NCBI GenBank assembly: GCA_965261425.1
Contig: OZ253452.1
Location: forward strand, 481,160-545,159
Length of the DNA stretch: 64,000 nt
Direction: 5' to 3'
Source: Candidatus Spongiihabitans sp.
GTDB lineage: Bacteria; Pseudomonadota; Gammaproteobacteria; Arenicellales; Poriferihabitantaceae
Below, one piece after another: positions 1-64,000 of this stretch. Position 1 is the first letter of the stretch. The number at the start of each line of letters is the position of its first letter. The notes below the pieces were generated by a model, which searched no databases, was not told the DNA's origin, and was given only the letters and a program-made list of their open reading frames with translations. The position numbers and the translations under genes are program-made.

Positions 1-3000
1 AGTTCAGTGAGCTGATCGATATCGGTGGCATTGGAGATGCGTTTATACAAAATCAATCGGATATGCGTATTGTCTAGATAATCCTGTGGAAACAGGGCGT
101 GAACATGTAAGTCGATGATGTTGGATTTTTCACGTTGCGCGGCATGATCTGGTAGCGGCAGACGACCTTCCTTAATGGCAGTTACGGCAAGGTTCAAATA
201 CTCGCTATACAGCGAAAACCCGACCTCATCTATCGATCCGCTCTGCGTTTCTCCAAGCAGTTCTCCAGCACCACGAATTTCCAAATCATGCGATGCTAGT
301 GCGAATCCTGAACCCAAACCGTCCATAGAATCAATTGCATCAAGCCGTTTCTTCGCGTTATTAGTGATGTATTGCTTATCGGCTACCAACAAATAGGCAA
401 ACGCTTGATGTTGCGAGCGCCCGACACGTCCTCGTAACTGATGTAATTGCGCCAAACCAAAGCGATCTGCACGATTGATAATGATTGTATTGGCACTCGG
501 AATATCGATGCCACTTTCGATAATGGTCGAGCAAATCAGGATATTAAAGCGGCGGTGATAAAAATCCTGCATCACTCGTTCAAGCCGCAATTCGGGCATT
601 TGCCCGTGGCAAACATCAACCTTTGCTTCAGGTAGCAATTCGGTAATATCGGCAGCCATGCGGTCGATTGATTTCACTTCATTATGGAGGAAGAAAACCT
701 GTCCACCGCGTCTTATTTCGCGTAAACAGGCTTCCCGAATGAGCCCTCGACTCCACTGCCGAATAAACGTCTTTATCGACAAGCGGTTGAGCGGAGGCGT
801 AGCAATAATGGAAATCGCCCGCAATCCTGCCATCGCAATATTCAAAGTGCGCGGGATGGGGGTTGCGGTCAAGGTCAAAATATCAACCTGACTGCGGATT
901 CGTTTAATACGCTCCTTTTGGCGAACACCGAAGCGATGCTCTTCATCAATAATCAACAATCCCAGATTATGGAAACGAATATCCGCCTGCAACAGTCGAT
1001 GAGTGCCGATGACAATATCAATCTGCCCGCTGGCAATACGCGCAATCAATTCGGTTGTTTGTTTGCGGGTGTTGAAGCGCGATAGCACCGCAATATTGAT
1101 CGCCCAATCTAAAAATCGTTCCACAAAGACTTGATGATGCTGGTGCGCTAACAACGTGGTCGGGGTTAGAATGGCGACTTGTTTGGCATTGTTTGAGACG
1201 ATGAATGCGGCTCTTAATGCCACTTCGGTTTTACCGAACCCGACATCGCCACAGACCAATCTATCCATCGGCTCGGTAGAACTAAGGTCGGCGACCACTT
1301 CGCTAATCGCCTGCTGTTGATCTGGCGTTTCATCGAATGGAAATTGGCTATTGAATCGCTGGTTTTCCAGCGCGTCAATGGTAAAAACACAACCTTTACG
1401 CGCCATTCTGGAGGCTTCTATCTCCAGTAACTCGGTGGCAACATCATAGGCTTTTTCGCGCGCACGTTTTTTGGATTTTTCCCATTGATCGTTACCCAGT
1501 CGATGCAAGGGTGCAAGCTCAGGAGAACCCCCAACAAAGCGGCTGATTAGATTCAACTCCAAAACAGGAATATAAAGTTTGTCGCCGTTTTGATATTCAA
1601 GCGACAGAAACTCACCCGACTCACCGCCGATAACCAATATATGCAAACCTCTGTATCGCCCCACGCCATGCTCAATATGAATCACTGGGTCCCCGATGTT
1701 CAGCTCTGCCAGCGATTTGATAATCGATTCCGGATCGCGCTCCTTGCTACGCCGCCTGCGTTGATAGACCTTGTCGCCGTATAACTGGCTCTCGCAGATA
1801 ATTTCAATGCCATTGGCATTGGAGGTCAAGCCACGTTCGAGGGACGCAATTGCCAGCCCCAGCGTGGCACCATCATCGGCGAGGAAGTCATGCAACCCAT
1901 CATACGAAGTCGGTCGCAGGCGGTTGTGTAACAGTACACCCTCTAATATTTCTTTTCGCCCAGGAGTTTCGGTTACAATTAAAATTCTGTTATCACTCTC
2001 CTGTAAATGCGTCAACAGTGCTTTATAGGGGGTTTCATTTCGAGAATCCAACGGAAACTGCTGGTTGTGATTGGTGGCAGCGCACCACGATGTGGCGTTC
2101 TGCTCGGAAGTAATATCGATGTTTGAACATGTTCCACTACTTGCCACGACCTCGTCCGCATCCATATACAGCTGATGAGGCGGGATTACTTTACGCTCCG
2201 GGTCGTAATTGGCATTGCTGTATCGGTCATTAACTTCCGCCCAATAGGTGGTAGCAACTGCTTTGAAATCGGGTGTTTTTACGATTATCGAATGACCCTG
2301 AATATAGTCGAACAAAGTGGCAGTATGGTCAAAAAACAACGGCAAGAAAAATTCAACACCCGCCGGCGTATGTCCCATGGAAACATCTTTATAAATCGTC
2401 TGCTTCATCGGATCGCCCTCAAAATGCCGCCGAAATGAGGCGCGGAAATGTTTGATTCCGGTTTCGGTCATTGGAAATTCCCGTGCTGGTAACAGCTCGA
2501 CTTTCTCCATTTGTTCTTTTGAGCGTTGACTGTCTGGATCGAAAACCCGAATACTTTCCAATTCATCATCAAACAAATCCATCCGAAAAGGGTACGCTGC
2601 CCCCATCGGGAATACATCAACCAACCCACCACGCACCGCAAACTCACCGGGCGACATGACCTGATTGACGGCGATATAGTTGGCGTTAATGAGTTGCTGT
2701 TTTAAGATGTCGAGGTTAATCTGTTGCGATTTCTGCAAACAGAAAGTATGTCCCAACACATAATCGATCGGCGGCAACCGCTGCATCAGGTTTCTTGTTT
2801 GAATCAAGACAATACCGTGTCGCAAAGCAGGCAATTGCCCTAAAATCCGCAACCGCTCTGATATGATTTCTTGATGAGGCGAAAATAACTCATAGGGCAG
2901 ACATTCCCAGCTTGGAAAATTGAATAGCGGAATGCTGTCCGATGGATGCAGAAAATATCGAATTTCGTTTTCCAAAACCTGAAGCTGCCGCTGATCTTCA

Positions 3001-3150
3001 AGCACAATCACCAAGACACCATCGTATTGACGCGCCGCTTCGGTTATTGCCAACCCCAACCCAGCCCCATGCAGATTCGACCAGATGAGATGTTGTCCCG
3101 ATGCCGGCAGGCGTGGGTTGAGTAGCCGATGTATATCAGATTTGGACATA
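1..3150 (-). CDS. mfd: Transcription-repair coupling factor Mfd (C-terminal end lies beyond the window)
   Basis: Absent from the ORF track because no stop lies inside the window. My translation of the minus strand from the ATG at 3150-3148 gives MSKSDIHRLLNPRLPASGQHLIWSNLHGAGLGLAITEAARQYDGVLVIVLEDQRQLQ. Further in it reads LVCGDVGFGKTEVALRAAF (Walker A, ~1200-1260) and GLLIIDEEHRFG (DEEH box, ~930-965). The + strand track ORFs at 175-3100 are antisense artefacts. Confidence 0.9.
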
Positions 3151-3220
3151 ATGATAGTGGTCAATAATGAGGGTCTAATGATTGTCTTAATGAAGCACAA
3201 ACATCAATAGATATCTGCAT

Positions 3221-3723
3221 CATTGTCGGAAGTGTGGATTCAGACTGTGCAAGAGCCCCGCTAGGTCGTGTTGCATGTGGAAAACCCTTGCGGGCTTGGT
3301 TATTTTACTGGATTCCTGCTCCCCGCCTGCGCGGGGACAGGCTTCGCAGGAAAGACGGATGTTGGTTTCTTGCACAGTCTCTAAAGCCCGCTTGCTATAA
3401 TTGTGTAAAGGTCTATATTAATCATAACCTCTGTGTTCTCGGCTTTGGCTTCCTGCGTCGCTCTCGGTCTCTATTTCAGACTCGACTCTCCCCCATCCTT
3501 GGGGCCGTACCTCCTGCATCCATGCAGTAGGCAGATAATTGCTCCTCGGCAATTGCTCCTGCATTGCTCTACTAAGCTACATCCGTGTAGCGATGCATAA
3601 TCTGCACTTCCACCTTCCATGGCGGTCGTCTGTGTCAAATCTTTTATCTATCAACATTATTGTTTTTGAATTATGCAACGCTCTTTCTGCACCACAAAGC
3701 ATTTTCAATTATCAATTATCAAT
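3221..3723 (+). repeat. Composite mosaic repeat element, copy 1 (~500 bp, ends in (TCAATTA)2.7)
   Basis: Shares colinear blocks with 6737-7175. These are the GTGGAAAACCCTTGCGGG hairpin, TTTTACTGGATTCCTGCTCCCCGCCTGCGCGGGGACAGGCTTCGCAGGAAAGACGG, GGTTTCTTGCACAGTCTC, GCTTGCTATAATTGTGTAAAGGTCTATAT, AATCTGCACTTCCACCTTCCATGGCGGTCGTCTGTGTCAAATC and TTATGCAACGCTCTTTCTGCACCACAAAGCATTT, followed by the heptamer array. Confidence 0.9.
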
Positions 3724-4172
3724 AAAACGTCTTTTGCTTGATTGATTTGGGCGCTGAGGTAATCTGAGCCGCCTCGGTCGGGGTGGACTTTTCGGATGAG
3801 TTTGCGGTGGGCATCAATGATGTCTTGTCGGTTGGCGTTGGGGTCTAGGTTGAGAATTTTATAGGCTTGTTCACGGGTCATTGCTGTGGACGGGGGCACG
3901 GTTTTGTTGTTGGGCTGGCGAGGGCTGAACTGATGCCATAGTCGTTTTGCGATGAGTGCGCGGTTTATCCATGGTACGGCAGCACTGAATAGGGCGAATA
4001 GCCAAGAGATTCGACCGGTTAATACCAGAACCAGCAGGGTGGTGGCGATGCCGTATAGCAAAATGCTAATGAGGGAGCGGTTTCGTTGTCCTTTGTCGGC
4101 ACGTCGATACCATGCCAAGAACCACATCACACCGACCAGAGCAACGAGCGCGAGAAACAATTTTGCTGCCAT
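3705..4172 (-). CDS. J-domain (DnaJ-like) membrane protein
   Basis: 155-aa ORF. It has two or three N-terminal hydrophobic helices and a C-terminal J domain with the HPD motif (AYKILNLDPNANRQDIIDAHRKLIRKVHPDRGG). The last codons (IIDN-stop) are encoded by the heptamer repeat. Confidence 0.8.
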   Translation of the reverse strand: MAAKLFLALVALVGVMWFLAWYRRADKGQRNRSLISILLYGIATTLLVLVLTGRISWLFALFSAAVPWINRALIAKRLWHQFSPRQPNNKTVPPSTAMTREQAYKILNLDPNANRQDIIDAHRKLIRKVHPDRGGSDYLSAQINQAKDVLLIIDN

Positions 4173-4247
4173 TAGTGAATTAAAAGCGCGATGCGTTTTG
4201 GGGTATGTTTGATTGCCCGCTATCGACCGGTGTAACCCCAGCCGGTC

Positions 4248-5582
4248 TTATAGATGAAAACTACTCTCGCCATGGGTTGAATAATCAAGTCCTTCGGCTT
4301 CTTCTTGTTGAGTAACGCGCAAGCCGACCAGTTTCCTGACTGCTAAAATAATCAGCCATGTGCCAAGCGCAGTCCAGAGGATTGTTACCACCACACCAAT
4401 AAGCTGAATCTGAATTTGCGCGCCGATGCTGACTGCCAGCCCGACACCACCGAAAGCGGTGGCACCAAATATCGCCGTGAGCAGGGTTCCGATGATGCCG
4501 CCTACGCCGTGTACGGCAAACACATCTAGGCTGTCATCAAATGCTAGTTTGGCTTTAATCCAACCGACTGCCAGATAGCAGACTATGCCACCGACTAGCC
4601 CGATGACGACCCCGCCGATGGGCCCGACATAACCCGATGCGGGGGTGATTGAAGCAAGACCAGCGATTAAGCCAGTTACCAGTCCAATCAGGCTGGGTTT
4701 CTTGTAGCGGATGCTTTCAATGACGACCCAGACCAAAGCGGCACTGGCAGCGGCAATGTGGGTTACGAAAATCGCCATAGCGGCACTGCCATTCGCCGCC
4801 AGCGCACTGCCTCCATTGAAGCCATACCAGCCAACCCACAATAACGCTGCCCCAAGCATGGTCGTGCCCGGACTGTGGGGCGGTAGCGATTGTTTGTGTT
4901 TGCGGCGTGGACCGAGCATTGCGACCATCACCAGAGCGGCAACTGCGGCAGTGGTATGGACTACCAGACCGCCGGCAAAATCTAAGACCCCGAAATCAGC
5001 GAGGAAGCCGCCACCCCAAATCCAGTGTGCCACTGGCGCATAGACGATGAGCATCCAAGCACCGCTAAATAATAATACATGCACAAACTTGATCCGTTCA
5101 ACGTAGGCACCGATGATTAACGCGGGTGTGATGATTGCAAAAGTCATCTGGAACAGGCAGAACAATATTTCAGGAATGGTTCCCCACATGGCATCAACCC
5201 CGACACCAAGCAGAAACGATTTGCCGAAGCCACCGAACCAAGCATTGGCGGCCCCACCATCACCGAAGGCGATGCTATAACCGACTATCAGCCACAATAC
5301 CGAGGAGACGCAAGCCACCGTGCAACATTGCATCATTACCGACAACACATTGATTGAGCGTACCAAGCCACCATAAAAAAGCGCGAGTCCGGGCAGGGTC
5401 ATCAACAAAACCAGCGCGGAAGCAGTCAATATCCACGCACTATCTCCGCTGTTAAGTGCCTCCTGAGCCTGCCCTGCAGTCGGCAGTACCCACAAACAAA
5501 GCACCCACGCAAATGAACGCATAGGAAATAACCGAACACGCCGAGATAGGCGTTGCATGACAGAGATTTTATCGAGATACAT
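4248..5582 (-). CDS. amt: Ammonium transporter (Amt family)
   Basis: 444-aa polytopic membrane ORF with typical Amt blocks (DFAGGLVVHTTAAVAALV, VFAVHGVGGIIGTLLTAIF). The true start may be an internal Met. Confidence 0.9.
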   Translation of the reverse strand: MYLDKISVMQRLSRRVRLFPMRSFAWVLCLWVLPTAGQAQEALNSGDSAWILTASALVLLMTLPGLALFYGGLVRSINVLSVMMQCCTVACVSSVLWLIVGYSIAFGDGGAANAWFGGFGKSFLLGVGVDAMWGTIPEILFCLFQMTFAIITPALIIGAYVERIKFVHVLLFSGAWMLIVYAPVAHWIWGGGFLADFGVLDFAGGLVVHTTAAVAALVMVAMLGPRRKHKQSLPPHSPGTTMLGAALLWVGWYGFNGGSALAANGSAAMAIFVTHIAAASAALVWVVIESIRYKKPSLIGLVTGLIAGLASITPASGYVGPIGGVVIGLVGGIVCYLAVGWIKAKLAFDDSLDVFAVHGVGGIIGTLLTAIFGATAFGGVGLAVSIGAQIQIQLIGVVVTILWTALGTWLIILAVRKLVGLRVTQQEEAEGLDYSTHGESSFHL

Positions 5583-5880
5583 CTTATTTAGGCCTCTTTA
5601 TTTTGCTGTATGGTTGGGCGACAACACGGAAAAAGGGTGCCGACATTGATTGGTTATGACGCGCTGTTAGCCAACACCAGTCCACTGAAAGTATAGCATA
5701 CTGTTCGGCAATACATGGGGATTTCTATTCATCCCCCCCTGACAGGGGGGGCTAGGGGGTTGTTTCGTACAAAGCACTGACCAAAAAAGTAAAAATGGCG
5801 AATTCAACCCATAAGTGCAACACGGTGGTTAAAAAATAGTCTCTGTGCTCTCTGTGTCGAAATGTTTTCGTCTATGAGTC

Positions 5881-6690
5881 CTACCCATTATCCAGCGAAT
5901 GATCCATTTCTAATGCGGGTGTTCCGCCGGCACAGTCACCCACCGGTTGTGCCGGAATGCCGGCTACGGTGCAGTAATCATCGACATCATTGAGAACCAC
6001 GCTTCCGGCTCCGATTTTTGCATTTTTACCGATGCAGACATTGCCGAGAATTTTAGCACCTGCGCCGATTAGTACGCCGCTTTGAACTTTTGGGTGGCGG
6101 TCGCCGGTGTCCTTGCCGGTGCCGCCTAAGGTGACCTCGTGAAGCATGGATACATTATCGCCGATTGCGGCAGTTTCGCCGATGACAATGGAGGTGGCGT
6201 GATCAATCAAGATTCCTTTGCCGATGTTGGCGGCTGGGTGAATATCCATCGCAAATGCTTCGCTTACTCGATTCTGTAAGAAACGGGCTAATCCGCGATG
6301 GTGGTTGTTCCAGAGCCAGTGCCCGACACGATAAATTTGTAATCCCTGATAGCCTTTATAGTATAAAAAGGGCAGGGAATAGCGGTTGCAGGCAGGGTCG
6401 CGCTGACAAAATGCAAGCAGGTCGGATTGTGCCGATTCGACAATGCTTGGATCGTGTTGCAGGGCATCACCGATTGTTTTTATCAGGGTTGCGCGGTCGA
6501 GAATCGCGCAATGTAATCGAGATGCCAACATTGCCGACAAGGCATGACCGAAGCCATCGTGTTTTAGCACCATACGGTGGTAAAATTTTCCGAGTAGCGG
6601 TTCGGTATGACGTAGCTCTTCGACCTCCGATTTTAATAAAAGCCAGATGTCATCGGTGTGATGTAATTGATTAGGGACGGGTTTTGTCAT
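5881..6690 (-). CDS. cysE: Serine O-acetyltransferase
   Basis: SATase N-domain plus left-handed beta-helix hexapeptide repeats (DIHPAANIGKGILIDHATSIVIGETAAIGDNVSMLHEVTLGGTG). I prefer the ATG at 6690 (MTKPVPNQ) because the longer track ORF runs into the repeat element. Confidence 0.9.
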   Translation of the reverse strand: MTKPVPNQLHHTDDIWLLLKSEVEELRHTEPLLGKFYHRMVLKHDGFGHALSAMLASRLHCAILDRATLIKTIGDALQHDPSIVESAQSDLLAFCQRDPACNRYSLPFLYYKGYQGLQIYRVGHWLWNNHHRGLARFLQNRVSEAFAMDIHPAANIGKGILIDHATSIVIGETAAIGDNVSMLHEVTLGGTGKDTGDRHPKVQSGVLIGAGAKILGNVCIGKNAKIGAGSVVLNDVDDYCTVAGIPAQPVGDCAGGTPALEMDHSLDNG

Positions 6691-6736
6691 TATCAGGTAT
6701 TGTGGTTGCAAGGCAGAATCGTTGCTGGAATGGTGG

Positions 6737-7175
6737 GACTGTGCAAAAACCCCTGCCAAGTCGCGTTACATGTGGAAAACCCTTGCGGGTTTGTTTTTAC
6801 TGGATTCCTGCTCCCCGCCTGCGCGGGGACAGGCTTCGCAGGAAAGACGGATGTTGGTTTCTTGTACAGTCTCTTACGCGGGAACGACGAATATTGGATT
6901 TTTGCACAGCATCTAAAGTCCCGCTTGCTATAATTGTGTAAAGGTCTATATCAATCATAATCTCTGTGCTCTCGGCTTTGGCTTCCTGCGTCGCTCTACC
7001 TCCTGCATAATCTGCACTTCCACCTTCCATGGCGGTCGTCTGTGTCAAATCTTTTATCTATCAACATTATTGTTTTTGAATTATGCAACGCTCTTTCTGC
7101 ACCACAAAGCATTTTCAATTATCAATTATCAATTATCAATTATCAATTATCAATTATCAATTATCAATTATCAAT
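6737..7175 (+). repeat. Composite mosaic repeat element, copy 2 (lacks ~110 bp internal block, ends in (TCAATTA)8.7)
   Basis: Colinear with 3221-3723. The heptamer TCAATTA has 8 full units at 7115-7170 plus a partial unit, against 2 full units at 3705-3718 in copy 1. Confidence 0.9.
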
Positions 7176-8447
7176 AAATACGGTTTTGCCGTCAATCAGT
7201 GTTCGGGTTACTTTGCCAATCATTTTTTTGCCCATGAACGGAGAATTTCTGCCCTTGCTTTGCATGCTGTGGTCATCAAATTGCCACTCTTTGCGGGCAT
7301 CGAAAAGGCATAAATCGGCGTTTGCTCCGGGGCTTAAATGTCCTGCGTCTATACCGATGATGTTTGCCGGGTTGACGGTCAATGCGGCAATCGCCTGTAG
7401 CATGGTCAGGTGATGGCTGGTGACTAGATTCAAGGTGAGCGACAATAGCGTATCAATGCCGGCGATGCCGGTGGCAGCTTCGCTGAACGGGGCTAGTTTT
7501 TCGTCCATGCCGTGCGGTTGGTGATCGGAGCAAATGACCGCAATCTGTCCTTCGGCAACACCCGCAATCAAGCCGTTGCGATCCTGCTCGGTGCGTAATG
7601 GTGGCATCACTTTATAGCGCGTATCAAACGCACCAATATCATTTTCACAACATAATAAGTGATGAATGGCAACACCCGCGGTTACTGCCAGACCACGTTG
7701 TTGGGCCTCTGCCAGCATGATGACTGAGCGGTGGCAGGAAATAAGATCAAAGTGTGCCCGCGCACCGCTGGTTTCGATGAGGGCAAGATCACGAGCGACC
7801 CCCACGGTTTCGGCGGCTTCTGGAATCGCGGGTAAGCCGAGTAGGGTGCTGACGATGCCTTCGTGGACAACGCCATTGCCCTGTAACCACTTGTCCCTCG
7901 GGGTGAGGAACACCGGCAGGTCAAAAGTAGAAGCATATTGCATGGCGCGGCGCATGACCAACGTATTTTCTACTGCCTCCAGCGCATTGCTCACGCCGAC
8001 ACAACCGGCATCCATCAGCATTGCCATATCGGTTAACCGCTGCCCTTGCAGGTTGACCGTTAACGCCCCCAAAGGATGCACTTTGGCATAACCGACTTCA
8101 TCGGCGCGATCCTGAATCATGTGTGCCATCGCCGGTGTGTCAATGATTGGAAAGGTGTCCGGCGGACAAACCATGCGCGTAATACCACCACTGATGGCAG
8201 CGCGGGTTTCGCTTTCTATGGTGGCTTTATGTTCTTCGCCCGGCTCCCTTAATCGGGCGCACAGGTCGATCAATCCCGGAAACACATATTGACCGCTCGC
8301 ATCAAGGTCGTGGTCAATGGGGAAGGGTGCTTTGACCTGCTTTTTGACAAGCGCAGCGATTTTGCCGTTACGGATATAAATATCGTGGATGCCGTTGATA
8401 TCGTTGGCAGGGTCAACCACATTGCCATCGCGTATCACCGTGTTCAT
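7164..8447 (-). CDS. pyrC': Dihydroorotase-like protein, probable non-catalytic PyrC' partner of ATCase
   Basis: 427-aa amidohydrolase-fold ORF directly downstream of pyrB, overlapping it by 4 nt. The metal-binding motif D-x-H-x-H-x-R-E-P-G reads [10 protein letters not shown], so both His residues are lost. The last codons (IDN-stop) lie in the heptamer repeat. Confidence 0.75.
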
Positions 8448-9418
8448 GGCTTTTCCTCCTGTCCTCCCATGATGGTTGCCATGATAGACATTCTCACGGC
8501 AATCCCATTGGTCACTTGATCAAGAATAACCGAGCGTGCGCCATCCGCTACGGTAGAAGCAATTTCCAAGCCACGATTGATCGGTCCCGGATGCATGACG
8601 ATGGCATCTTCGCGGGCATATTGAAGTTTCTCTTCGGTCAAACCGTAGCGATTAAAGTATTCCTGCTCGCTGGGAATGAGTTGTCCGTCCATGCGCTCGC
8701 GCTGGATGCGTAACATCATCACCACATCGACGTTGTCCAGCCCGTCCACCATATCGCTAGCTGTGGTAACTCCCATTGATTCAATTTCTGTCGGAATCAA
8801 GGTGCGCGGTCCGATGACGCGAATTTCTTTTGCGCCGAGAATATTCAGGGCATGGATTTGTGAGCGGGCAACGCGGGAATGTAGCACATCGCCGATGACT
8901 GCCACTGTTAGCTCAGAAAAATCCTGTTTCGATTGGCGAATGGTGAACATATCCAACATCGCCTGTGTCGGGTGGGCATGACGACCATCGCCGGCATTGA
9001 TGACTCGAACATGGTCGGGCAGGTGGGAGGCAATCAGATGCGCAGCTCCGCTGGCATGGTCGCGGATTATGAATAAATCCGTGTGCATGGCTTCCAAGGT
9101 GCGAACGGTGTCCAAAATAGTTTCACCTTTGGAGACTGACATTCTGTCAGCGGTCAAATTAATGACATCGGCAGACAGGCGTTTGCCGGCAATTTCAAAA
9201 GTCGTGCGGGTGCGCGTACTCGGTTCAAAGAATAGATTAACCAGCGTTTTTCCGCGCAACAACGGGACTTTTTTTATTTCCCGCTTGCCAAGATTGATAA
9301 ATGACTCTGCTGTATCGAGAATGTTAATCAGGGTTCTTTGAGGCATTCCATTGAGGGTTAAAAAGTGTTTCAAGTTGCCTTTTTCATCAAACTGAAGCGC
9401 GCTGTCGGAGGGCATCAT
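8444..9418 (-). CDS. pyrB: Aspartate carbamoyltransferase catalytic chain
   Basis: 324-aa ORF with STRTR ([13 protein letters not shown]) and HPTQ ([10 protein letters not shown]) signatures. Confidence 0.95.
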
Positions 9419-9918
9419 CTTTGTATGCCCACTTGTACGCTACTTTTTGTGACCAGCTCCAGTTTGCCGTCTTCATGGGTGAGCTTGATTTGTTGGCTGT
9501 GGTCGAGATTCATCACGCAACCAATAAAATCTGCCTGAATCGGGATTTCACGTCCCGACCGTTCGATCAATACGCCAAGTTTCACCTGATTGGGTCGCCC
9601 ATAGGAAAAAATTTCATTCATCGCCGCTCGAATTGTACGACCGATGTATAACACATCGTCAACCAAAATGATATTACGCGTCTCGATAGCAGCTGGAAAC
9701 TCGGAGGATTTGACTTCGGGATTCAGTCCGACTCGACTAAAATCATCGCGGTAAAAAGAGATGTCCAAAGTTGCCAATGGCTCGGTATAACCGAGCAGCG
9801 AGTGTAGCCTTCGCGCAACCCACACGCCACCGGTATGAATGCCGATGAGTAGTGGGTCGGGCAGGTTGACAGCCGATATTTGCGCTGCCAGTGACTGAAT
9901 GCTGTCTTCTATATTCAT
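9415..9918 (-). CDS. pyrR: Bifunctional pyrimidine operon regulator / uracil phosphoribosyltransferase PyrR
   Basis: 167-aa type-I PRTase fold with PRPP loop ([17 protein letters not shown]). It overlaps the pyrB start. Confidence 0.9.
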
Positions 9919-9921
9919 GCG

Positions 9922-10392
9922 CTATCGGTGATGCTCCCCTTGATCTTGATTCGGTTTCCCCCATGCCTGATTATCGTCTAAATAGGTTTGTACAATCAAC
10001 TGTGCGGCAAGATTATCGATTGCGCTAACATGCTTTCTAGTGATCTTTTTGCCGGGTTTTATCGAGTCGCGTAATACCTGTTTGGCGACGACTGAGGTCA
10101 ATCTCTCGTCAACGAATTTGACTGCCAAACCGGTGCTTGCGGATAATGTTGCGCCGAATTTTCGGGCAGTCGCGGACATCCTGCTCTCACTACCGTCCAT
10201 TGCCAGCGGCAAGCCAACAACCAGTAATGTTGGCTTCCATTGTTGTAGAATTTTGTCCAGAGCGTATTGATGGGGTATGCCATTGCTGGCGGGCAATGTC
10301 GAAAGTGCCTGCGCGGTTTTGGTTTGCAGATTGCCGCTGGCAACACCAATACGCTTCAAACCAAAGTCGAAACCGAGTATTCGTTGGTTCAA
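9922..10392 (-). CDS. ruvX: Holliday-junction resolvase-like nuclease RuvX/YqgF
   Basis: N-terminus ILGFDFGLKRIGVASGN is typical of YqgF. The yqgE-yqgF pairing is conserved. Confidence 0.9.
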   Translation of the reverse strand: MNQRILGFDFGLKRIGVASGNLQTKTAQALSTLPASNGIPHQYALDKILQQWKPTLLVVGLPLAMDGSESRMSATARKFGATLSASTGLAVKFVDERLTSVVAKQVLRDSIKPGKKITRKHVSAIDNLAAQLIVQTYLDDNQAWGKPNQDQGEHHR

Positions 10393-10437
10393 TGTGCTTG
10401 TGCTTGGGGTGTTGCCGATAAGGTCGGCAATAAAAGG

Positions 10438-11046
10438 TTAGGCATGACCCACCTGATGAGAAAATCTGTTAATATCAATGCCGAGTAATTTTGCGGATTG
10501 ATGCCATTTGTTATCCATTTTTGTGGCGAATAAAATGTCATGGTCGGCAGGGGTCGTGAACCAAGCGTTTGCTTGAATTTCGTTTTCCAGCTGACCGGGT
10601 GCCCAGCCCGCATAACCCAGACTCATCAATACTTTTTCGGGTCCGTTGCCCTGTGCCATGTCGGACAAAATATCTTTTGAGCTGGTTAATCGCAAATCCT
10701 GACCGATATGGATGCTTGATTCCCAAGAGTCAGCCTGAGATTCAGATTGAAATACAATGTTGTTATGCACCACCAGTCCAAGTTCAGGATAAATCGGACC
10801 GCCATCGACAACCGGTTTGTTTGCGTAATGACCGCTTGAAACATCAATATCCAGTTGCTCAAAAATATCACCAATCAGGTGTTCGGTTAGCCGATTGATG
10901 ACGATACCAACCGCACCGTGAGCGTCATGTTTGCATATCAAAATAACCGTTTGTTTGAAAGGTGGGTCATTGAGTTGTGGCATGGAAACCAGAAACTGGT
11001 TTTCCAGCGAATCGACAGTGTTGATTACGGATGCCATTGAGTTCAT
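10438..11046 (-). CDS. yqgE: YqgE/AlgH family protein (UPF0301)
   Basis: Shows FLVSMPQLNDPPFKQTVILICKHDAHGAVGIVINR and GYAGWAPGQLENE blocks. The track ORF starts at a TTG (11058), and the ATG at 11046 is equally plausible. Confidence 0.85.
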   Translation of the reverse strand: MNSMASVINTVDSLENQFLVSMPQLNDPPFKQTVILICKHDAHGAVGIVINRLTEHLIGDIFEQLDIDVSSGHYANKPVVDGGPIYPELGLVVHNNIVFQSESQADSWESSIHIGQDLRLTSSKDILSDMAQGNGPEKVLMSLGYAGWAPGQLENEIQANAWFTTPADHDILFATKMDNKWHQSAKLLGIDINRFSHQVGHA

Positions 11047-11211
11047 TCCAGAGTGCAACTTAGGTAATTCAATTTTGATACAATAGGGTTCAATGTATTA
11101 TAACGCATATCGGCATGAGTAGCAGAGCAAGAATGAGCATCAAAGAAAACCGTATTGAATATGATGCGGGCGGACCGACCGGGCATCACAGATAACGATA
11201 ACGGATAAATA

Positions 11212-12279
11212 ATGAATAATAAGACGACAGAAAACCTGTTTCAGTCGGCTCCACTATACGGCAATAAAAATTTCGAAGGGGAAAATGCCGATGTGGAACT
11301 GGTTGAATTGCAGGTGGAGAATACATTTGGAGCGGTTACTGAAAAGGAGAAGTGCGACATCGGGGTCAATGGCTGGGCGATGGTTTGGCTATCCGTGTTC
11401 ATTGTCTCTGTCGGCGGGCTGATCTATCGTGTTAGAGACGCTGTTTTAGTACAGGACTTGATTAACAAGGTGGTCGCAGGGAGCGAATCCGCGATTCGGT
11501 TTGGCAAGAATACATCTGTCAGTTTGATGGGTGGTGAGTTGCCAACAGTGCCAACCGTGTCGATGATGGAACAGATTTCGTTCATCATGAGCGGAGTGGT
11601 TTTATTGTCATTACTGGGTTTATTGTGGTCGATTCTTGCTCGTTCCGGCAAGTATAAAAACAAATATCGTGAAATGCGGGGTTTGCAAAAAGGGGAGGAC
11701 AGGCTACGCGCTGAACTGCTGATCTTGGTTGACAAAATGCACTCTGTAACAGTCGCATTGGAGCAGACGACCGATGGAACGGCAAGCCTTTTCGCTGAAC
11801 TGTTGGCAGGTCAGTCTAAGCAGTCTCGGGAAGCAGCACGACAATTGCAGCGTTTAGGGGAAAACGCACAACAAATTGACACGTTTGTGCATACCATGCA
11901 AGATGTTGCCGAACAAACCAATATTGCGGTATTGAATGCTTCGATTCAGACCGCAACAGGAGAAGCCGGTCACAGGTTTGCGAGCATTACCGAGGAAATG
12001 AAACGTTTGACTACGCTGTCAGGTAGCGTTGCATATGAAATAAACGTGCGGATTAAAAGCCGGCAACAAGAGGTCGCCAGTGTCATTGCTTTTATCGAAT
12101 CGACTGCGGAGGCGGATGCTGCTAATCAAGTTGACGGCGAGAGCGAGGAGGCACAACCCAGCAATGAGCAAACGAACTCTCAACCATCAACATCATGGGA
12201 TTTGAAAATGTCCGAGGTTAGGCTGGCTTTGGAGCAGATGAAGTCAGTCACACAAAAGCTGAAGCAGCGTATTGCGTAA
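11212..12279 (+). CDS. Short membrane protein with divergent methyl-accepting chemotaxis (MCP) signalling-tip domain
   Basis: Two TM helices (WAMVWLSVFIVSVGGLIY, ISFIMSGVVLLSLLGLLWSIL) followed by coiled coil. It contains AEQTNIAVLNASIQTATGEAGHRFASITEEMKRL, which matches the MCP hairpin-tip consensus [32 protein letters not shown] at most anchor positions. Confidence 0.65.
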   Translation: MNNKTTENLFQSAPLYGNKNFEGENADVELVELQVENTFGAVTEKEKCDIGVNGWAMVWLSVFIVSVGGLIYRVRDAVLVQDLINKVVAGSESAIRFGKNTSVSLMGGELPTVPTVSMMEQISFIMSGVVLLSLLGLLWSILARSGKYKNKYREMRGLQKGEDRLRAELLILVDKMHSVTVALEQTTDGTASLFAELLAGQSKQSREAARQLQRLGENAQQIDTFVHTMQDVAEQTNIAVLNASIQTATGEAGHRFASITEEMKRLTTLSGSVAYEINVRIKSRQQEVASVIAFIESTAEADAANQVDGESEEAQPSNEQTNSQPSTSWDLKMSEVRLALEQMKSVTQKLKQRIA

Positions 12280-12302
12280 TTGAGGATGAAAAAGTCTTTA
12301 AT

Positions 12303-13547
12303 ATGACAAAAAAACAGGACAAAATGAATATCGCGCCGGAATTCGATTCGTTGCAGTTTGAATTTATAAAAGACACGATTCCGTTTGTCGCGGACGATAT
12401 TGCTGAAGCTGAAGACCATGCCGATTTCGAGATTGATTTTTCTATTGTGGATATTGATGCCTATGCCGAGAGCAAGACCGAGAGTGAGACCGAATCGGTT
12501 GCACAAAACTTCCTCGACCAGAGTGAGACTCGATTAAGCAACATCAATCGCCACTTGAAGGCATGGCGCGCAAATGGGGTGGCTGAATACATCCTCACTG
12601 GCATATGCAGTGAATTCCAGAGTTTAGAATCCAGTGCTGCCAGTGCCGAGTTTGAGGATGTTTCACGATTAAGCCAAGCGGTCATCAGTTTATTGGGGCA
12701 AGGTGAATCCATATCAGACGATAGTAGTTTGCTCAATCTTTTGGAAGAAATGCACGATGGGCTGGTAGCAGAATTGGGTTTTAGTGGCAAGGCAAGTGAA
12801 AACCATTTGCGCTCACTGATTAGCATGGTTCAACTGTTGATTGCCGATAAGTTTACGAGCGCAAGCGCGGCAACATCCGATGCGTCAGATGAGCAATATA
12901 TTGATGTGCCTATCGAACATCCGCAGATGACCGAGTATCAACAGGATGCGGGAGCGGGTGAATTAGTCGAGCAAGTTCCAGCCCCTGTGCCCGCACTATT
13001 GGTTACAGCAGGAAGATACCGAGTTGCGTTGTTAATACACACCATCGAGCGGGTTATGCGTGTACATGAAAATGAAAATGAAAATGAAAATGAAAATGAA
13101 ATACAATTGCCTGCTGGGCAACCTCTTGATGGACAGCCTTGTGTTGTGTTGGCTGAAAAACCGATTCCGATTATCAATTTGTCAACCTGCTTGGGTGAAG
13201 CCCATATCCGTGGTGAGGATTCGGCTAGATTTTTGGTTATTATTCGCCCGCAGGATCGTCTTGCCGCAGATGACATTGTAGCAAACAAAATGCTTGCGAT
13301 TGAAGTAGATCGGTTTCAGGAAGTGGCAGACATTGTCGTCCAGCCCGCCGACAGCCCACTCCCAGCCAACACCGGAGTTGTCGGTGTTGCCATGCTAACA
13401 GATGCCAGTTTGGTCTTGGTGCTTGATGTTGAACAATTTATTGCACAGGAAGGCTTTCAAGTTTGGCGGCAGTTTTACGACCATGAACGTCAGTCCGCAG
13501 ACAGTAATGTTGAAACGAATAAATCTGTTGAATCGTATCGAGATTGA
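12303..13547 (+). CDS. FimL/ChpA-like scaffold: Hpt-like domain lacking the phospho-His plus C-terminal CheW-like domain
   Basis: Acidic N-terminus. The Hpt-like helix pair reads EFQSLESSAASAEFEDVSRLSQAV, with Q where HxLKGS has His. The C-terminal CheW-like fold includes RYRVALLIHTIERV, PIPIINLSTCLG, LAIEVDRFQEV and GVAMLTDASLVLVLDVEQF. No kinase (HATPase) domain is present. It contains an in-frame (GAAAAT)5 tract. Confidence 0.6.
   Translation: MTKKQDKMNIAPEFDSLQFEFIKDTIPFVADDIAEAEDHADFEIDFSIVDIDAYAESKTESETESVAQNFLDQSETRLSNINRHLKAWRANGVAEYILTGICSEFQSLESSAASAEFEDVSRLSQAVISLLGQGESISDDSSLLNLLEEMHDGLVAELGFSGKASENHLRSLISMVQLLIADKFTSASAATSDASDEQYIDVPIEHPQMTEYQQDAGAGELVEQVPAPVPALLVTAGRYRVALLIHTIERVMRVHENENENENENEIQLPAGQPLDGQPCVVLAEKPIPIINLSTCLGEAHIRGEDSARFLVIIRPQDRLAADDIVANKMLAIEVDRFQEVADIVVQPADSPLPANTGVVGVAMLTDASLVLVLDVEQFIAQEGFQVWRQFYDHERQSADSNVETNKSVESYRD
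13066..13098 (+). repeat. In-frame hexanucleotide microsatellite (GAAAAT)5 encoding (EN)5
   Basis: catGAAAATGAAAATGAAAATGAAAATGAAAATGAAata, read directly. It translates HENENENENENEI inside the CheW-like domain. Confidence 0.9.
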
Positions 13548-13621
13548 TTTAACTTGAATAAAATTCAGGTATCATTGACGACTTATAGCGATGCCGAATA
13601 TATTTTTCAACAAATTGTTCA

Positions 13622-14479
13622 ATGACCACAACCAGCAACAGCATATTACACAAGAGCGCGTCAAACATGCCAGATCGGTCGACGGTTATTGATATTGTCA
13701 AAGATGCGGCAACCATCATGCTGGCATCGCGAAAAAACGGTTTTGCGCTGGAGGTTAAACAGGACGGCAGTCTAGTCACGGAAGTTGACCAAGAAATTCA
13801 GCGTCAGTTAAAGCGTATTCTGACGAGCAAATGGCCTGAATATGGATTTATCGGCGAAGAAATGCCGCATGGCGAGCAGGTCAAAATTTGCCAACAAAGC
13901 GAGCATGGATATTGGGTGTTGGATCCGTTAGATGGCACGACAAACTTCACCACAGGATTCTTGTTTTTTGGGGTTTCGCTGGCATTGATTATTGATGGCT
14001 TGCCGGTGCTTGCGGTTATTTATGATCCGGTGCGAGATGAATGTTTCTCGGCACAACAGGGCAGGGGGGCGTTCTTAAATAACAAACCCATCACCTGCCC
14101 GAACACGAAAAATATGAGCGATTGTGTAGCGAATATAGACTACAAACGTCTGGTCATTGATCTGGCGACACAACTGGTGCGTTGCCCACCCTATCGGTCG
14201 CAAAGAAATTTGGGTTCCTCTGTGCTGGAATGGTGCTGGCTGGCAGCCGGACGGATTCAATTATATTTACATGGTGGTCAGAAACTATGGGACTTTTCTG
14301 CCGGCTATCTGATTCTTCAGGAAGCAGGCGGCGCGGCAACCTCATTGTCTGGACTGCCACTGGATTGCGGTAATCTGCGTAAACGCTCGGTAGTGGCTGC
14401 GGTTAATCAGGATTTGCTCACCCAATGGGTCGAATGGATTGATGACAACAGTTCCATCTTGCGCTCGGCACGGTTTTGA
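13622..14479 (+). CDS. Inositol monophosphatase family protein (SuhB/CysQ-like)
   Basis: 285-aa ORF with the IMPase motifs GEE (FIGEEMP) and [12 protein letters not shown]. Confidence 0.85.
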
Positions 14480-14513
14480 ATATTTATTAGTTATCAGTTT
14501 TCAATTTCCCACT

Positions 14514-16544
14514 ATGAATCAACAGAGCGAGCCAATGCCTTTGACTAGCCGCCGAGAAAGAGCCAATGCCATTCGCGTATTGAGCATGGACGCGGTGCAA
14601 AAAGCCAATTCAGGTCATCCCGGTGCGCCGATGGGTATGGCGGATATTGCCGAGGTGCTGTGGTGCGATTTTCTGAACCACAATCCGGCGAATCCAAAAT
14701 GGCACAATCGTGACCGGTTTGTGCTGTCCAATGGCCATGCTTCGATGTTGATTTATTCGTTGCTACATCTTTCAGGCTACGAACTGGATATTGATGAAAT
14801 TAAACAATTCAGGCAGCTACATTCAAAAACCCCCGGACACCCTGAATATGGCTATACCCCCGGGGTAGAAACCACCACCGGTCCATTGGGGCAGGGGCTT
14901 TGCAATGCAATCGGCATGGCTATCGCAGAAAAAACATTGGCAGCGCAATTTAATCGGGACGATCATGCTATTGTCAATCACTTTACCTATGTGTTCATGG
15001 GGGATGGATGCTTGATGGAGGGTATTTCCCATGAAGGTTGTTCTCTGGCAGGGACGCTTAAACTGGGCAAGTTAATTGGGTTTTACGATGACAATGGCAT
15101 TTCTATTGACGGACCGGTGTCGGGTTGGTTTACCGACAATACGCCGTTGCGATTTGAGAGTTATGGTTGGCAGGTGATTGCCGATGTGGACGGACACGAT
15201 AGTGATGCTGTGGCAGCGGCTATCGAACAAGCACGAGCTGAAAGCGGACGTCCTAGCCTCATTTGCTGTAAAACAACGATTGGTTTTGGCTCGCCCAACA
15301 AGGCGGGAAAGGAATCTTGTCATGGCGCGGCACTAGGCGAAGCGGAAGTCGGCTTGGCGCGTAAGCAACTGGGCTGGTCTTATCCGCCGTTTGAAATCCC
15401 GCAATCAATCTATGATTCATGGAATGCCCGACAGCGCGGACAGGCGACCGAATCGGCGTGGAACGATGCCTTTGCGCGTTATCAAAATGACCACCCACAA
15501 CTGGCAGCCGAGTTTAAGCGGCGAATACAGAATCAACTTCCACAAGATTTTGCCTCGCAAACGGCAGCACTGATTGCTTCGGTCAATGAAAAGCAGGAAT
15601 GTATCGCTTCACGAAAGGCATCACTAAACACGCTCGAAGGGTTGGGAGCGTTATTGCCTGAATTGATTGGCGGATCGGCGGATTTGGCTGGCTCTAATCT
15701 GACAATCTGGTCTGGCTCGCGTAGCATTGCAGAACACGCCGAGGGCAATTATATCTATTTTGGGGTGCGCGAATTTGCTATGGCAGCGATGCTCAATGGG
15801 CTTGCCCTGCATGGCGGATTCAAGCCCTATGCGGCGACATTTCTAATGTTTTCGGAATACGCCAGAAATGCCCTACGCATGGCAGCGTTGATGAAAATAC
15901 CGAGTCTTTTTATCTTTACCCATGACTCTGTCGGGTTGGGTGAAGATGGTCCGACCCATCAGGCGGTCGAGCAACTGGCGACCTTGCGGCTGATTCCGCG
16001 CATGGCAGTGTGGCGACCTTGCGATGCGGTGGAATCCGCTGTCGCTTGGCAACAAGCCTGTGAGTCCGTTGAGCAACCATTTACGTTAATTTTCTCCCGT
16101 CAGAATTTGGCGCATCAAACGCGCAATGCCGCGCAAATAGAAAACATCAAGCACGGCGGCTACATACTCAAAGAATGCGATGGTGCGACTGGAGAGATTC
16201 CCGAGGCGATTATCATTGCCACCGGTTCTGAGGTTGAGCTGGCAATGGCGGCGGCACGACAATTAGTCGGTCGCCGGATTCGAGTTGTTTCGATGCCGTC
16301 CACCGACCGATTTGCGAAGCAGGATCGGGCTTATCAGGACGCGGTGTTGCCGCCAGTGGTGACGAGACGGGTCGCGGTCGAGGCGGGGGTGGGTGATGGT
16401 TGGGTCAAATATACCGGTTCGAGTGATGCGATTGTAAGCATCGACACGTTTGGCGAATCCGCGCCTGCCGAAGATGTATTTAAGTATCTAGGCATGACGC
16501 TTGAGCGGGTTGTGGAAACCACTGAAAAAGTTTTAGCGAGATAG
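14514..16544 (+). CDS. tkt: Transketolase
   Basis: Shows [38 protein letters not shown] and GEDGPTHQ motifs. I place the start at the ATG at 14514 (MNQQSEP), which removes the overlap with the upstream gene. Confidence 0.95.
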
Positions 16545-16589
16545 CGTTCGGCAAGCCGGACAAAATTATATTCAATCGGAGTTAGTATT

Positions 16590-17591
16590 ATGTCAATTAA
16601 AGTTGCAATTAACGGTTATGGACGCATTGGTCGGAATATCATGCGCGCCAAATACGAGTCGGGAAATAATGAAATTGAAATCGTTGCGATTAACGATTTA
16701 GGCGATGCCAAAACCAACGCGCATCTCACCCAGTACGATACCGCACACGGCAGATTCCCCGGCACGGTGGAGGCGGCTGGCGGTCATATTCTGATTAACG
16801 GCGATAAAATTGCGGTGTATGCCGAGCGTGATCCGGCAAAATTACCTTGGGCTAAACTGGGCATCGATGTGGTGCATGAAAGCACCGGTTTTTTTGCCAG
16901 CAAAGAAAAAGCCAGCGCGCATTTAGCCGCGGGTGCGAAGAAAGTGATTATTTCCGCTCCGGGCGGCAACGATGTGGATGCCACAGTGGTTTATGGGGTC
17001 AATCACGATATATTAAAAGCCAGTGATACGGTGATTTCCAACGCTTCGTGTACTACGAATTGCCTTGCGCCGATGGTGAAAGTACTAAACGATTCTGTCG
17101 GCGTAGTGCATGGCATCATGAATACCATCCATTCCTATACCAATGATCAGGTCTTGACCGATGTCTATCACAGTGATTTAAGACGTGCGCGTTCGGCAAC
17201 CAGCTCGATGATTCCCACTAAAACCGGCGCGGCAGCGGCAGTCGGATTGGTGTTGCCGGAACTCGATGGCAAACTAGATGGTTTTTCGATCCGTGTTCCG
17301 ACCATCAACGTGTCCATTGTGGATTTAACTTTTGTGGCAGCACGCGCCACTTCGGTGGATGAAGTTAACCAGCTAGTGAAAGACGCTGCCGATGGCAAAA
17401 TACTGAGCTACTGTGATGAACCCTTGGTATCATCAGATTTCAATCACAGCCCGATTTCCTCGACTGTGGATGCCGGAATGACACGGGTTACCGGCACAAC
17501 CTTGGTCAAGGTCTGTGCGTGGTATGACAACGAATGGGGTTTTTCAAACAGAATGTTGGATACGACTATTGCGTTAATGAATGCTAAATAA
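16590..17591 (+). CDS. gap: Glyceraldehyde-3-phosphate dehydrogenase (type I)
   Basis: Shows [13 protein letters not shown] (Rossmann) and the [12 protein letters not shown] active site. Confidence 0.95.
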
Positions 17592-17678
17592 TTGAAAATT
17601 GAAAATGTTTGATTTTTATATTGCTCCTGCTGTTGAAACCGACTGGTTAAATATCGGGCATCGCATTCTTGGCTTGTT

Positions 17679-18917
17679 ATGGCTATGACAACGGCAGTCA
17701 AGCAACTCAGCGACTTGAATATCGCTGGCAAACGGGTTCTGATTCGACAAGATCTTAACGTGCCCCTGAGTGATGGCGATAGTGATGGCGACTCGGCTAC
17801 CAGCGGCAAAACAATCACCTCCAGCAAACGTATCGAAGCCTCGTTGCCGACCATCGAGCATGCGCGTGACGCGGGGGCGAAAGTATTGCTCATGTCTCAT
17901 CTCGGCAGACCGTTGGAAGGGCAAGCACAAGCGGATTTCTCCCTGCAACCAGTCGCACAATATCTGTCATCCCGACTCGGTCAGCGGGTCGCGTTGAATC
18001 GCGATTATTTGACTGCCCAACCGGTATTGGAAAACGGTCAGATTGTGTTGCTGGAAAATGTCCGCTTTAACCGCGGTGAGCGTGCTAACGACCGCTCGCT
18101 TGGTAAGCAATACGCCGAATTATGCGACATCTTCGTCATGGACGCTTTCGGTGCCGTCCACCGTACCGAAGCCTCAACGCATGGTGTCGGTATGGCTGCC
18201 AAAACAGCCTGTGCCGGACCTCTGTTATGTGCAGAATTGAATGCGCTTGAGCAAGCCTTCACCCAGCCGGCACATCCGCTTGTCTCCATCGTAGGCGGTG
18301 CTAAAGTTTCAACCAAGCTCACAGTGCTGGAATCACTTTTAGAGAAGGTTGACCAATTGGTGCCGGGCGGTGGAATCGCCAACACGTTTATTGCCGCTGC
18401 CGGTTATGGTGTCGGCAAATCCTTGTTTGAAGCCGACTTAGTCGAGCAGGCTAAGACGATAATGGCGCGTGCAAAGCAACGTGGCGCAGAGATTCCGCTA
18501 CCAGTGGATGTGGTTGTCGGGCAACAATTTTCAGCCGATGCCGAGCCACAAGTCAAAGCGGTTGACGATGTTGCCGAGCAGGATCTGATTCTGGATATTG
18601 GTCCACAAACTGCTCAACAATATGCAGAAATAATGAAAACGGCAGGTACTATTATATGGAATGGACCGGTCGGGGTGTTTGAGTTCGAGCAATTTTCACA
18701 GGGTAGTCGGCGATTGGGCAAGGCGATTGCCGAATCCACTGCCTTTTCAATCGCTGGTGGCGGTGATACGCTGGCAGCAATCGAAAAATTTAATCTGACC
18801 GAGCAAATATCCTATATCTCAACCGGCGGTGGCGCGTTTTTAGAATTTATCGGAGGCAAAACCTTGCCAGTAGTTGCCATGCTACAGTCCAGAGCCTATC
18901 CCGAACTCCCTAATTAG
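17679..18917 (+). CDS. pgk: Phosphoglycerate kinase
   Basis: Shows [14 protein letters not shown] and GGGDT motifs. It carries an insertion ([13 protein letters not shown]) containing a 12-bp tandem duplication at 17769-17792. Confidence 0.95.
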
Positions 18918-18956
18918 GAGTCAAAATCTTTTCGTCAGCGGTAACGATTTAGCCGA

Positions 18957-19544
18957 TTAAAACGGGTATCCGTCAATAATCATGTCTATGCCCACATACA
19001 GGATGACTGCCAGACCGACAAATCCAATCCAGCGATGCTTTTGTAATGTTTCGGCGATAAGGGAGGCGGCGATGGTCATAAATACGACCGACAACGCCAG
19101 CCCTATAATCAGAATACCGCTATGACCGTCAGCAATTCCGGCGACTGCCAGCACATTGTCCAGCGACATCGTAACGTCAGCCATAACAATCTGGAAAATT
19201 GCCGATAACAACGGCGGGTTTTGTGGCAACGTGTTGTCAGAAAGCGTTGCATTTTCTGATGTATGCGGATGGCGTAAGTCCTGCCACAATTTCCAGCAAA
19301 TCCATAGCAACAGCAAGCCGCCGACGAATTGCAACCCCTTTATGGAAAGCAGTTGCACCGTGATTAAGGCAAATAGTATCCGCAAGATGACGGCGACCCC
19401 GACTCCATAGAGAATCACTTTTCGGCGATAGTCTTTATTGAATTTTGCCGCGACCAATCCAATGACGATGGCGTTATCACCGGCTAATACCAGATCAACA
19501 AATACGATTTGTATTAACTTGGCGAATTGATCTGTGAATTCCAT
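18957..19544 (-). CDS. TerC/YjbE family integral membrane protein
   Basis: 195-aa polytopic ORF with the duplicated signature DNAIVIG / DNVLAVAG. Confidence 0.8.
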   Translation of the reverse strand: MEFTDQFAKLIQIVFVDLVLAGDNAIVIGLVAAKFNKDYRRKVILYGVGVAVILRILFALITVQLLSIKGLQFVGGLLLLWICWKLWQDLRHPHTSENATLSDNTLPQNPPLLSAIFQIVMADVTMSLDNVLAVAGIADGHSGILIIGLALSVVFMTIAASLIAETLQKHRWIGFVGLAVILYVGIDMIIDGYPF

Positions 19545-19583
19545 GGGCGTTGTTAGTTGTTAATTGGAAATTGAAAATGAAAC

Positions 19584-19665
19584 CGGAAAACCCTTGCGTA
19601 TTCTACTGGATTCCCGCTTCTCGTCTGTGCGGGAACGACAAAATATTGGTTTTTACACAGCTCTG
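19584..19665 (+). repeat. Dispersed repeat family, variant module
   Basis: GGAAAACCCTTGCG...CTACTGGATTCCCGC-N-GCGGGAACGACAAAATATTGGTTTTTACACAG. The same variant arm occurs at 6865-6905 and 45490-45520. Confidence 0.8.
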
Positions 19666-19667
19666 GG

Positions 19668-19997
19668 TCAATTATTGTCACAATCTTTGCTGATTACAAC
19701 CAGTCTGGTCTGTGAAAAAATATCATGCCATGTGAGTTTATTCTGATGGAATAATGACCAGATAAACCCCATGCCGACCGCTACCCAAGACAGCATGGCA
19801 GCGATGAATCGTAGCCAGGCAATACGCCAAGTGATGGCATGAAAAGGGGTTTCGGACTGACTTGATGAGTTGGCGACCATGGCAATGCCGACATAACGCA
19901 CAATCTTTTGCTTGACCTTATCGCCGATGCGCACGGATTGCACAATCTGAACCGATTGTCTTGGGCTATTGGGTGTAGTTTTAACGCGAACAAACAT
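19668..19997 (-). pseudogene. Chimeric ORF: 5' end of an IS1634-type transposase fused to the 3' end of an RDD-family membrane protein gene
   Basis: The first ~40 aa (MFVRVKTTPNSPRQSVQIVQSVRIGDKVKQKIVRYVGIA) look like the N-terminus of IS1634/IS4-group transposases. The tail (LSWVAVGMGFIWSLFHQNKLTWHDIFSQTRLVV) matches the C-terminal signature of RDD domain proteins. Neither part is full length. Confidence 0.55.
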
Positions 19998-20094
19998 GGG
20001 ATGAGCTTACACCATGCTATCGCCAAAATCAACACAAATATTAAAATAGGCACTACAAACCAGTTTCTCTACCAGCCCCGCATGTTTATTGGGC

Positions 20095-20478
20095 TGTGGA
20101 CGATCTGCGCGGGGTGGACCGTCGAAGTCAGGAACTGCCTGTAAAACTTAAGGGATGGTCAAAGCCGAATACCGCTTTTATCGTTATGCATGATCAGGAT
20201 AGTGGGATTGCTTGGCAATCAAGCAAGACCTGGTGCAGAAATGTGTTGATGCAGGGAAACCTGATGTATTAGTAAGAATTGCTTGTCGTGAACTTGAATC
20301 TTGATATCTAGGTGACTTGCAAGCGGTTGAAAATGCAATTGGACCAAGCAATATTTCCAACAGACAGCAAAGATACAGAAGCCCAGACGACCTTTCTAAC
20401 CCATATCAAGCACTAAAAAAGTTCTCACCAAAATACCAAAAAATCAGTGGTTCTCGCGCCATTGGCGAGAAACTAAAT
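20095..20478 (+). pseudogene. DUF4276-type gene remnant, part 1 (5'-truncated, frameshifted, in-frame TGA, cut by IS)
   Basis: My translation gives KLKGWSKPNTAFIVMHDQDSG, a 1-nt frameshift at ~20205, then DCLAIKQDLVQKCVDAGKPDVLVRIACRELES-TGA(20301-20303)-YLGDLQAVENAIG...YQKISGSRAIGEKLN. By my recollection this matches the family pattern (RDQDSGDC...LVRIACRELESWYLGDL...YQKVSGSRAIG), with TGA at the Trp position. Confidence 0.6.
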
Positions 20479-21093
20479 AGAGTCTGCTCACAAAGTCGGT
20501 TTTGGATATTCAAATCTGTTCCAGCCAAGCAATTGGCATGATCCGTACCCGTCCAATCGTAATTGGTGTCGCCCAGTGTTCGTTATCGACCTTATCGACC
20601 CTATTAGTCGCCTTATTTTGGGCACAAAAAAGACCTTCAGCAGGATGAGCAGGTTCATGACTAGGAAAATGCTGTTGATCCATGCAACCGAAGTGTCTGC
20701 TCGTTTGGCACGGATGTAATTCAGTCGATAACCGTTCTTTGCCTGACCAAATTTGCCTTCTATTGGAATCCGTTGTAGGTAATCCGCCCGGCGTTGGGCT
20801 TTTAATTGCTTCAATAACTCTCGATTCGCTTCTGTTACCTGTTTGGGTCTGCCTAATGGCTTGCCCGAAAAACGGATGCCCAATCCTTTCAAGTAATGCC
20901 GGTTCTCTCGACTACCATATATCGGATCACCGATAACGCTTTCGGGATAGCAACTATAACGTTCATGGTAACGCTCAACCTGACCCTGCAAATCATGCCC
21001 CTCATGAAACGCACCCCAACTTAAATGATCAACTCGGGATAACCCGTGTGTCGTTAAACTCACGCTCAACTTCGAACCAAACTCAACCGACTA

Positions 21094-22254
21094 ATACCAA
21101 CGGCTCTATTGATTGACTGTTTTGGCCCAATTACGTGATGTAATTGATGTGATTGCCTGTTTGTCCTCTGCGAAGAAATTCCAGGCATCGCAGCATTTGT
21201 CGACAATCTCATCGTAGGATTCAAACACAGAGATTGCCAGCTTGTTGGCGCGCAGGTAGGCCCAAACGTTTTCCATCGGATTGAGTTCCGGCGAATAGGG
21301 CGGGAGTTTGAGCAGGGTGATGTTGTCGGGCACTTCCAGTTTTGCTGATCCGTGCCAGCCTGCACCGTCGAGGATGAGCAAGGCATGGGCACCTGCCGCG
21401 ACCGTCCTGGCGATCTCGCACAGATGTGCATTCATAGCGGACGTGTCCGCATGCGGCATGATCAGCGCAGCAGCCTCGGCGCGTTCGGGACAAACCGCGC
21501 CGAAGATATAGCCCGACGTATAACGTGTATCACGCGGCGCACGCGGCCGGGTTCCCCGTTCGGCCCATATACGTGTCAGCGTCCCTTGCTGACCCACACG
21601 AGCTTCGTCCTGAAACCAAATCTCCAATGGTTTGCCGCAGGCCGTTTTGGGCAGAACGGCCGCTACCTCTGCAGCGAAGTTTTTTTAAACACATCCTGCG
21701 CATCCGGGTTGGATTTCGGATGCTGCGGGCGCACAGACAAGCGTCGAAAACCAAGTTTTACCAGTTGTTTGCTAACGGTCCGCTCATGCATGACAACGCC
21801 AAAGTGCTCCTCAATCTTGCGCTTGAGGTCAATGCGCCGCCAGCGCACCACGCCGTCCGTTTCGGGATCCGGCCCCTCACGCACAAGCGATGCCAACTCC
21901 GCCTTCTGTGCCACGCTGAGCAGGGGCTGCCGTCCTGGCGAACGCCGGTTCGAGAGACCCTCAATCCCCGCGTCATTGTAACGGTGTACCCAGTCACGCA
22001 ACGTCTGGCGATCCATCCCGCAGTTCTCGGCCGCCGTCTTGCGGTCAGTGCCGTCCAAAATCAACGCAATCGCCAGCATCCGTCGGGCCGCTTTCGCGTC
22101 CCTGCACGCCGCTGCGGCGCGCCGAAGATCGCAGGCCGACTTGTCCGTTCGCATAATCTCTACTGTCATTAATACCTCCTATGATGATGACTACTGAATC
22201 ACTTCAAATTCCCCGTGGAAAGCACAAAGTGTTAAATCCTTGGGCCGTTGGTAT
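21094..22254 (-). mobile_element. IS630-family insertion sequence, copy 1 (nested in IS5/IS1182-like copy A)
   Basis: Terminal inverted repeats ATACCAACGGCTC / GGGCCGTTGGTAT. TA dinucleotides sit on both flanks (21092-93, 22255-56). It is nearly identical to 44214-45365. Confidence 0.9.
21106..22169 (-). CDS. IS630-family transposase (orfA HTH + orfB DDE, joined by -1 frameshift on A7)
   Basis: orfA is 21663-22169 (HTH/winged helix) and orfB is 21106-21627 (EIWFQDEARVGQQG..., DDE). The coding strand reads TTT AAA AAA ACT at 21680-21686. A -1 slip continues FKKNFAAEVAAVLPKTACGKPLEIWFQDEARVG. Confidence 0.85.
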
Positions 22255-23428
22255 TACCTTGCTTACATCGCACAATCGGACGCACATACGGTTGATGAAT
22301 GCTCACAATCCGATTATCACAGCGTCGGCTTTTGTTGCGGTACATCTCCCACTGCTGCGTATAGACATGCTGAATGACCCAGTAGTGGTATAGTAGCCTG
22401 CGTGACAAAGGCAACGCCGTGCCCATCGGGAAACAATCCATTAAACCCTCAATATGACCAAAATTGCGCCGCAAGTATTGCAGTTGTTGCTTGATCGCTC
22501 GTTGGGTCGCTTGACGTTTGGGACGACGCTGTTTGACCAACCCGAGAAAATCTTTACGTGCTTGGCGACGATAGGTGCGTGGTTTCTGACTGAACTCCGT
22601 GTGTGGATACAATTCGTCAATGATCCGTTCCGCCATCTCACGCGCTTCATTCAGTAAACTTAAATCCGTGGGATACCGTATCGCTTGCTCTGCCACAGTC
22701 GCATCGATTATCAACTTACCTTCGTGGCTGGGTGCTTCCACAGTGGTGGCAGGCGAAATTGGGGAATTATCCTCCCCTTGTGGGTCTTGATTGGATTCTG
22801 GTTCTGGTTTCGACTCTGGCACGGACTCTGGCTCTGATTCATCACCCGACTTGTTGGTCTGTGTGGATACCTTCAAACCATCCTTAACGCTGCGTTGCGG
22901 CACGACCTGCGCCTTTTCCACAGCACCAATAATCGCTTGATGGAACACTTCAAAAACAGTATCCCCCATACGCTTGCGTACTTCAACCAGCAACGAGGGT
23001 ACAAACGGGACTGATCTTTGATAACCGGCAAGCCCGACAAAGTATTGCAGATACGGATTCTCCTGAATCTGACTCACCGTTTCACGATCAGACAACCCTA
23101 GTTTGTGTTTGATGATTACCGCACCGATGACTAAACGAGCATCTTTTGCTGGCCGACCCCGCTTTGACGAGAGGCTTTTATGATAGCCCTGTGCCAACCC
23201 ATCCCATGGAATGCACTGACCTAGTTTCACCCAGCGGTTGTGTGCATCAAGAGCGCTGTGAAACGGCCAGTCAAATTCTGCGATAGTACGTTGGTTGGAA
23301 TCGTTATAATCAATCATAGCTGCAAGGTTTTAGAGGTTATTGGGCTGATTTCCATGCAGAATTATACCACAAAATCACTATTACTTGTTTATATTCAGAT
23401 GGATATGTTTTATGAGCAGGGTCTAAAT

Positions 23429-23488
23429 ATTGACGCTAATCGGGCACGCAGTTTCAATGTTTCTATCGCAGGAACACACGCCAACTAA
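23429..23488 (+). pseudogene. DUF4276-type gene remnant, part 2 (3' end after the IS)
   Basis: Removing the IS and one AAAT copy restores the frame ...GEKLN-IDANRARSFNVSIAGTHAN-stop. Confidence 0.55.
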
Positions 23489-23559
23489 CACTCTCTTTGG
23501 AAATCAGAGATTAAAATTTAGTGTGGTTAGCCTTTGGGCTAACATGCTTGAATAAGAAC

Positions 23560-25551
23560 TCAATAATACAGGAATTTGATGGCTTCTAACAGCCTGGATT
23601 TTAATGTTGCTTTGCTTTGCCATGATTCCAGCGTTACATCACCAGTGCGAAATTCACGGTATAGTTTACTGCTTTCGAGATGGTTGAAAACCGATGCCCA
23701 ATTAGGATAAGGCACGAACCAGTCAGCGTAATATGATTGTAAGTGGTTAATCTGATTAAGTTCGCTTCCACCAGCACCATCATCATCATCATCACCAGCA
23801 GAATCATTATTATTATTATTATTATTATTGATATTGTTTCGATTTCGATTGGTATAGGCGGGAGCTCTGGGCGTGACCAGAATAAGCACCGAGCGTTGGA
23901 AATCAAGCGAAGTGCGGCGTGAAAATAAATACTGAATTAGAGGAATATCTTGCAGAAAAGGCACACCGTCTCGATCGAATCTGGTTTCTTTCTCGCTTAA
24001 CCCACTCAATATCAAGGTATCGCCGATATTCATCACAACATTGGCATTGACCTCGGTTTTCGATGTGTCAACGCGCAACTTAAATCCTACACCCCCACTG
24101 GGCTTGGTTAGAAAGGTGCGTATTGCCTTAATAGCTAATTTAATCTTACCATCTTCGATAAAGGTTGGTTTTACCTGCAAACTCACGCCGATATCTTTTT
24201 CAATTTCAATCGAAGTACCACCACTCCGTCCGCCCTCAGAGACAGCAGCGGCAATAATATTCAAGCCAGAAAAGAAGCTGGAGGTTTTGCCATCCGTTGC
24301 AATCAGCGAGGGTCGTGCCAATACCTCATTGTGGTCGGAAGTGGAGTTGGCAATATTCAGTGAATATTCGAGACCATACTCAGAGATGCTTTTGACTAGT
24401 CTCTCTACACCATCACCGGGGCCTTCATTTGCAAGACGCAACGGACTATCGTACTGCGAACGTAAATGACCGCCTGGTCTGACTTGCCCGTAGTTAAATA
24501 AAAGACGCAGCCCGTTCAATAAATTAACCCCTCTGGAGGATCTGGTCTCCTCCTCAGAACGAATAATCACCACATCTAGAACAACCAGCCGATCGGACCC
24601 TGCATCGACATCGACATCGACATCGTCAGCATCAGCATCACTGGAATACTTGGCATCGTTTTGATCCCTGTATTCCTCTTCCTCGCCGTCGTATGAATCA
24701 TATTTATCCGTATCAGACTCTGACGAAGATCTTGGCGACGAGGTAAATTGTGCAAGCAAGAGCGCATCGTTTGTCAACAAATTGTTAGTTGATGCCTCGC
24801 TGTCAATGACTGGGGCAGGGTTACGTTTATGATAGGCGCGCCAGTCGTCAATTCGTTTTATGGTATATTGGCGACTAATAGCAGGAATATTTGTGGAACT
24901 GTCAAGTGCTTGTTCATTCAATCCCAGGGCTGCCAGCGTGACCGCATAACTGGATTGGTATTGTTGATTATTGGGGGCGGTATTTAGCAATTGCTTAAAA
25001 ACACCCGCGGCTATACTAGGCTGACGTGCCAGATAAGCGGCACTACCCACGTCATTCAGTAAATCCTGATCCGTATTAAACAGTGCGGCTTCTGACAAAT
25101 GATTCAGTGCTTGGATGTAGTTTTTATTTTCCATCTCCAAAATACCGAGAAATCGATGGGCAATCCAATTATTCTGGTCAAGGCGTATTGCTATCATATA
25201 GCCTTCTCTTGCCAAGGGTCGTTTAGACACATCTTGAGTGGACATCAGGTGGTAAGTCAAACCGTTCAGGAATTGCAATGTTGAGTTGTCAATATAGTAA
25301 CTTAATGCTTGATTCAGCCATTTTGACGCACGCTCATAATCACCGCTTGCAAGCCAGCTGAAAACGCGGTGAACGTCTTCATCGGATAATATGGTACGAT
25401 GGCGACCGGTTTTCTTGATCTGCTCAATGTCATGCAAGGTAATTTCGGCGACAGTATTTTTTGATATGACATAATCATTTTGGCGACTCGTATTAGACGC
25501 ACATGATGTAAGCAATAGCATCAGAGTTATATATGAAAGAATTCTGAGCAT
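23560..25551 (-). CDS. Lipoprotein with N-terminal TPR repeats fused to a C-terminal secretin (type II/III secretion / pilus secretin family) domain
   Basis: The lipobox signal peptide MLRILSYITLMLLLTSC sets the start at 25551. It is followed by TPR-like helices and an acidic low-complexity linker. The secretin domain reads LARPSLIATDGKTSSFFSG, VSLQVKPTFIEDGKIKL and DGVPFLQDIPLIQYLFSRRT. A ~110-aa C-terminal extension follows poly-N/poly-D runs. Confidence 0.75.
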   Translation of the reverse strand: MLRILSYITLMLLLTSCASNTSRQNDYVISKNTVAEITLHDIEQIKKTGRHRTILSDEDVHRVFSWLASGDYERASKWLNQALSYYIDNSTLQFLNGLTYHLMSTQDVSKRPLAREGYMIAIRLDQNNWIAHRFLGILEMENKNYIQALNHLSEAALFNTDQDLLNDVGSAAYLARQPSIAAGVFKQLLNTAPNNQQYQSSYAVTLAALGLNEQALDSSTNIPAISRQYTIKRIDDWRAYHKRNPAPVIDSEASTNNLLTNDALLLAQFTSSPRSSSESDTDKYDSYDGEEEEYRDQNDAKYSSDADADDVDVDVDAGSDRLVVLDVVIIRSEEETRSSRGVNLLNGLRLLFNYGQVRPGGHLRSQYDSPLRLANEGPGDGVERLVKSISEYGLEYSLNIANSTSDHNEVLARPSLIATDGKTSSFFSGLNIIAAAVSEGGRSGGTSIEIEKDIGVSLQVKPTFIEDGKIKLAIKAIRTFLTKPSGGVGFKLRVDTSKTEVNANVVMNIGDTLILSGLSEKETRFDRDGVPFLQDIPLIQYLFSRRTSLDFQRSVLILVTPRAPAYTNRNRNNINNNNNNNNDSAGDDDDDGAGGSELNQINHLQSYYADWFVPYPNWASVFNHLESSKLYREFRTGDVTLESWQSKATLKSRLLEAIKFLYY
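23778..23829 (-). repeat. In-frame trinucleotide microsatellites (GAT)5 and (AAT)8 inside the secretin gene
   Basis: On the + strand, (CAT)5 is at 23778-23792 and (ATT)8 at 23806-23829. They encode DDDDD and N8. A third tract, (CATCGA)4 at 24603-24626, encodes DVDVDVD. Confidence 0.9.
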
Positions 25552-25690
25552 AATAGCACCTCTATTCACTGTCTTTTTCCGCGATTGCGGTGTAAGTCCC
25601 CGCTCTTTTATATTCATGGGCAAATCCTCATGTATGCCATATACACTGCGGTTTCCTTCTGCATCGCCCACCTCCGGCATACATGCAGGA

Positions 25691-25812
25691 GCGACTGTGA
25701 AAGAAACCCATTTCCGTTATTCCTGCGCAAGCAGGAATCCAGTAAAACAGCCAAACCCGCAAGGGGTTTCCGCATGTAACACGACTTGTCATGAGATTCT
25801 TGCACAGTATCA
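25691..25812 (-). repeat. Dispersed repeat family instance (short GNRA-loop hairpin form)
   Basis: CCGTTATTCCTGC-GCAA-GCAGGAATCCAGTAAAACAGCCAAACCCGCAAGGGGTTTCCGCATGTAAC ... CTTGCACAGT. Confidence 0.85.
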
Positions 25813-25882
25813 GTCGTCTGGATGCGATTTCCTTGCGCTTATGTGCAGGGTGCTCTGGTAAAATAACTGCTCCTGCGTTATG

Positions 25883-25988
25883 GGCTTGTCGGAAAATGGA
25901 GTTTTTAGCTTGTTGTGAATAATTAAGTCCTTGTTATTAAACGCATTATTTTTTAAAATTAGATTGGTTTTTAATTAACCGACAAGCC
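25883..25988. mobile_element. MITE-like element (106 bp, 10-bp terminal inverted repeats, 7-bp direct flank repeat)
   Basis: GGCTTGTCGG (25883-25892) pairs with CCGACAAGCC (25979-25988) around an AT-rich interior. Both flanks read CGTTATG (25876-25882 and 25989-25995). Confidence 0.55.
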
Positions 25989-26147
25989 CGTTATGTGTAC
26001 TTTCACTATATATGGCGGTCGTATGCCGGTTTTTCTCCCACAAAACCAATCGCAAAAAAAGCATGGTTAATAGATGTGTCCATAATAGTTTTCCGTGTCG
26101 CTAATTCAGCGAGAGAGGTAACAAGACAATGCATAAATAGGTGTTCA

Positions 26148-26205
26148 TTTTTATTCGTCCGCATTTCAGGTTAAAACCCCCGTCTTTAGACGGTGGTCGT
26201 TAAGT
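26148..26205. repeat. ~58-bp repeat, copy 1 (downstream of the TAXI-like gene)
   Basis: TTTATTCGTCCGCATTTCAGGTTAAAACCCCCGTCTTTAGACGGTGGTCG is roughly three-quarters identical by eye to 28128-28186. It contains the hairpin CCGTC-TTTA-GACGG. Confidence 0.6.
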
Positions 26206-26264
26206 TATAGCACCAGTGCCACTGAATTCAAGTTTACCCGTCTCAATCAATTATGATGATAATG

Positions 26265-27269
26265 TCAATTTGTCGGCATATGAGTAACACCAAGGTGTCT
26301 AGGTACGCTACCGGATAACGTACCACTATTTTTCGGTATGTTCATGCGCACACCACTATCTGTGTTCGTAAAATTTATCATTTGATTGACAACAATGGAA
26401 ATTAATTCTGGAGATGTGTTAGCGGAACTAAACAACACCGCTTTAGTTGAGATAGTCTGAAACAAGCGCGTTTCCCCCTGATTGTCAATATAGGATAACT
26501 CGACCTTAAACAGCAACGGCTTCTGTTTGATTATTTCATCAATAGTTTGATTGCTCAACGACAACATGCGTAATGGGCATTGCTCTTGCAAATTATCGTA
26601 AAAGCTTGAAGGATAGGCAATCAACTGAAAAGCAACATCTGTTTTGCCGGTACACAGTGCGGCAATAACTTTGCTGGACCCGTATTCATTTATCTCGGCA
26701 AAATCATTGTTTTTAAAGTTCTTGATGCGAAACAAAAATTCACTAAATGTTCTTCGGCCCGAACCTTTGCTACCAATATTAACGCGTTTCCCAACTAAAT
26801 CATCAACGCTATTTATGTCAGAATCCTCTCGAACTATCATGGTTAGCGGATTATCGTAAAGTGGCGTAATTATTCGTAATTCATCAAAATTCTGGTTTGC
26901 AAAACTTTCTTTTCTCCTATAAGCGTCTTCCAGCAGATCGTTTCGAGTCAATGCCAATTCCAAAATCCCCTGCTTAACAGCATGTATATTGTAAACAGAT
27001 CCGCCAGTAACAATTGCAACACATCGCACACCAGATTGTATAATCTGGAGGTTGACCGCATGGCAAATTCCACTCCCTACTGGATAATAGGCACCGCCTT
27101 TTTTGCTGGTTCCTAGCAATAACAATGTGGATTTCGGGTTTAAACCTTCAACAGCAAAGGTTGTTGTTGGAGAGAATAATCCGATCAACAACCAAGCCAA
27201 TGTTGTCAGTATAACTGGCAACGTTGCAGACCATTTCATGATAGGACGAAATTTATCTATCTTTATCAT
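26265..27269 (-). CDS. TAXI-family (TRAP-T associated) / PhnD-like periplasmic solute-binding protein, orphan
   Basis: Signal/anchor helix, then GGAYYPVGSGICHAVN...IVTGGSVYNIHAVKQGILELALTRNDLLEDAYR, which resembles the TAXI signature GGxYYxxGxxxA...TxGSxxN...GxxDxAxxQxDxxxxAY. No TRAP membrane subunits are nearby. Confidence 0.55.
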   Translation of the reverse strand: MIKIDKFRPIMKWSATLPVILTTLAWLLIGLFSPTTTFAVEGLNPKSTLLLLGTSKKGGAYYPVGSGICHAVNLQIIQSGVRCVAIVTGGSVYNIHAVKQGILELALTRNDLLEDAYRRKESFANQNFDELRIITPLYDNPLTMIVREDSDINSVDDLVGKRVNIGSKGSGRRTFSEFLFRIKNFKNNDFAEINEYGSSKVIAALCTGKTDVAFQLIAYPSSFYDNLQEQCPLRMLSLSNQTIDEIIKQKPLLFKVELSYIDNQGETRLFQTISTKAVLFSSANTSPELISIVVNQMINFTNTDSGVRMNIPKNSGTLSGSVPRHLGVTHMPTN

Positions 27270-27300
27270 TAGGATATGTGACCTTGCTCATTCTTTTCTA

Positions 27301-28104
27301 TCAGGGCTTTGCTTCTGCCACCGTACATTGATGTACCGTACCGTTAGGCAGAATAGCATCGCAAAAAATCACGCCCTCCAAGTTGCTACTAGCTAGTTGT
27401 GCGCCACGCATATCGGCACCGGTAAAATTCGAAAATGCCAAATTGGCACCAAAAAATGAGGCCCCCTGCAAATCGCTGTTACGAAATGATGCGTCCACTA
27501 AATGCGCATAATCAAAATTAGCATTGGCCAATTTCGCATCATTCATCTGTACTCGGTGCATGTTGCTATGCGAAAAAACAGCTTCTGCAAAATCACTATT
27601 ATTAAAATTAGCCCTCGCGACATAACTGTACCTGAAATCAGCGCGCCACCCAATTGCATTTTGAAATTGAGTGCCGAGTGCGGTAGTGTACAGGGCAAAA
27701 GCGTCTATAAGCCGAGCATCGTTGAACAAAGCCCCGGTAAGGTTTGCAGCAGTTAGGTCTGCCCATTCCAAGTCAATCCATCCAGCATGTGAGAAATAAA
27801 AGTCAGCACCACGAAAATTAGCTCCTCTTGCCGAGCTATGCGACAAGTCACTGTAGTTAAAGTTTGCCCGATTAGCGTCGGCGCGCTCCAAAACAGATAA
27901 AGTTAAAATTGCGCTCCGAAAGTTGGCACTAGAAATATCTGAATTGTTTATATTCGCACCGAACAAATAGCGACCAGAAAAGTTCTTGCGAGACAGGTCG
28001 TTTCCACTCATGTCAACATATTTTTGACTGCACAAATTGCATGGTTTAGCGCAACCGCTTACCAACAGAGCGTATATCAACAATGTGCAGATTTTGATGT
28101 ACAT
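27301..28104 (-). CDS. Pentapeptide-repeat lipoprotein
   Basis: Lipobox LLVSGC followed by ~40 tandem pentapeptide units (ANFRGADF, ADLTAANLTGALFNDARL, SDLQGASFFGANLAFSNFTGADMRGAQL). Confidence 0.85.
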   Translation of the reverse strand: MYIKICTLLIYALLVSGCAKPCNLCSQKYVDMSGNDLSRKNFSGRYLFGANINNSDISSANFRSAILTLSVLERADANRANFNYSDLSHSSARGANFRGADFYFSHAGWIDLEWADLTAANLTGALFNDARLIDAFALYTTALGTQFQNAIGWRADFRYSYVARANFNNSDFAEAVFSHSNMHRVQMNDAKLANANFDYAHLVDASFRNSDLQGASFFGANLAFSNFTGADMRGAQLASSNLEGVIFCDAILPNGTVHQCTVAEAKP

Positions 28105-28127
28105 GATAGTGATTGCTCGGTAATGGG

Positions 28128-28186
28128 TTTATTCGTTCGCTTTTAAGGTTAAAACCCTCGATTTATAGGCGGTAGCTTTCAGCTAA
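28128..28186. repeat. ~58-bp repeat, copy 2 (immediately upstream of the pentapeptide gene)
   Basis: TTTATTCGTTCGCTTTTAAGGTTAAAACCCTCGATTTATAGGCGGTAGCTTTCAGCTAAC. See 26148-26205. Confidence 0.6.
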
Positions 28187-28261
28187 CAAAATTGTAGGCA
28201 CGCATTGTAGCACATGCATTCATACGAAGTATAAGATTGAACATTATTTTGTATGGGTAAC

Positions 28262-28542
28262 GAAATATCGTTATCAGTTATTAGTGGGGGAATATATCAT
28301 TTAACGCCATTGAATCGCTAAACAGTGTCATTCGCAAAGCGATTAAAAAACGCAAGCTATTTCCAACGGACGATTCTGCCAAGAAAGTAATTTATCTGGT
28401 TATTGATGCGGCATCCAAAAAGTGGACTATGCCAATCCGAAATTGGAAATTAGCATTGAGTAGATTTATGATAGAATTCGAACACCGCTTGGCGGATTAC
28501 ATTGAACCTCATGGCAGTTACACAGAATTATTTACAGGGTCT
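28262..28542 (+). pseudogene. IS256-family transposase 3' fragment with element end
   Basis: My translation gives FNAIESLNSVIRKAIKKRKLFPTDDSAKKVIYLVIDAASKKWTMPIRNWKLALSRFMIEFEHRL..., the conserved C-terminus of IS256/Mutator-type transposases. Similarity to the second copy ends at ...TTTACAGGGTCT (28542). Confidence 0.8.
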
Positions 28543-28778
28543 GAATAATCGATACTCGGTCAAAAATAAGTCAAAAGGTGACATTACTGCTTTGGGCTAA
28601 CACCTGTGAGTGAAGGGTTGCAAACTGCCGAACAAAACAATTACAATCCGCGGATTGCGCGTTTGTAGCTAGAGATTACTAAAAATAACATTAGTCGGGC
28701 AAAGTAGCGTTTTTATTCTGATATAAATTTAACAGCAAGCTGGCCCGTAACTTATCCATCGAAACCAGAAAAGTAGAA

Positions 28779-29213
28779 TTGTCAATGGAAATACTTCTAT
28801 CAATAGGGGGCAGGCGGTTGTGCTCAGATTATGTCGCACATGAGCGACAACAATTGCAGATTTCTCAAAAAATCAAAGCATTACGTCAGCAAGTGACCAA
28901 TTTGTATCGTGCCAAACAGAGCTTACACAAGCGTATTTTGGCATTGCAATCGTTGGTTTTCTACGATGGTAAAAAACTGGGTGCAACCAAAAGAGACTGT
29001 GCAGGAATGACGAATACGGGTTTCTTGCACAGTCTCAAAAGTGGGTTCACCAGAGACGACCGCACCAGTAACAAGGTTCTGTATGCACAAAACGCGCAAT
29101 CAGTGCTTGATTTGATTAACGTGATTCACAATTACATTATTTTAGGATTGAAGTTAAACAAGCTGCGGGTGTTTTGTCTCTGGAATATATCAAAGCGGTT
29201 AAATAGAAAATGA
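28779..29213 (+). CDS. Hypothetical ORF (doubtful; partly built from a dispersed-repeat module)
   Basis: TTG start, with the stop overlapping the next start (ATGA at 29210-29213). Residues KRDCAGMTNTGFLHSLK are encoded by repeat module 28992-29036. The N-terminal part is coiled-coil-like. Confidence 0.25.
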   Translation: MSMEILLSIGGRRLCSDYVAHERQQLQISQKIKALRQQVTNLYRAKQSLHKRILALQSLVFYDGKKLGATKRDCAGMTNTGFLHSLKSGFTRDDRTSNKVLYAQNAQSVLDLINVIHNYIILGLKLNKLRVFCLWNISKRLNRK

Positions 29214-30664
29214 ATTCAAATATGATAAACGACGACGCTAAAGAAGAAGCCGTCAGTTTGAGGATGGGAGTACAAACCGTAGGCTGGTTGTCACTGTTGA
29301 TTGTTCCGTGGACGATCTACTATTCGACAGATTGGACTGCGTTAAATGTTTCCACACCGGTTAGTTACTGCATTCTACTGTTGCTATGTGCGGTGCTTAT
29401 GTGGGTTTTTCGTTTAGTACCTGATTTTGTGCCCAGTATTTTTCTGTTGATAGGCTGCTTATTCTTAGGTGTTGCTCCGCCTAATGTTATATTTTCAGGC
29501 TATGGGTCGACAACTTTTTTCTTGGCACTTAGTGTCTTGAGTTTAAGCGGTGTCATCATGCGTTCGGGGTTGAGTAAACGGATTATTCTGTATGCTATGC
29601 ACAAAGGCCGGCCAAATAATAAGTTTTTATTCTCTACCATCGTGTTCTTTTTTGGTATTGTCTCAACACCATTCATTCCCAGCACCAATGCACGGTCTTC
29701 CATGATAGCACCTTTTCTTGATGATGCGCTAAAACATATCCCACAAAACTCCAAAGAACATCAGCGACTGATTATTTCCCTGTTGAGCGGGATTAGTCTG
29801 CTTTCGCCAATGTTTCTCAGTGCTAAATCAATCAATTTGCTATTCTGGGGTATGCTCTCCGTTCAGGATCAAAATGTTTTCAATTATATATTCTGGGTTA
29901 TCGCAGCCGCGGTGCCGGGGGTTATTATGGTTATCCTGTTTTTAATTGTTCAGGGGTTATTGTTTTGGAATAACGAACACATCGTCATTAACCGAGAGTT
30001 TATTGAACAGCAATATCGTAGTTTGCCCAAACTGAGTAAACAGGAAATAATAGGATTTGTTGCTTTAATTGCTTTCGTTGTCTTGATTCTTACTTACTCC
30101 TATCATCGGATTGATATTTATTTGGTTGCCTTTATGGTGTTTTTTGCGTTGTTGTTTTTTAATGTTCTCGACAAGCAACAAATTTCTTCTTCCATCGACT
30201 GGAGTTTTCTGATTTTCCTCGGTGCAATGATTGGCTTTACGCAGGTTATTCAGTTTTTGAATCTCGGTGATTTTATTACATCTGGACTTTCTTGGTTGAT
30301 GCAGTACTTGAAAACCAATATATTCCTGTTTATAATTTACCTGTCATCGGTGGTTTTTCTGTTTCGTCTGTTCATGCCTATTAACGCAACAGTTATTTTA
30401 TTGGCGGGCGCGTTGATACCTGCTACGGCAATTTATGGGAACTATGCGTGGATAATAGGGTTCATTATTTTAATGATGTCGGAGTCTTATATATTGCCAT
30501 ATCAAGCCAGTTACTATATGCAGTGTGAATCTATTTTAGGAAAACGTCACGCGCAAGCACTCCGTTCGCATCGGGTTTACGCGGTCAATGGGTTAACCTT
30601 TTTAATCAAGCTTATTGCGATTTTGTTGTCGGTGCCGTACTGGGATTTGTTGGGGATATTGTGA
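29210..30664 (+). CDS. DASS/SLC13-type anion:cation symporter family membrane protein
   Basis: 484 aa with ~12 or more TM segments. The hairpin-tip motif IPSTNARSSMIAPF resembles the DASS SNT-AR signature. Confidence 0.6.
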   Translation: MNSNMINDDAKEEAVSLRMGVQTVGWLSLLIVPWTIYYSTDWTALNVSTPVSYCILLLLCAVLMWVFRLVPDFVPSIFLLIGCLFLGVAPPNVIFSGYGSTTFFLALSVLSLSGVIMRSGLSKRIILYAMHKGRPNNKFLFSTIVFFFGIVSTPFIPSTNARSSMIAPFLDDALKHIPQNSKEHQRLIISLLSGISLLSPMFLSAKSINLLFWGMLSVQDQNVFNYIFWVIAAAVPGVIMVILFLIVQGLLFWNNEHIVINREFIEQQYRSLPKLSKQEIIGFVALIAFVVLILTYSYHRIDIYLVAFMVFFALLFFNVLDKQQISSSIDWSFLIFLGAMIGFTQVIQFLNLGDFITSGLSWLMQYLKTNIFLFIIYLSSVVFLFRLFMPINATVILLAGALIPATAIYGNYAWIIGFIILMMSESYILPYQASYYMQCESILGKRHAQALRSHRVYAVNGLTFLIKLIAILLSVPYWDLLGIL

Positions 30665-31749
30665 TTTCGAAATTTACCCGTATGCCTATGCGCGACATGA
30701 TTGCGCCCATTTTAGCACTATTGTTTTTTGTCGAGATGGGTAGCTTTTTCATTATCTCCAGTGCAAGTAAAGTAAAGATTTTAATTCTGCACAGTTACAC
30801 GCCCGAATATTCGTGGACTGAGGGTATCAATAATGGTATCGACCGGATTCTGTCCGATAAAAAATGGATTGGCAACAAGTGGATTGATATTAGCTACCAC
30901 TACATGGCAACAAAAAATGCCGACGCTACTCAAAAAAGACGAGCACAAAAAAACGCTCACCGTGGCATCGAAAATGGTGAACCCGATATCCTCATCGCCA
31001 TTGACGATAATGCGAATTCTTTGGTGGCTAAAGAGTATGTGAATAGTCGGAAAATGAATATCATTTTTGCCGGGGCCAATGGCAGTGTCGCCCCTTACGG
31101 ATATGAGAATGCCTCCAACGTTACTGGCATCTATGAACACAAGCCGGTAGCGGCACTGGTTGAGTTGATTGACGTTATCAATAAATATGAAGAAAAGACA
31201 GTTTCGGTGGTTTTTGTATCCGATAAGAGTAGCTCAGCACAACTTGATGCTGAACACATGAAGCAAGCCTATTGGGGAAAGGTTTCTTATGAAGGGCATA
31301 TAAGTGTCGATAGTTTTTCTGAATGGAAAAAGGTTATCCTTAATTTGCCCGATAATATTGATTACGTTTTAGTGGGCGGTTATCGTAAACTAAAACTTCT
31401 TGACGGTTCAAACAGGCGGGCTTCCTCCACTGCGGTTGCTCATTGGACTGCAAAGAACTCAACACCAATAGTACTTGGTTTGAATGTATTTAATTCTGAG
31501 GATGGGGTGCCCATATCGGTAGGTGTATCACCTTATGAGCAAGGGGAAATGATTGGATACATGGTGACAAATCTGATAAAAACGGGACGACCTGCGGGGG
31601 ATTTTGAACACATATATCCCAGTCAATATGTTTATTCCTTTAATGGGAACACGGTCGTTAATAATTCAAAAATATACAACAAATCAATTGGCTTGGTAGA
31701 GGCCTTTGCTCGGGCATCCAATCACTATTACCAAACAATCGACGGGTGA
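30661..31749 (+). CDS. Membrane-anchored periplasmic protein with ABC-substrate-binding-like (PF04392-type) sensor domain, no output domain
   Basis: The GTG start overlaps the upstream stop (GTGA). It has one N-terminal TM helix. The following KILILHSYTPEYSWTEGINNGIDRIL motif typically opens the periplasmic domain of many sensor kinases and cyclases. Confidence 0.5.
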   Translation: MISKFTRMPMRDMIAPILALLFFVEMGSFFIISSASKVKILILHSYTPEYSWTEGINNGIDRILSDKKWIGNKWIDISYHYMATKNADATQKRRAQKNAHRGIENGEPDILIAIDDNANSLVAKEYVNSRKMNIIFAGANGSVAPYGYENASNVTGIYEHKPVAALVELIDVINKYEEKTVSVVFVSDKSSSAQLDAEHMKQAYWGKVSYEGHISVDSFSEWKKVILNLPDNIDYVLVGGYRKLKLLDGSNRRASSTAVAHWTAKNSTPIVLGLNVFNSEDGVPISVGVSPYEQGEMIGYMVTNLIKTGRPAGDFEHIYPSQYVYSFNGNTVVNNSKIYNKSIGLVEAFARASNHYYQTIDG

Positions 31750-32234
31750 TGTCAATCATCATTCACAGAACATTCGTAGAAAAGTTGTTTATTGAGGTCT
31801 TTGCTGGTATGATTGGCAAAGACTGTTTTTTTAAGCACAGTGTTGCACTTGTGAGTTGCAATTCACCAATTACCCTTGGAGTTTTATTATGAAAAAATTT
31901 ATTATTACATTTTTTAGTATTGTCTTTTTGTTACCTGCTTTTGCTTATGCAGGTTCCTATTGTGTTGAGGCCTTTGCTCGGGCATCCAATCACTATTACC
32001 AAACAATCGACGGGTGATGTCAATCATCATTCACAGAACATTCGTAGAAAAGTTGTTTATTGAGGTCTTTGCTGGTATGATTGGCAAAGACTGTTTTTTT
32101 AAGCACAGTGTTGCACTTGTGAGTTGCAATTCACCAATTACCCTTGGAGTTTTATTATGAAAAAATTTATTATTACATTTTTTAGTATTGTCTTTTTGTT
32201 ACCTGCTTTTGCTTATGCAGGCTCCTATTGTGTT
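31699..32234 (+). repeat. 268-bp tandem duplication (2 copies)
   Basis: 31699-31966 and 31967-32234 are near-identical. Each copy spans the last ~17 codons of the 30661-31749 gene, the intergenic region and the first 26 codons of the array gene. Confidence 0.9.
31889..32017 (+). pseudogene. Chimeric 42-codon stub: array-gene signal peptide fused to the 3' end of the upstream gene
   Basis: ATG at 31889 with the same RBS (GGAG). It translates MKKFIITFFSIVFLLPAFAYAGSYCV|EAFARASNHYYQTIDG-stop. It is below the ORF-track size cut-off. Confidence 0.7.
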
Positions 32235-32738
32235 AAAGTCCCGACAAGTGGGAATAGCAAGTGGACAAAACGTGACAACCATATCCCCATTAGGTTCTTC
32301 TTTACATACGAAATCGTGTATAAGGACGGTAGTGTTTGGGCAAGGATACATGAGAATAGAATAGGTGCCAATCAAACTGGATACAAACATTTTCGTGTTA
32401 GTGGTGGGAGCAATGATAGATCCCATTTCGAATACAAGTATATTGGCTACGGAGCTTCTGACTACTGTCTTGATCTCGATAAATTGACGGCTAACATGAA
32501 CGATGATTTTGATAAGCTCACAAGAGACGGGATTCAGGCTAGCCTACCCGGTATGCGTAGTCGATATTATAACTCTGATTACTCGGTCGTGGTTAAAAAT
32601 ATTAAGGCAGATATAAGATGGGGCGGAGACTGCCCGACAATATCAGGAAATCAGGTTACCTCGGGGAGTAATCATGTAGTTAAAGTCCATCGTCGCCGCG
32701 GTGATCATATCAATCCCTTTGGTTGTAAATGGTGGTGA
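32157..32738 (+). CDS. Secreted 4-Cys protein, variable-core family, paralogue 1 (most divergent)
   Basis: I place the start at MKKFII (32157), with GGAG 8 nt upstream. Sec signal peptide, then conserved YCVK, DYC, GGDCP and HRRRGDHINPFGCKWW-stop. Confidence 0.8.
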   Translation: MKKFIITFFSIVFLLPAFAYAGSYCVKVPTSGNSKWTKRDNHIPIRFFFTYEIVYKDGSVWARIHENRIGANQTGYKHFRVSGGSNDRSHFEYKYIGYGASDYCLDLDKLTANMNDDFDKLTRDGIQASLPGMRSRYYNSDYSVVVKNIKADIRWGGDCPTISGNQVTSGSNHVVKVHRRRGDHINPFGCKWW

Positions 32739-32796
32739 ACCAGAAGCGGGTTTTTACGGGACTTTGTTTTAACAAAGGTTGTTTCCTCCCGCTCAA

Positions 32797-32825
32797 TGCA
32801 ACAAATGGATTTGTTGCATTTTTGT
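32797..32825 (+). terminator. Rho-independent terminator after paralogue 1
   Basis: TGCAACAAA-TGGA-TTTGTTGCA (perfect 9-bp stem) followed by TTTTTGTTTTGTT. It is preceded by a second nested hairpin (CTTTGTT-TT-AACAAAG inside GCGGG...CCCGC). Confidence 0.7.
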
Positions 32826-32840
32826 TTTGTTCGATATAAT
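32811..32840 (+). promoter_or_regulatory. Candidate sigma70 promoter repeated in front of each array gene
   Basis: Perfect -10 TATAAT at 32835-32840 with TTGTTG 18 bp upstream. Equivalent -10 boxes lie at 33565-33570 (TATAAT), 34213-34218 (TGTAAT) and 34849-34854 (TATAAT), each ~45 nt before a GGAG-N8-ATG. Confidence 0.4.
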
Positions 32841-32889
32841 CGTTTTGCCAGTTTAGGAAAGTTGAACTAATTATCCTTGGAGTTTTATT

Positions 32890-33468
32890 ATGAAAAAATT
32901 TATTATTACATTTTTTAGCATTGTCTTTTTGTTACCTGCTTTTGCTTATGCAGGTGCCTATTGCGTTAAATTCCCTTCAGACGGGAATAGCAAGTGGTCA
33001 AAACGTGATAACAACATCCGAGCTAGATTCAAGTATGATTACGAACTAACGTATGAAGGAGGCAGTTTTAAAGGTAATGCCATAGCAAGTGCCAATTTGA
33101 CGTTTCTTGATGTGGGTAATCATGGCTTTCATCTTTCTTACGAGAAGTTTGACTACGGATCTTCTGACTTTTGTATTGACACTGATGGATTGGCAGCCAA
33201 AGTGAGACAATCTGCCACTAGGCATGCTGACGGTGCTACCCATGCTATAAACAAAACGGGGGATGTAACGAAGTCCAACCAGTGGGATGCCATACGGAAT
33301 AATAGGGAAAATTTGGTAGCTACTGTTAAGCGTGTTTGGCTGGATGTCAAGTATGGCGGAGACTGCCCCAAAATCAGTGGCAATCTGCTTGCCTCAGGTA
33401 GGCATATCGTTAAAATCTATCGTCGCCGTGGCGATCATATCAATCCCTTTGGTTGTAAATGGTGGTGA
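32890..33468 (+). CDS. Secreted 4-Cys protein, variable-core family, paralogue 2
   Basis: 192 aa with the same signal peptide and the same N and C modules. The core is unique. Confidence 0.8.
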   Translation: MKKFIITFFSIVFLLPAFAYAGAYCVKFPSDGNSKWSKRDNNIRARFKYDYELTYEGGSFKGNAIASANLTFLDVGNHGFHLSYEKFDYGSSDFCIDTDGLAAKVRQSATRHADGATHAINKTGDVTKSNQWDAIRNNRENLVATVKRVWLDVKYGGDCPKISGNLLASGRHIVKIYRRRGDHINPFGCKWW

Positions 33469-33526
33469 ACCAGAAGCGGGTTTTTACGGGACTTTGTTTT
33501 AACAAAGGCTGTTTCCTCCCGCTCAA

Positions 33527-33556
33527 TACAACAAATGGATTTGTTGCATTTTTGTT
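33527..33556 (+). terminator. Rho-independent terminator after paralogue 2 (one stem mismatch)
   Basis: CAACAAA-TGGA-TTTGTTG followed by CATTTTTGTTTTG. Confidence 0.6.
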
Positions 33557-33619
33557 TTGTTCGATATAATCGTTTTACCAATTTCGGCAAGTTGAACTAA
33601 TTACCCTTGGAGTTTTATT

Positions 33620-34174
33620 ATGAAAAAATTTATTATTGCATTTTTTGGTATTGTCTTTTTGTTACCTGCTTTTGCTTATGCAGGTGCCTATTGCGTTAAA
33701 TTCCCTTCAGACGGGAATAGCAAGTGGTCGAAACGTGATAACAACATCCGCGTTAGATTCAAGTATGAGTACGAAGTCACGAATGAAGGAGGTACGATTC
33801 ATGGTGATGCCATAGCAAGTAGCAATTTGTCGTTTGTTGATTTGGGTGATGATGGCTTTTATCTTAATTATGTGCCTTTTGACTACGGATCTTCTGACCA
33901 TTGTATTGACACTGGTGCATTAGCAGCCAAAGTGGAACAGTCTGGCACTGAGCATGTTCGGGCTGCTGTCCATGCCTCATCAAGGTTAGAGGATTTTGGC
34001 ATGTTGTATCCAGATAATTCGGTAGCTACTATTAAGCGTGTTTGGCTGGATGTCAAGTATGGTGGAGATTGCCCCAAAATCAGTGGCAATCTGCTTACCT
34101 CAGGTAAGCATATCGTTAAAATCCATCGTCGCCGTGGTGATCATATCAATCCCTTTGGTTGTAAATGGTGGTGA
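33620..34174 (+). CDS. Secreted 4-Cys protein, variable-core family, paralogue 3
   Basis: 184 aa. The core is related to paralogue 2 in its first half only. Confidence 0.8.
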   Translation: MKKFIIAFFGIVFLLPAFAYAGAYCVKFPSDGNSKWSKRDNNIRVRFKYEYEVTNEGGTIHGDAIASSNLSFVDLGDDGFYLNYVPFDYGSSDHCIDTGALAAKVEQSGTEHVRAAVHASSRLEDFGMLYPDNSVATIKRVWLDVKYGGDCPKISGNLLTSGKHIVKIHRRRGDHINPFGCKWW

Positions 34175-34267
34175 ACCAGAAGCGGGTTTTTACGGGACTT
34201 TGTTTTGTTTGATGTAATCGTTTTGCCAATTTCGGCAAGTTGAGCTGATTACCCTTGGAGTTTTATT

Positions 34268-34810
34268 ATGAAAAAATTTATTATTACATTTTTTGGTATT
34301 GTCTTTTTGCTACCTGCTTTTGCTTATGCAGGCTCCTATTGCGTTAAGTTCCCTTCAGACGGGAATAGCAAGTGGTCGAAACGTGATAACAACATCCGAG
34401 TTAGATTCAAGTATGATTACGAAATAACGAATGAAGAAGGCAAGCTTGAAGGCAATGCCACAATAGGTAGCAATTTGGTTGATGTGGATCGTGATTACAA
34501 GTATTTTAACTACGGATCTTCTGACTATTGTATTGGTACTGGTGCATTGGCAACTAAAGCGCAACAGTCTGTCGATTGGCATATCTATAATGCCGTTACC
34601 GCAAAGGAAGATTTTTTGTTGCCCAAGTCTACGCACATAACGTATCCACGTAACTCGGTAGCTACTATTAAGCGTATTTGGCTGGATGTCAAGTATGGCG
34701 GAGACTGCCCCAAAATCAGTGGCAATCTGCTTACCTCAGGTAAGCATATCGTTAAAATCCATCGTCGCCGTGGTGATCATATCAATCCCTTTGGTTGTAA
34801 ATGGTGGTGA
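34268..34810 (+). CDS. Secreted 4-Cys protein, variable-core family, paralogue 4
   Basis: 180 aa. The first half of the core is shared with paralogue 5. Confidence 0.8.
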   Translation: MKKFIITFFGIVFLLPAFAYAGSYCVKFPSDGNSKWSKRDNNIRVRFKYDYEITNEEGKLEGNATIGSNLVDVDRDYKYFNYGSSDYCIGTGALATKAQQSVDWHIYNAVTAKEDFLLPKSTHITYPRNSVATIKRIWLDVKYGGDCPKISGNLLTSGKHIVKIHRRRGDHINPFGCKWW

Positions 34811-34903
34811 ACCAGAAGCGGGTTTTTACGGGACTTTGTTTTGTTTGATATAATCGTTTTGCCAATTTCGGCAAGTTGAACTAATTACTCTTGGGGTTTT
34901 ATT

Positions 34904-35437
34904 ATGAAAAAATTTATTATTACATTTTTTGGTATTGTCTTTTTGCTACCTGCTTTTGCTTATGCAGGCTCCTATTGCGTTAAGTTCCCTTCAGACGGGA
35001 ATAGCAAGTGGTCGAAACGTGATAACAACATCGGAGTTAGATTCAAGTATGATTACGAAATAACGAATGAAGAAGGCAAGCTTAAAGATAATGCCACAAC
35101 AGGTAGCAATTTGGTTGATGTGGATCGTGATTACAAGTATTTTGACTACGGTTCTTCTGACTATTGTATTGACACTGATGCATTAGCGGATGTAGCGCAA
35201 CGATTTGTCGCTTGGCATATCTATCATGCCACAGACCTAGATCCGTTACGACCGAATGATCGTGTACGGTATCCACCTAACTCGGTAGCTACTATTAAGC
35301 GTGTTTGGCTGGATGTCAAGTATGGCGGAGATTGCCCCAAAATCAGTGGCAATCTGCTTACCTCAGGTAAGCATATCGTTAAAATCCATCGTCGCCGTGG
35401 TGATCATATCAATCCCTTTGGTTGTAAGTGGTGGTGA
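34904..35437 (+). CDS. Secreted 4-Cys protein, variable-core family, paralogue 5
   Basis: 177 aa. The second half of the core is unique and contains an indel. Confidence 0.8.
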   Translation: MKKFIITFFGIVFLLPAFAYAGSYCVKFPSDGNSKWSKRDNNIGVRFKYDYEITNEEGKLKDNATTGSNLVDVDRDYKYFDYGSSDYCIDTDALADVAQRFVAWHIYHATDLDPLRPNDRVRYPPNSVATIKRVWLDVKYGGDCPKISGNLLTSGKHIVKIHRRRGDHINPFGCKWW

Positions 35438-35509
35438 AGCAGAAGCGGGTTTTTACGGGACTTTGTTTTACTTGAATTCACATTATAGGTGTAACGCTGT
35501 GGTTAAAAA

Positions 35510-36262
35510 AGACCCTGTAAATAATTCTGTGTAACTGCCAAAGGTTAAATGTAATCCGCCAAGCGGTGCTTAAATTCTATCATAAATCTATTCAATGCTA
35601 ATTTCCAATTTTGGATTGGTATAGTCCGCTTTTTGGATGCCGTATCAATAGCCAGATAAATTACTTTCTTGGCAGGATAGTCCAAAGGAAATAGCTTGCG
35701 TTTTTTAATCGTTTTGCGAATGACACTGTTTAGCGATTCAATGGCCTTAATCGTGTAAATGGCTTTGCGTATATCCTCATGTAGTTGAACAAGGTGTTCA
35801 GGTTATGCCAATGAGCGTGCTATGAACGGCTGATTTGAGGGTATTTGCCATCCCTCCGTTCAGCGAACTCATTCAGTTCCTGCAAAGCTCCTGCTTCCAA
35901 TGCTGAGCGGTAAATCTGTTTCAGGTCAGCCGGCACGGCTTTATAGTCGTTCCAAGATACATATTTCATTAAAATTATGTATCATATGGACAATACACAA
36001 CTGGATTTGGGTATCCGGAAATACCGTATTGATGGCATCTGGAAAGTCTTTCAAACCATCAAACACAGGCAATCAGAATATCCTTCACGCCACGATTGTT
36101 AAGCTCCGTGAGAACATTAAGCCAAAACTTAGCAGCCTCGTTTTCCGATGGCCACATCCCGAGTAATTCCTTGTGTCCCTCCATGTTGACACCTGAGGCA
36201 AGATATGTCTTTGTTGATAACCCGCTTATCTTGGCGAATTTTGACGACAATACTGTCTAGAT
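35510..36262 (-). pseudogene. IS256-family transposase remnant (frameshifted, 5'-truncated by the IS5/IS1182-like copy B)
   Basis: The reverse complement of 35510-35760 is colinear with 28300-28542, ending in ...TTTACAGGGTCT. Track ORF 36059-36250 ([44 protein letters not shown]) is the conserved IS256 catalytic core region. Multiple stops and frameshifts lie between. Confidence 0.8.
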
Positions 36263-38040
36263 AGAGTCTGCTCACAAAGTCGGTTTTGGATATTTAAATC
36301 TGTTCCAGCCAAGCAATTGGCACAATCTGTACCCGTCCAATCGCAGTTGGTGTCGCCCAGTGTTCGTTATCGACCTTATCGACCCTATTAGTCGCCTTAT
36401 TTTGGGCACAAAAAAGACCTTCAGCAGGATGAGCAGGTTCATGACTAGGAAAATGCTGTTGATCCATGCAACCGAAGTGTCTGCTCGCTTGGCACGGATG
36501 TAATTCAGTCGATAACCGTTCTTTGCCTGACCAAATTTGCCTTCTATTGGAATCCGTTGTAGGTAATCCGCTCGACGTTGCGCTTTGAGTTGCTTCAACA
36601 CCTCTCGATTCGCTTCTGTTACCTGTTTGGGTCTGCCTAATGGCTTGCCCGAAAAACGGATGCCCAATCCTTTCAAGTAGTGCCGGTTCTCTCGACTACC
36701 ATATATCGGATCACCGATAACGCTTACGGGATAGCAACCATAACGTTCATGGTAACGCTCAACCTGACCCTGCAAATCATGCCCCTCATGAAACGCATCC
36801 CAACTTAAATGATCAACTCGGGATAACCCGTGTGTCGTTAAACTCACGCTCAACTTCGAACCAAACTCAACCGACTTACCTTGCTTACCTCGCACAATCG
36901 GACGCACATACGGTTGATGAATGCTCACAATCCGATTATCACAGCGACGGCTTTTGTTGCGGTACATCTGCCATTGCTGTGCATAGACATGCTGAATGAC
37001 CCAGTAGTGGTATAGCAGCCTGCGTGACAAAGGCAACGCCGTGCCCATCGGGAAACAATCCATTAAACCCTCAATATGACCGACATTGCGCCGCAAGTAT
37101 TGCAGTTGTTGCTTGATCGCTCGTTGGGTCGCTTGACGTTTGGGACGACGCTGTTTGACCAACCCGAGAAAATCTTTACGTGCTTGGCGACGATAGGTGC
37201 GTGGTTTCTGACTGAACTCCGTGTGTGGATACAATTCGTCAATGATCCGTTCCGCCATCTCACGCGCTTCATTCAGTAAACTTAAATCCGTGGGATACCG
37301 TATCGCTTGCTCTGCCACAGTCGCATCGATTATCAACTTACCTTCGTGGCTGGGTGCTTCCACAGTGGTGGCAGGCGAAATTGGGGGATTATCCTCCCCT
37401 TGCGGGTCTTGATTGGGTTCTGGTTTTGGCTCTGGCACGGACTCTGGCTCTGATTCATCACCCGACTTGTTGGTCTGTGTGGATGCCTTCAAACCATCCT
37501 TAACGCTGCGTTGCGGCACGACCTGCGCCTTTTCCACAGCACCAATAATCGCTTGATGGAACACTTCAAAAACAGTATCCCCCATACGCTTGCGTACTTC
37601 AACCAGCAACGAGGGTACAAACGGGACTGATCTTTGATAACCGGCAAGCCCGACAAAGTATTGCAGATACGGATTCTCCTGAATCTGACTCACCGTTTCC
37701 CGATCAGACAACCCTAGTTTGTGTTTGATGATCACCGCACCGATGATTAAACGAGCATCTTTTGCTGCCCGACCCCGCTTTGACGAGAGGCTTTTATGAT
37801 AGCCCTGTGCTAACCCATCCCATGGAATGCACTGACCTAGTTTCACCCAGCGGTTGTGTGCATCAAGAGCGGTGTGAAACGGCCAGTCAAATTCTGCGAT
37901 AGTACGTTGGTTGGAATCGTTATAATCAATCATAGCTGCAAGGTTTTAGAGGTTATTGGGCTGATTTCCATGCAGAATTATACCACAAAATCACTATTAC
38001 TTGTTTATATTCAGATAGATATATTTTATGAGCAGGGTCT
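36263..38040 (-). mobile_element. IS5/IS1182-like insertion sequence, copy B (intact)
   Basis: Ends AGAGTCTGCTCACAAAG ... TTTTATGAGCAGGGTCT. It contains one uninterrupted transposase ORF. The flanks (AGAT / AAAG) do not match each other. Confidence 0.9.
36272..37933 (-). CDS. IS5/IS1182-family transposase (DUF772-type N-terminus + DDE domain)
   Basis: 553 aa. The N-terminal block GRAAKDARLIIGAVIIKHKLGLSDRETVSQIQENPYLQYFVGL is typical of this transposase group. Confidence 0.85.
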   Translation of the reverse strand: MIDYNDSNQRTIAEFDWPFHTALDAHNRWVKLGQCIPWDGLAQGYHKSLSSKRGRAAKDARLIIGAVIIKHKLGLSDRETVSQIQENPYLQYFVGLAGYQRSVPFVPSLLVEVRKRMGDTVFEVFHQAIIGAVEKAQVVPQRSVKDGLKASTQTNKSGDESEPESVPEPKPEPNQDPQGEDNPPISPATTVEAPSHEGKLIIDATVAEQAIRYPTDLSLLNEAREMAERIIDELYPHTEFSQKPRTYRRQARKDFLGLVKQRRPKRQATQRAIKQQLQYLRRNVGHIEGLMDCFPMGTALPLSRRLLYHYWVIQHVYAQQWQMYRNKSRRCDNRIVSIHQPYVRPIVRGKQGKSVEFGSKLSVSLTTHGLSRVDHLSWDAFHEGHDLQGQVERYHERYGCYPVSVIGDPIYGSRENRHYLKGLGIRFSGKPLGRPKQVTEANREVLKQLKAQRRADYLQRIPIEGKFGQAKNGYRLNYIRAKRADTSVAWINSIFLVMNLLILLKVFFVPKIRRLIGSIRSITNTGRHQLRLDGYRLCQLLGWNRFKYPKPTL

Positions 38041-38183
38041 AAAGTAAGTGTAATGTAATGCTTAATTTCGGGTTCTTGAGTGAGTGCCGATTGTTCGGAG
38101 ATGTTTTGCAACTTATTATTTCAGATTTATTATCCAGTTATCCACAAAGTTATCCACAGATGGAGGGGGTGGGGAAAAAACCA

Positions 38184-38981
38184 TTAACCAAGCGACCTGT
38201 GAGGCATCCGCCGACATAGGGTGAGCATGAAAATCACACTCGCACCGATGACGATGGACGGTCCCGCCGGGGTATCCCAGAAAAACGATATAGCCAAACC
38301 GAATATTACTGCCAAAGTTCCGATGAGCATGGCAGAAAATGCCATTTGCTCTGGAGAAGTGGCAAATCGGCGGGCAGCCGCAGCGGGGATAATGAGTAGC
38401 GATACAATCAACAGAATCCCTACGATTTGCATAGAAATGGCAACGACAAAACTCAATAAAACCAAAAACGTCAAACGAACTTTATTTTCGTTAATGCCAT
38501 CAACCAGCGCAAGGTCGCGTTGTATGATGAGTGATAACAGGGCACGCCATATCCAAAATAGGCTACCCAAGACCGCGCCACCGCCAGCGTATATCCAGAT
38601 AATGTCGTGCCAGCTAATAGAGAGAATATCGCCGAATAAATAACCCATGAGATCGACTCGCAGGGTGGGCATCAAGCTCAAAATGAGAATGCCCAATGCC
38701 AAAGCGGTGTGCGCGAGGATGCCCAGTGCCGTATCCGAAGACAAATCTTTGTACCGTTGCATCAACATCATTAAGCCAGAAACAAGGATGCAGATGAGCA
38801 AGATTGAGATGTATAAATTGATGCGAAAATAAAGTCCCAAAGCGACTCCGAGCAGGGCAGCATGGGCTAATGCCGCGCCAAAATAGGACATTCGTTGCCA
38901 GACCACAAGACAGCCTAGGGGAGCGCAAATAATGGCGACCCCGACCCCGCCAAGCAGTGCGCGAATCAGAAATTCACTCAT
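38184..38981 (-). CDS. znuB: Zinc ABC transporter permease
   Basis: ABC-3 family permease (LLGGVGVAIICAPLGCLVVWQRMSYFGAALAHAALLGVALG). I place the start at the ATG at 38981 (MSEFLIR), which overlaps the znuC stop by 8 nt. Confidence 0.9.
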   Translation of the reverse strand: MSEFLIRALLGGVGVAIICAPLGCLVVWQRMSYFGAALAHAALLGVALGLYFRINLYISILLICILVSGLMMLMQRYKDLSSDTALGILAHTALALGILILSLMPTLRVDLMGYLFGDILSISWHDIIWIYAGGGAVLGSLFWIWRALLSLIIQRDLALVDGINENKVRLTFLVLLSFVVAISMQIVGILLIVSLLIIPAAAARRFATSPEQMAFSAMLIGTLAVIFGLAISFFWDTPAGPSIVIGASVIFMLTLCRRMPHRSLG

Positions 38982-39735
38982 TGTGGTTTGCGTTGTCGGT
39001 TTGAATATCACCATGAATATTATGCTCATGATCATGGCGATGGCGATAAATACCCAGCTCACTCGCATCTTTGTGACCAAACAGCGAAACGAATTCGGGG
39101 TGTTGCTGGACATCTTTTGGTGTTCCCGAACAACACAAATGACGATTCAGACAAATCACCCTGTCGGTTGCTGCCATAACCACATGCAGGTTGTGGGAGA
39201 CCAGTAACACACCGCAGTGAAAGCAATCCCGGATCCACTGAATCAATGCATATAAAGTAGCCTGACCGCTGACATCAACGCCAGAAGTCGGCTCATCAAG
39301 AATCAACAAATCGGGCTTATTCAACAAAGCGCGTGCTAGCAGAACACGCCGCATTTCGCCGCCGGAAATATCTTGGAGTAATTTTTGTGGCAGTTTTTCA
39401 GCACCAACCTGATGGAGCACGTCCGCGATGGTTTCATTGGTGGTGGTTTTCGTGCCAGCGATTTCAAGAAAGCGTTTTACCGATACCGGCAGACTCTGTT
39501 CCGGGTTCACCGATTGCGGGACATAGCCAATGTGCAAACTGTGTGCGGTAACGACCGAACCTTGGTCCGGCTTGATGAGTTTCAAAGCGATTTTTATCAG
39601 TGTGCTTTTGCCCGCGCCATTCGGCCCAATCAGGGTTACAATTTCGTTGCGCGATACCGTCAAGTTAATGCCTTCAAGGATAATGGCATTATTTCGTTTC
39701 ATGCTGATATTGTGCAACTCAATCAGGTGGTCCAT
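38974..39735 (-). CDS. znuC: Zinc ABC transporter ATP-binding protein
   Basis: Walker A GPNGAGKST, signature ISGGEMRR and Walker B LLILDEP. His-rich C-terminal tail (HRHDHEHNIHGD). Confidence 0.9.
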   Translation of the reverse strand: MDHLIELHNISMKRNNAIILEGINLTVSRNEIVTLIGPNGAGKSTLIKIALKLIKPDQGSVVTAHSLHIGYVPQSVNPEQSLPVSVKRFLEIAGTKTTTNETIADVLHQVGAEKLPQKLLQDISGGEMRRVLLARALLNKPDLLILDEPTSGVDVSGQATLYALIQWIRDCFHCGVLLVSHNLHVVMAATDRVICLNRHLCCSGTPKDVQQHPEFVSLFGHKDASELGIYRHRHDHEHNIHGDIQTDNANHNE

Positions 39736-39844
39736 TTTCTCTGCTAATATTGTGCGGGTGAGTTGAATGATGTAAAGGCATCAAGATATAATCAGCATGA
39801 TAGGATATATTGCACAGAGTATAGCACAGCCTGAAATACATCCA

Positions 39845-40125
39845 ACAAACCCGCAAGGTACATAATTACGAATTACGAAAAACATGGACATGGATAACAG
39901 GATGGACAAGATAAGCAGTTGGCAGTTATCAATATTCAATTAAAAATCCGTCTTTCCCGAAGCCTGTCCCCGCGCAGGCGGGGAGCAGGAATCCAGTAAA
40001 ACACACAAACCAACATCCGTCTTTCCTGCGAAAGCAGGAATCCAGTAAAACAAGCAAACCCGCAAGGGTTTTCCACATGTAATGCGACCGTGGGGGTCTT
40101 GCACGGTCTCTAAAATCCCGCTTCC
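39845..40125 (-). repeat. Dispersed repeat family cluster in the znuC-znuA divergent intergenic region
   Basis: Contains (AATTACG)2 at 39864-39877. The long hairpin form (CCGTCTTTCCCGAAGCCTGTCCCCGCGCAGGCGGGGAGCAGGAATCCAGTAAAAC) is directly followed by the short form (CCGTCTTTCCTGC-GAAA-GCAGGAATCCAGTAAAAC). The AAACCCGCAAGGGTTTTCCACATGTAA and CTTGCACGGTCTC modules follow. Confidence 0.9.
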
Positions 40126-40128
40126 GAG

Positions 40129-41115
40129 ATGATAAGATATTTTTACACTTTGCTTTATATGGTTCAGGTTTGTATTGGTTTGTTGCTGTCAGCACCGCTT
40201 CAAGCCGGGTTGAATGTGGTGGCATCAATCGCGCCTGTTCATTCTCTGCTGGCGGGGGTGATGGAGGGGGTCGGCACTCAGGGCTGGTCGCCGAAATTAT
40301 TGATTCCGGTCGGGCAGTCACCACATGATTACGCGCTCAGACCTTCTGCGGTTAAGGATATCTATCATGCCGATTTGATTGTTTGGATTGGCTCGGATTA
40401 TGAAACGGCACTGAGTGATGTGATTGGCGATGTGAGTACTCAGGCGAGCAAGCAGCATGTCGTTAAATCTCTCAGCAGTGTGCGCGAATTAAAAGCCTAT
40501 CCAGTCAGAACAGGCGCGTTTTGGGAGCCCGATTCGGAACATGAAAATGAGGACAATGAAGATGACGACCATCAAGACGGACACGCCGAGCAACATCCGC
40601 GATATATCGATTCGCATTTTTGGCTTTCCACCACCAACGCCAAAATCATGGTCAAGCTGTTTCGCACTTGGCTCACCGAGATTGATCCTGCAAACACACC
40701 CCTCTATCAGCGCAATGCCGAGCGTTTAATGACAAGAATCGACAGATTACAAAGCCATCTGCAGCAACAGCTCCAATCGGTAACAGCCAGCCCATACCTC
40801 GTGTTTCACGATGCCTATCAATATTTTGAAAAGCAGTTCAAGCTAAATCCATTAGGATCAATCACTCTCAATCCAACAACGCCCCCCGGCGTAAAACGGA
40901 TTCAAGCCATCCGAAAAATGATTGCCGTCAACGGCGTAAAATGCCTGTTCAACGAGCCGCAATTTGAATCAAAATTGATTCCCACTCTGATTGAAAATAC
41001 CGATGTCCGTCTAGGGCAATTAGATCCGCTGGGAACCCATAGTCAACTGGGCGTAGAACTGTGGTTTGAGATTATGGCCGAAATGGGTCAATCACTCAGC
41101 GACTGCCTATTATAA
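40129..41115 (+). CDS. znuA: Zinc ABC transporter periplasmic binding protein
   Basis: Cluster-9 SBP fold with the acidic/His-rich ZnuA loop (EPDSEHENEDNEDDDHQDGHAEQHP) and DSHFW / FHDAYQYF motifs. Confidence 0.9.
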   Translation: MIRYFYTLLYMVQVCIGLLLSAPLQAGLNVVASIAPVHSLLAGVMEGVGTQGWSPKLLIPVGQSPHDYALRPSAVKDIYHADLIVWIGSDYETALSDVIGDVSTQASKQHVVKSLSSVRELKAYPVRTGAFWEPDSEHENEDNEDDDHQDGHAEQHPRYIDSHFWLSTTNAKIMVKLFRTWLTEIDPANTPLYQRNAERLMTRIDRLQSHLQQQLQSVTASPYLVFHDAYQYFEKQFKLNPLGSITLNPTTPPGVKRIQAIRKMIAVNGVKCLFNEPQFESKLIPTLIENTDVRLGQLDPLGTHSQLGVELWFEIMAEMGQSLSDCLL

Positions 41116-41125
41116 GAATTTTCCA

Positions 41126-42064
41126 TTACAATGAAATAGCGGTTGCGAAATTCTCTATATATCTGGCTTCGATATCGCTTTTGCTTGGGTGGTGATTTTG
41201 TGTTCCCAGCTGTTCGATTTTAATGCCACCCATGACCGATGCCAGTTGGGTGGCATTTTGCCAGTGCCATTGGTTTGCTACACCGTAGAGTAATCCTGCT
41301 CTGAAAGCGTCACCACAACCGGTCGGGTCTTTAGTATCGGATACCGAAATGGCAGCAATATGAATCTGGCGGTCATCAGTAAAAATGTCCGCCCCATTGC
41401 CACCCCGCGTAACGATTAAAACATCGACCTGCGCGGCGATTTGGGCAAGACTTTTTGTGGTTTTCTTAATCAGCATTTCCGATTCATACTCGTTGACCAC
41501 CACATAGTTTGCTTGGGAAATAAACCGATTGAGTGCATCACCATCAAACATCGTTAAGCCCTGACCGGGGTCAAAGAAAAACGGGATGTTGGCATCAGCC
41601 AATTGTGTGGCATGCCCGATCATCGCATCACGACCGTCCGGAGCGACTATGGCAAGATCAATATTATCGATATTGTCAATTTTATTCTCGTGAGCATGAT
41701 CCATCGCCCCCGGGTGAAAGGCAATAATCTGATTATTGTCAGTGTCCGTGATCATAAATGCCTGCGCTGTATTGATGTCTGGAATTTCTGTTACATGGCG
41801 GTGATTGATACCAATGTCGGTCAGCCATTGACGATAAGGCGAAAAATCCACCCCCACTGTTGCCATAGGAATGGGCTCGCCGCCAAGCAAATGCAGGTTA
41901 TAGGCAATATTGCCCGCGCAACCACCGAATTCCTTTCGCATCTCGGGAACCAGAAAGCAGACGTTGAGAATATCCATCTGCTCGGCAAGAATATGGTTTT
42001 TGAATTGATCCCGAAACACCATAATCGTGTCATAGGCGAATGAACCGGTGATTAAGGTGGGCAT
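41126..42064 (-). CDS. PfkB-family carbohydrate/nucleoside kinase
   Basis: 312 aa with GG dipeptide (GGCAGN) and the C-terminal anion-hole motif DPTGCGDAFRAGLLYG. Confidence 0.8.
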   Translation of the reverse strand: MPTLITGSFAYDTIMVFRDQFKNHILAEQMDILNVCFLVPEMRKEFGGCAGNIAYNLHLLGGEPIPMATVGVDFSPYRQWLTDIGINHRHVTEIPDINTAQAFMITDTDNNQIIAFHPGAMDHAHENKIDNIDNIDLAIVAPDGRDAMIGHATQLADANIPFFFDPGQGLTMFDGDALNRFISQANYVVVNEYESEMLIKKTTKSLAQIAAQVDVLIVTRGGNGADIFTDDRQIHIAAISVSDTKDPTGCGDAFRAGLLYGVANQWHWQNATQLASVMGGIKIEQLGTQNHHPSKSDIEARYIENFATAISL

Positions 42065-42100
42065 AAGGTAATTACGAATCTAAAAGACTTGACACGGACG

Positions 42101-42550
42101 ACCGCCATGGACGGTGGAAGTGCAGATTATGCAGGAGCAATTATCTGCCTGCCGCCATGGACGGTGGAAGTGCAGATTATACAGGAGCAATTATCTGCCT
42201 GCCGCCATGGACGGTGGAAGTGCAGATTATGCAGGAGCAATTATCTGCCTGCCGCCATGGACGGTGGAAGTGCAGATTATGCAGGAGCAATTATCTGCCT
42301 GCCGCCATGGACGGTGGAAGTGCAGATTATGCAGGAGCAATTATCTGCCTGCCGCCATGGACGGTGGAAGTGCAGATTATGCAGGAGCAATTATCTGCCT
42401 GCCGCCATGGACGGTGGAAGTGCAGATTATGCAGGAGCAATTATCTGCCTGCCGCCATGGACGGTGGAAGTGCAGATTATGCAGGAGCAATTATCTGCCT
42501 GCCGCCATGGACGGTGGAAGTGCAGATTATGCAGGAGCAATTATCTGCCT
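42101..42550 (-). repeat. 50-bp tandem repeat, 9 copies (amplified sub-module of the composite repeat)
   Basis: The unit CCATGGACGGTGGAAGTGCAGATTATGCAGGAGCAATTATCTGCCTGCCG starts every 50 bp from 42107 to 42507. Copies are identical except one G>A at 42181. The unit is the reverse complement of AGGCAGATAATTGCTCCTGCATAATCTGCACTTCCACC(T/G)TCCATGG found once in the copies at ~3530-3640 and ~7000-7030. Confidence 0.95.
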
Positions 42551-42552
42551 AA

Positions 42553-42750
42553 TGAGACTGTGCAAAAAACCAATATCCGTCATTCCTGCGAAAACAGGAA
42601 TCCAGTAAAACAGCCAAACCCGCAAGGGTTTTCTACATGTAACATGCGCTAGCTTGGGGTTTTTGCACAGTCTCTACTGCATGGATGCAGGAGGTACGAC
42701 CCCAGGAAGCCAAAGCCGAGACCACAGAGGAGCTTTGTGAATTACGAATT
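42553..42750 (-). repeat. Dispersed repeat family modules adjoining the 50-bp array
   Basis: GAGACTGTGCAAAAAACC, CCGTCATTCCTG-CGAAAA-CAGGAATCCAGTAAAACAGCCAAACCCGCAAGGGTTTTCTACATGTAAC, TTTTTGCACAGTCTC, the CTGCATGGATGCAGGAGGTAC...CCAAAGCCGAGA module, and terminal GAATTACGAAT, which contains the fur stop codon. Confidence 0.9.
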
Positions 42751-43170
42751 GGTTTGTGAACTATTTTGACAGCGTTTACAAACACCATAGAGCGTCAGAG
42801 AGTGGTCCTGCAACGAAAAGCCATGTTCGCTTGCCACTTTTTCCTGCAAAGACTCAATTCTGTTGTCAACAAATTCAGTAACCCGACCACATTGTGCGCA
42901 GATCATGTGATCGTGATGGTCTTCATCATTCAGTTCAAAAACAGACCGCTCGCCTTCAAAATGATGCCGGATCACCAGACCGGCATCCTCAAACTGAGTC
43001 AACACCCGATACACCGTAGCAAGCCCAACCGAGTCGCCCTCATTGAGCAATTCCCGATACACATCCTCCGCCGAGAGATGACGTATCTTGCTGTTCTCAA
43101 GGATAGCGAGCACCCGCAACCGCGGCAGAGTGGTTTTTAATCCTGCTTGTTTAAGGTCGGAACTGTCCAT
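42742..43170 (-). CDS. fur: Ferric uptake regulator
   Basis: 142 aa, closely colinear with E. coli Fur. Shared blocks are AGLKTTLPRLRVLAIL, SAEDVYRELL, GLATVYRVLTQFEDAGLV, HHDHMICAQCGRVTEF and the C-terminal CKRC. Confidence 0.92.
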   Translation of the reverse strand: MDSSDLKQAGLKTTLPRLRVLAILENSKIRHLSAEDVYRELLNEGDSVGLATVYRVLTQFEDAGLVIRHHFEGERSVFELNDEDHHDHMICAQCGRVTEFVDNRIESLQEKVASEHGFSLQDHSLTLYGVCKRCQNSSQTNS

Positions 43171-43328
43171 GTGGGGATTGTAGCAGAATTGTTGTTAGGG
43201 ATTGTCATGCGAAAAGATTTTAACACAGACACAAAAAGAATTATGAATTACGAGAGTCATTTGAGATTGTGCAAGAAAACCTCGTCAATACTTAATAATC
43301 TGTCACGGAGCTGATCCCGCAGACCGGC

Positions 43329-43982
43329 TTAACTTGCTTGAGCAAGCAGTTCACAGTCGAAATATGTATAGAATCGATTGATGCGGCGACGCAATTTTTG
43401 ACGACGTGCTGAAGTAGACCAGCGTGAAATTTTAATCCATTCTTTGTTAGCCATTTCACCTTCAAGATCCGGGGTTTTTACCTCACAGTACTTGTGGTTC
43501 TGAACCACAAGAATGTTCGTTGGATTCCAGTCATACATTGGTAGGGCATGCTCGATGACACAATCTGTGATATTCAGAAGGTCAACCCGAATCTGAAGAA
43601 GCTGACCCTTTGATAACTCACCTTTTAACTGTAGGAGGTTCCGGCTAGGTTCTCCGTTACCATCAAGAAACAGTTCTTCAACCAAGCCAACCCCACGATT
43701 GGACTGAACCAAACCATCAATATGGGGGATATATGGATGCAGAACGGATGAAATCTCCTCATTGTCAATTAGGTTCAACCAAAAATGGTACTCCTGCACA
43801 TTAATATTAAACCTATCGAATTGAGTCCCAAGCAGTATTCGAAAGGTTTTGGCAATAGACGTAAGAGGGATTTCGCACAATTGGCGGTAAACCTTCACAC
43901 AACGGGATTTGTCGTATGGATGTCTATAACAAGCCCGCATCCCTCTGCGAGCTATCAATAAATCATCAGTCAGAATTAACAT
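43329..43982 (-). CDS. YrbL family (PhoP regulatory network, kinase-like fold) protein
   Basis: RRGMRACYRHPYDKSRCVKV matches the YrbL N-terminal motif G-x-x-R-x-C-Y-x-H-P-x-D-x-x-R-C-I-K. The C-terminal part (WNPTNILVV...ISRWSTSARRQKLRRRINRF) is colinear with E. coli YrbL. I prefer the ATG at 43982 over the TTG at 44018. Confidence 0.65.
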   Translation of the reverse strand: MLILTDDLLIARRGMRACYRHPYDKSRCVKVYRQLCEIPLTSIAKTFRILLGTQFDRFNINVQEYHFWLNLIDNEEISSVLHPYIPHIDGLVQSNRGVGLVEELFLDGNGEPSRNLLQLKGELSKGQLLQIRVDLLNITDCVIEHALPMYDWNPTNILVVQNHKYCEVKTPDLEGEMANKEWIKISRWSTSARRQKLRRRINRFYTYFDCELLAQAS

Positions 43983-44213
43983 AATTGAATTGGTCTGGGC
44001 GCAGTTCCTGTGAGACAAACAGGTTACCTTCTTCGAGTGTTGATAATACTAAAAAGGGGTTACTAAATCGAGTGAATCATAATTGATGCTACAAGATGAG
44101 GTTTAGGCGGCAAATCTCCGCTGTTATGACATAAGAGGCTTCATCCGATCGTGCTGACAAAATAGCTATATGAGATCTTTGCATAATTGTCGGAAGTGCG
44201 ACAAGACTGTATA

Positions 44214-45365
44214 ATACCAACGGCTCTATTGATTGACTGTTTTGGCCCAATTACGTGATGTGATTGCCTGTTTGTCCTCTGCGAAGAAATTCCAGGCATC
44301 ACAGCATTTGTCGACAATCTCATCGTAGGATTCAAACACAGAGATTGCCAGCTTGTTGGCGCGCAGGTAGGCCCAAACGTTTTCCATCGGGTTGAGTTCT
44401 GGCGCATAGGGCGGGAGTTTGAGCAGGGTGATGTTGTCTGGCACTTCCAGTTTTGCTGATCCGTGCCAGCCTGCACCGTCGAGGATGAGCAAGGCATGGG
44501 CACCTGCCGCGACCGTCCTGGCGATCTCGCACAGATGTGCATTCATAGCGGACGTGTCCGCATGCGGCATGATCAGCGCAGCAGCCTCGGCGCGTTCGGG
44601 ACAAACCGCGCCGAAGATATAGCCCGACGTATAACGTGTATCACGCGGCGCACGCGGCCGGGTTCCCCGTTCGGCCCATATACGTGTCAGCGTCCCTTGC
44701 TGACCCACACGAGCTTCGTCCTGAAACCAAATCTCCAATGGTTTGCCGCAGGCCGTTTTGGGCAGAACGGCCGCTACCTCTGCAGCGAAGTTTTTTTAAA
44801 CGCATCCTGCGCATCCGGGTCGGATTTCGGATGCTGCGGGCGCACAGACAAGCGTCGAAAACCAAGTTTTACCAGTTGTTTGCTAACGGTCCGCTCATGC
44901 ATGACAACGCCAAAGTGCTCCTCAATCTTGCGCTTGAGGTCAATGCGCCGCCAGCGCACCACGCCGTCCGTTTCGGGATCCGGCCCCTCACACACAAGCG
45001 ATGCCAACTCCGCCTTCTGTGCCACGCTGAGCAGGGGCTGCCGTCCTGGCGAACGCCGGTTCGAGAGACCCTCAATCCCCGTGTCATTGTAACGGTGTAC
45101 CCAGTCACGCAACGTCTGGCGGTCCATCCCGCAGTTCTCGGCCGCCGTCTTGCGGTCAGTGCCGTCCAAAATCAACGCAATCGCCAGCATCCGTCGGGCC
45201 GCTTTCGCGTCCCTGCACGCCGCTGCGGCGCACCGAAGATCGCAGGCCGACTTGTCCGTTCGCATAATCTCTACTGTCATTAATACCTCCTATGATGATG
45301 ACTACTGAATCACTTTAAATTCCCCGTGGAAAGCACAAAGTGTTAAATCCTTGGGCCGTTGGTAT
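44214..45365 (-). mobile_element. IS630-family insertion sequence, copy 2 (inserted into a dispersed-repeat element)
   Basis: Same terminal repeats as copy 1, with a few SNPs and a 9-bp indel (ITSITSRNW versus ITSRNW). The flanks 44180-44213 and 45366-45400 together reconstitute the left end of the composite repeat seen at 3221-3290. Confidence 0.9.
44226..45280 (-). CDS. IS630-family transposase (orfA + orfB, A7 frameshift site at 44791-44797)
   Basis: orfA is 44774-45280 and orfB is 44226-44738. The slippery run is the same as in copy 1. Confidence 0.85.
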
Positions 45366-45520
45366 AAGAGTCTCGGTCGCGTTATATGTGGAAAACCCTT
45401 GCGGGTTTGTACGTTTTACTGGATTCCTGCTCCCCGCCTGCGCGGGGACAGGCTTCGCAGGAATGACGGATGTTGGTTTTTTGCACAGTCTCCTGCGCGG
45501 GAACGACGAAATATTGATTT
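45366..45520 (+). repeat. Dispersed repeat family instance (long hairpin form + variant arm)
   Basis: TGTGGAAAACCCTTGCGGGTTTG, TTTTACTGGATTCCTGCTCCCCGCCTGCGCGGGGACAGGCTTCGCAGGAATGACGG, TTTTTTGCACAGTCTC and CTGCGCGGGAACGACGAAATATTGATTTTTACA. Confidence 0.9.
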
Positions 45521-45648
45521 TTACATACCCCATAAAGTCCTACCTCAATCATTTTTTGAATTATGCAAAGGTCTCTATATGTTGATTAACAAATAGTGCA
45601 TACTCTGGATATTCAAAAACATCCTAAAATATCAGCAAAGGTGACAAC

Positions 45649-45969
45649 ATGAAAGGTGGGCTTGGCAATATTATGAAGCAGGCGCAGGCGATGCAGGAAG
45701 ATATGCAGAAAGCACGGCGGGAGCTTGAAAATGTGGAGGTGGTGGGTCAGTCGGGGGCAGGGCTGGTTGAGGTAATAATGAGTTGTTGCCACGATATAAA
45801 GAAAATAACGATTGATTCTGAATTGATGAGCGATGACAAAGAGGTGCTTGAAGATTTAATTGCCGCAGCAGTGAATGATGCGGTGCGAAAGGTTGAAAAA
45901 ACGACTGAGGAGAGAATGGGTGGGCTGGCTTCGGGGTTAAATATTCCCGGTCTGAAGTTGCCTTTTTAA
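45649..45969 (+). CDS. ybaB: Nucleoid-associated protein YbaB/EbfC
   Basis: 106 aa with [22 protein letters not shown]. It sits immediately upstream of recR, the conserved pairing. Confidence 0.9.
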
Positions 45970-46568
45970 TGGCAGATCCGCGTTCCGTAGCGGGCTTGAA
46001 ACAAGCCCTTCAGTGTCTCCCCGGAGTGGGACCGAAGTCTGCTCAACGGATGGCATTTCATCTGCTGGAAAGAGATCGGGAAGGGGCGCGTCAAATTGGC
46101 GATGCGATTCGTCAGGCATTATCTCGAGTCAACCACTGTAATCGCTGTAATAATTTTAGTGAATCGGCGTTTTGTCAAATATGTGTTTCGGCGAAGCGCG
46201 ATGCCACCATACTCTGTGTTGTTGAAACGCCAGCGGATTTGGATGCGATTGAGCAGTCGGGGATTTATCGGGGTATGTATTTTGTTTTGATGGGGCATTT
46301 GTCGCCATTAGACGACATCGGGCCGGATCAATTGGGTATTAAGCAGTTGCTGACGTTGATTGCAGATGATCCGATTGAGGAGGTGATTATGGCGACTAAT
46401 TTAACCCTTGAGGGGCAGGCGACCGGAGACTTTTTATTGGATTTGTTACAGGAGAAATCAGTGCAGGTAACGCAGCTTGCGCGTGGTATGCCCATCGGCG
46501 GGGAATTGGAATATATGGATGCGGGCACGCTCAATCAGGCGTTTTCTGATCGCCGTCTGGCGCGTTAG
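45969..46568 (+). CDS. recR: Recombination protein RecR
   Basis: 199 aa with HhH (LPGVGPKSAQRMAFHLL), C4 zinc finger (CNRCNNFSESAFCQIC) and Toprim domain. Confidence 0.95.
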   Translation: MADPRSVAGLKQALQCLPGVGPKSAQRMAFHLLERDREGARQIGDAIRQALSRVNHCNRCNNFSESAFCQICVSAKRDATILCVVETPADLDAIEQSGIYRGMYFVLMGHLSPLDDIGPDQLGIKQLLTLIADDPIEEVIMATNLTLEGQATGDFLLDLLQEKSVQVTQLARGMPIGGELEYMDAGTLNQAFSDRRLAR

Positions 46569-46595
46569 GAATCCTGTTCTTGATTCTGTTGTGCA

Positions 46596-47378
46596 ATGAT
46601 TCGACTAGCAGCATGTGTGGAATATTGTGGTCGCAACTATTGTGGCTGGCAACGTCAAACACATTCTGCATCGGTGCAACAGCAAGTTGAGCAAGCTATC
46701 AGCAAGGTCGCTAATCAACCTATTACGGTGCTTAACGCTGGGCGTACCGATAGCGGCGTGCATGGTATCGGACAAATTATTCACTTTAATACCGCCAGCG
46801 AGCGCACCTCAAATGAATGGTTGCGAGGCGTTAATACGCTTCTTCCGAATGATATTTCCCTTATTTGGACGCATCCGGTGGGGGATGATTTTCATGCTCG
46901 TTTTAGTGCGAAACGGCGGCGTTATCGTTATGTAATATTGAACCGACAAGTCAACCCGAGTTATCTGCACGGTCTGGTCACTTGGCATTATGGTGCGCTG
47001 GATTTTCTGCTGATGCAGCAAGCGGCAAAGGATTTGATTGGGCGACATGATTTTAGTGCCTATCGGGCAGCGCGTTGTCAGAGCAAAAACCCAATTAAGC
47101 ATGTTTATGAACTGACCCTCGAGCAATCAGGGGCGTGGATTTGGATCGATATTGTCGCGGACGGGTTTTTGCATCACATGGTACGCAATATTGTCGGGGT
47201 GCTGTTACGGATTGGTGAGCGACTTGAACCTGCAGACTGGGCGCAACAAGTATTACAAAGCCGCGACCGGAAAATAGCGGCAATAACGGCGGCGGCGGAT
47301 GGTTTGTATTTTGTTGCGGTGGAGTATGATGCTAAATTTGGCTTGCCCGACCCACCAGAAGTCTGTCGCTTTTGGTAA
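46596..47378 (+). CDS. truA: tRNA pseudouridine(38-40) synthase
   Basis: 260 aa with the GRTDSGVHG catalytic Asp motif and FLHHMVRNIVG. Confidence 0.92.
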   Translation: MIRLAACVEYCGRNYCGWQRQTHSASVQQQVEQAISKVANQPITVLNAGRTDSGVHGIGQIIHFNTASERTSNEWLRGVNTLLPNDISLIWTHPVGDDFHARFSAKRRRYRYVILNRQVNPSYLHGLVTWHYGALDFLLMQQAAKDLIGRHDFSAYRAARCQSKNPIKHVYELTLEQSGAWIWIDIVADGFLHHMVRNIVGVLLRIGERLEPADWAQQVLQSRDRKIAAITAAADGLYFVAVEYDAKFGLPDPPEVCRFW

Positions 47379-47428
47379 AATAACGCGGGTAAAAATCAGT
47401 CCTTGTTCAAAACACGGTTAGAGTCGCT

Positions 47429-48046
47429 TTGCGTATAAGAATAAAAATTTGTGGAATCACCAGCCCGAAAATCGCCTTGCAGGCAGTTGATGCGGGTGCG
47501 GACGCGCTTGGTTTGATGTTTTATCCCAACAGTAGCCGATACTTGACCATCGAACAGGCGGTTGCGATAGAGCGACACATTTTGCCATTTGTCGCTCGGA
47601 TCGGGGTGCTGGTCAATCCGAAAAAACAACATGTCGAGGAAATTTTGCAGAGATTACGGCTTGATTATCTGCAATTTCACGGTGATGAACCGGCTGCTTT
47701 TTGTGCCAGTTTTGGTGTACCCTACATAAAAGCGATACGGGTATCGGACGACACGGATTTGCGCGCATTGGAAAAACAATATCAGGATGCGGTCGGCTTG
47801 TTGCTCGATAGCGCGGTCGCCGATAGTTACGGTGGCACGGGCATCGCATTTGCATGGCACAAGGCAAAATACGGCGGCAACAAACCGATCATTCTTGCCG
47901 GTGGTCTCACTGCCGACAATGTTCAGACGGCTATTGCGACGGCATCGCCCTACGCGGTTGATGTCAGTAGCGGAGTCGAAACGGATGGCGTGAAAGAGGT
48001 CGAAAAAATGACCCAATTTTGTCAAAACGTCAATCGTGCTGGTTGA
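47429..48046 (+). CDS. trpF: N-(5'-phosphoribosyl)anthranilate isomerase
   Basis: 205 aa with IKICGIT, DALGLMFYPNSSRY, LQFHGDE and GGLTADNV. It has a TTG start and no in-frame ATG nearby. Confidence 0.88.
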   Translation: MRIRIKICGITSPKIALQAVDAGADALGLMFYPNSSRYLTIEQAVAIERHILPFVARIGVLVNPKKQHVEEILQRLRLDYLQFHGDEPAAFCASFGVPYIKAIRVSDDTDLRALEKQYQDAVGLLLDSAVADSYGGTGIAFAWHKAKYGGNKPIILAGGLTADNVQTAIATASPYAVDVSSGVETDGVKEVEKMTQFCQNVNRAG

Positions 48047-48087
48047 ATATTTAGTCAACAAATAATTTAACAAAATATTGTAAATAT

Positions 48088-49032
48088 ATGAATTGGTTTG
48101 AAAAAATAATTCCACCAAAAATAAAAACGGTCGGCAACTTGCGCCGCAAGGGCGTGCCCGAAGGGCTGTGGAATAAATGCACATCCTGTCAGGCGGTGTT
48201 GTATGCGGTGGAGCTTGCGCGCAGTCTTGCGGTCTGTCCAAAATGCAATAATCACATGCGAATCGGCGCCAAAGAGCGGCTACAAGCATTTTTCGATCAG
48301 GATTCGGTGCAGTGGTTAGCTGAAAATGTGAAACCGATTGATATTTTCAAATTCAAAGACCAAAAGAAGTACAAAGATCGCTTGCAGGAGGCGCGCAAGA
48401 AGAGCAAATCATCTGAAGCCCTGCTTGGCGCGAGCGGGCAGATTAACGGATTAAATGTGACTGCTGTGGCGTTTGAATTCAAGTTTATGGGCGGCTCTAT
48501 GGGTTCGGCGGTGGGCGAGCGATTTGTCCAGACGGCGAATTATAGCCTTGAACATCGCCAACCACTGATTAGTTTCGCTGCCAGTGGTGGTGCGCGAATG
48601 CAGGAAGCCCTTTTTTCCCTAATGCAAATGTCCAAAACCACGGCAATCATCGCCAAGCTCAAGGAGCAGGGTATTCCCTATATTTCAGTGTTGACCGATC
48701 CGACCATGGGCGGTGTTTCAGCCAGTTTGGCAATGCTTGGCGATATTGTTATTGCCGAGCCGAAAGCGTTGGTGGGGTTTGCCGGTCCTCGGGTGATTGA
48801 GCAAACGGTTCGACAAACTTTGCCCGATGGCTTCCAACGTGCGGAATTTCTGCTTTCACATGGTGCCATCGACATGATTATTGATCGGCGTGAAATGAAG
48901 CGGGAAATTCACCAGTTACTCGGAAAACTGGGCTTCGGTTCGCGCTCATCCATGTCGGCACTGGAAAATGATTCCGGCAATGACCGTGGCGATTGGCTGG
49001 AAGGGGAATTATTGCCTACACTCGATAAGTAA
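48088..49032 (+). CDS. accD: Acetyl-CoA carboxylase carboxyltransferase beta subunit
   Basis: N-terminal C4 zinc ribbon (CTSCQAVLY...CPKCNNH) followed by the FMGGSMG carboxyltransferase motif. Confidence 0.95.
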
Positions 49033-49033
49033 T

Positions 49034-50392
49034 ATGAATATGGAACGGTTGCAGTTTGGTATGGAGAAATGGTTGCAGCATATCCAGACCCAACATTGGC
49101 GCACGATTGATCTGACGTTGCAACGTGTTTCGCAGGTTTGGCATCAGCTTGGCGGGCGATGTGCGAATTTCACCATCGTTGTTGCTGGTACAAATGGCAA
49201 AGGATCTTCTGTCAGTATGCTGGATGGCGTGTTTCGGCACTCGGGCAAGCGTACTGGCAGTTATACATCGCCTCATCTGGTGCGATTCAATGAACGCATA
49301 AAAATCAATGGCATGGAAGCGACCGATGCAGATATATGTCAGGCTTTTGTGCGTATTGAAGAGACCCGGGATGGTATTCCACTGACCTATTTTGAGTTTG
49401 GGACGCTGGCGGCATTGCTGGTTTTTGAGCAATATAATGTAGATATTGCGATACTGGAAGTGGGTATGGGCGGTCGTCTTGACGCGGTCAATATCGTGCA
49501 TAACGATCTGGTTTTGATGACTTCCATTGATGTTGACCACGAACAATGGCTGGGGAGCGACCGTGAATCCATTGCGGCAGAGAAAGCCGGCGTTATCGAG
49601 CGCGGGGGCATCGTGGTTTGTTCCGACCCGAATATGCCAGACAGCGTGTTGACCATTGCGAAGCAACAAAATGCCACCTTGATTGGCGCGGGCAGGGACT
49701 ATTCGGTGGAGGTTATCTCAAATGTAGCCGCGACCCACCAAGCAGGTGAAACCAGTGTATGCTGGAAAAGCAATCATGCTGACATTCCGCAAGATTGGCG
49801 TTGCATTCATCCGTTAGTGCCCCCTTTTAGCGGCAATCATCAAATCACTAATCTCGGCGGTGTGGTGGCAGCGTTAGCGTTGAGCAGTGGCAAAACCGCT
49901 GTGAGTACAGCCGATCTGAATACGGGCTTGGGTAAAGCCGGATTATCTGCCCGCTGTCAGGTGCTTGCCAAGCGATCCGATGACTGCCCGGAAGTGATTG
50001 TTGATGTGGCACATAATCGGGCTTCTGCCAGCGAATTGGCAGGTTTTCTTGCGGAGCGGCGATGTACGGGGAAAACTTATGCCGTGATTGGTGTATTAGC
50101 CGATAAAACTCTTGAACAGATTGTCGAGCCGGTCATGGGGCATATCGATTATTGGTTTTTAGCGTCATTGACGGGTGAAAGAGGGCAAACAAGCACCCAA
50201 TTAGCGGACAAATTAAGACGGCTGGTCAATGATGTGAAACCACCGAAGCAGGCAAAGTGGGAAGCGAGAGAAAATCCTGTTGCGGCTTATTTAGCCGCCA
50301 TAGATCGGGCTAATGCCGCCGATAGAGTGGTAATTTTCGGGTCATTTTATACAGTCGGTGATATAATTGGCTATCTTGAACAGGCAAAGTAA
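49034..50392 (+). CDS. folC: Bifunctional folylpolyglutamate synthase / dihydrofolate synthase
   Basis: Mur-ligase P-loop VAGTNGKGS and SPHLVRFNERI. I place the start at the ATG at 49034, just after the accD stop. Confidence 0.92.
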   Translation: MNMERLQFGMEKWLQHIQTQHWRTIDLTLQRVSQVWHQLGGRCANFTIVVAGTNGKGSSVSMLDGVFRHSGKRTGSYTSPHLVRFNERIKINGMEATDADICQAFVRIEETRDGIPLTYFEFGTLAALLVFEQYNVDIAILEVGMGGRLDAVNIVHNDLVLMTSIDVDHEQWLGSDRESIAAEKAGVIERGGIVVCSDPNMPDSVLTIAKQQNATLIGAGRDYSVEVISNVAATHQAGETSVCWKSNHADIPQDWRCIHPLVPPFSGNHQITNLGGVVAALALSSGKTAVSTADLNTGLGKAGLSARCQVLAKRSDDCPEVIVDVAHNRASASELAGFLAERRCTGKTYAVIGVLADKTLEQIVEPVMGHIDYWFLASLTGERGQTSTQLADKLRRLVNDVKPPKQAKWEARENPVAAYLAAIDRANAADRVVIFGSFYTVGDIIGYLEQAK

Positions 50393-50514
50393 GTTTGCAA
50401 GCAGGTTTGCCGACGCATATCTATTATGAGAGACCTGTCTTGTTTCTGTTAATTTCTCTGTTATTTAATAATGACTCAATCGCAACCAAAAGCGCAGCCG
50501 AAACACATCATAAA

Positions 50515-51171
50515 ATGTCTCAGGCGCAGATAAAATACCGTTTGACCGGAGCAGTCATTATAGTCGGGATCGCTATTATTGTGATTTCAGTTTTGCTGAA
50601 AACCCCAGCAAACACGCCGAATACGTCATTCGACCATACCGACAGCAATCGTCAAACCTTTGTGTTAGATTTGCCGAATGTGTCGGATGTGAGCAATACG
50701 GATTCAGCGGATGGTGAGGCGACCAGCGACGACACCAGCGAGGAAGTTGACAAGCCGGCGTTGCAGCCCAAAGTGGATACGCCGGTTATCTCGGCACAGA
50801 ATCCAGTGGTCGAATCGAGTGCGAAAGACACGAATTCCACTGAGAACACCGTACTCACCAAAGACGAACAGTCGATACCCTCCACCAAAAGTGTTCCACA
50901 AGCCGATGAGTCATCCCATGATATTTCCAAAGACGGTGAATGGTCTGTGCGTGTCGGCACCTATTCTAAAACAGAAAATGTCAATATAGTTTCGGCGTTG
51001 CTCAAGCGTCATGGATTTGAAGCACAACAGACTAAAGTACAAACCACATTGGGACCCGCCACGCGGATTTGGCTCGGACCTTATAGCAAAAAGCAAACCG
51101 CCGAAAAAGTCAGCCTACGTTTGAAGACGATTAACGGCGAAAAGGGTTATGTGACCAAACAATCATCTTGA
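50515..51171 (+). CDS. dedD: SPOR-domain cell-division protein (DedD-like)
   Basis: Single TM helix, a low-complexity linker and a C-terminal SPOR domain (WSVRVGTYSKTENVNIVSALLKRHGFEAQ...RIWLGPYSKKQTAEKV). The position between folC and cvpA matches E. coli. I prefer the start at MSQAQIKY (50515). Confidence 0.8.
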   Translation: MSQAQIKYRLTGAVIIVGIAIIVISVLLKTPANTPNTSFDHTDSNRQTFVLDLPNVSDVSNTDSADGEATSDDTSEEVDKPALQPKVDTPVISAQNPVVESSAKDTNSTENTVLTKDEQSIPSTKSVPQADESSHDISKDGEWSVRVGTYSKTENVNIVSALLKRHGFEAQQTKVQTTLGPATRIWLGPYSKKQTAEKVSLRLKTINGEKGYVTKQSS

Positions 51172-51228
51172 TTATGAGCGACTTTTACACCATCCAAAAT
51201 AAGTTACATCCACGATGCCAAGGTCTAA

Positions 51229-51726
51229 ATGAATATCGTTGACATTGGAATCGTTGCGATTGTTGTCATTTCATTGTTTATTGGCTTGTTCAGAGGGTTT
51301 ATCCGTGAAGTATTGTCGTTATTCTCGTGGATTTCCGCATTATGGGTCGCCTATAAATTCGCCCTTGTTGGGGCACTCTATTTGCAACCCTATATTAATC
51401 AGCCACCGTTAAGAATCGTGGCGGCTTTCGCGGCTATATTTGTGGTCGCACTTATTGTAATTTCCATTTTCAGTTATTTGATTTATAGAGTGCTGTCGGT
51501 TACTGGTATTTCTGGCGTGGATCGTTCGCTGGGCACACTCTTTGGTTTAATACGGGGCGTTGTTATCATCGCCGTATTTATATTGGCGGCGACATTTATG
51601 GATTTTGTCTCGCAACCGTGGTGGCAAAACTCATTATTGATCGGCTATTTCAATCCGGTTACAGATTTTATTCAATCGCTGTTGCCCGCGGATATCGTTG
51701 AGTTTGTACAACAAGGATCGCCTTAA
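51229..51726 (+). CDS. cvpA: Colicin V production protein CvpA family membrane protein
   Basis: 165 aa with 4 TM helices and GLFRGFIREVLSLFSW. Synteny is conserved. Confidence 0.88.
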   Translation: MNIVDIGIVAIVVISLFIGLFRGFIREVLSLFSWISALWVAYKFALVGALYLQPYINQPPLRIVAAFAAIFVVALIVISIFSYLIYRVLSVTGISGVDRSLGTLFGLIRGVVIIAVFILAATFMDFVSQPWWQNSLLIGYFNPVTDFIQSLLPADIVEFVQQGSP

Positions 51727-51750
51727 TCAGCAATCAAGAGGGCTTAAATT

Positions 51751-53280
51751 ATGTGCGGATTGGTAGGCATTCTCGGAACAGATCGAGTGAATCAGGCGTT
51801 GTATGACGGCTTGACCGTAGTGCAACATCGTGGTCAGGATTCGGCAGGTATTATGACCTGCGATGGGGATCGGGTTTATTTACGCAAAGATAATGGCTTG
51901 GTTCGGGATGTTTTTCATACCCGACACATGGTACAGCTACAAGGCACAATGGGAGTCGGGCATGTGCGTTATCCCACAGCGGGTAGCGATTCTCGCGCTG
52001 AATCGCAGCCATTTTATGTCAATTCGCCATTTGGAATCGCGCTCGGGCATAACGGCAATTTAACCAATGCCGATGAACTTCGAGAGGATTTGTTCAAGCA
52101 AGATTTACGGCAGATTAACACCTCGTCAGATTCGGAAATCCTGCTCAATATTTTTGCCCACGAGCTACGCAAAGCGGTTGGCAAATCGAGTTTACGCGCT
52201 GCCCCAGAAGATGTTTTTACTGCCGTTACTGGGGTGATGCGGCGTTGTCGTGGCGCGTATGCCGTGGTTGCGATGATTGTGGGCGTGGGGATTGTCGCAT
52301 TTAGAGACCCCTGCGGCATCAGACCGCTGGTTTATGGTACGAAAAAATCAGCCTCTGCGACATCGCACATGGTAGCCTCAGAAAGTGTCGCTCTGGATGT
52401 TTTGGATTATGAGCGAGTCAGGGACATACTGCCCGGCGAAGTGATATTGATTGACCTTGAAGGCAAGGCGCATCGTTCAATTTGCACCAACGAGACCTGC
52501 TACGCGCCGTGTATTTTTGAATACGTCTATCTTGCCAGACCCGATTCAATTATTGATGACATTCACGTTTATCAAACACGAATCCACATGGGGGAGCGTC
52601 TCGGACATCGCCTCAAACAGGAATGGTCGAATCACGATATTGACGTGGTTATTCCGGTACCGGATACCAGCAGAACCGCAGCATTGGAAATGGCAATGGC
52701 ATTGAAATTGCCCTATCGTGAAGGCTTTATCAAGAACCGTTATATCGGCAGAACCTTTATCATGCCCGGTCAGGAGGAACGAAAAAAATCAGTGCGCCAA
52801 AAACTCAATGCCATCACCTCAGAATTTGCCGGAAAAACAGTTTTGTTGGTTGATGATTCTATTGTACGCGGAACCACCTCGAAAAAAATCATCGAGCTGG
52901 CGCGTGATGCCGGCGCAAAAAAAGTCTATTTTGCATCGGCTGCGCCCCCGGTGCGCTATTCCAATGTATATGGTATTGATATGCCGTCAACAACAGAACT
53001 GGTCGCGCATAATAGAACCAATGAGCAGATTTGCGCTGAAATTGGTGCCGACAAACTGATATACCAGAAACTCGATGATTTAGTCGCGGCAGTCGCGCAG
53101 TGTAATCCAAGCATCAAACAGTTCGACACGTCCTGTTTTGATGGTCAATACATCACCGGCGATATTACCCCCGAATATTTACGTAGAGTGGATGTTAAGC
53201 GTAATGACAAAGCCAAAGAAAACGACAAGAATGAGCTAGATCTTTCGGAAATAACCGATATACGAAAGGAACATGCCTGA
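51751..53280 (+). CDS. purF: Amidophosphoribosyltransferase
   Basis: Starts MCG (Ntn-amidotransferase Cys1). It has QHRGQDSAG and the PRPP loop [13 protein letters not shown]. Confidence 0.95.
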
Positions 53281-53460
53281 AACCCGCTCTGAGACCTTTG
53301 CACGATAGTTCTTTTGCCTTCTAGCTGCGTCAAAATCGTACTCAATCGGTCATTTATAAATATAAACTCCCTCATTCCGTGCGTTTTTTCCTTGCTATAA
53401 AACAAAATTCCGGCTCGTGTAAAGGTCTCATTCCGAATATTTCGGTTTGTAGTCGGCAGG

Positions 53461-54192
53461 TCATCGGCGTAATGAAAAACGACCGTTGTCGTAATAAAGC
53501 ACGCTTTTTTGCGTGTACCAGTCACCCAGCACATAGCGTTTTGCTGGCATGTTGTCCAGACTAAATTCATGGATTGCTGGTTTGTGGGTGTGCCCGTGTA
53601 TCATGGTCAATACATCATGCTCGCGCATGACTTTTTCGACCTCGTGTTGATTCACATCTGTCATCTTCATACTCTTGATTTGCTTGGATGTTTCACTTTT
53701 TTTTCGCATTGATTTGGCAACATCCATTCTTTCGGTAACGGGTTTATTTAGAAACGCATTTTTCCATTTGGAAGTCAGCATTTCCTGACGAGCTGTTTGA
53801 TGTTCAATATCGTTAGTGCATAACATATCGCCGTGGGTGAGTAGCACTTGTTCTGCGCCCAGTGTAATCAGCGTGGGATCCGCAAGGATTGTGCAGCCGG
53901 TACGTTTTGCAAAGTCATTGCCAATTAGAAAATCCCGATTACCATGGATAAAAAATAACTCTAGCCCGTCATTGACGGTACGGCGGATTATATTTTCTAC
54001 CGCTTCCTGACCCAGAGCGGCACTGCCGTCATCGCCGACCCAAACTTCAAACAGGTCGCCCAAAATGTAAAGCCGGCTGAGTTGCCCGCTTGAATCGGAC
54101 ATGAATTGATCAAACCAGTGGGTTGATGCCGGTCGTGCAGGGTCTAAATGCAGGTCAGAAATTAATGCGATGGTCATTGCCGTAGTCGTCAA
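53461..54192 (-). CDS. lpxH: UDP-2,3-diacylglucosamine diphosphatase
   Basis: Calcineurin-like phosphoesterase motifs ISDLHL, GDLFEVWVGDD, GNRD and HGHTH. Confidence 0.9.
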   Translation of the reverse strand: MTTTAMTIALISDLHLDPARPASTHWFDQFMSDSSGQLSRLYILGDLFEVWVGDDGSAALGQEAVENIIRRTVNDGLELFFIHGNRDFLIGNDFAKRTGCTILADPTLITLGAEQVLLTHGDMLCTNDIEHQTARQEMLTSKWKNAFLNKPVTERMDVAKSMRKKSETSKQIKSMKMTDVNQHEVEKVMREHDVLTMIHGHTHKPAIHEFSLDNMPAKRYVLGDWYTQKSVLYYDNGRFSLRR

Positions 54193-54282
54193 AAAAATAG
54201 AATTTAAGAAATGGAATGCTAACTCGAAATATTATACCATCGCTATCATCATTCGTAATGAGAAATTTCACCACTCAAAAAC

Positions 54283-55656
54283 ATGAAAATAAAGTTGTAC
54301 GACAGCTATTCGCGTAGTCTGCGCGAATTTGAACCGCTTGAAGGTAATCGGGTGAGGATTTATGCCTGTGGACCGACCGTTTATGACTACGCCCACATCG
54401 GCAATTTACGCACCTATATTTTCGAAGACACCTTGCGCCGAACGTTGGAGTTTTATGGTTACCAAATCACCCACGTTGTCAATATCACCGATGTCGGGCA
54501 TCTCACCTCGGATGCCGATAGTGGCGAGGACAAAATTGAACAAGGGGCAAAAAGAACCGGCAAAACGGCATGGGAAATTGCCACACTTTATACTGCCGCC
54601 TTCAAACAAGATTTACAACTGCTGAATATCTTACAGCCCGATATATGGTGTCGAGCGACCGATCATATTGCCGAGCAAATCAACGACATCCGCGAAATCG
54701 AAAAAAAGGGCTGTGCCTATATCACCAGCGATGGGGTGTATTTTGACACATCTAAACTCGAAGACTACGGCTATTTGGCGCGACTTGATGTTGACGGTTT
54801 AAACGCTGGTCAACGTATTGATGTTGGTGAAAAACGCAATCCGACTGATTTTGCGCTGTGGAAATTCAGCCCGCAAGAGAAGGCTCGACAGATGGAATGG
54901 GAAAGTCCTTGGGGCACTGGATTCCCCGGCTGGCATATTGAATGCTCGGCGATGGCAGTCAAATATCTTGGCAAAATGTTTGATATACATTGTGGTGGAA
55001 AAGATCATATTCCGGTACATCACTCCAATGAAATCGCCCAAGCGCAAGTATGCTACGGCACGCGATTAGCCAATTTCTGGTTGCATGGCTATTTTCTTGA
55101 AACCAATCAGACAAAAATGTCCAAGTCCTCGGGCGAATTCTTGCGTCTGCAAACCATAATTGAGCGCGACTATGACCCACTCAGTTACCGCTATCTCTGC
55201 CTGACCGCCCATTATCGTAGCGATCTGAAATTCACTTGGCAAAGTCTCGATAGCGCGCAAACCGCATTAAACCGATTGCGTCACGCCACCCACCAATGGG
55301 GTCAGTCGGGAACCCCTGACAACCACTATCTGCAACAATTTCGCCAAACTATTTACGATGATTTAAACACCCCCAAAGCACTGGCAGTAATATGGAATCT
55401 AGTCAAAAGCGACCTTGACCCAGCCACTAAAAAAGCCACCCTTGTGCAATGCGACCAAGCACTAGGACTCAACCTGAAAGATTGGCAGCCAACCGCATTG
55501 GCAATGCCCGACCAGATAAAAGAATTGATGGCATTACGCGCCCATGCCAGAGCATCTAAGAACTGGAGCGAAGCCGATAAATTACGCAACCAGATTGCCG
55601 CGCAAGGCTATGAAATAGAAGATTCTGCAACCGGCGCGACCCTGAGGAAAAAGTAG
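54283..55656 (+). CDS. cysS: Cysteine--tRNA ligase
   Basis: Class-I motifs HIGN (YDYAHIGNLR) and KMSKS, plus GWHIECS. Confidence 0.95.
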   Translation: MKIKLYDSYSRSLREFEPLEGNRVRIYACGPTVYDYAHIGNLRTYIFEDTLRRTLEFYGYQITHVVNITDVGHLTSDADSGEDKIEQGAKRTGKTAWEIATLYTAAFKQDLQLLNILQPDIWCRATDHIAEQINDIREIEKKGCAYITSDGVYFDTSKLEDYGYLARLDVDGLNAGQRIDVGEKRNPTDFALWKFSPQEKARQMEWESPWGTGFPGWHIECSAMAVKYLGKMFDIHCGGKDHIPVHHSNEIAQAQVCYGTRLANFWLHGYFLETNQTKMSKSSGEFLRLQTIIERDYDPLSYRYLCLTAHYRSDLKFTWQSLDSAQTALNRLRHATHQWGQSGTPDNHYLQQFRQTIYDDLNTPKALAVIWNLVKSDLDPATKKATLVQCDQALGLNLKDWQPTALAMPDQIKELMALRAHARASKNWSEADKLRNQIAAQGYEIEDSATGATLRKK

Positions 55657-55683
55657 CAATCGCCGAAAGACCGTTAATGGACA

Positions 55684-55965
55684 CGCCCTTTGCGGGTTTG
55701 GCTGTTTTACTGGATTCCTGCTCCCCGCCTGCGCGGGGACAGGCTTCGCAGGAAAGACGGATGTTGGTTTCTTGCACAGTCTCTTTCGCGGGAATGACGG
55801 TGGTTGGTTTCTTGCACAGTCTCTTTCGCGGGAATGACGGTGGTTGGTTTCTTGCACAGTCTCTTTCGCGGGAATGACGGTGGTTGGGTTCTTGCAAAGT
55901 CTCTTTCGCGGGAATGACGGTGGTTGGGTTCTTGCACAGTCTCAAACGACTCCCGATTCGTAATT
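55684..55965 (+). repeat. Dispersed repeat family cluster with 40-bp tandem array (4.3 copies)
   Basis: M1 and long hairpin modules are followed by the unit CTTGCACAGTCTCTTTCGCGGGAATGACGGTGGTTGG(T/G)TT starting at 55771, 55811, 55851 and 55891, plus a partial unit at 55931-55943. An AAATTACGAATCG module (reverse complement) lies at ~55955. Confidence 0.92.
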
Positions 55966-56028
55966 TTCCATTCGTCAGGACGCAAGTTTGATATGATACC
56001 TACCCATTTTTAATATGAGTTGCTGAAC

Positions 56029-57681
56029 ATGACTGAGCGTTTTGATTACATTATTGTCGGTGCGGGTTCAGCGGGATGCGTGTTGGCGAATCGGCTGACA
56101 GAAAACGCGGATGTTTCGGTGTTATTGCTGGAGTTTGGTGGTAAGGACAATAGCCTGTTTATACAAATGCCGACTGCATTGTCTATTCCGATGGGGAGTA
56201 AAAAATTTGCTTGGCAGTTTCATACCGAGCCTGAACCGTATCTTGACAATCGGCGCATGCATTGCCCGCGAGGGAAGGTGTTGGGGGGGTCGTCTTCAAT
56301 CAATGGCATGGTTTATGTGCGTGGTCATGCGATGGATTATGAAGCATGGCAGGACAGTGGTGCGAGCGGTTGGGACTATGCCCATTGTCTGCCGTATTTT
56401 AATAAAGCAGATGACTGGAAATGGGCGGATGATTACCGTTCACAAGGTGGACCTTTGACCGTGAGCGATGGCAATGGCATGAAAAACCCGCTTTACCGAG
56501 CCTTTATTGATGCGGGTGTGCAAGCCGGTTATATGGCTACGGAAGATTATAATGGTCATCGTCAGGAGGGGTTTGGGGCAATGCAGATGACGGTCAAAAA
56601 TGGGTGGCGCTGGTCAACTGCCAATGCCTATCTCAAGCCAGCGATGCAACGGAAAAATCTGCGTGTGGTTACCAACGCGCTGACCAGACGCATCATATTG
56701 AGCAATAAAGTGGCTACGGGTGTGGAGTATCAAATCGGTGACCGCGTGCATACGGTTGCTGCCAATAAGGAAGTCATACTGAGTGCCGGCTCTGTGGGCT
56801 CGCCACAATTACTGCAAATTTCTGGTATTGGACCGGGTGCAGTATTAAAAGCGGTAGGGGTTGAGGTAATACATAATCTGCCCGGGGTCGGGGAAAACCT
56901 ACAGGATCACCTTGAGTTTTATTTTCAATTTCGCTGTAAGCAAAACATTACCTTGAATGGCAAACTAGATTTGTGGAATAAATTTCTGATTGGTGCACGC
57001 TGGTATTTATTCAAGAGCGGACTGGGAGCAACCAATCATTTCGAGTCGGGTGCGTTTATACGCTCAAAGTCGGGCATAAAAGCCCCTGATATTCAATACC
57101 ACTTTTTACCCGCTGCCATGCGGTACGATGGCAAGGTGGCATTTGATGGGCATGGATTTCAAGTTCATGTCGGGCACAACAAACCCGAAAGTCGTGGTAG
57201 AATTCGCATTCAATCCGCGCAGCCATTGGATAAACCCTCAATCCTGTTTAATTATCTACAACACGAAAGTGATCGGGCTGGATTTCGTCAATGTGTCAGG
57301 CTGACCCGCGAAATCATCAAGCAACCAGCGATGGATGCCTATCGGGGAGCGGAAATACAACCCGGCGAGGCGGTGGTCAGTGATGAGGAAATCGATGGCT
57401 ATATTCGACAGGGCGTGGAAAGTGCCTATCATCCTTCCTGTACTTGCAAGATGGGAACCGATGCGTTGGCAGTGGTTGACCCGCAAACCAGAGTGCATGG
57501 GATAGAGCGATTGCGAGTGGTCGATTCGTCTATTTTTCCGCTCATCACCAACGGCAACCTGAATGCGCCAACCATTATGACTGCCGAACGGGCAGCGGAT
57601 ATTATCAAGGGGAAAGGCATGCTCAAACCTGCCAGTGTCGCGATTGGTCTGGCGGATAACTGGCGGAACAATCAACGTTGA
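56029..57681 (+). CDS. GMC-family FAD oxidoreductase (choline dehydrogenase-like)
   Basis: [19 protein letters not shown] (FAD ADP-binding) and GMC signatures ([30 protein letters not shown]). HPSCTCKMG is near the C-terminus. No betB or betI is adjacent. Confidence 0.8.
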
Positions 57682-57759
57682 TAATTGAAAAACCGCCCAT
57701 GCTGGCTTGTTTTGATAGCATTAATTTCGCTTTAGTAATCCCATCATCGAGTATATGTA

Positions 57760-60700
57760 ATGACCAAAACTGGTATTCTGCCTAAATTTTCAGATCAACA
57801 AGTCGCTGATGTGGCGAGAACGCTGTATCACATCGAAGGTCCAATCAAACGCCTCAATGGTGATCGTGACCTGAATTTTCTGATTGAATCAGCGGCAGGG
57901 CAGGTGATTTTCAAAATTGCTAATAGCGAAGAAACGGCAGCAATGCTGGAATGTCAGCATGAAGTGTTTAAGCTGTTGTCGAAAACAGTCGGCGACAAAG
58001 AGCGCGCAATACAAACTCCGAAAACGATTCAATCGGTGAATGGAAATCCGTTCGAGTCGGTGCGTTCTGCGAGCGGAAAAAAGCACTTTTGTAGGGCGGT
58101 TCGGTTTGTCAGTGGTCGTTTGCTATCGGCAGTCAATCCGCAACCCCCCGATTTGCTCGAAAATCTGGGTGAAACGGTTGCTGAAATTGATATTGTCCTC
58201 ACAGATTTCAAGCATAACGCGCTTGAGCGACCGCTTTTGTGGACGATGCACGATGCGATTGAAACGCTGGAGAAATGCAAGCCATTGCTGGACGATGACG
58301 AGCGAGTCGGATTGGTTGATTTTTTTCAAAATCGCTTTACCGAGCGCGTCATACCCATCACCGACCAATTGCCCTTCGGCGCGATTCATAACGATGTAAA
58401 CGACCATAATGTGATTGTTGGTGGTAGCGGGTATGAGCAACAACGGGTCAAGGGCATCATTGATTACGGTGATATGGTGTATTCATGGCAGGTCGTTGAT
58501 GTTGCTGTTGCCGCCGCTTATGCCATGCTGGGGAAATTGCATCCACTAGACGCAGCCGCTTCGGTTATCAAGGGTTATCACCGAAAACGTCCGTTGAGCG
58601 AGCTTGAAATAAGCGTTTTGTTTGAATTGATGTGTATGCGCTTGTGTATGAGCGTGTGTATTTGTGCCTATCAACAATATCAGGTGCCGGACAATGCGTA
58701 TTTAAGAATTAGCGAGCAATCCGCGTGGTCAACCTTGCGGCGACTAAAAGCGATACCCGCTGATTTCGCGCATTACCTATTTAGGGATTGTTGTAGTTTG
58801 CCGCCAGTTCCAACTGCGGCACGGGTCATAGATTGGTTGCGTTCAAATTCGGCATGTTTCAAATCTATTGTTCAGATCAACCTCAAAACCGATAACTTGT
58901 TGATTTTGGATGCTGGCGTGGGTAGCGCGCAAATGCCAAATCCGGGCGCACCGATGGATCCAATACGCGAGGCGAAAAATATAGTTCGCACCATTGACGA
59001 CCAACAATGTGTCGCTGCTATCGGTAAATATGACGAGTGCCGCTTGATATACAATGGCGAGAGTTTTACCGATGCCAGCGGTCATCGCCGCACCTTGCAT
59101 CTTGGGATTGATGTTTTCATGCCCGCGCAACCTGCCATATACGCGCCACTTTGTGGAACGGTTTATGGTATGGATAATGATGATGCCCCGTTGAGCTACG
59201 GCGGTGTATTGATTCTGAAACATGATTTTAGTGACCCGCAGGGTGGCGGAACGTTTTATACCTTGTATGGGCATCTCAAACCGGCATCACTGGCACATCA
59301 CGCGATTGGCGATGTCATTGAGAGCGGTCAAAAAATCGCCGACATCGGAGAAATTCACGAAAACGGTAATTGGCCGCCCCATGTGCATTTTCAAATCATC
59401 ACCGATATGCTGGGGAAAACCAATCGGTTTATTGGTGTTGGCGCACATGCCCATCGAAATGTGTGGTTGAATTTATGCCCCGATGCCAATCTTATGCTCG
59501 GTATTCCGGATAACCGATTACTCCCGCAAACCAACGCCCCGAATCAACTTGCCGAAAAACCTGCAACCAATCGGCAACCGATTTATATGGCGCGAGGGAG
59601 CCTGCAATACCTGTATGATTATACCGGTCGGCAATACCTAGACGCGCTCAATCATGTTGCCCATGTCGGTCATTGCCATCCGACAGTGGTGGCAGCGATG
59701 CAGCAACAAGGCGGTGTGTTAAATACCAATACAGGCTATTCATACGCACAGATAGCGCTTTATTCCGAGCGATTGCTGGCGACACTTCCTACGCCGCTAA
59801 CGGTTTGTTTTTTGGTCGATAGTGGTCGTGAAGCGAATCATCTGGCATTGCGTTTGGCAAGAAATTATAGCGGTTGCCAAGATAGCGTCATGATCGAACA
59901 TAATTATGGTGTCGGCACAGGCACAGAGCCGATTCATACGGTACGGCTACCCAATTTATATCGTGACCCGTATCACCATTCGGGTGATGAAGCCGCTACC
60001 ATGTCGGCATATTTGGACTCGATAAAGGTGGCGTTACGAAGGGCAGAGCAATCTGGTGTGGCAGCATTCATTGCCGAATCCATGCTCGGTTATGCTGGGC
60101 AGATTATATTACCCGAGGGCTATCTCTCGGCTGTGTACCAACAGGTGCGGGATTGCGGAGGGCTGTGTATTGCAGACGAAGTGCAAACAGGGGTTGGACG
60201 AGCAGGCAGCCACTATTGGGCGTTTGAAACTCAAGGCGTGGTTCCAGACATCCTGACTCTGGGCAAACCAATGGGGAGCGGACATCCTTTAGGTGCCGTT
60301 ATTACCACTCGGGAAATTGCCGATGCGTTTAATCATGGCATGGACGGCTTCAATATTACTGGCAATATTTCTGGTAATACCTTTGGTGGAAATCCGCTGT
60401 CCTGCGTGATTGGCAATGCGGTATTGGATGTGATTGAACAGGAGAATTTACCACAACATGCGGCAGATGTTGGCAGTTATTTTCATCAAAACCTCGGTCA
60501 ACTCAAATCGCGTCACCCAATCATCGGCGATGTCAGAGGGTTAGGCTTGTTCCTCGGCATTGAATTGGTCAACAATCACCACGATCTGCAACCAGCACCC
60601 GAGCAGGCGACCTATATCGTCGAGCGCATGAAACAAAAAGGAATTCTGACTGCCATCGGTGGCGCACGGCACAATGTGCTGAAAATAACACCGCCATTGT

Positions 60701-60783
60701 GCTTCTCGCATGAAAATGTTGAGCAGTTTACATCCGTATTAGAGGGGGTATTAAAAGAAGATTTTGCCCAGCCGAGCGATTAG
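57760..60783 (+). CDS. Three-domain fusion: APH/kinase-like domain + M23 metallopeptidase-like domain + class-III (AGXT2-like) PLP aminotransferase/phospho-lyase domain
   Basis: The N-terminal ~330 aa are aminoglycoside-phosphotransferase/hydroxylysine-kinase-like ([19 protein letters not shown]). The middle region carries the M23 zinc ligands HLGIDV (HxxxD) and PPHVHFQI (HxH). The C-terminal ~430 aa carry the class-III aminotransferase motifs [28 protein letters not shown] and [15 protein letters not shown], the last containing the PLP Lys. Confidence 0.75.
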
Positions 60784-60859
60784 CGGATGTGTTGGACGGG
60801 TATCGGAACCGCCAGCATCTGTCACCTATCCGAGACTCATCATCACAAATTGGTTGGAA

Positions 60860-61180
60860 TTAGTTGATTTCAAATCGTTTTTTTAGAAAATATTTTACTG
60901 CGTAGCGGTTTCGATAGCTTAATAATCGACCAAGTTCACCTTTCGATTTTAGTAATGGCATGATATTGGCAATGGATTCTTTCTCCAGCGGCAAATCAGC
61001 CAATGGACATGACGCGCAATGGAGTTGTGAGAAAAATATCTGTTTCCCAATGATATAGTTGCTGGAGTGCTTGGAGTAGTCAGGTCCAGTACTTTTTCCA
61101 CCACCACCAGAACCGGATCCGAATGCCAGACCGCTGGTCAGCAATAAAAACAGGGAAATGCGTATTTGTTTTTTCATCAT
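60860..61180 (-). CDS. Small secreted hypothetical protein with Gly-rich linker and CxxC motif
   Basis: Signal peptide MMKKQIRISLFLLLTSGLAFG, then GSGSGGGG. It carries GKQIFFSQLHCASCP, which is cytochrome-c-like in context but reads CxxCP rather than CxxCH. Confidence 0.4.
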   Translation of the reverse strand: MMKKQIRISLFLLLTSGLAFGSGSGGGGKSTGPDYSKHSSNYIIGKQIFFSQLHCASCPLADLPLEKESIANIMPLLKSKGELGRLLSYRNRYAVKYFLKKRFEIN

Positions 61181-61289
61181 GAGCCCGTTGAGTGAAATGA
61201 CTATGCACATTGACTCATAATAAAAGGCAACCATAAACATCTCAATATCAGATACGTTGCCTCACATTAGAGGTCACTATGACGCTCTT

Positions 61290-61653
61290 AAATATCACGT
61301 TTAATTTTCTTTCAATTGATTTCTTGAGTATAACCTGATTTAGTTTCTGATGGATAGCTCGCAATTGTTTTTTGTCTTCTCGCTGGATGTGATCAGACAC
61401 CATAACACGGTTATCGACTGAATTATATCCGTGCCAAGCGAGCAGACACATCGGTTGCATGGATCAACAGCATATTCTTGGTAGTGAACCTGCCATCCTG
61501 CTGGAGGTCTTTTTTGTGCTCAAAATAAGGCGACTAATAGGGTCGATAACAAACGCTTGGCGACACCAATTACGATTGGACGGGTGCGGATTGTGCCGAT
61601 TGCTTGGCCGGGACAAATTCAAATATCCAAAACCGACTTTGTGAGCAGACTCT
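61290..61653 (+). pseudogene. Solo 3'-terminal fragment of the IS5/IS1182-like element (frameshifted)
   Basis: Translation gives LNYIRAKRADTSVAWINSIFLV..., then in another frame KIRRLIGSITNAWRHQLRLDGCGLCRLLGRDKFKYPKPTL. This is colinear with the C-terminus of the 553-aa transposase. It ends with the IR ...CCGACTTTGTGAGCAGACTCT at 61653. Confidence 0.85.
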
Positions 61654-61699
61654 AAATATGAGATAATGTTGCCAACCACAATATTATTTGAGGATGTTT

Positions 61700-64000
61700 A
61701 TGATTACTATTTTGATTCTTTTGTTATTGGTTCTTGGGTTTGTGTGGCTAAAGTTGCCGCTTAAAAACTGGCTGATTGCGTCTTCGGTTGTTTCGTTGAT
61801 AACCGCAATATTTGGCATTGATACTGTCATTTCATTGATATTACTGGTTATTTTCGTGGCAATTATTTTGTTTCTTTATTTCTCGTCTGACCTCCGAAAG
61901 CAGTTTGTTAGTGCGCGGTTATTTGCCATGGTCAAGCGAATGATGCCACCGATTTCGCCGACCGAGCGGGATGCCATCAATGCTGGAACGGTGTGGTGGG
62001 ACGCGGAATTGTTTTCGGGAAAGCCGAACTGGGATGTACTGTTTTCAGCGAAAACACCCGAGCTGAGCGAGCAGGAACAGGCTTTTATGGATGGTCCGGT
62101 TGAGGAGTTATGTGCGATGACCGATGATTGGCAGATTACCCATCAGTTAAACGACCTACCGGACAGCGTTTGGGATTTTATTAAAAACAATCATTTTTTC
62201 GGACTGAATGCGGCAAAGGAATATGGTGGCTTGGAATTCTCTGCCTATGCCCAGTCTCGTATCGTGCAAAAACTGGCAACCCGAAGTGGCACCGTTGCGG
62301 TTACCGTTATGGTGCCAAATTCGCTTGGTCCCGCAGAGTTGTTGCTGCACTACGGTACCAGCGAACAGAAAGCGTACTACTTGCCGCGTTTAGCGGCGGG
62401 TAAAGAAATTCCGTGTTTTGCTCTGACCAATCCTTGGGCGGGGTCGGATGCTGTGGCTATGCCCGATTGCGGGGTGGTTTGCAAAGGCAGATACAAAGGG
62501 AAATCGGTGTTGGGGTTTCGGGTTAATTGGGAAAAACGCTATATCACGCTCGGTCCGGTGGCGACCTTGCTGGGGCTGGCATTTAAGGCTTACGACCCGG
62601 ATCATTTATTGGGCGATGAGGAGGATCTGGGCATGACCTGTGCGTTGGTGCCTGTTGGCAGCAAAGGGGTCTCTATCGGCAGTCGGCATCTGCCACTCAA
62701 CGCATCATTCCAAAATGGACCCAACTGGGGCAAAAATGTATTTATTCCGATGCAATGGGTTATCGGTGGGCAAGAACAAGTCGGACAGGGGTGGCGTATG
62801 CTGATGGAGTCGCTGGCAACCGGCAGAGGCATCTCTTTGCCGGCAGCCGCTGCGGGGGCGGCAAAAGTATGCGCTCGAAGCAGTGGTGCCTATGCCCGAA
62901 TTCGTGAGCAATTTGGCATCGAAATAGGTCGTTTTGAAGGCATTGAGGAAGTGCTTGCGCGAATCGGCGGGCTGACTTACTTGCTTGATAGTGGCAGGAT
63001 ATTGATGACCACCGCCTTGTCGCTGGGACAAAAACCGGCAGTGATGTCGGCGATTGTCAAGCAGCAATGTACAGATTTATCACGGATGGTGGTCAATGAT
63101 GCTATGGATTTGCATGGTGGCAAGGCAATTTGTATGGGTCCGGGAAACTATTTGGCGCGAATTTACCAACAAATTCCGATTGGCATCACTGTAGAGGGGG
63201 CGAATATTTTAACCCGCAGTTTAATCATATTTGGGCAGGGTTCGATGCGTTGCCACCCGTATTTGCTGAAAGAGATCGAAGCGGTATCCATGGAGGATGA
63301 GGTCGATGGTCTTGAGCAATTTGATGATGCCATACGCGCTCATATCGAGCATACAATAAGCAATAAAATGCGCTCTTTTGGTTATGGGTTAAGCCGTGGC
63401 TGGCTGGCGACTGGTCGTGGTCGTGGCTTGATTAAAAAACATTCCCGCAGCATTGAACATTTGAGTGCTGCTTTTGCTTGGCTGGTTGATGTCACCCTGT
63501 TTTCGTTCGGCGGTGGCTTGAAACGAAAAGAGATGTTGTCAGCAAGATTCGCCGATGTGATGAGTAACCTGTATCTGGCATCCGCAACCTTAAAACGATT
63601 CAAGGACACGGGTGAACCACAAAGCGACTCGCCACTGGCAGATTGGGCATGTCAATATGCGTTATATCAGGCGCAACAGGCTTTGGACGGCATATTGCGT
63701 AATTATCCCAATCGGGTTGTTGGCATGTTGCTTAGGGTGGTTATTTTCCCCGCTGGCAGGTATCTGCATCTGCCCGCCGACAAACTCTCTCAGGCGGTAT
63801 CCGATGTGCTACAAACACCTGGCTCTGCACGCGACCGATTGACCGAAGATGTGTATATTTCAACTGCCCCGAAGGAGGTGATGGCTGAGCTTGAGTCGGC
63901 GTTGAAATTGATGGTGGAAAGCAAGGATTTACGCCGCCGATTAAAGAAATCTGAACATCAACCAGCAGCGACACAAAGCTATACCGATTGGCTGAAACAA
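61700..64000 (+). CDS. fadE: Acyl-CoA dehydrogenase, FadE type (C-terminus beyond the window)
   Basis: Absent from the ORF track because no stop lies in the window. My translation from the ATG at 61700 opens with N-terminal TM helices (MITILILLLLVLGFVWL). It continues with FFGLNAAKEYGGLEFSAYAQSRIVQKLATRSG, YLPRLAAGKEIPCFALTNPWAGSD, GWRMLMESLATGRGISLPA and VEGANILTRSLIIFGQG, colinear with E. coli FadE for ~767 aa. Confidence 0.88.
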   Translation, partial: MITILILLLLVLGFVWLKLPLKNWLIASSVVSLITAIFGIDTVISLILLVIFVAIILFLYFSSDLRKQFVSARLFAMVKRMMPPISPTERDAINAGTVWWDAELFSGKPNWDVLFSAKTPELSEQEQAFMDGPVEELCAMTDDWQITHQLNDLPDSVWDFIKNNHFFGLNAAKEYGGLEFSAYAQSRIVQKLATRSGTVAVTVMVPNSLGPAELLLHYGTSEQKAYYLPRLAAGKEIPCFALTNPWAGSDAVAMPDCGVVCKGRYKGKSVLGFRVNWEKRYITLGPVATLLGLAFKAYDPDHLLGDEEDLGMTCALVPVGSKGVSIGSRHLPLNASFQNGPNWGKNVFIPMQWVIGGQEQVGQGWRMLMESLATGRGISLPAAAAGAAKVCARSSGAYARIREQFGIEIGRFEGIEEVLARIGGLTYLLDSGRILMTTALSLGQKPAVMSAIVKQQCTDLSRMVVNDAMDLHGGKAICMGPGNYLARIYQQIPIGITVEGANILTRSLIIFGQGSMRCHPYLLKEIEAVSMEDEVDGLEQFDDAIRAHIEHTISNKMRSFGYGLSRGWLATGRGRGLIKKHSRSIEHLSAAFAWLVDVTLFSFGGGLKRKEMLSARFADVMSNLYLASATLKRFKDTGEPQSDSPLADWACQYALYQAQQALDGILRNYPNRVVGMLLRVVIFPAGRYLHLPADKLSQAVSDVLQTPGSARDRLTEDVYISTAPKEVMAELESALKLMVESKDLRRRLKKSEHQPAATQSYTDWLKQ

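What the first reader, a model, noticed from the sequence alone, without database searches (positions are those of the whole stretch)
31889..35437. Tandem array of five paralogous secreted 4-Cys proteins (plus a chimeric stub) with constant ends and a mosaic hypervariable core; no family I recognise
Five consecutive same-strand genes of 177-193 aa lie at 32157-32738, 32890-33468, 33620-34174, 34268-34810 and 34904-35437.

Shared architecture:
- A near-identical Sec signal peptide, MKKFII(T/A)FF(S/G)IVFLLPAFAYAG.
- A conserved N module, YCVKFPSDGNSKWSKRDNNIRVRFKYDYE.
- A central segment of roughly 50-80 aa that differs in sequence and length in every copy.
- An almost invariant C module, SVATIKRVWLDVKYGGDCPKISGNLLTSGKHIVKIHRRRGDHINPFGCKWW-stop.
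- Four positionally conserved Cys residues (after the signal peptide, in SSD(Y/F/H)C, in GGDCP and in FGCKWW), which suggests two disulfides.

Pattern of variation:
- At DNA level copies 2-5 are nearly identical in both flanking modules, while the core is block-wise mosaic.
- Copies 4 and 5 share the first half of the core (NLVDVDRDYKYF(N/D)YGSSDYCI) and then diverge completely, with an indel.
- Copies 2 and 3 share another core type in their first half.
- Copy 1 is divergent throughout.

Constant ends, cassette-like variable middles and tandem arrangement are the signature of segmental gene conversion or diversifying selection, as in variable surface or secreted protein families. They are not expected from uniform drift after duplication. 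Each unit carries its own candidate -10 box and RBS.
Basis: partly seen in the sequence, partly recalled or inferred. Interest (0 to 1): 0.85.

Follow-up and report, generated by a model that had tools for sequence, protein, structure and literature searches.

The report
Variable secreted-protein gene array beside secretin
A sponge-symbiont bacterium carries a tandem row of five related genes for small exported proteins of an undescribed family, whose ends are kept alike by gene conversion while the middles differ, and in three bacterial lineages such genes lie beside an unusual outer-membrane secretin channel that may release them.

Summary
Five intact same-strand genes (177-193 aa) plus a stub lie at the stated coordinates, with a near-identical signal peptide, conserved N and C modules, four conserved Cys and a divergent core.

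The stub comes from a 268-bp tandem duplication.

The family matches nothing in Pfam, NCBIfam, PHROGs, PADLOC or PDB sequences. A pLDDT-81 model has no Foldseek match. A profile search of 1.84 billion proteins finds 24 clusters.

The host is a sponge-symbiont gammaproteobacterium related to Ca. Spongiihabitans.

Eight strain haplotypes from one long-read metagenome carry the same five core types at 96-100% identity. So the cores are not hypervariable between strains. Copy number (2-7 intact copies) and order do vary.

In the constant ends, 27 of 29 within-type polymorphisms carry another paralogue's allele (9% expected), which indicates ongoing gene conversion. The cores show excess nonsynonymous change and jumps in synonymous divergence. 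Breakpoint-type tests were not significant.

New finding: family arrays lie next to a stand-alone TPR-lipoprotein secretin in three lineages, and homologues occur in phages.

Best reading: diversified Sec-exported proteins, possibly released through that secretin. Their function is unproven.

The parts
31699..32234 (+). 268-bp tandem duplication (31699-31966 and 31967-32234). It covers the 3' end of the upstream gene, its terminator, the array's upstream region and the first 27 codons of copy A.
   Evidence: The two copies are 267/268 identical at an offset of 268.
31889..32017 (+). Chimeric stub ORF: signal peptide plus 'SYCV' fused to EAFARASNHYYQTIDG, the tail of the upstream gene.
   Evidence: The family HMM hits only its N-terminal part (E=3e-8).
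31796..31824 (+). Terminator-like hairpin after the upstream SBP-like gene (13-pair stem plus T-run).
   Evidence: A second copy lies at 32064-32092 inside the duplication.
32157..32738 (+). Copy A (193 aa), the divergent paralogue. Variable core 32322-32585.
   Evidence: It lies first or last in the array depending on the strain.
32739..32889 (+). 151-nt spacer with a terminator-like hairpin (32795-32820), a TATAAT box and a GGAG ribosome-binding site.
32890..33468 (+). Copy B (192 aa). Variable core 33055-33318, with an 8-codon insertion.
   Evidence: It is duplicated in strains L004, L007 and L008, and the duplicate in L004 and L008 has diverged to the B' form.
33469..33619 (+). 151-nt spacer of the same class as the A-B spacer.
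33620..34174 (+). Copy C (184 aa). Variable core 33785-34024.
   Evidence: This copy was the one modelled.
34175..34267 (+). 93-nt spacer lacking the hairpin segment.
   Evidence: The same junction has a 142-nt spacer in strains L004 and L089.
34268..34810 (+). Copy D (180 aa). Variable core 34433-34660.
34811..34903 (+). 93-nt spacer containing the only promoter-like site found by the consensus scan (34825-34854, TG-extended TATAAT).
34904..35437 (+). Copy E (177 aa). Variable core 35069-35287.
   Evidence: It is duplicated in strains L007 and L008.
23560..25680 (-). Stand-alone secretin: lipobox, N-terminal TPR region, acidic linker, secretin C-domain and a conserved C-terminal extension. 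No Secretin_N domain was detected.
   Evidence: Homologues 47-63% identical adjoin family members in L090-L093, L094 and L153/L154.
26265..27269 (-). TAXI/NMT1_3 periplasmic solute-binding protein, a conserved neighbour of this secretin subgroup.
27301..28104 (-). Pentapeptide-repeat lipoprotein, a conserved neighbour of this secretin subgroup.
29210..30664 (+). DASS-family anion:sodium symporter, part of the conserved five-gene module.
   Evidence: L100 has the same module.
30661..31749 (+). Membrane-anchored protein resembling PF04392 substrate-binding proteins. It is the last gene of the module, and its 3' end is duplicated into the stub.

Best explanation
**Shown**
- The locus is a tandem array of five intact paralogues, plus one duplication stub, of an undescribed family of small exported proteins.
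- Each protein has a cleavable Sec-type signal peptide (AYA|G), four conserved cysteines, a conserved N module (YCVxxPxxGNSxWSKRDNxIxxRF) and a conserved C module (DVKWGGDCP...RRxG(D/N)HxNP(F/W)GC).
- In the model the two modules contribute most of the strands of a beta-sheet.
- Two hypervariable segments lie between the modules. In the window array HV1 falls after 'RFxYxY', across the second strand of the 43-66 hairpin and the loop beyond it. HV2 is a helical hairpin plus loop after the second Cys.
- The array evolves in two ways. Whole units are duplicated, lost, moved or partly duplicated by recombination between the near-identical ends and spacers. Gene conversion also keeps homogenising the ends and spacers.
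- The cores stay distinct and accumulate mainly amino-acid-changing differences.

**Inferred**
- The proteins are exported by Sec and disulfide-bonded in the periplasm.
- They are then released or surface-exposed through the genetically linked stand-alone TPR-lipoprotein secretin.
- The conserved scaffold displays variable binding surfaces, so one cell carries a repertoire of about ten specificities aimed at external partners (host, phage or competitor molecules).
For: **Anatomy and variation.**

**Novelty of the family**
- No hit in Pfam, NCBIfam, PHROGs, PADLOC or PDB sequences.
- The AlphaFold2 model has pLDDT 81.4 and pTM 0.76. Its best Foldseek hits are E>=0.16 with TM<=0.30 in PDB and BFVD.
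- Only 6 clusters were found among 5.8 billion proteins by the word-indexed search, and 24 among 1.84 billion by the exhaustive profile search.

**Population evidence.** Eight strain haplotypes keep the same five types but differ in number and order: A-B-C-D-E, B'-B-C-D-E-A, B-C-D-E-A, and A-B-B-C-D-E-E in L007 (A-B-B'-C-D-E-E in L008). Spacer classes of 151, 149, 142, 113 and 93 nt swap between junctions.

**Gene conversion.** In the ends, 27 of 29 polymorphisms carry a paralogue's allele against 9% expected.

**Selection**
- Omega is 0.1-0.5 in the ends and 1.2-2.5 in the proximal core.
- Polymorphism is 19:8 (nonsynonymous:synonymous) in the core against 11:18 in the ends, p=0.018.
- The B' duplicate has 5 nonsynonymous changes within 13 nt and no donor was found.
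- In the second locus, the three 159-aa copies have all five of their amino-acid-changing differences in codons 59-67, four of them in codons 59-60; copies 2 and 3 differ at only two nucleotides, both in codons 59-60.

**Secretin link**
- In the same species, 2-3 copies of a 159-aa member plus a 152-aa member lie directly upstream of a secretin paralogue that is 63% identical.
- In a second species, an 8-copy array ends 62 nt before a secretin that is 55% identical, and the repertoire varies between strains.
- In a third lineage, four members flank a pentapeptide-TAXI-secretin module whose secretin is 47% identical.
- The secretin has a lipobox and a TPR region but no detected Secretin_N domain, and no T2SS or T4P genes are nearby.
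Against: - There is no expression, localisation or secretion data.
- In the window the secretin lies about 6.5 kb away on the opposite strand, and a terminator-like hairpin separates the array from the upstream operon.
- None of 53 metagenomic loci with this secretin type carries a family member in its flanks. The secretin therefore does not require this family.
- Some family members lie far from any secretin: P0006, P0039, and the phage or prophage copies P0036, P0038 and the P0052-like gene.
- A subgroup without signal peptide or Cys exists, so the fold is not intrinsically extracellular.
- Breakpoint-type recombination tests were not significant, and single-pair omega>1 values are not significant.
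Confidence: 0.5

Rival explanations
1. The array encodes periplasmic inhibitor or immunity proteins. They stay in the periplasm and neutralise a diversified set of periplasm-acting enzymes, such as host or phage muramidases or contact-dependent toxins. Several paralogues would cover several enemy variants.
For: - The proteins have a Sec signal peptide and no lipobox.
- Tandem paralogue arrays are typical of immunity genes (general knowledge).
- In a Mu-like prophage, homologue P0036 starts at the last base of a GH108 endolysin gene, inside the lysis cassette.
- Another homologue lies on a circular 42-kb phage-like contig.
- The conserved polar loops (RDN, WGxDC, RRxGNHxxPW) could form an inhibitory surface.
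Against: - The endolysin adjacency is a single case.
- No toxin or effector gene adjoins any of the arrays.
- The model has no Foldseek similarity at E<0.1 to any PDB chain, and no Ivy, MliC/PliC, PliI or PliG structure appears among the 50 best matches.
- This reading does not explain the repeated adjacency to a secretin in three lineages.
Confidence: 0.2
2. The proteins are subunits or tip proteins of an extracellular fibre or surface layer assembled through the secretin. This would resemble pilin or curli subunit genes that lie in tandem beside their outer-membrane channel.
For: - Arrays lie directly upstream of the secretin and on the same strand.
- The conserved ends could be polymerisation interfaces and the variable middle could be the exposed part.
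Against: - There is no prepilin-type signal and no amyloid-type repeats.
- The globular sheet-plus-helix model gives no sign of donor-strand or pilin architecture.
- No assembly ATPase, usher or nucleator gene is nearby.
Confidence: 0.1
3. The locus is a classical antigenic-variation system: one expressed gene plus silent donor cassettes that are copied into it by segmental gene conversion.
For: - The ends are constant, the middles are variable and the arrangement is tandem.
- Gene conversion is active in the ends.
Against: - All five copies have a start codon, signal peptide, ribosome-binding site and stop codon.
- The core types are stable at 96-100% identity across eight haplotypes, with no shuffled cores.
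- Conversion is seen in the ends, not in the cores.
Confidence: 0.03
4. The array consists of neutral or decaying duplicates with no present function. The variable middle would simply be unconstrained sequence.
For: - The genome is dense in insertion sequences and is being rearranged.
- Some strains carry disrupted copies (L003, L006).
- Omega is close to 1 in the distal core.
Against: - Reading frames are intact for every type in all haplotypes.
- Omega is 0.1-0.5 in the ends.
- The architecture, including the positions of the two variable segments, is conserved in a second species with eight copies.
- Core types are retained between strains.
Confidence: 0.05
5. A diversity-generating retroelement or another targeted mutator creates the variable core.
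For: - Substitutions are highly localised: 5 changes within 13 nt in B', and codons 59-60 in the second locus.
- A reverse-transcriptase gene lies 1.2 kb from P0036 in the prophage.
Against: - The window has no reverse-transcriptase-like ORF and no template repeat for any core.
- No repeat was found around P0036.
- The changes are not specific to adenines.
- The cores differ by indels and are stable between strains.
Confidence: 0.02

Closest known systems
Tandem multigene families of variable secreted or surface proteins in host-associated bacteria (for example the Staphylococcus aureus nuSa-alpha tandem lipoproteins Lpl/DUF576 and the SSL cluster; recalled from general knowledge, not tested here)
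   Same: - Head-to-tail paralogues with conserved leader and framework regions and variable middles.
- Copy number differs between strains.
- Recombination between repeats drives gain and loss of units.
   Different: - No sequence or fold relationship.
- These are not lipoproteins.
- The organism is a Gram-negative sponge symbiont.
- The arrays are linked to a secretin.
Expression-site/silent-cassette antigenic variation (Neisseria pilE/pilS, Borrelia vlsE/vls)
   Same: Constant flanks, variable cassettes and gene conversion between copies.
   Different: - Every copy is a complete gene.
- Conversion acts on the flanks rather than moving cores.
- The cores are stable across strains.
Curli secretion (type VIII: CsgA/CsgB subunits with the CsgG lipoprotein channel)
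   Same: Proposed mode of operation only. Sec-exported proteins encoded beside a dedicated outer-membrane lipoprotein channel, with no inner-membrane ATPase or pseudopilus genes.
   Different: - The channel is a secretin (PF00263), not CsgG.
- The cargo is a globular four-Cys protein, not an amyloid repeat protein.
- Secretion has not been demonstrated.
Secretins of T2SS, type IV pili, T3SS and filamentous phage (GspD, PilQ, SctC, pIV)
   Same: The C-terminal secretin domain is detected at E about 1e-29.
   Different: - No N0 or Secretin_N domains were detected. Instead there is a lipobox, a TPR region and an acidic linker.
- No partner machinery genes are present.
- The conserved neighbours are a TAXI binding protein, a pentapeptide-repeat lipoprotein, a DASS transporter and a PF04392-like protein.
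Periplasmic lysozyme inhibitors (Ivy, MliC/PliC, PliI, PliG) and periplasmic immunity proteins
   Same: - Small Sec-exported beta-rich proteins with conserved loops.
- One homologue lies next to a phage muramidase.
   Different: - No sequence or fold match.
- No toxin partner at the arrays.

Membership tests
Any curated protein family (Pfam, NCBIfam, PHROGs, PADLOC, PDB sequences) | A profile hit at or above the curated threshold. | tested here: not met
   The best hits are MbnP (E=0.064, 13.6 bits against a cutoff of 27) and Big_3 (E=0.017, one member). NCBIfam, PHROGs, PADLOC and the PDB profile search gave nothing.
Any known fold (PDB, BFVD) | A Foldseek match with E<1e-3 or TM>0.5 to the pLDDT-81 model. 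| tested here: not met
   The best matches are E=0.30 with TM 0.27 in PDB and E=0.16 with TM up to 0.30 in BFVD. AlphaFold DB was not available.
Silent-cassette antigenic variation system | One expression locus plus promoterless, truncated donor cassettes. | tested here: not met
   All five copies have an ATG, signal peptide, ribosome-binding site and stop codon.
Silent-cassette antigenic variation system | Variable regions are reshuffled between closely related genomes. | tested here: not met
   The five core types are 96-100% conserved in eight haplotypes.
Diversity-generating retroelement target | A nearby reverse transcriptase and a template repeat that matches the variable region with adenine-specific differences. 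| tested here: not met
   The window has no reverse transcriptase or template repeat. The substitutions are not adenine-specific.
Concerted-evolution tandem gene family (descriptive class) | Synonymous identity in part of the genes together with paralogue-shared polymorphism. | tested here: met
   dS is 0.03-0.25 in the ends of copies B-E against 0.5-1.9 in the distal core. In the ends, 27 of 29 polymorphisms are shared with other paralogues.
Concerted-evolution tandem gene family (descriptive class) | Copy-number and order polymorphism arising from unequal recombination. | tested here: met
   Arrays hold 2 to 7 intact copies, A lies first or last, B and E are duplicated, and spacer classes swap.
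Type II secretion / type IV pilus substrate or pilin | A prepilin leader (G|F...E5) or neighbouring GspE/F/pseudopilin genes. | tested here: not met
   The leader is Sec-type with an AYA|G site. No such genes lie within the window or the 10-kb flanks of related loci.
Cargo of the adjacent TPR-lipoprotein secretin (proposed, not an established family) | Conserved genomic linkage across lineages. | tested here: met
   Linkage is seen in three lineages and four loci. The reverse does not hold: 53 secretin loci lack family members.
Cargo of the adjacent TPR-lipoprotein secretin (proposed, not an established family) | Secretin-dependent export of the protein. | not testable with these tools
   This needs expression and fractionation experiments.
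Periplasmic lysozyme inhibitors (Ivy, MliC/PliC, PliI, PliG) | The characteristic fold and inhibitory loop motifs. | tested here: not met
   No Pfam hit to these families, and none appears among the Foldseek PDB matches. Inhibitory activity itself was not testable.

The most novel reading that the evidence does not exclude
The arrays and the stand-alone TPR-lipoprotein secretin together form a previously unrecognised minimal two-step secretion system. Sec-exported, disulfide-bonded proteins with a new fold would cross the outer membrane through a self-piloting secretin that has no inner-membrane partner. The cargo genes would be amplified and diversified into strain-specific repertoires in sponge symbionts. 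Their phages would carry homologues, perhaps to interfere with the same pathway.
Probability: 0.3. Interest if true: 0.85.

Novelty: new variant of a known kind. Interest (0 to 1): 0.72.

Why it matters
- Sponge symbionts cannot be cultured, and the molecules they use to deal with host, phages and neighbours are largely unknown.
- This locus offers an uncharacterised exported protein family with no known fold. It is carried at about ten copies per genome and is structurally polymorphic among co-existing strains in one metagenome.
- It is repeatedly linked to an atypical secretin that lacks the usual machinery.
- If the link is functional, it would define a new, very simple route across the outer membrane and a new class of diversified extracellular binding proteins.
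- Even without that, the locus is a clean natural example of concerted evolution of gene ends alongside diversification of cores, observable at population level in long-read metagenomes.

Tried and rejected
- **RGD motif as an integrin ligand.** RRRGDH is invariant in this species' ten or so copies. In relatives the same position reads RKGNH, RKGDL, RRHNH or RSGNH, so RGD does not define the family. Rejected as a basis for function.
- **DGR or template-directed mutagenesis.** No reverse transcriptase or template repeat was found.
- **Breakpoint tests.** The PHI-like and quartet-pattern clustering tests were not significant, p about 0.2. The case for a mosaic history rests on heterogeneity of synonymous divergence and on shared polymorphism instead.
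- **GTDB representative genomes.** Searching with the family profile found no relative.
- **JGI metagenome contigs.** The family profile found none.
- **Phage and plasmid collections.** tblastn found none.
- **IMG/VR.** One Cys-less relative was found. Searching with P0036 found none.
- **Rfam.** Nothing in the window.
- **First structure model.** The 6-sequence model (pLDDT 72) also had no Foldseek match.
- **Second word-indexed homologue search.** Run with the 22-sequence profile, it added only two Cys-less proteins.
- **Literature searches.** Queries on orphan secretins, on secretin with pentapeptide and TAXI, and on the sample accessions returned nothing relevant.
- **Sigma-54 reading of the shared upstream motif.** The spacing between the two half-sites is 7 nt rather than 5 nt (by inspection). 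Not pursued.

Full report
**1. Observation**

The ORF list and the sequence show five same-strand genes at 32157-32738 (A, 193 aa), 32890-33468 (B, 192), 33620-34174 (C, 184), 34268-34810 (D, 180) and 34904-35437 (E, 177). A short ORF precedes them at 31889-32017.

The protein alignment has 82 invariant columns. These cover the whole signal peptide, four cysteines and the C-terminal HRRRGDHINPFGCKWW.

- B-E are 90-100% identical in alignment columns 1-55 and 156-205.
- D and E are nearly identical up to column ~105 and then fall to 30-54%.
- B and C resemble each other (67-87%) up to column ~125.
- A is similar to the others only in the first ~25 and last ~15 codons.

The stub is explained by a 268-bp tandem duplication (31699-31966 and 31967-32234, 267/268 identical). 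It fused the first 27 codons of A to the last 16 codons of the upstream gene.

**2. Organism and population**

PurF encoded in the window is 87% identical to that of 'Ca. Spongiihabitans thiooxidans' and 77% to a Ca. Poriferihabitaceae MAG. The host is therefore a sponge-associated gammaproteobacterium.

All close homologues come from one long-read metagenome, ERZ26693861. That sample holds several co-existing strains with syntenic arrays:

| Locus | Array order |
|---|---|
| window, L089 | A-B-C-D-E |
| L003 | A-B-C-D, two degenerate copies, then E |
| L004 | B'-B-C-D-E-A |
| L005 | B-C-D-E-A |
| L006 | fragment, then D-E |
| L007 | A-B-B-C-D-E-E |
| L008 | A-B-B'-C-D-E-E |

Each type is 96-100% identical between strains. 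The cores are therefore stable paralogue identities and are not hypervariable between relatives. What varies is copy number, order and spacer class.

Spacers of 151, 149, 142, 113 and 93 nt swap between junctions. Copy A keeps its own 3' flank whether it is first or last, and in the window strain that flank has been converted to the B-E type.

**3. Mode of evolution**

Nei-Gojobori estimates for B-E:

| Region | dS | omega |
|---|---|---|
| Ends | 0.03-0.25 | mostly 0.1-0.5 |
| Proximal core (columns 56-105) | 0.11-0.27 | 1.2-2.5 between the B, C and D/E types (D vs E 0.48) |
| Distal core (columns 106-155) | 0.5-1.9 | 0.4-1.0 |

The jump in synonymous divergence is significant: D/E p=2e-5 and B/C p=0.007. 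Uniform drift after duplication is excluded. The data point to older divergence of the cores, with the ends homogenised later.

Direct evidence for homogenisation comes from within-type polymorphism. In the ends, 27 of 29 polymorphic nucleotides carry the base found in another paralogue, where 9% is expected by chance.

Polymorphism in the cores is enriched for amino-acid changes: 19 nonsynonymous to 8 synonymous, against 11:18 in the ends, p=0.018.

A duplicated B copy present in two strains (L004 and L008) has acquired five nonsynonymous changes within 13 nt, and no donor was found.

My PHI-like and quartet-pattern tests were not significant. Single-pair omega>1 values are not significant either. 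The claim of positive selection is therefore suggestive, not proven.

No reverse transcriptase or template repeat exists in the window.

**4. The protein**

Pfam, NCBIfam, PHROGs, PADLOC and PDB sequence searches give nothing.

An exhaustive profile search of 1.84 billion representatives finds 24 clusters at E<=1e-3. All that were checked are unnamed or 'hypothetical'.

The wider family shares the N-module motif YCVxxPxxGNSxWSKRDNxIxxRF and the C-module motif DVKWGGDCP...RRxG(D/N)HxNP(F/W)GC, with a variable middle. Conserved ends are therefore partly a fold property. The RGD in this species is not conserved elsewhere.

A subgroup lacks both the signal peptide and the cysteines. One such gene lies on an IMG/VR viral contig.

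AlphaFold2 with 22 sequences gives pLDDT 81.4 and pTM 0.76. The secondary-structure elements, in copy C numbering, are:
- strands 23-27, 43-55, 58-66 and 94-97;
- a helical hairpin, 98-120;
- strands 135-145, 163-170 and 179-183.

The variable segments correspond to the part after the 43-66 hairpin (HV1) and to the helical hairpin plus the following loop (HV2). Foldseek finds no counterpart in PDB or BFVD.

**5. Genomic linkage to a secretin**

Upstream of the array lies a module:
- a secretin with lipobox, TPR region and secretin C-domain but no Secretin_N domain (23560-25680, minus strand);
- a TAXI binding protein (26265-27269, minus strand);
- a pentapeptide-repeat lipoprotein (27301-28104, minus strand);
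- a DASS symporter (29210-30664);
- a PF04392-like protein (30661-31749).

The same five genes are collinear in a metagenome contig, L100.

Family members adjoin homologous secretins in further places:
- In the same species, 2-3 copies of a 159-aa member plus a 152-aa member lie directly upstream of a secretin that is 63% identical.
- In a second species (metagenome ERZ25069296), an eight-copy array ends 62 nt before a secretin that is 55% identical. Strains there differ in repertoire, and the layout of constant ends with HV1 and HV2 is the same.
- In a third lineage (GCA_051008875.1), four members flank a pentapeptide-TAXI-secretin module.

Evidence against a universal link:
- 53 metagenomic loci with this secretin type have no family member in their flanks.
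- Some members are far from any secretin.
- Some members are in phages. P0036 follows a GH108 endolysin in a Mu-like prophage. P0038 lies on a circular 42-kb phage-like contig.

**6. Interpretation**

The evolutionary description rests on tool results and I hold it with high confidence. It has three parts: a tandem array, concerted evolution of ends and spacers, and retained and diversifying cores with strain-level structural polymorphism.

The functional proposal is inference from signal peptides, conserved cysteines and synteny. It says the proteins are Sec-exported, disulfide-bonded scaffolds displaying variable surfaces, and that the linked stand-alone secretin releases them. I put it near 0.4 on its own.

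The main rival is a periplasmic inhibitor or immunity role. The single endolysin adjacency suggests it. No toxin partner was found and there is no fold match to known inhibitors.

Classical cassette-type antigenic variation, DGR mutagenesis and neutral decay are each contradicted by specific tests (section 3).

**7. Verdict**

The feature is real. It belongs to an undescribed protein family with an apparently new fold. Its mode of evolution is a known kind, namely concerted evolution with diversification in tandem secreted-protein families.

The repeated coupling to an atypical TPR-lipoprotein secretin is new and testable. Interest is 0.72.

Noticed in passing
window 23560-31749; L100 261-7290: A conserved five-gene module of unknown function: TAXI binding protein, TPR-lipoprotein secretin without a Secretin_N domain, pentapeptide-repeat lipoprotein, DASS symporter and a membrane-anchored PF04392-like protein. 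The genes are collinear in L100. In the window the first three are inverted relative to the last two. A secretin embedded among solute-transport genes is unusual.
   Followed up: partly
L100 7739-8154: In L100, a different Cys-rich secreted ORF occupies the position downstream of the PF04392-like gene that the array occupies in the window. It contains a phospholipase-A2-like 'CNTHDQCY' motif and is cut off by the contig end.
   Followed up: no
L130 15857-21830: About 4 kb downstream of another TPR-secretin lie three paralogues of an unrelated Cys-rich secreted protein (9 Cys in the first), interleaved with pentapeptide-repeat proteins. This suggests such secretins may be associated with various Cys-rich secreted families.
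   Followed up: no
window 5793-5845 (minus strand), 31817-31871 and 32085-32139 (plus strand): A 55-nt motif with core GTGTTGCACTTRTGRGTTG is shared at 82% identity between the region upstream of the first array gene and the region upstream of an ammonium transporter gene (4248-5582, minus strand). There are 3 matches in the window against 0.06 expected. It may be a common regulatory site.
   Followed up: partly
L003 10637-12484: Two D-like copies have their 5' halves replaced by a 33-36-nt minisatellite that encodes FAGNIGLPNEP- and FVGDLGFTNDGSS-type repeats. One copy is preceded by four tandem 18-nt repeats of the RBS-ATG region. A single extra repeat of this kind also occurs upstream of the first gene in L089 and L004.
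   Followed up: partly
L097 9282-11700; L155 136-690; L152 8019-8684: Homologues of the family occur in phages. One lies between a GH108 endolysin and a holin-like gene in a Mu-like prophage, with spanin-like ORFs further downstream. One lies on a circular 42-kb phage-like contig. One Cys-less form lies next to an SSB gene on an IMG/VR contig.
   Followed up: partly
window 20488-23317, 36272-37933, 44226-45280, about 35560-36250: The region is dense in insertion sequences. An intact IS5-family element lies at 36272-37933. A second IS5 copy (22232-23317 plus 20488-21069) is split by an IS630-like insertion (21106-22169). Another IS630-like copy lies at 44226-45280. An IS256-like transposase fragment lies just downstream of the array.
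   Followed up: partly
window 35438-41115 compared with L004 11846-20543: In other strains the array is followed by a 273-aa gene, a PIN-domain gene, a ResIII helicase, efp and uvrC. In the window strain the first 160 bases downstream of the array (the stretch compared) match those strains, and beyond lie IS elements and then znuCB/znuA. This points to an IS-mediated rearrangement or deletion.
   Followed up: no
window 26000-36000: G+C content is about 0.40 across the secretin-module and array region, against 0.45-0.52 in most of the window. This is compatible with a horizontally acquired or compositionally distinct island.
   Followed up: no
L001/L002 10001-10573: A single-copy paralogue of 190 aa (P0006), 65% identical to copy A, lies elsewhere in the same species next to fpg/mutM and a PF03601 membrane protein. 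No secretin lies within 10 kb.
   Followed up: no
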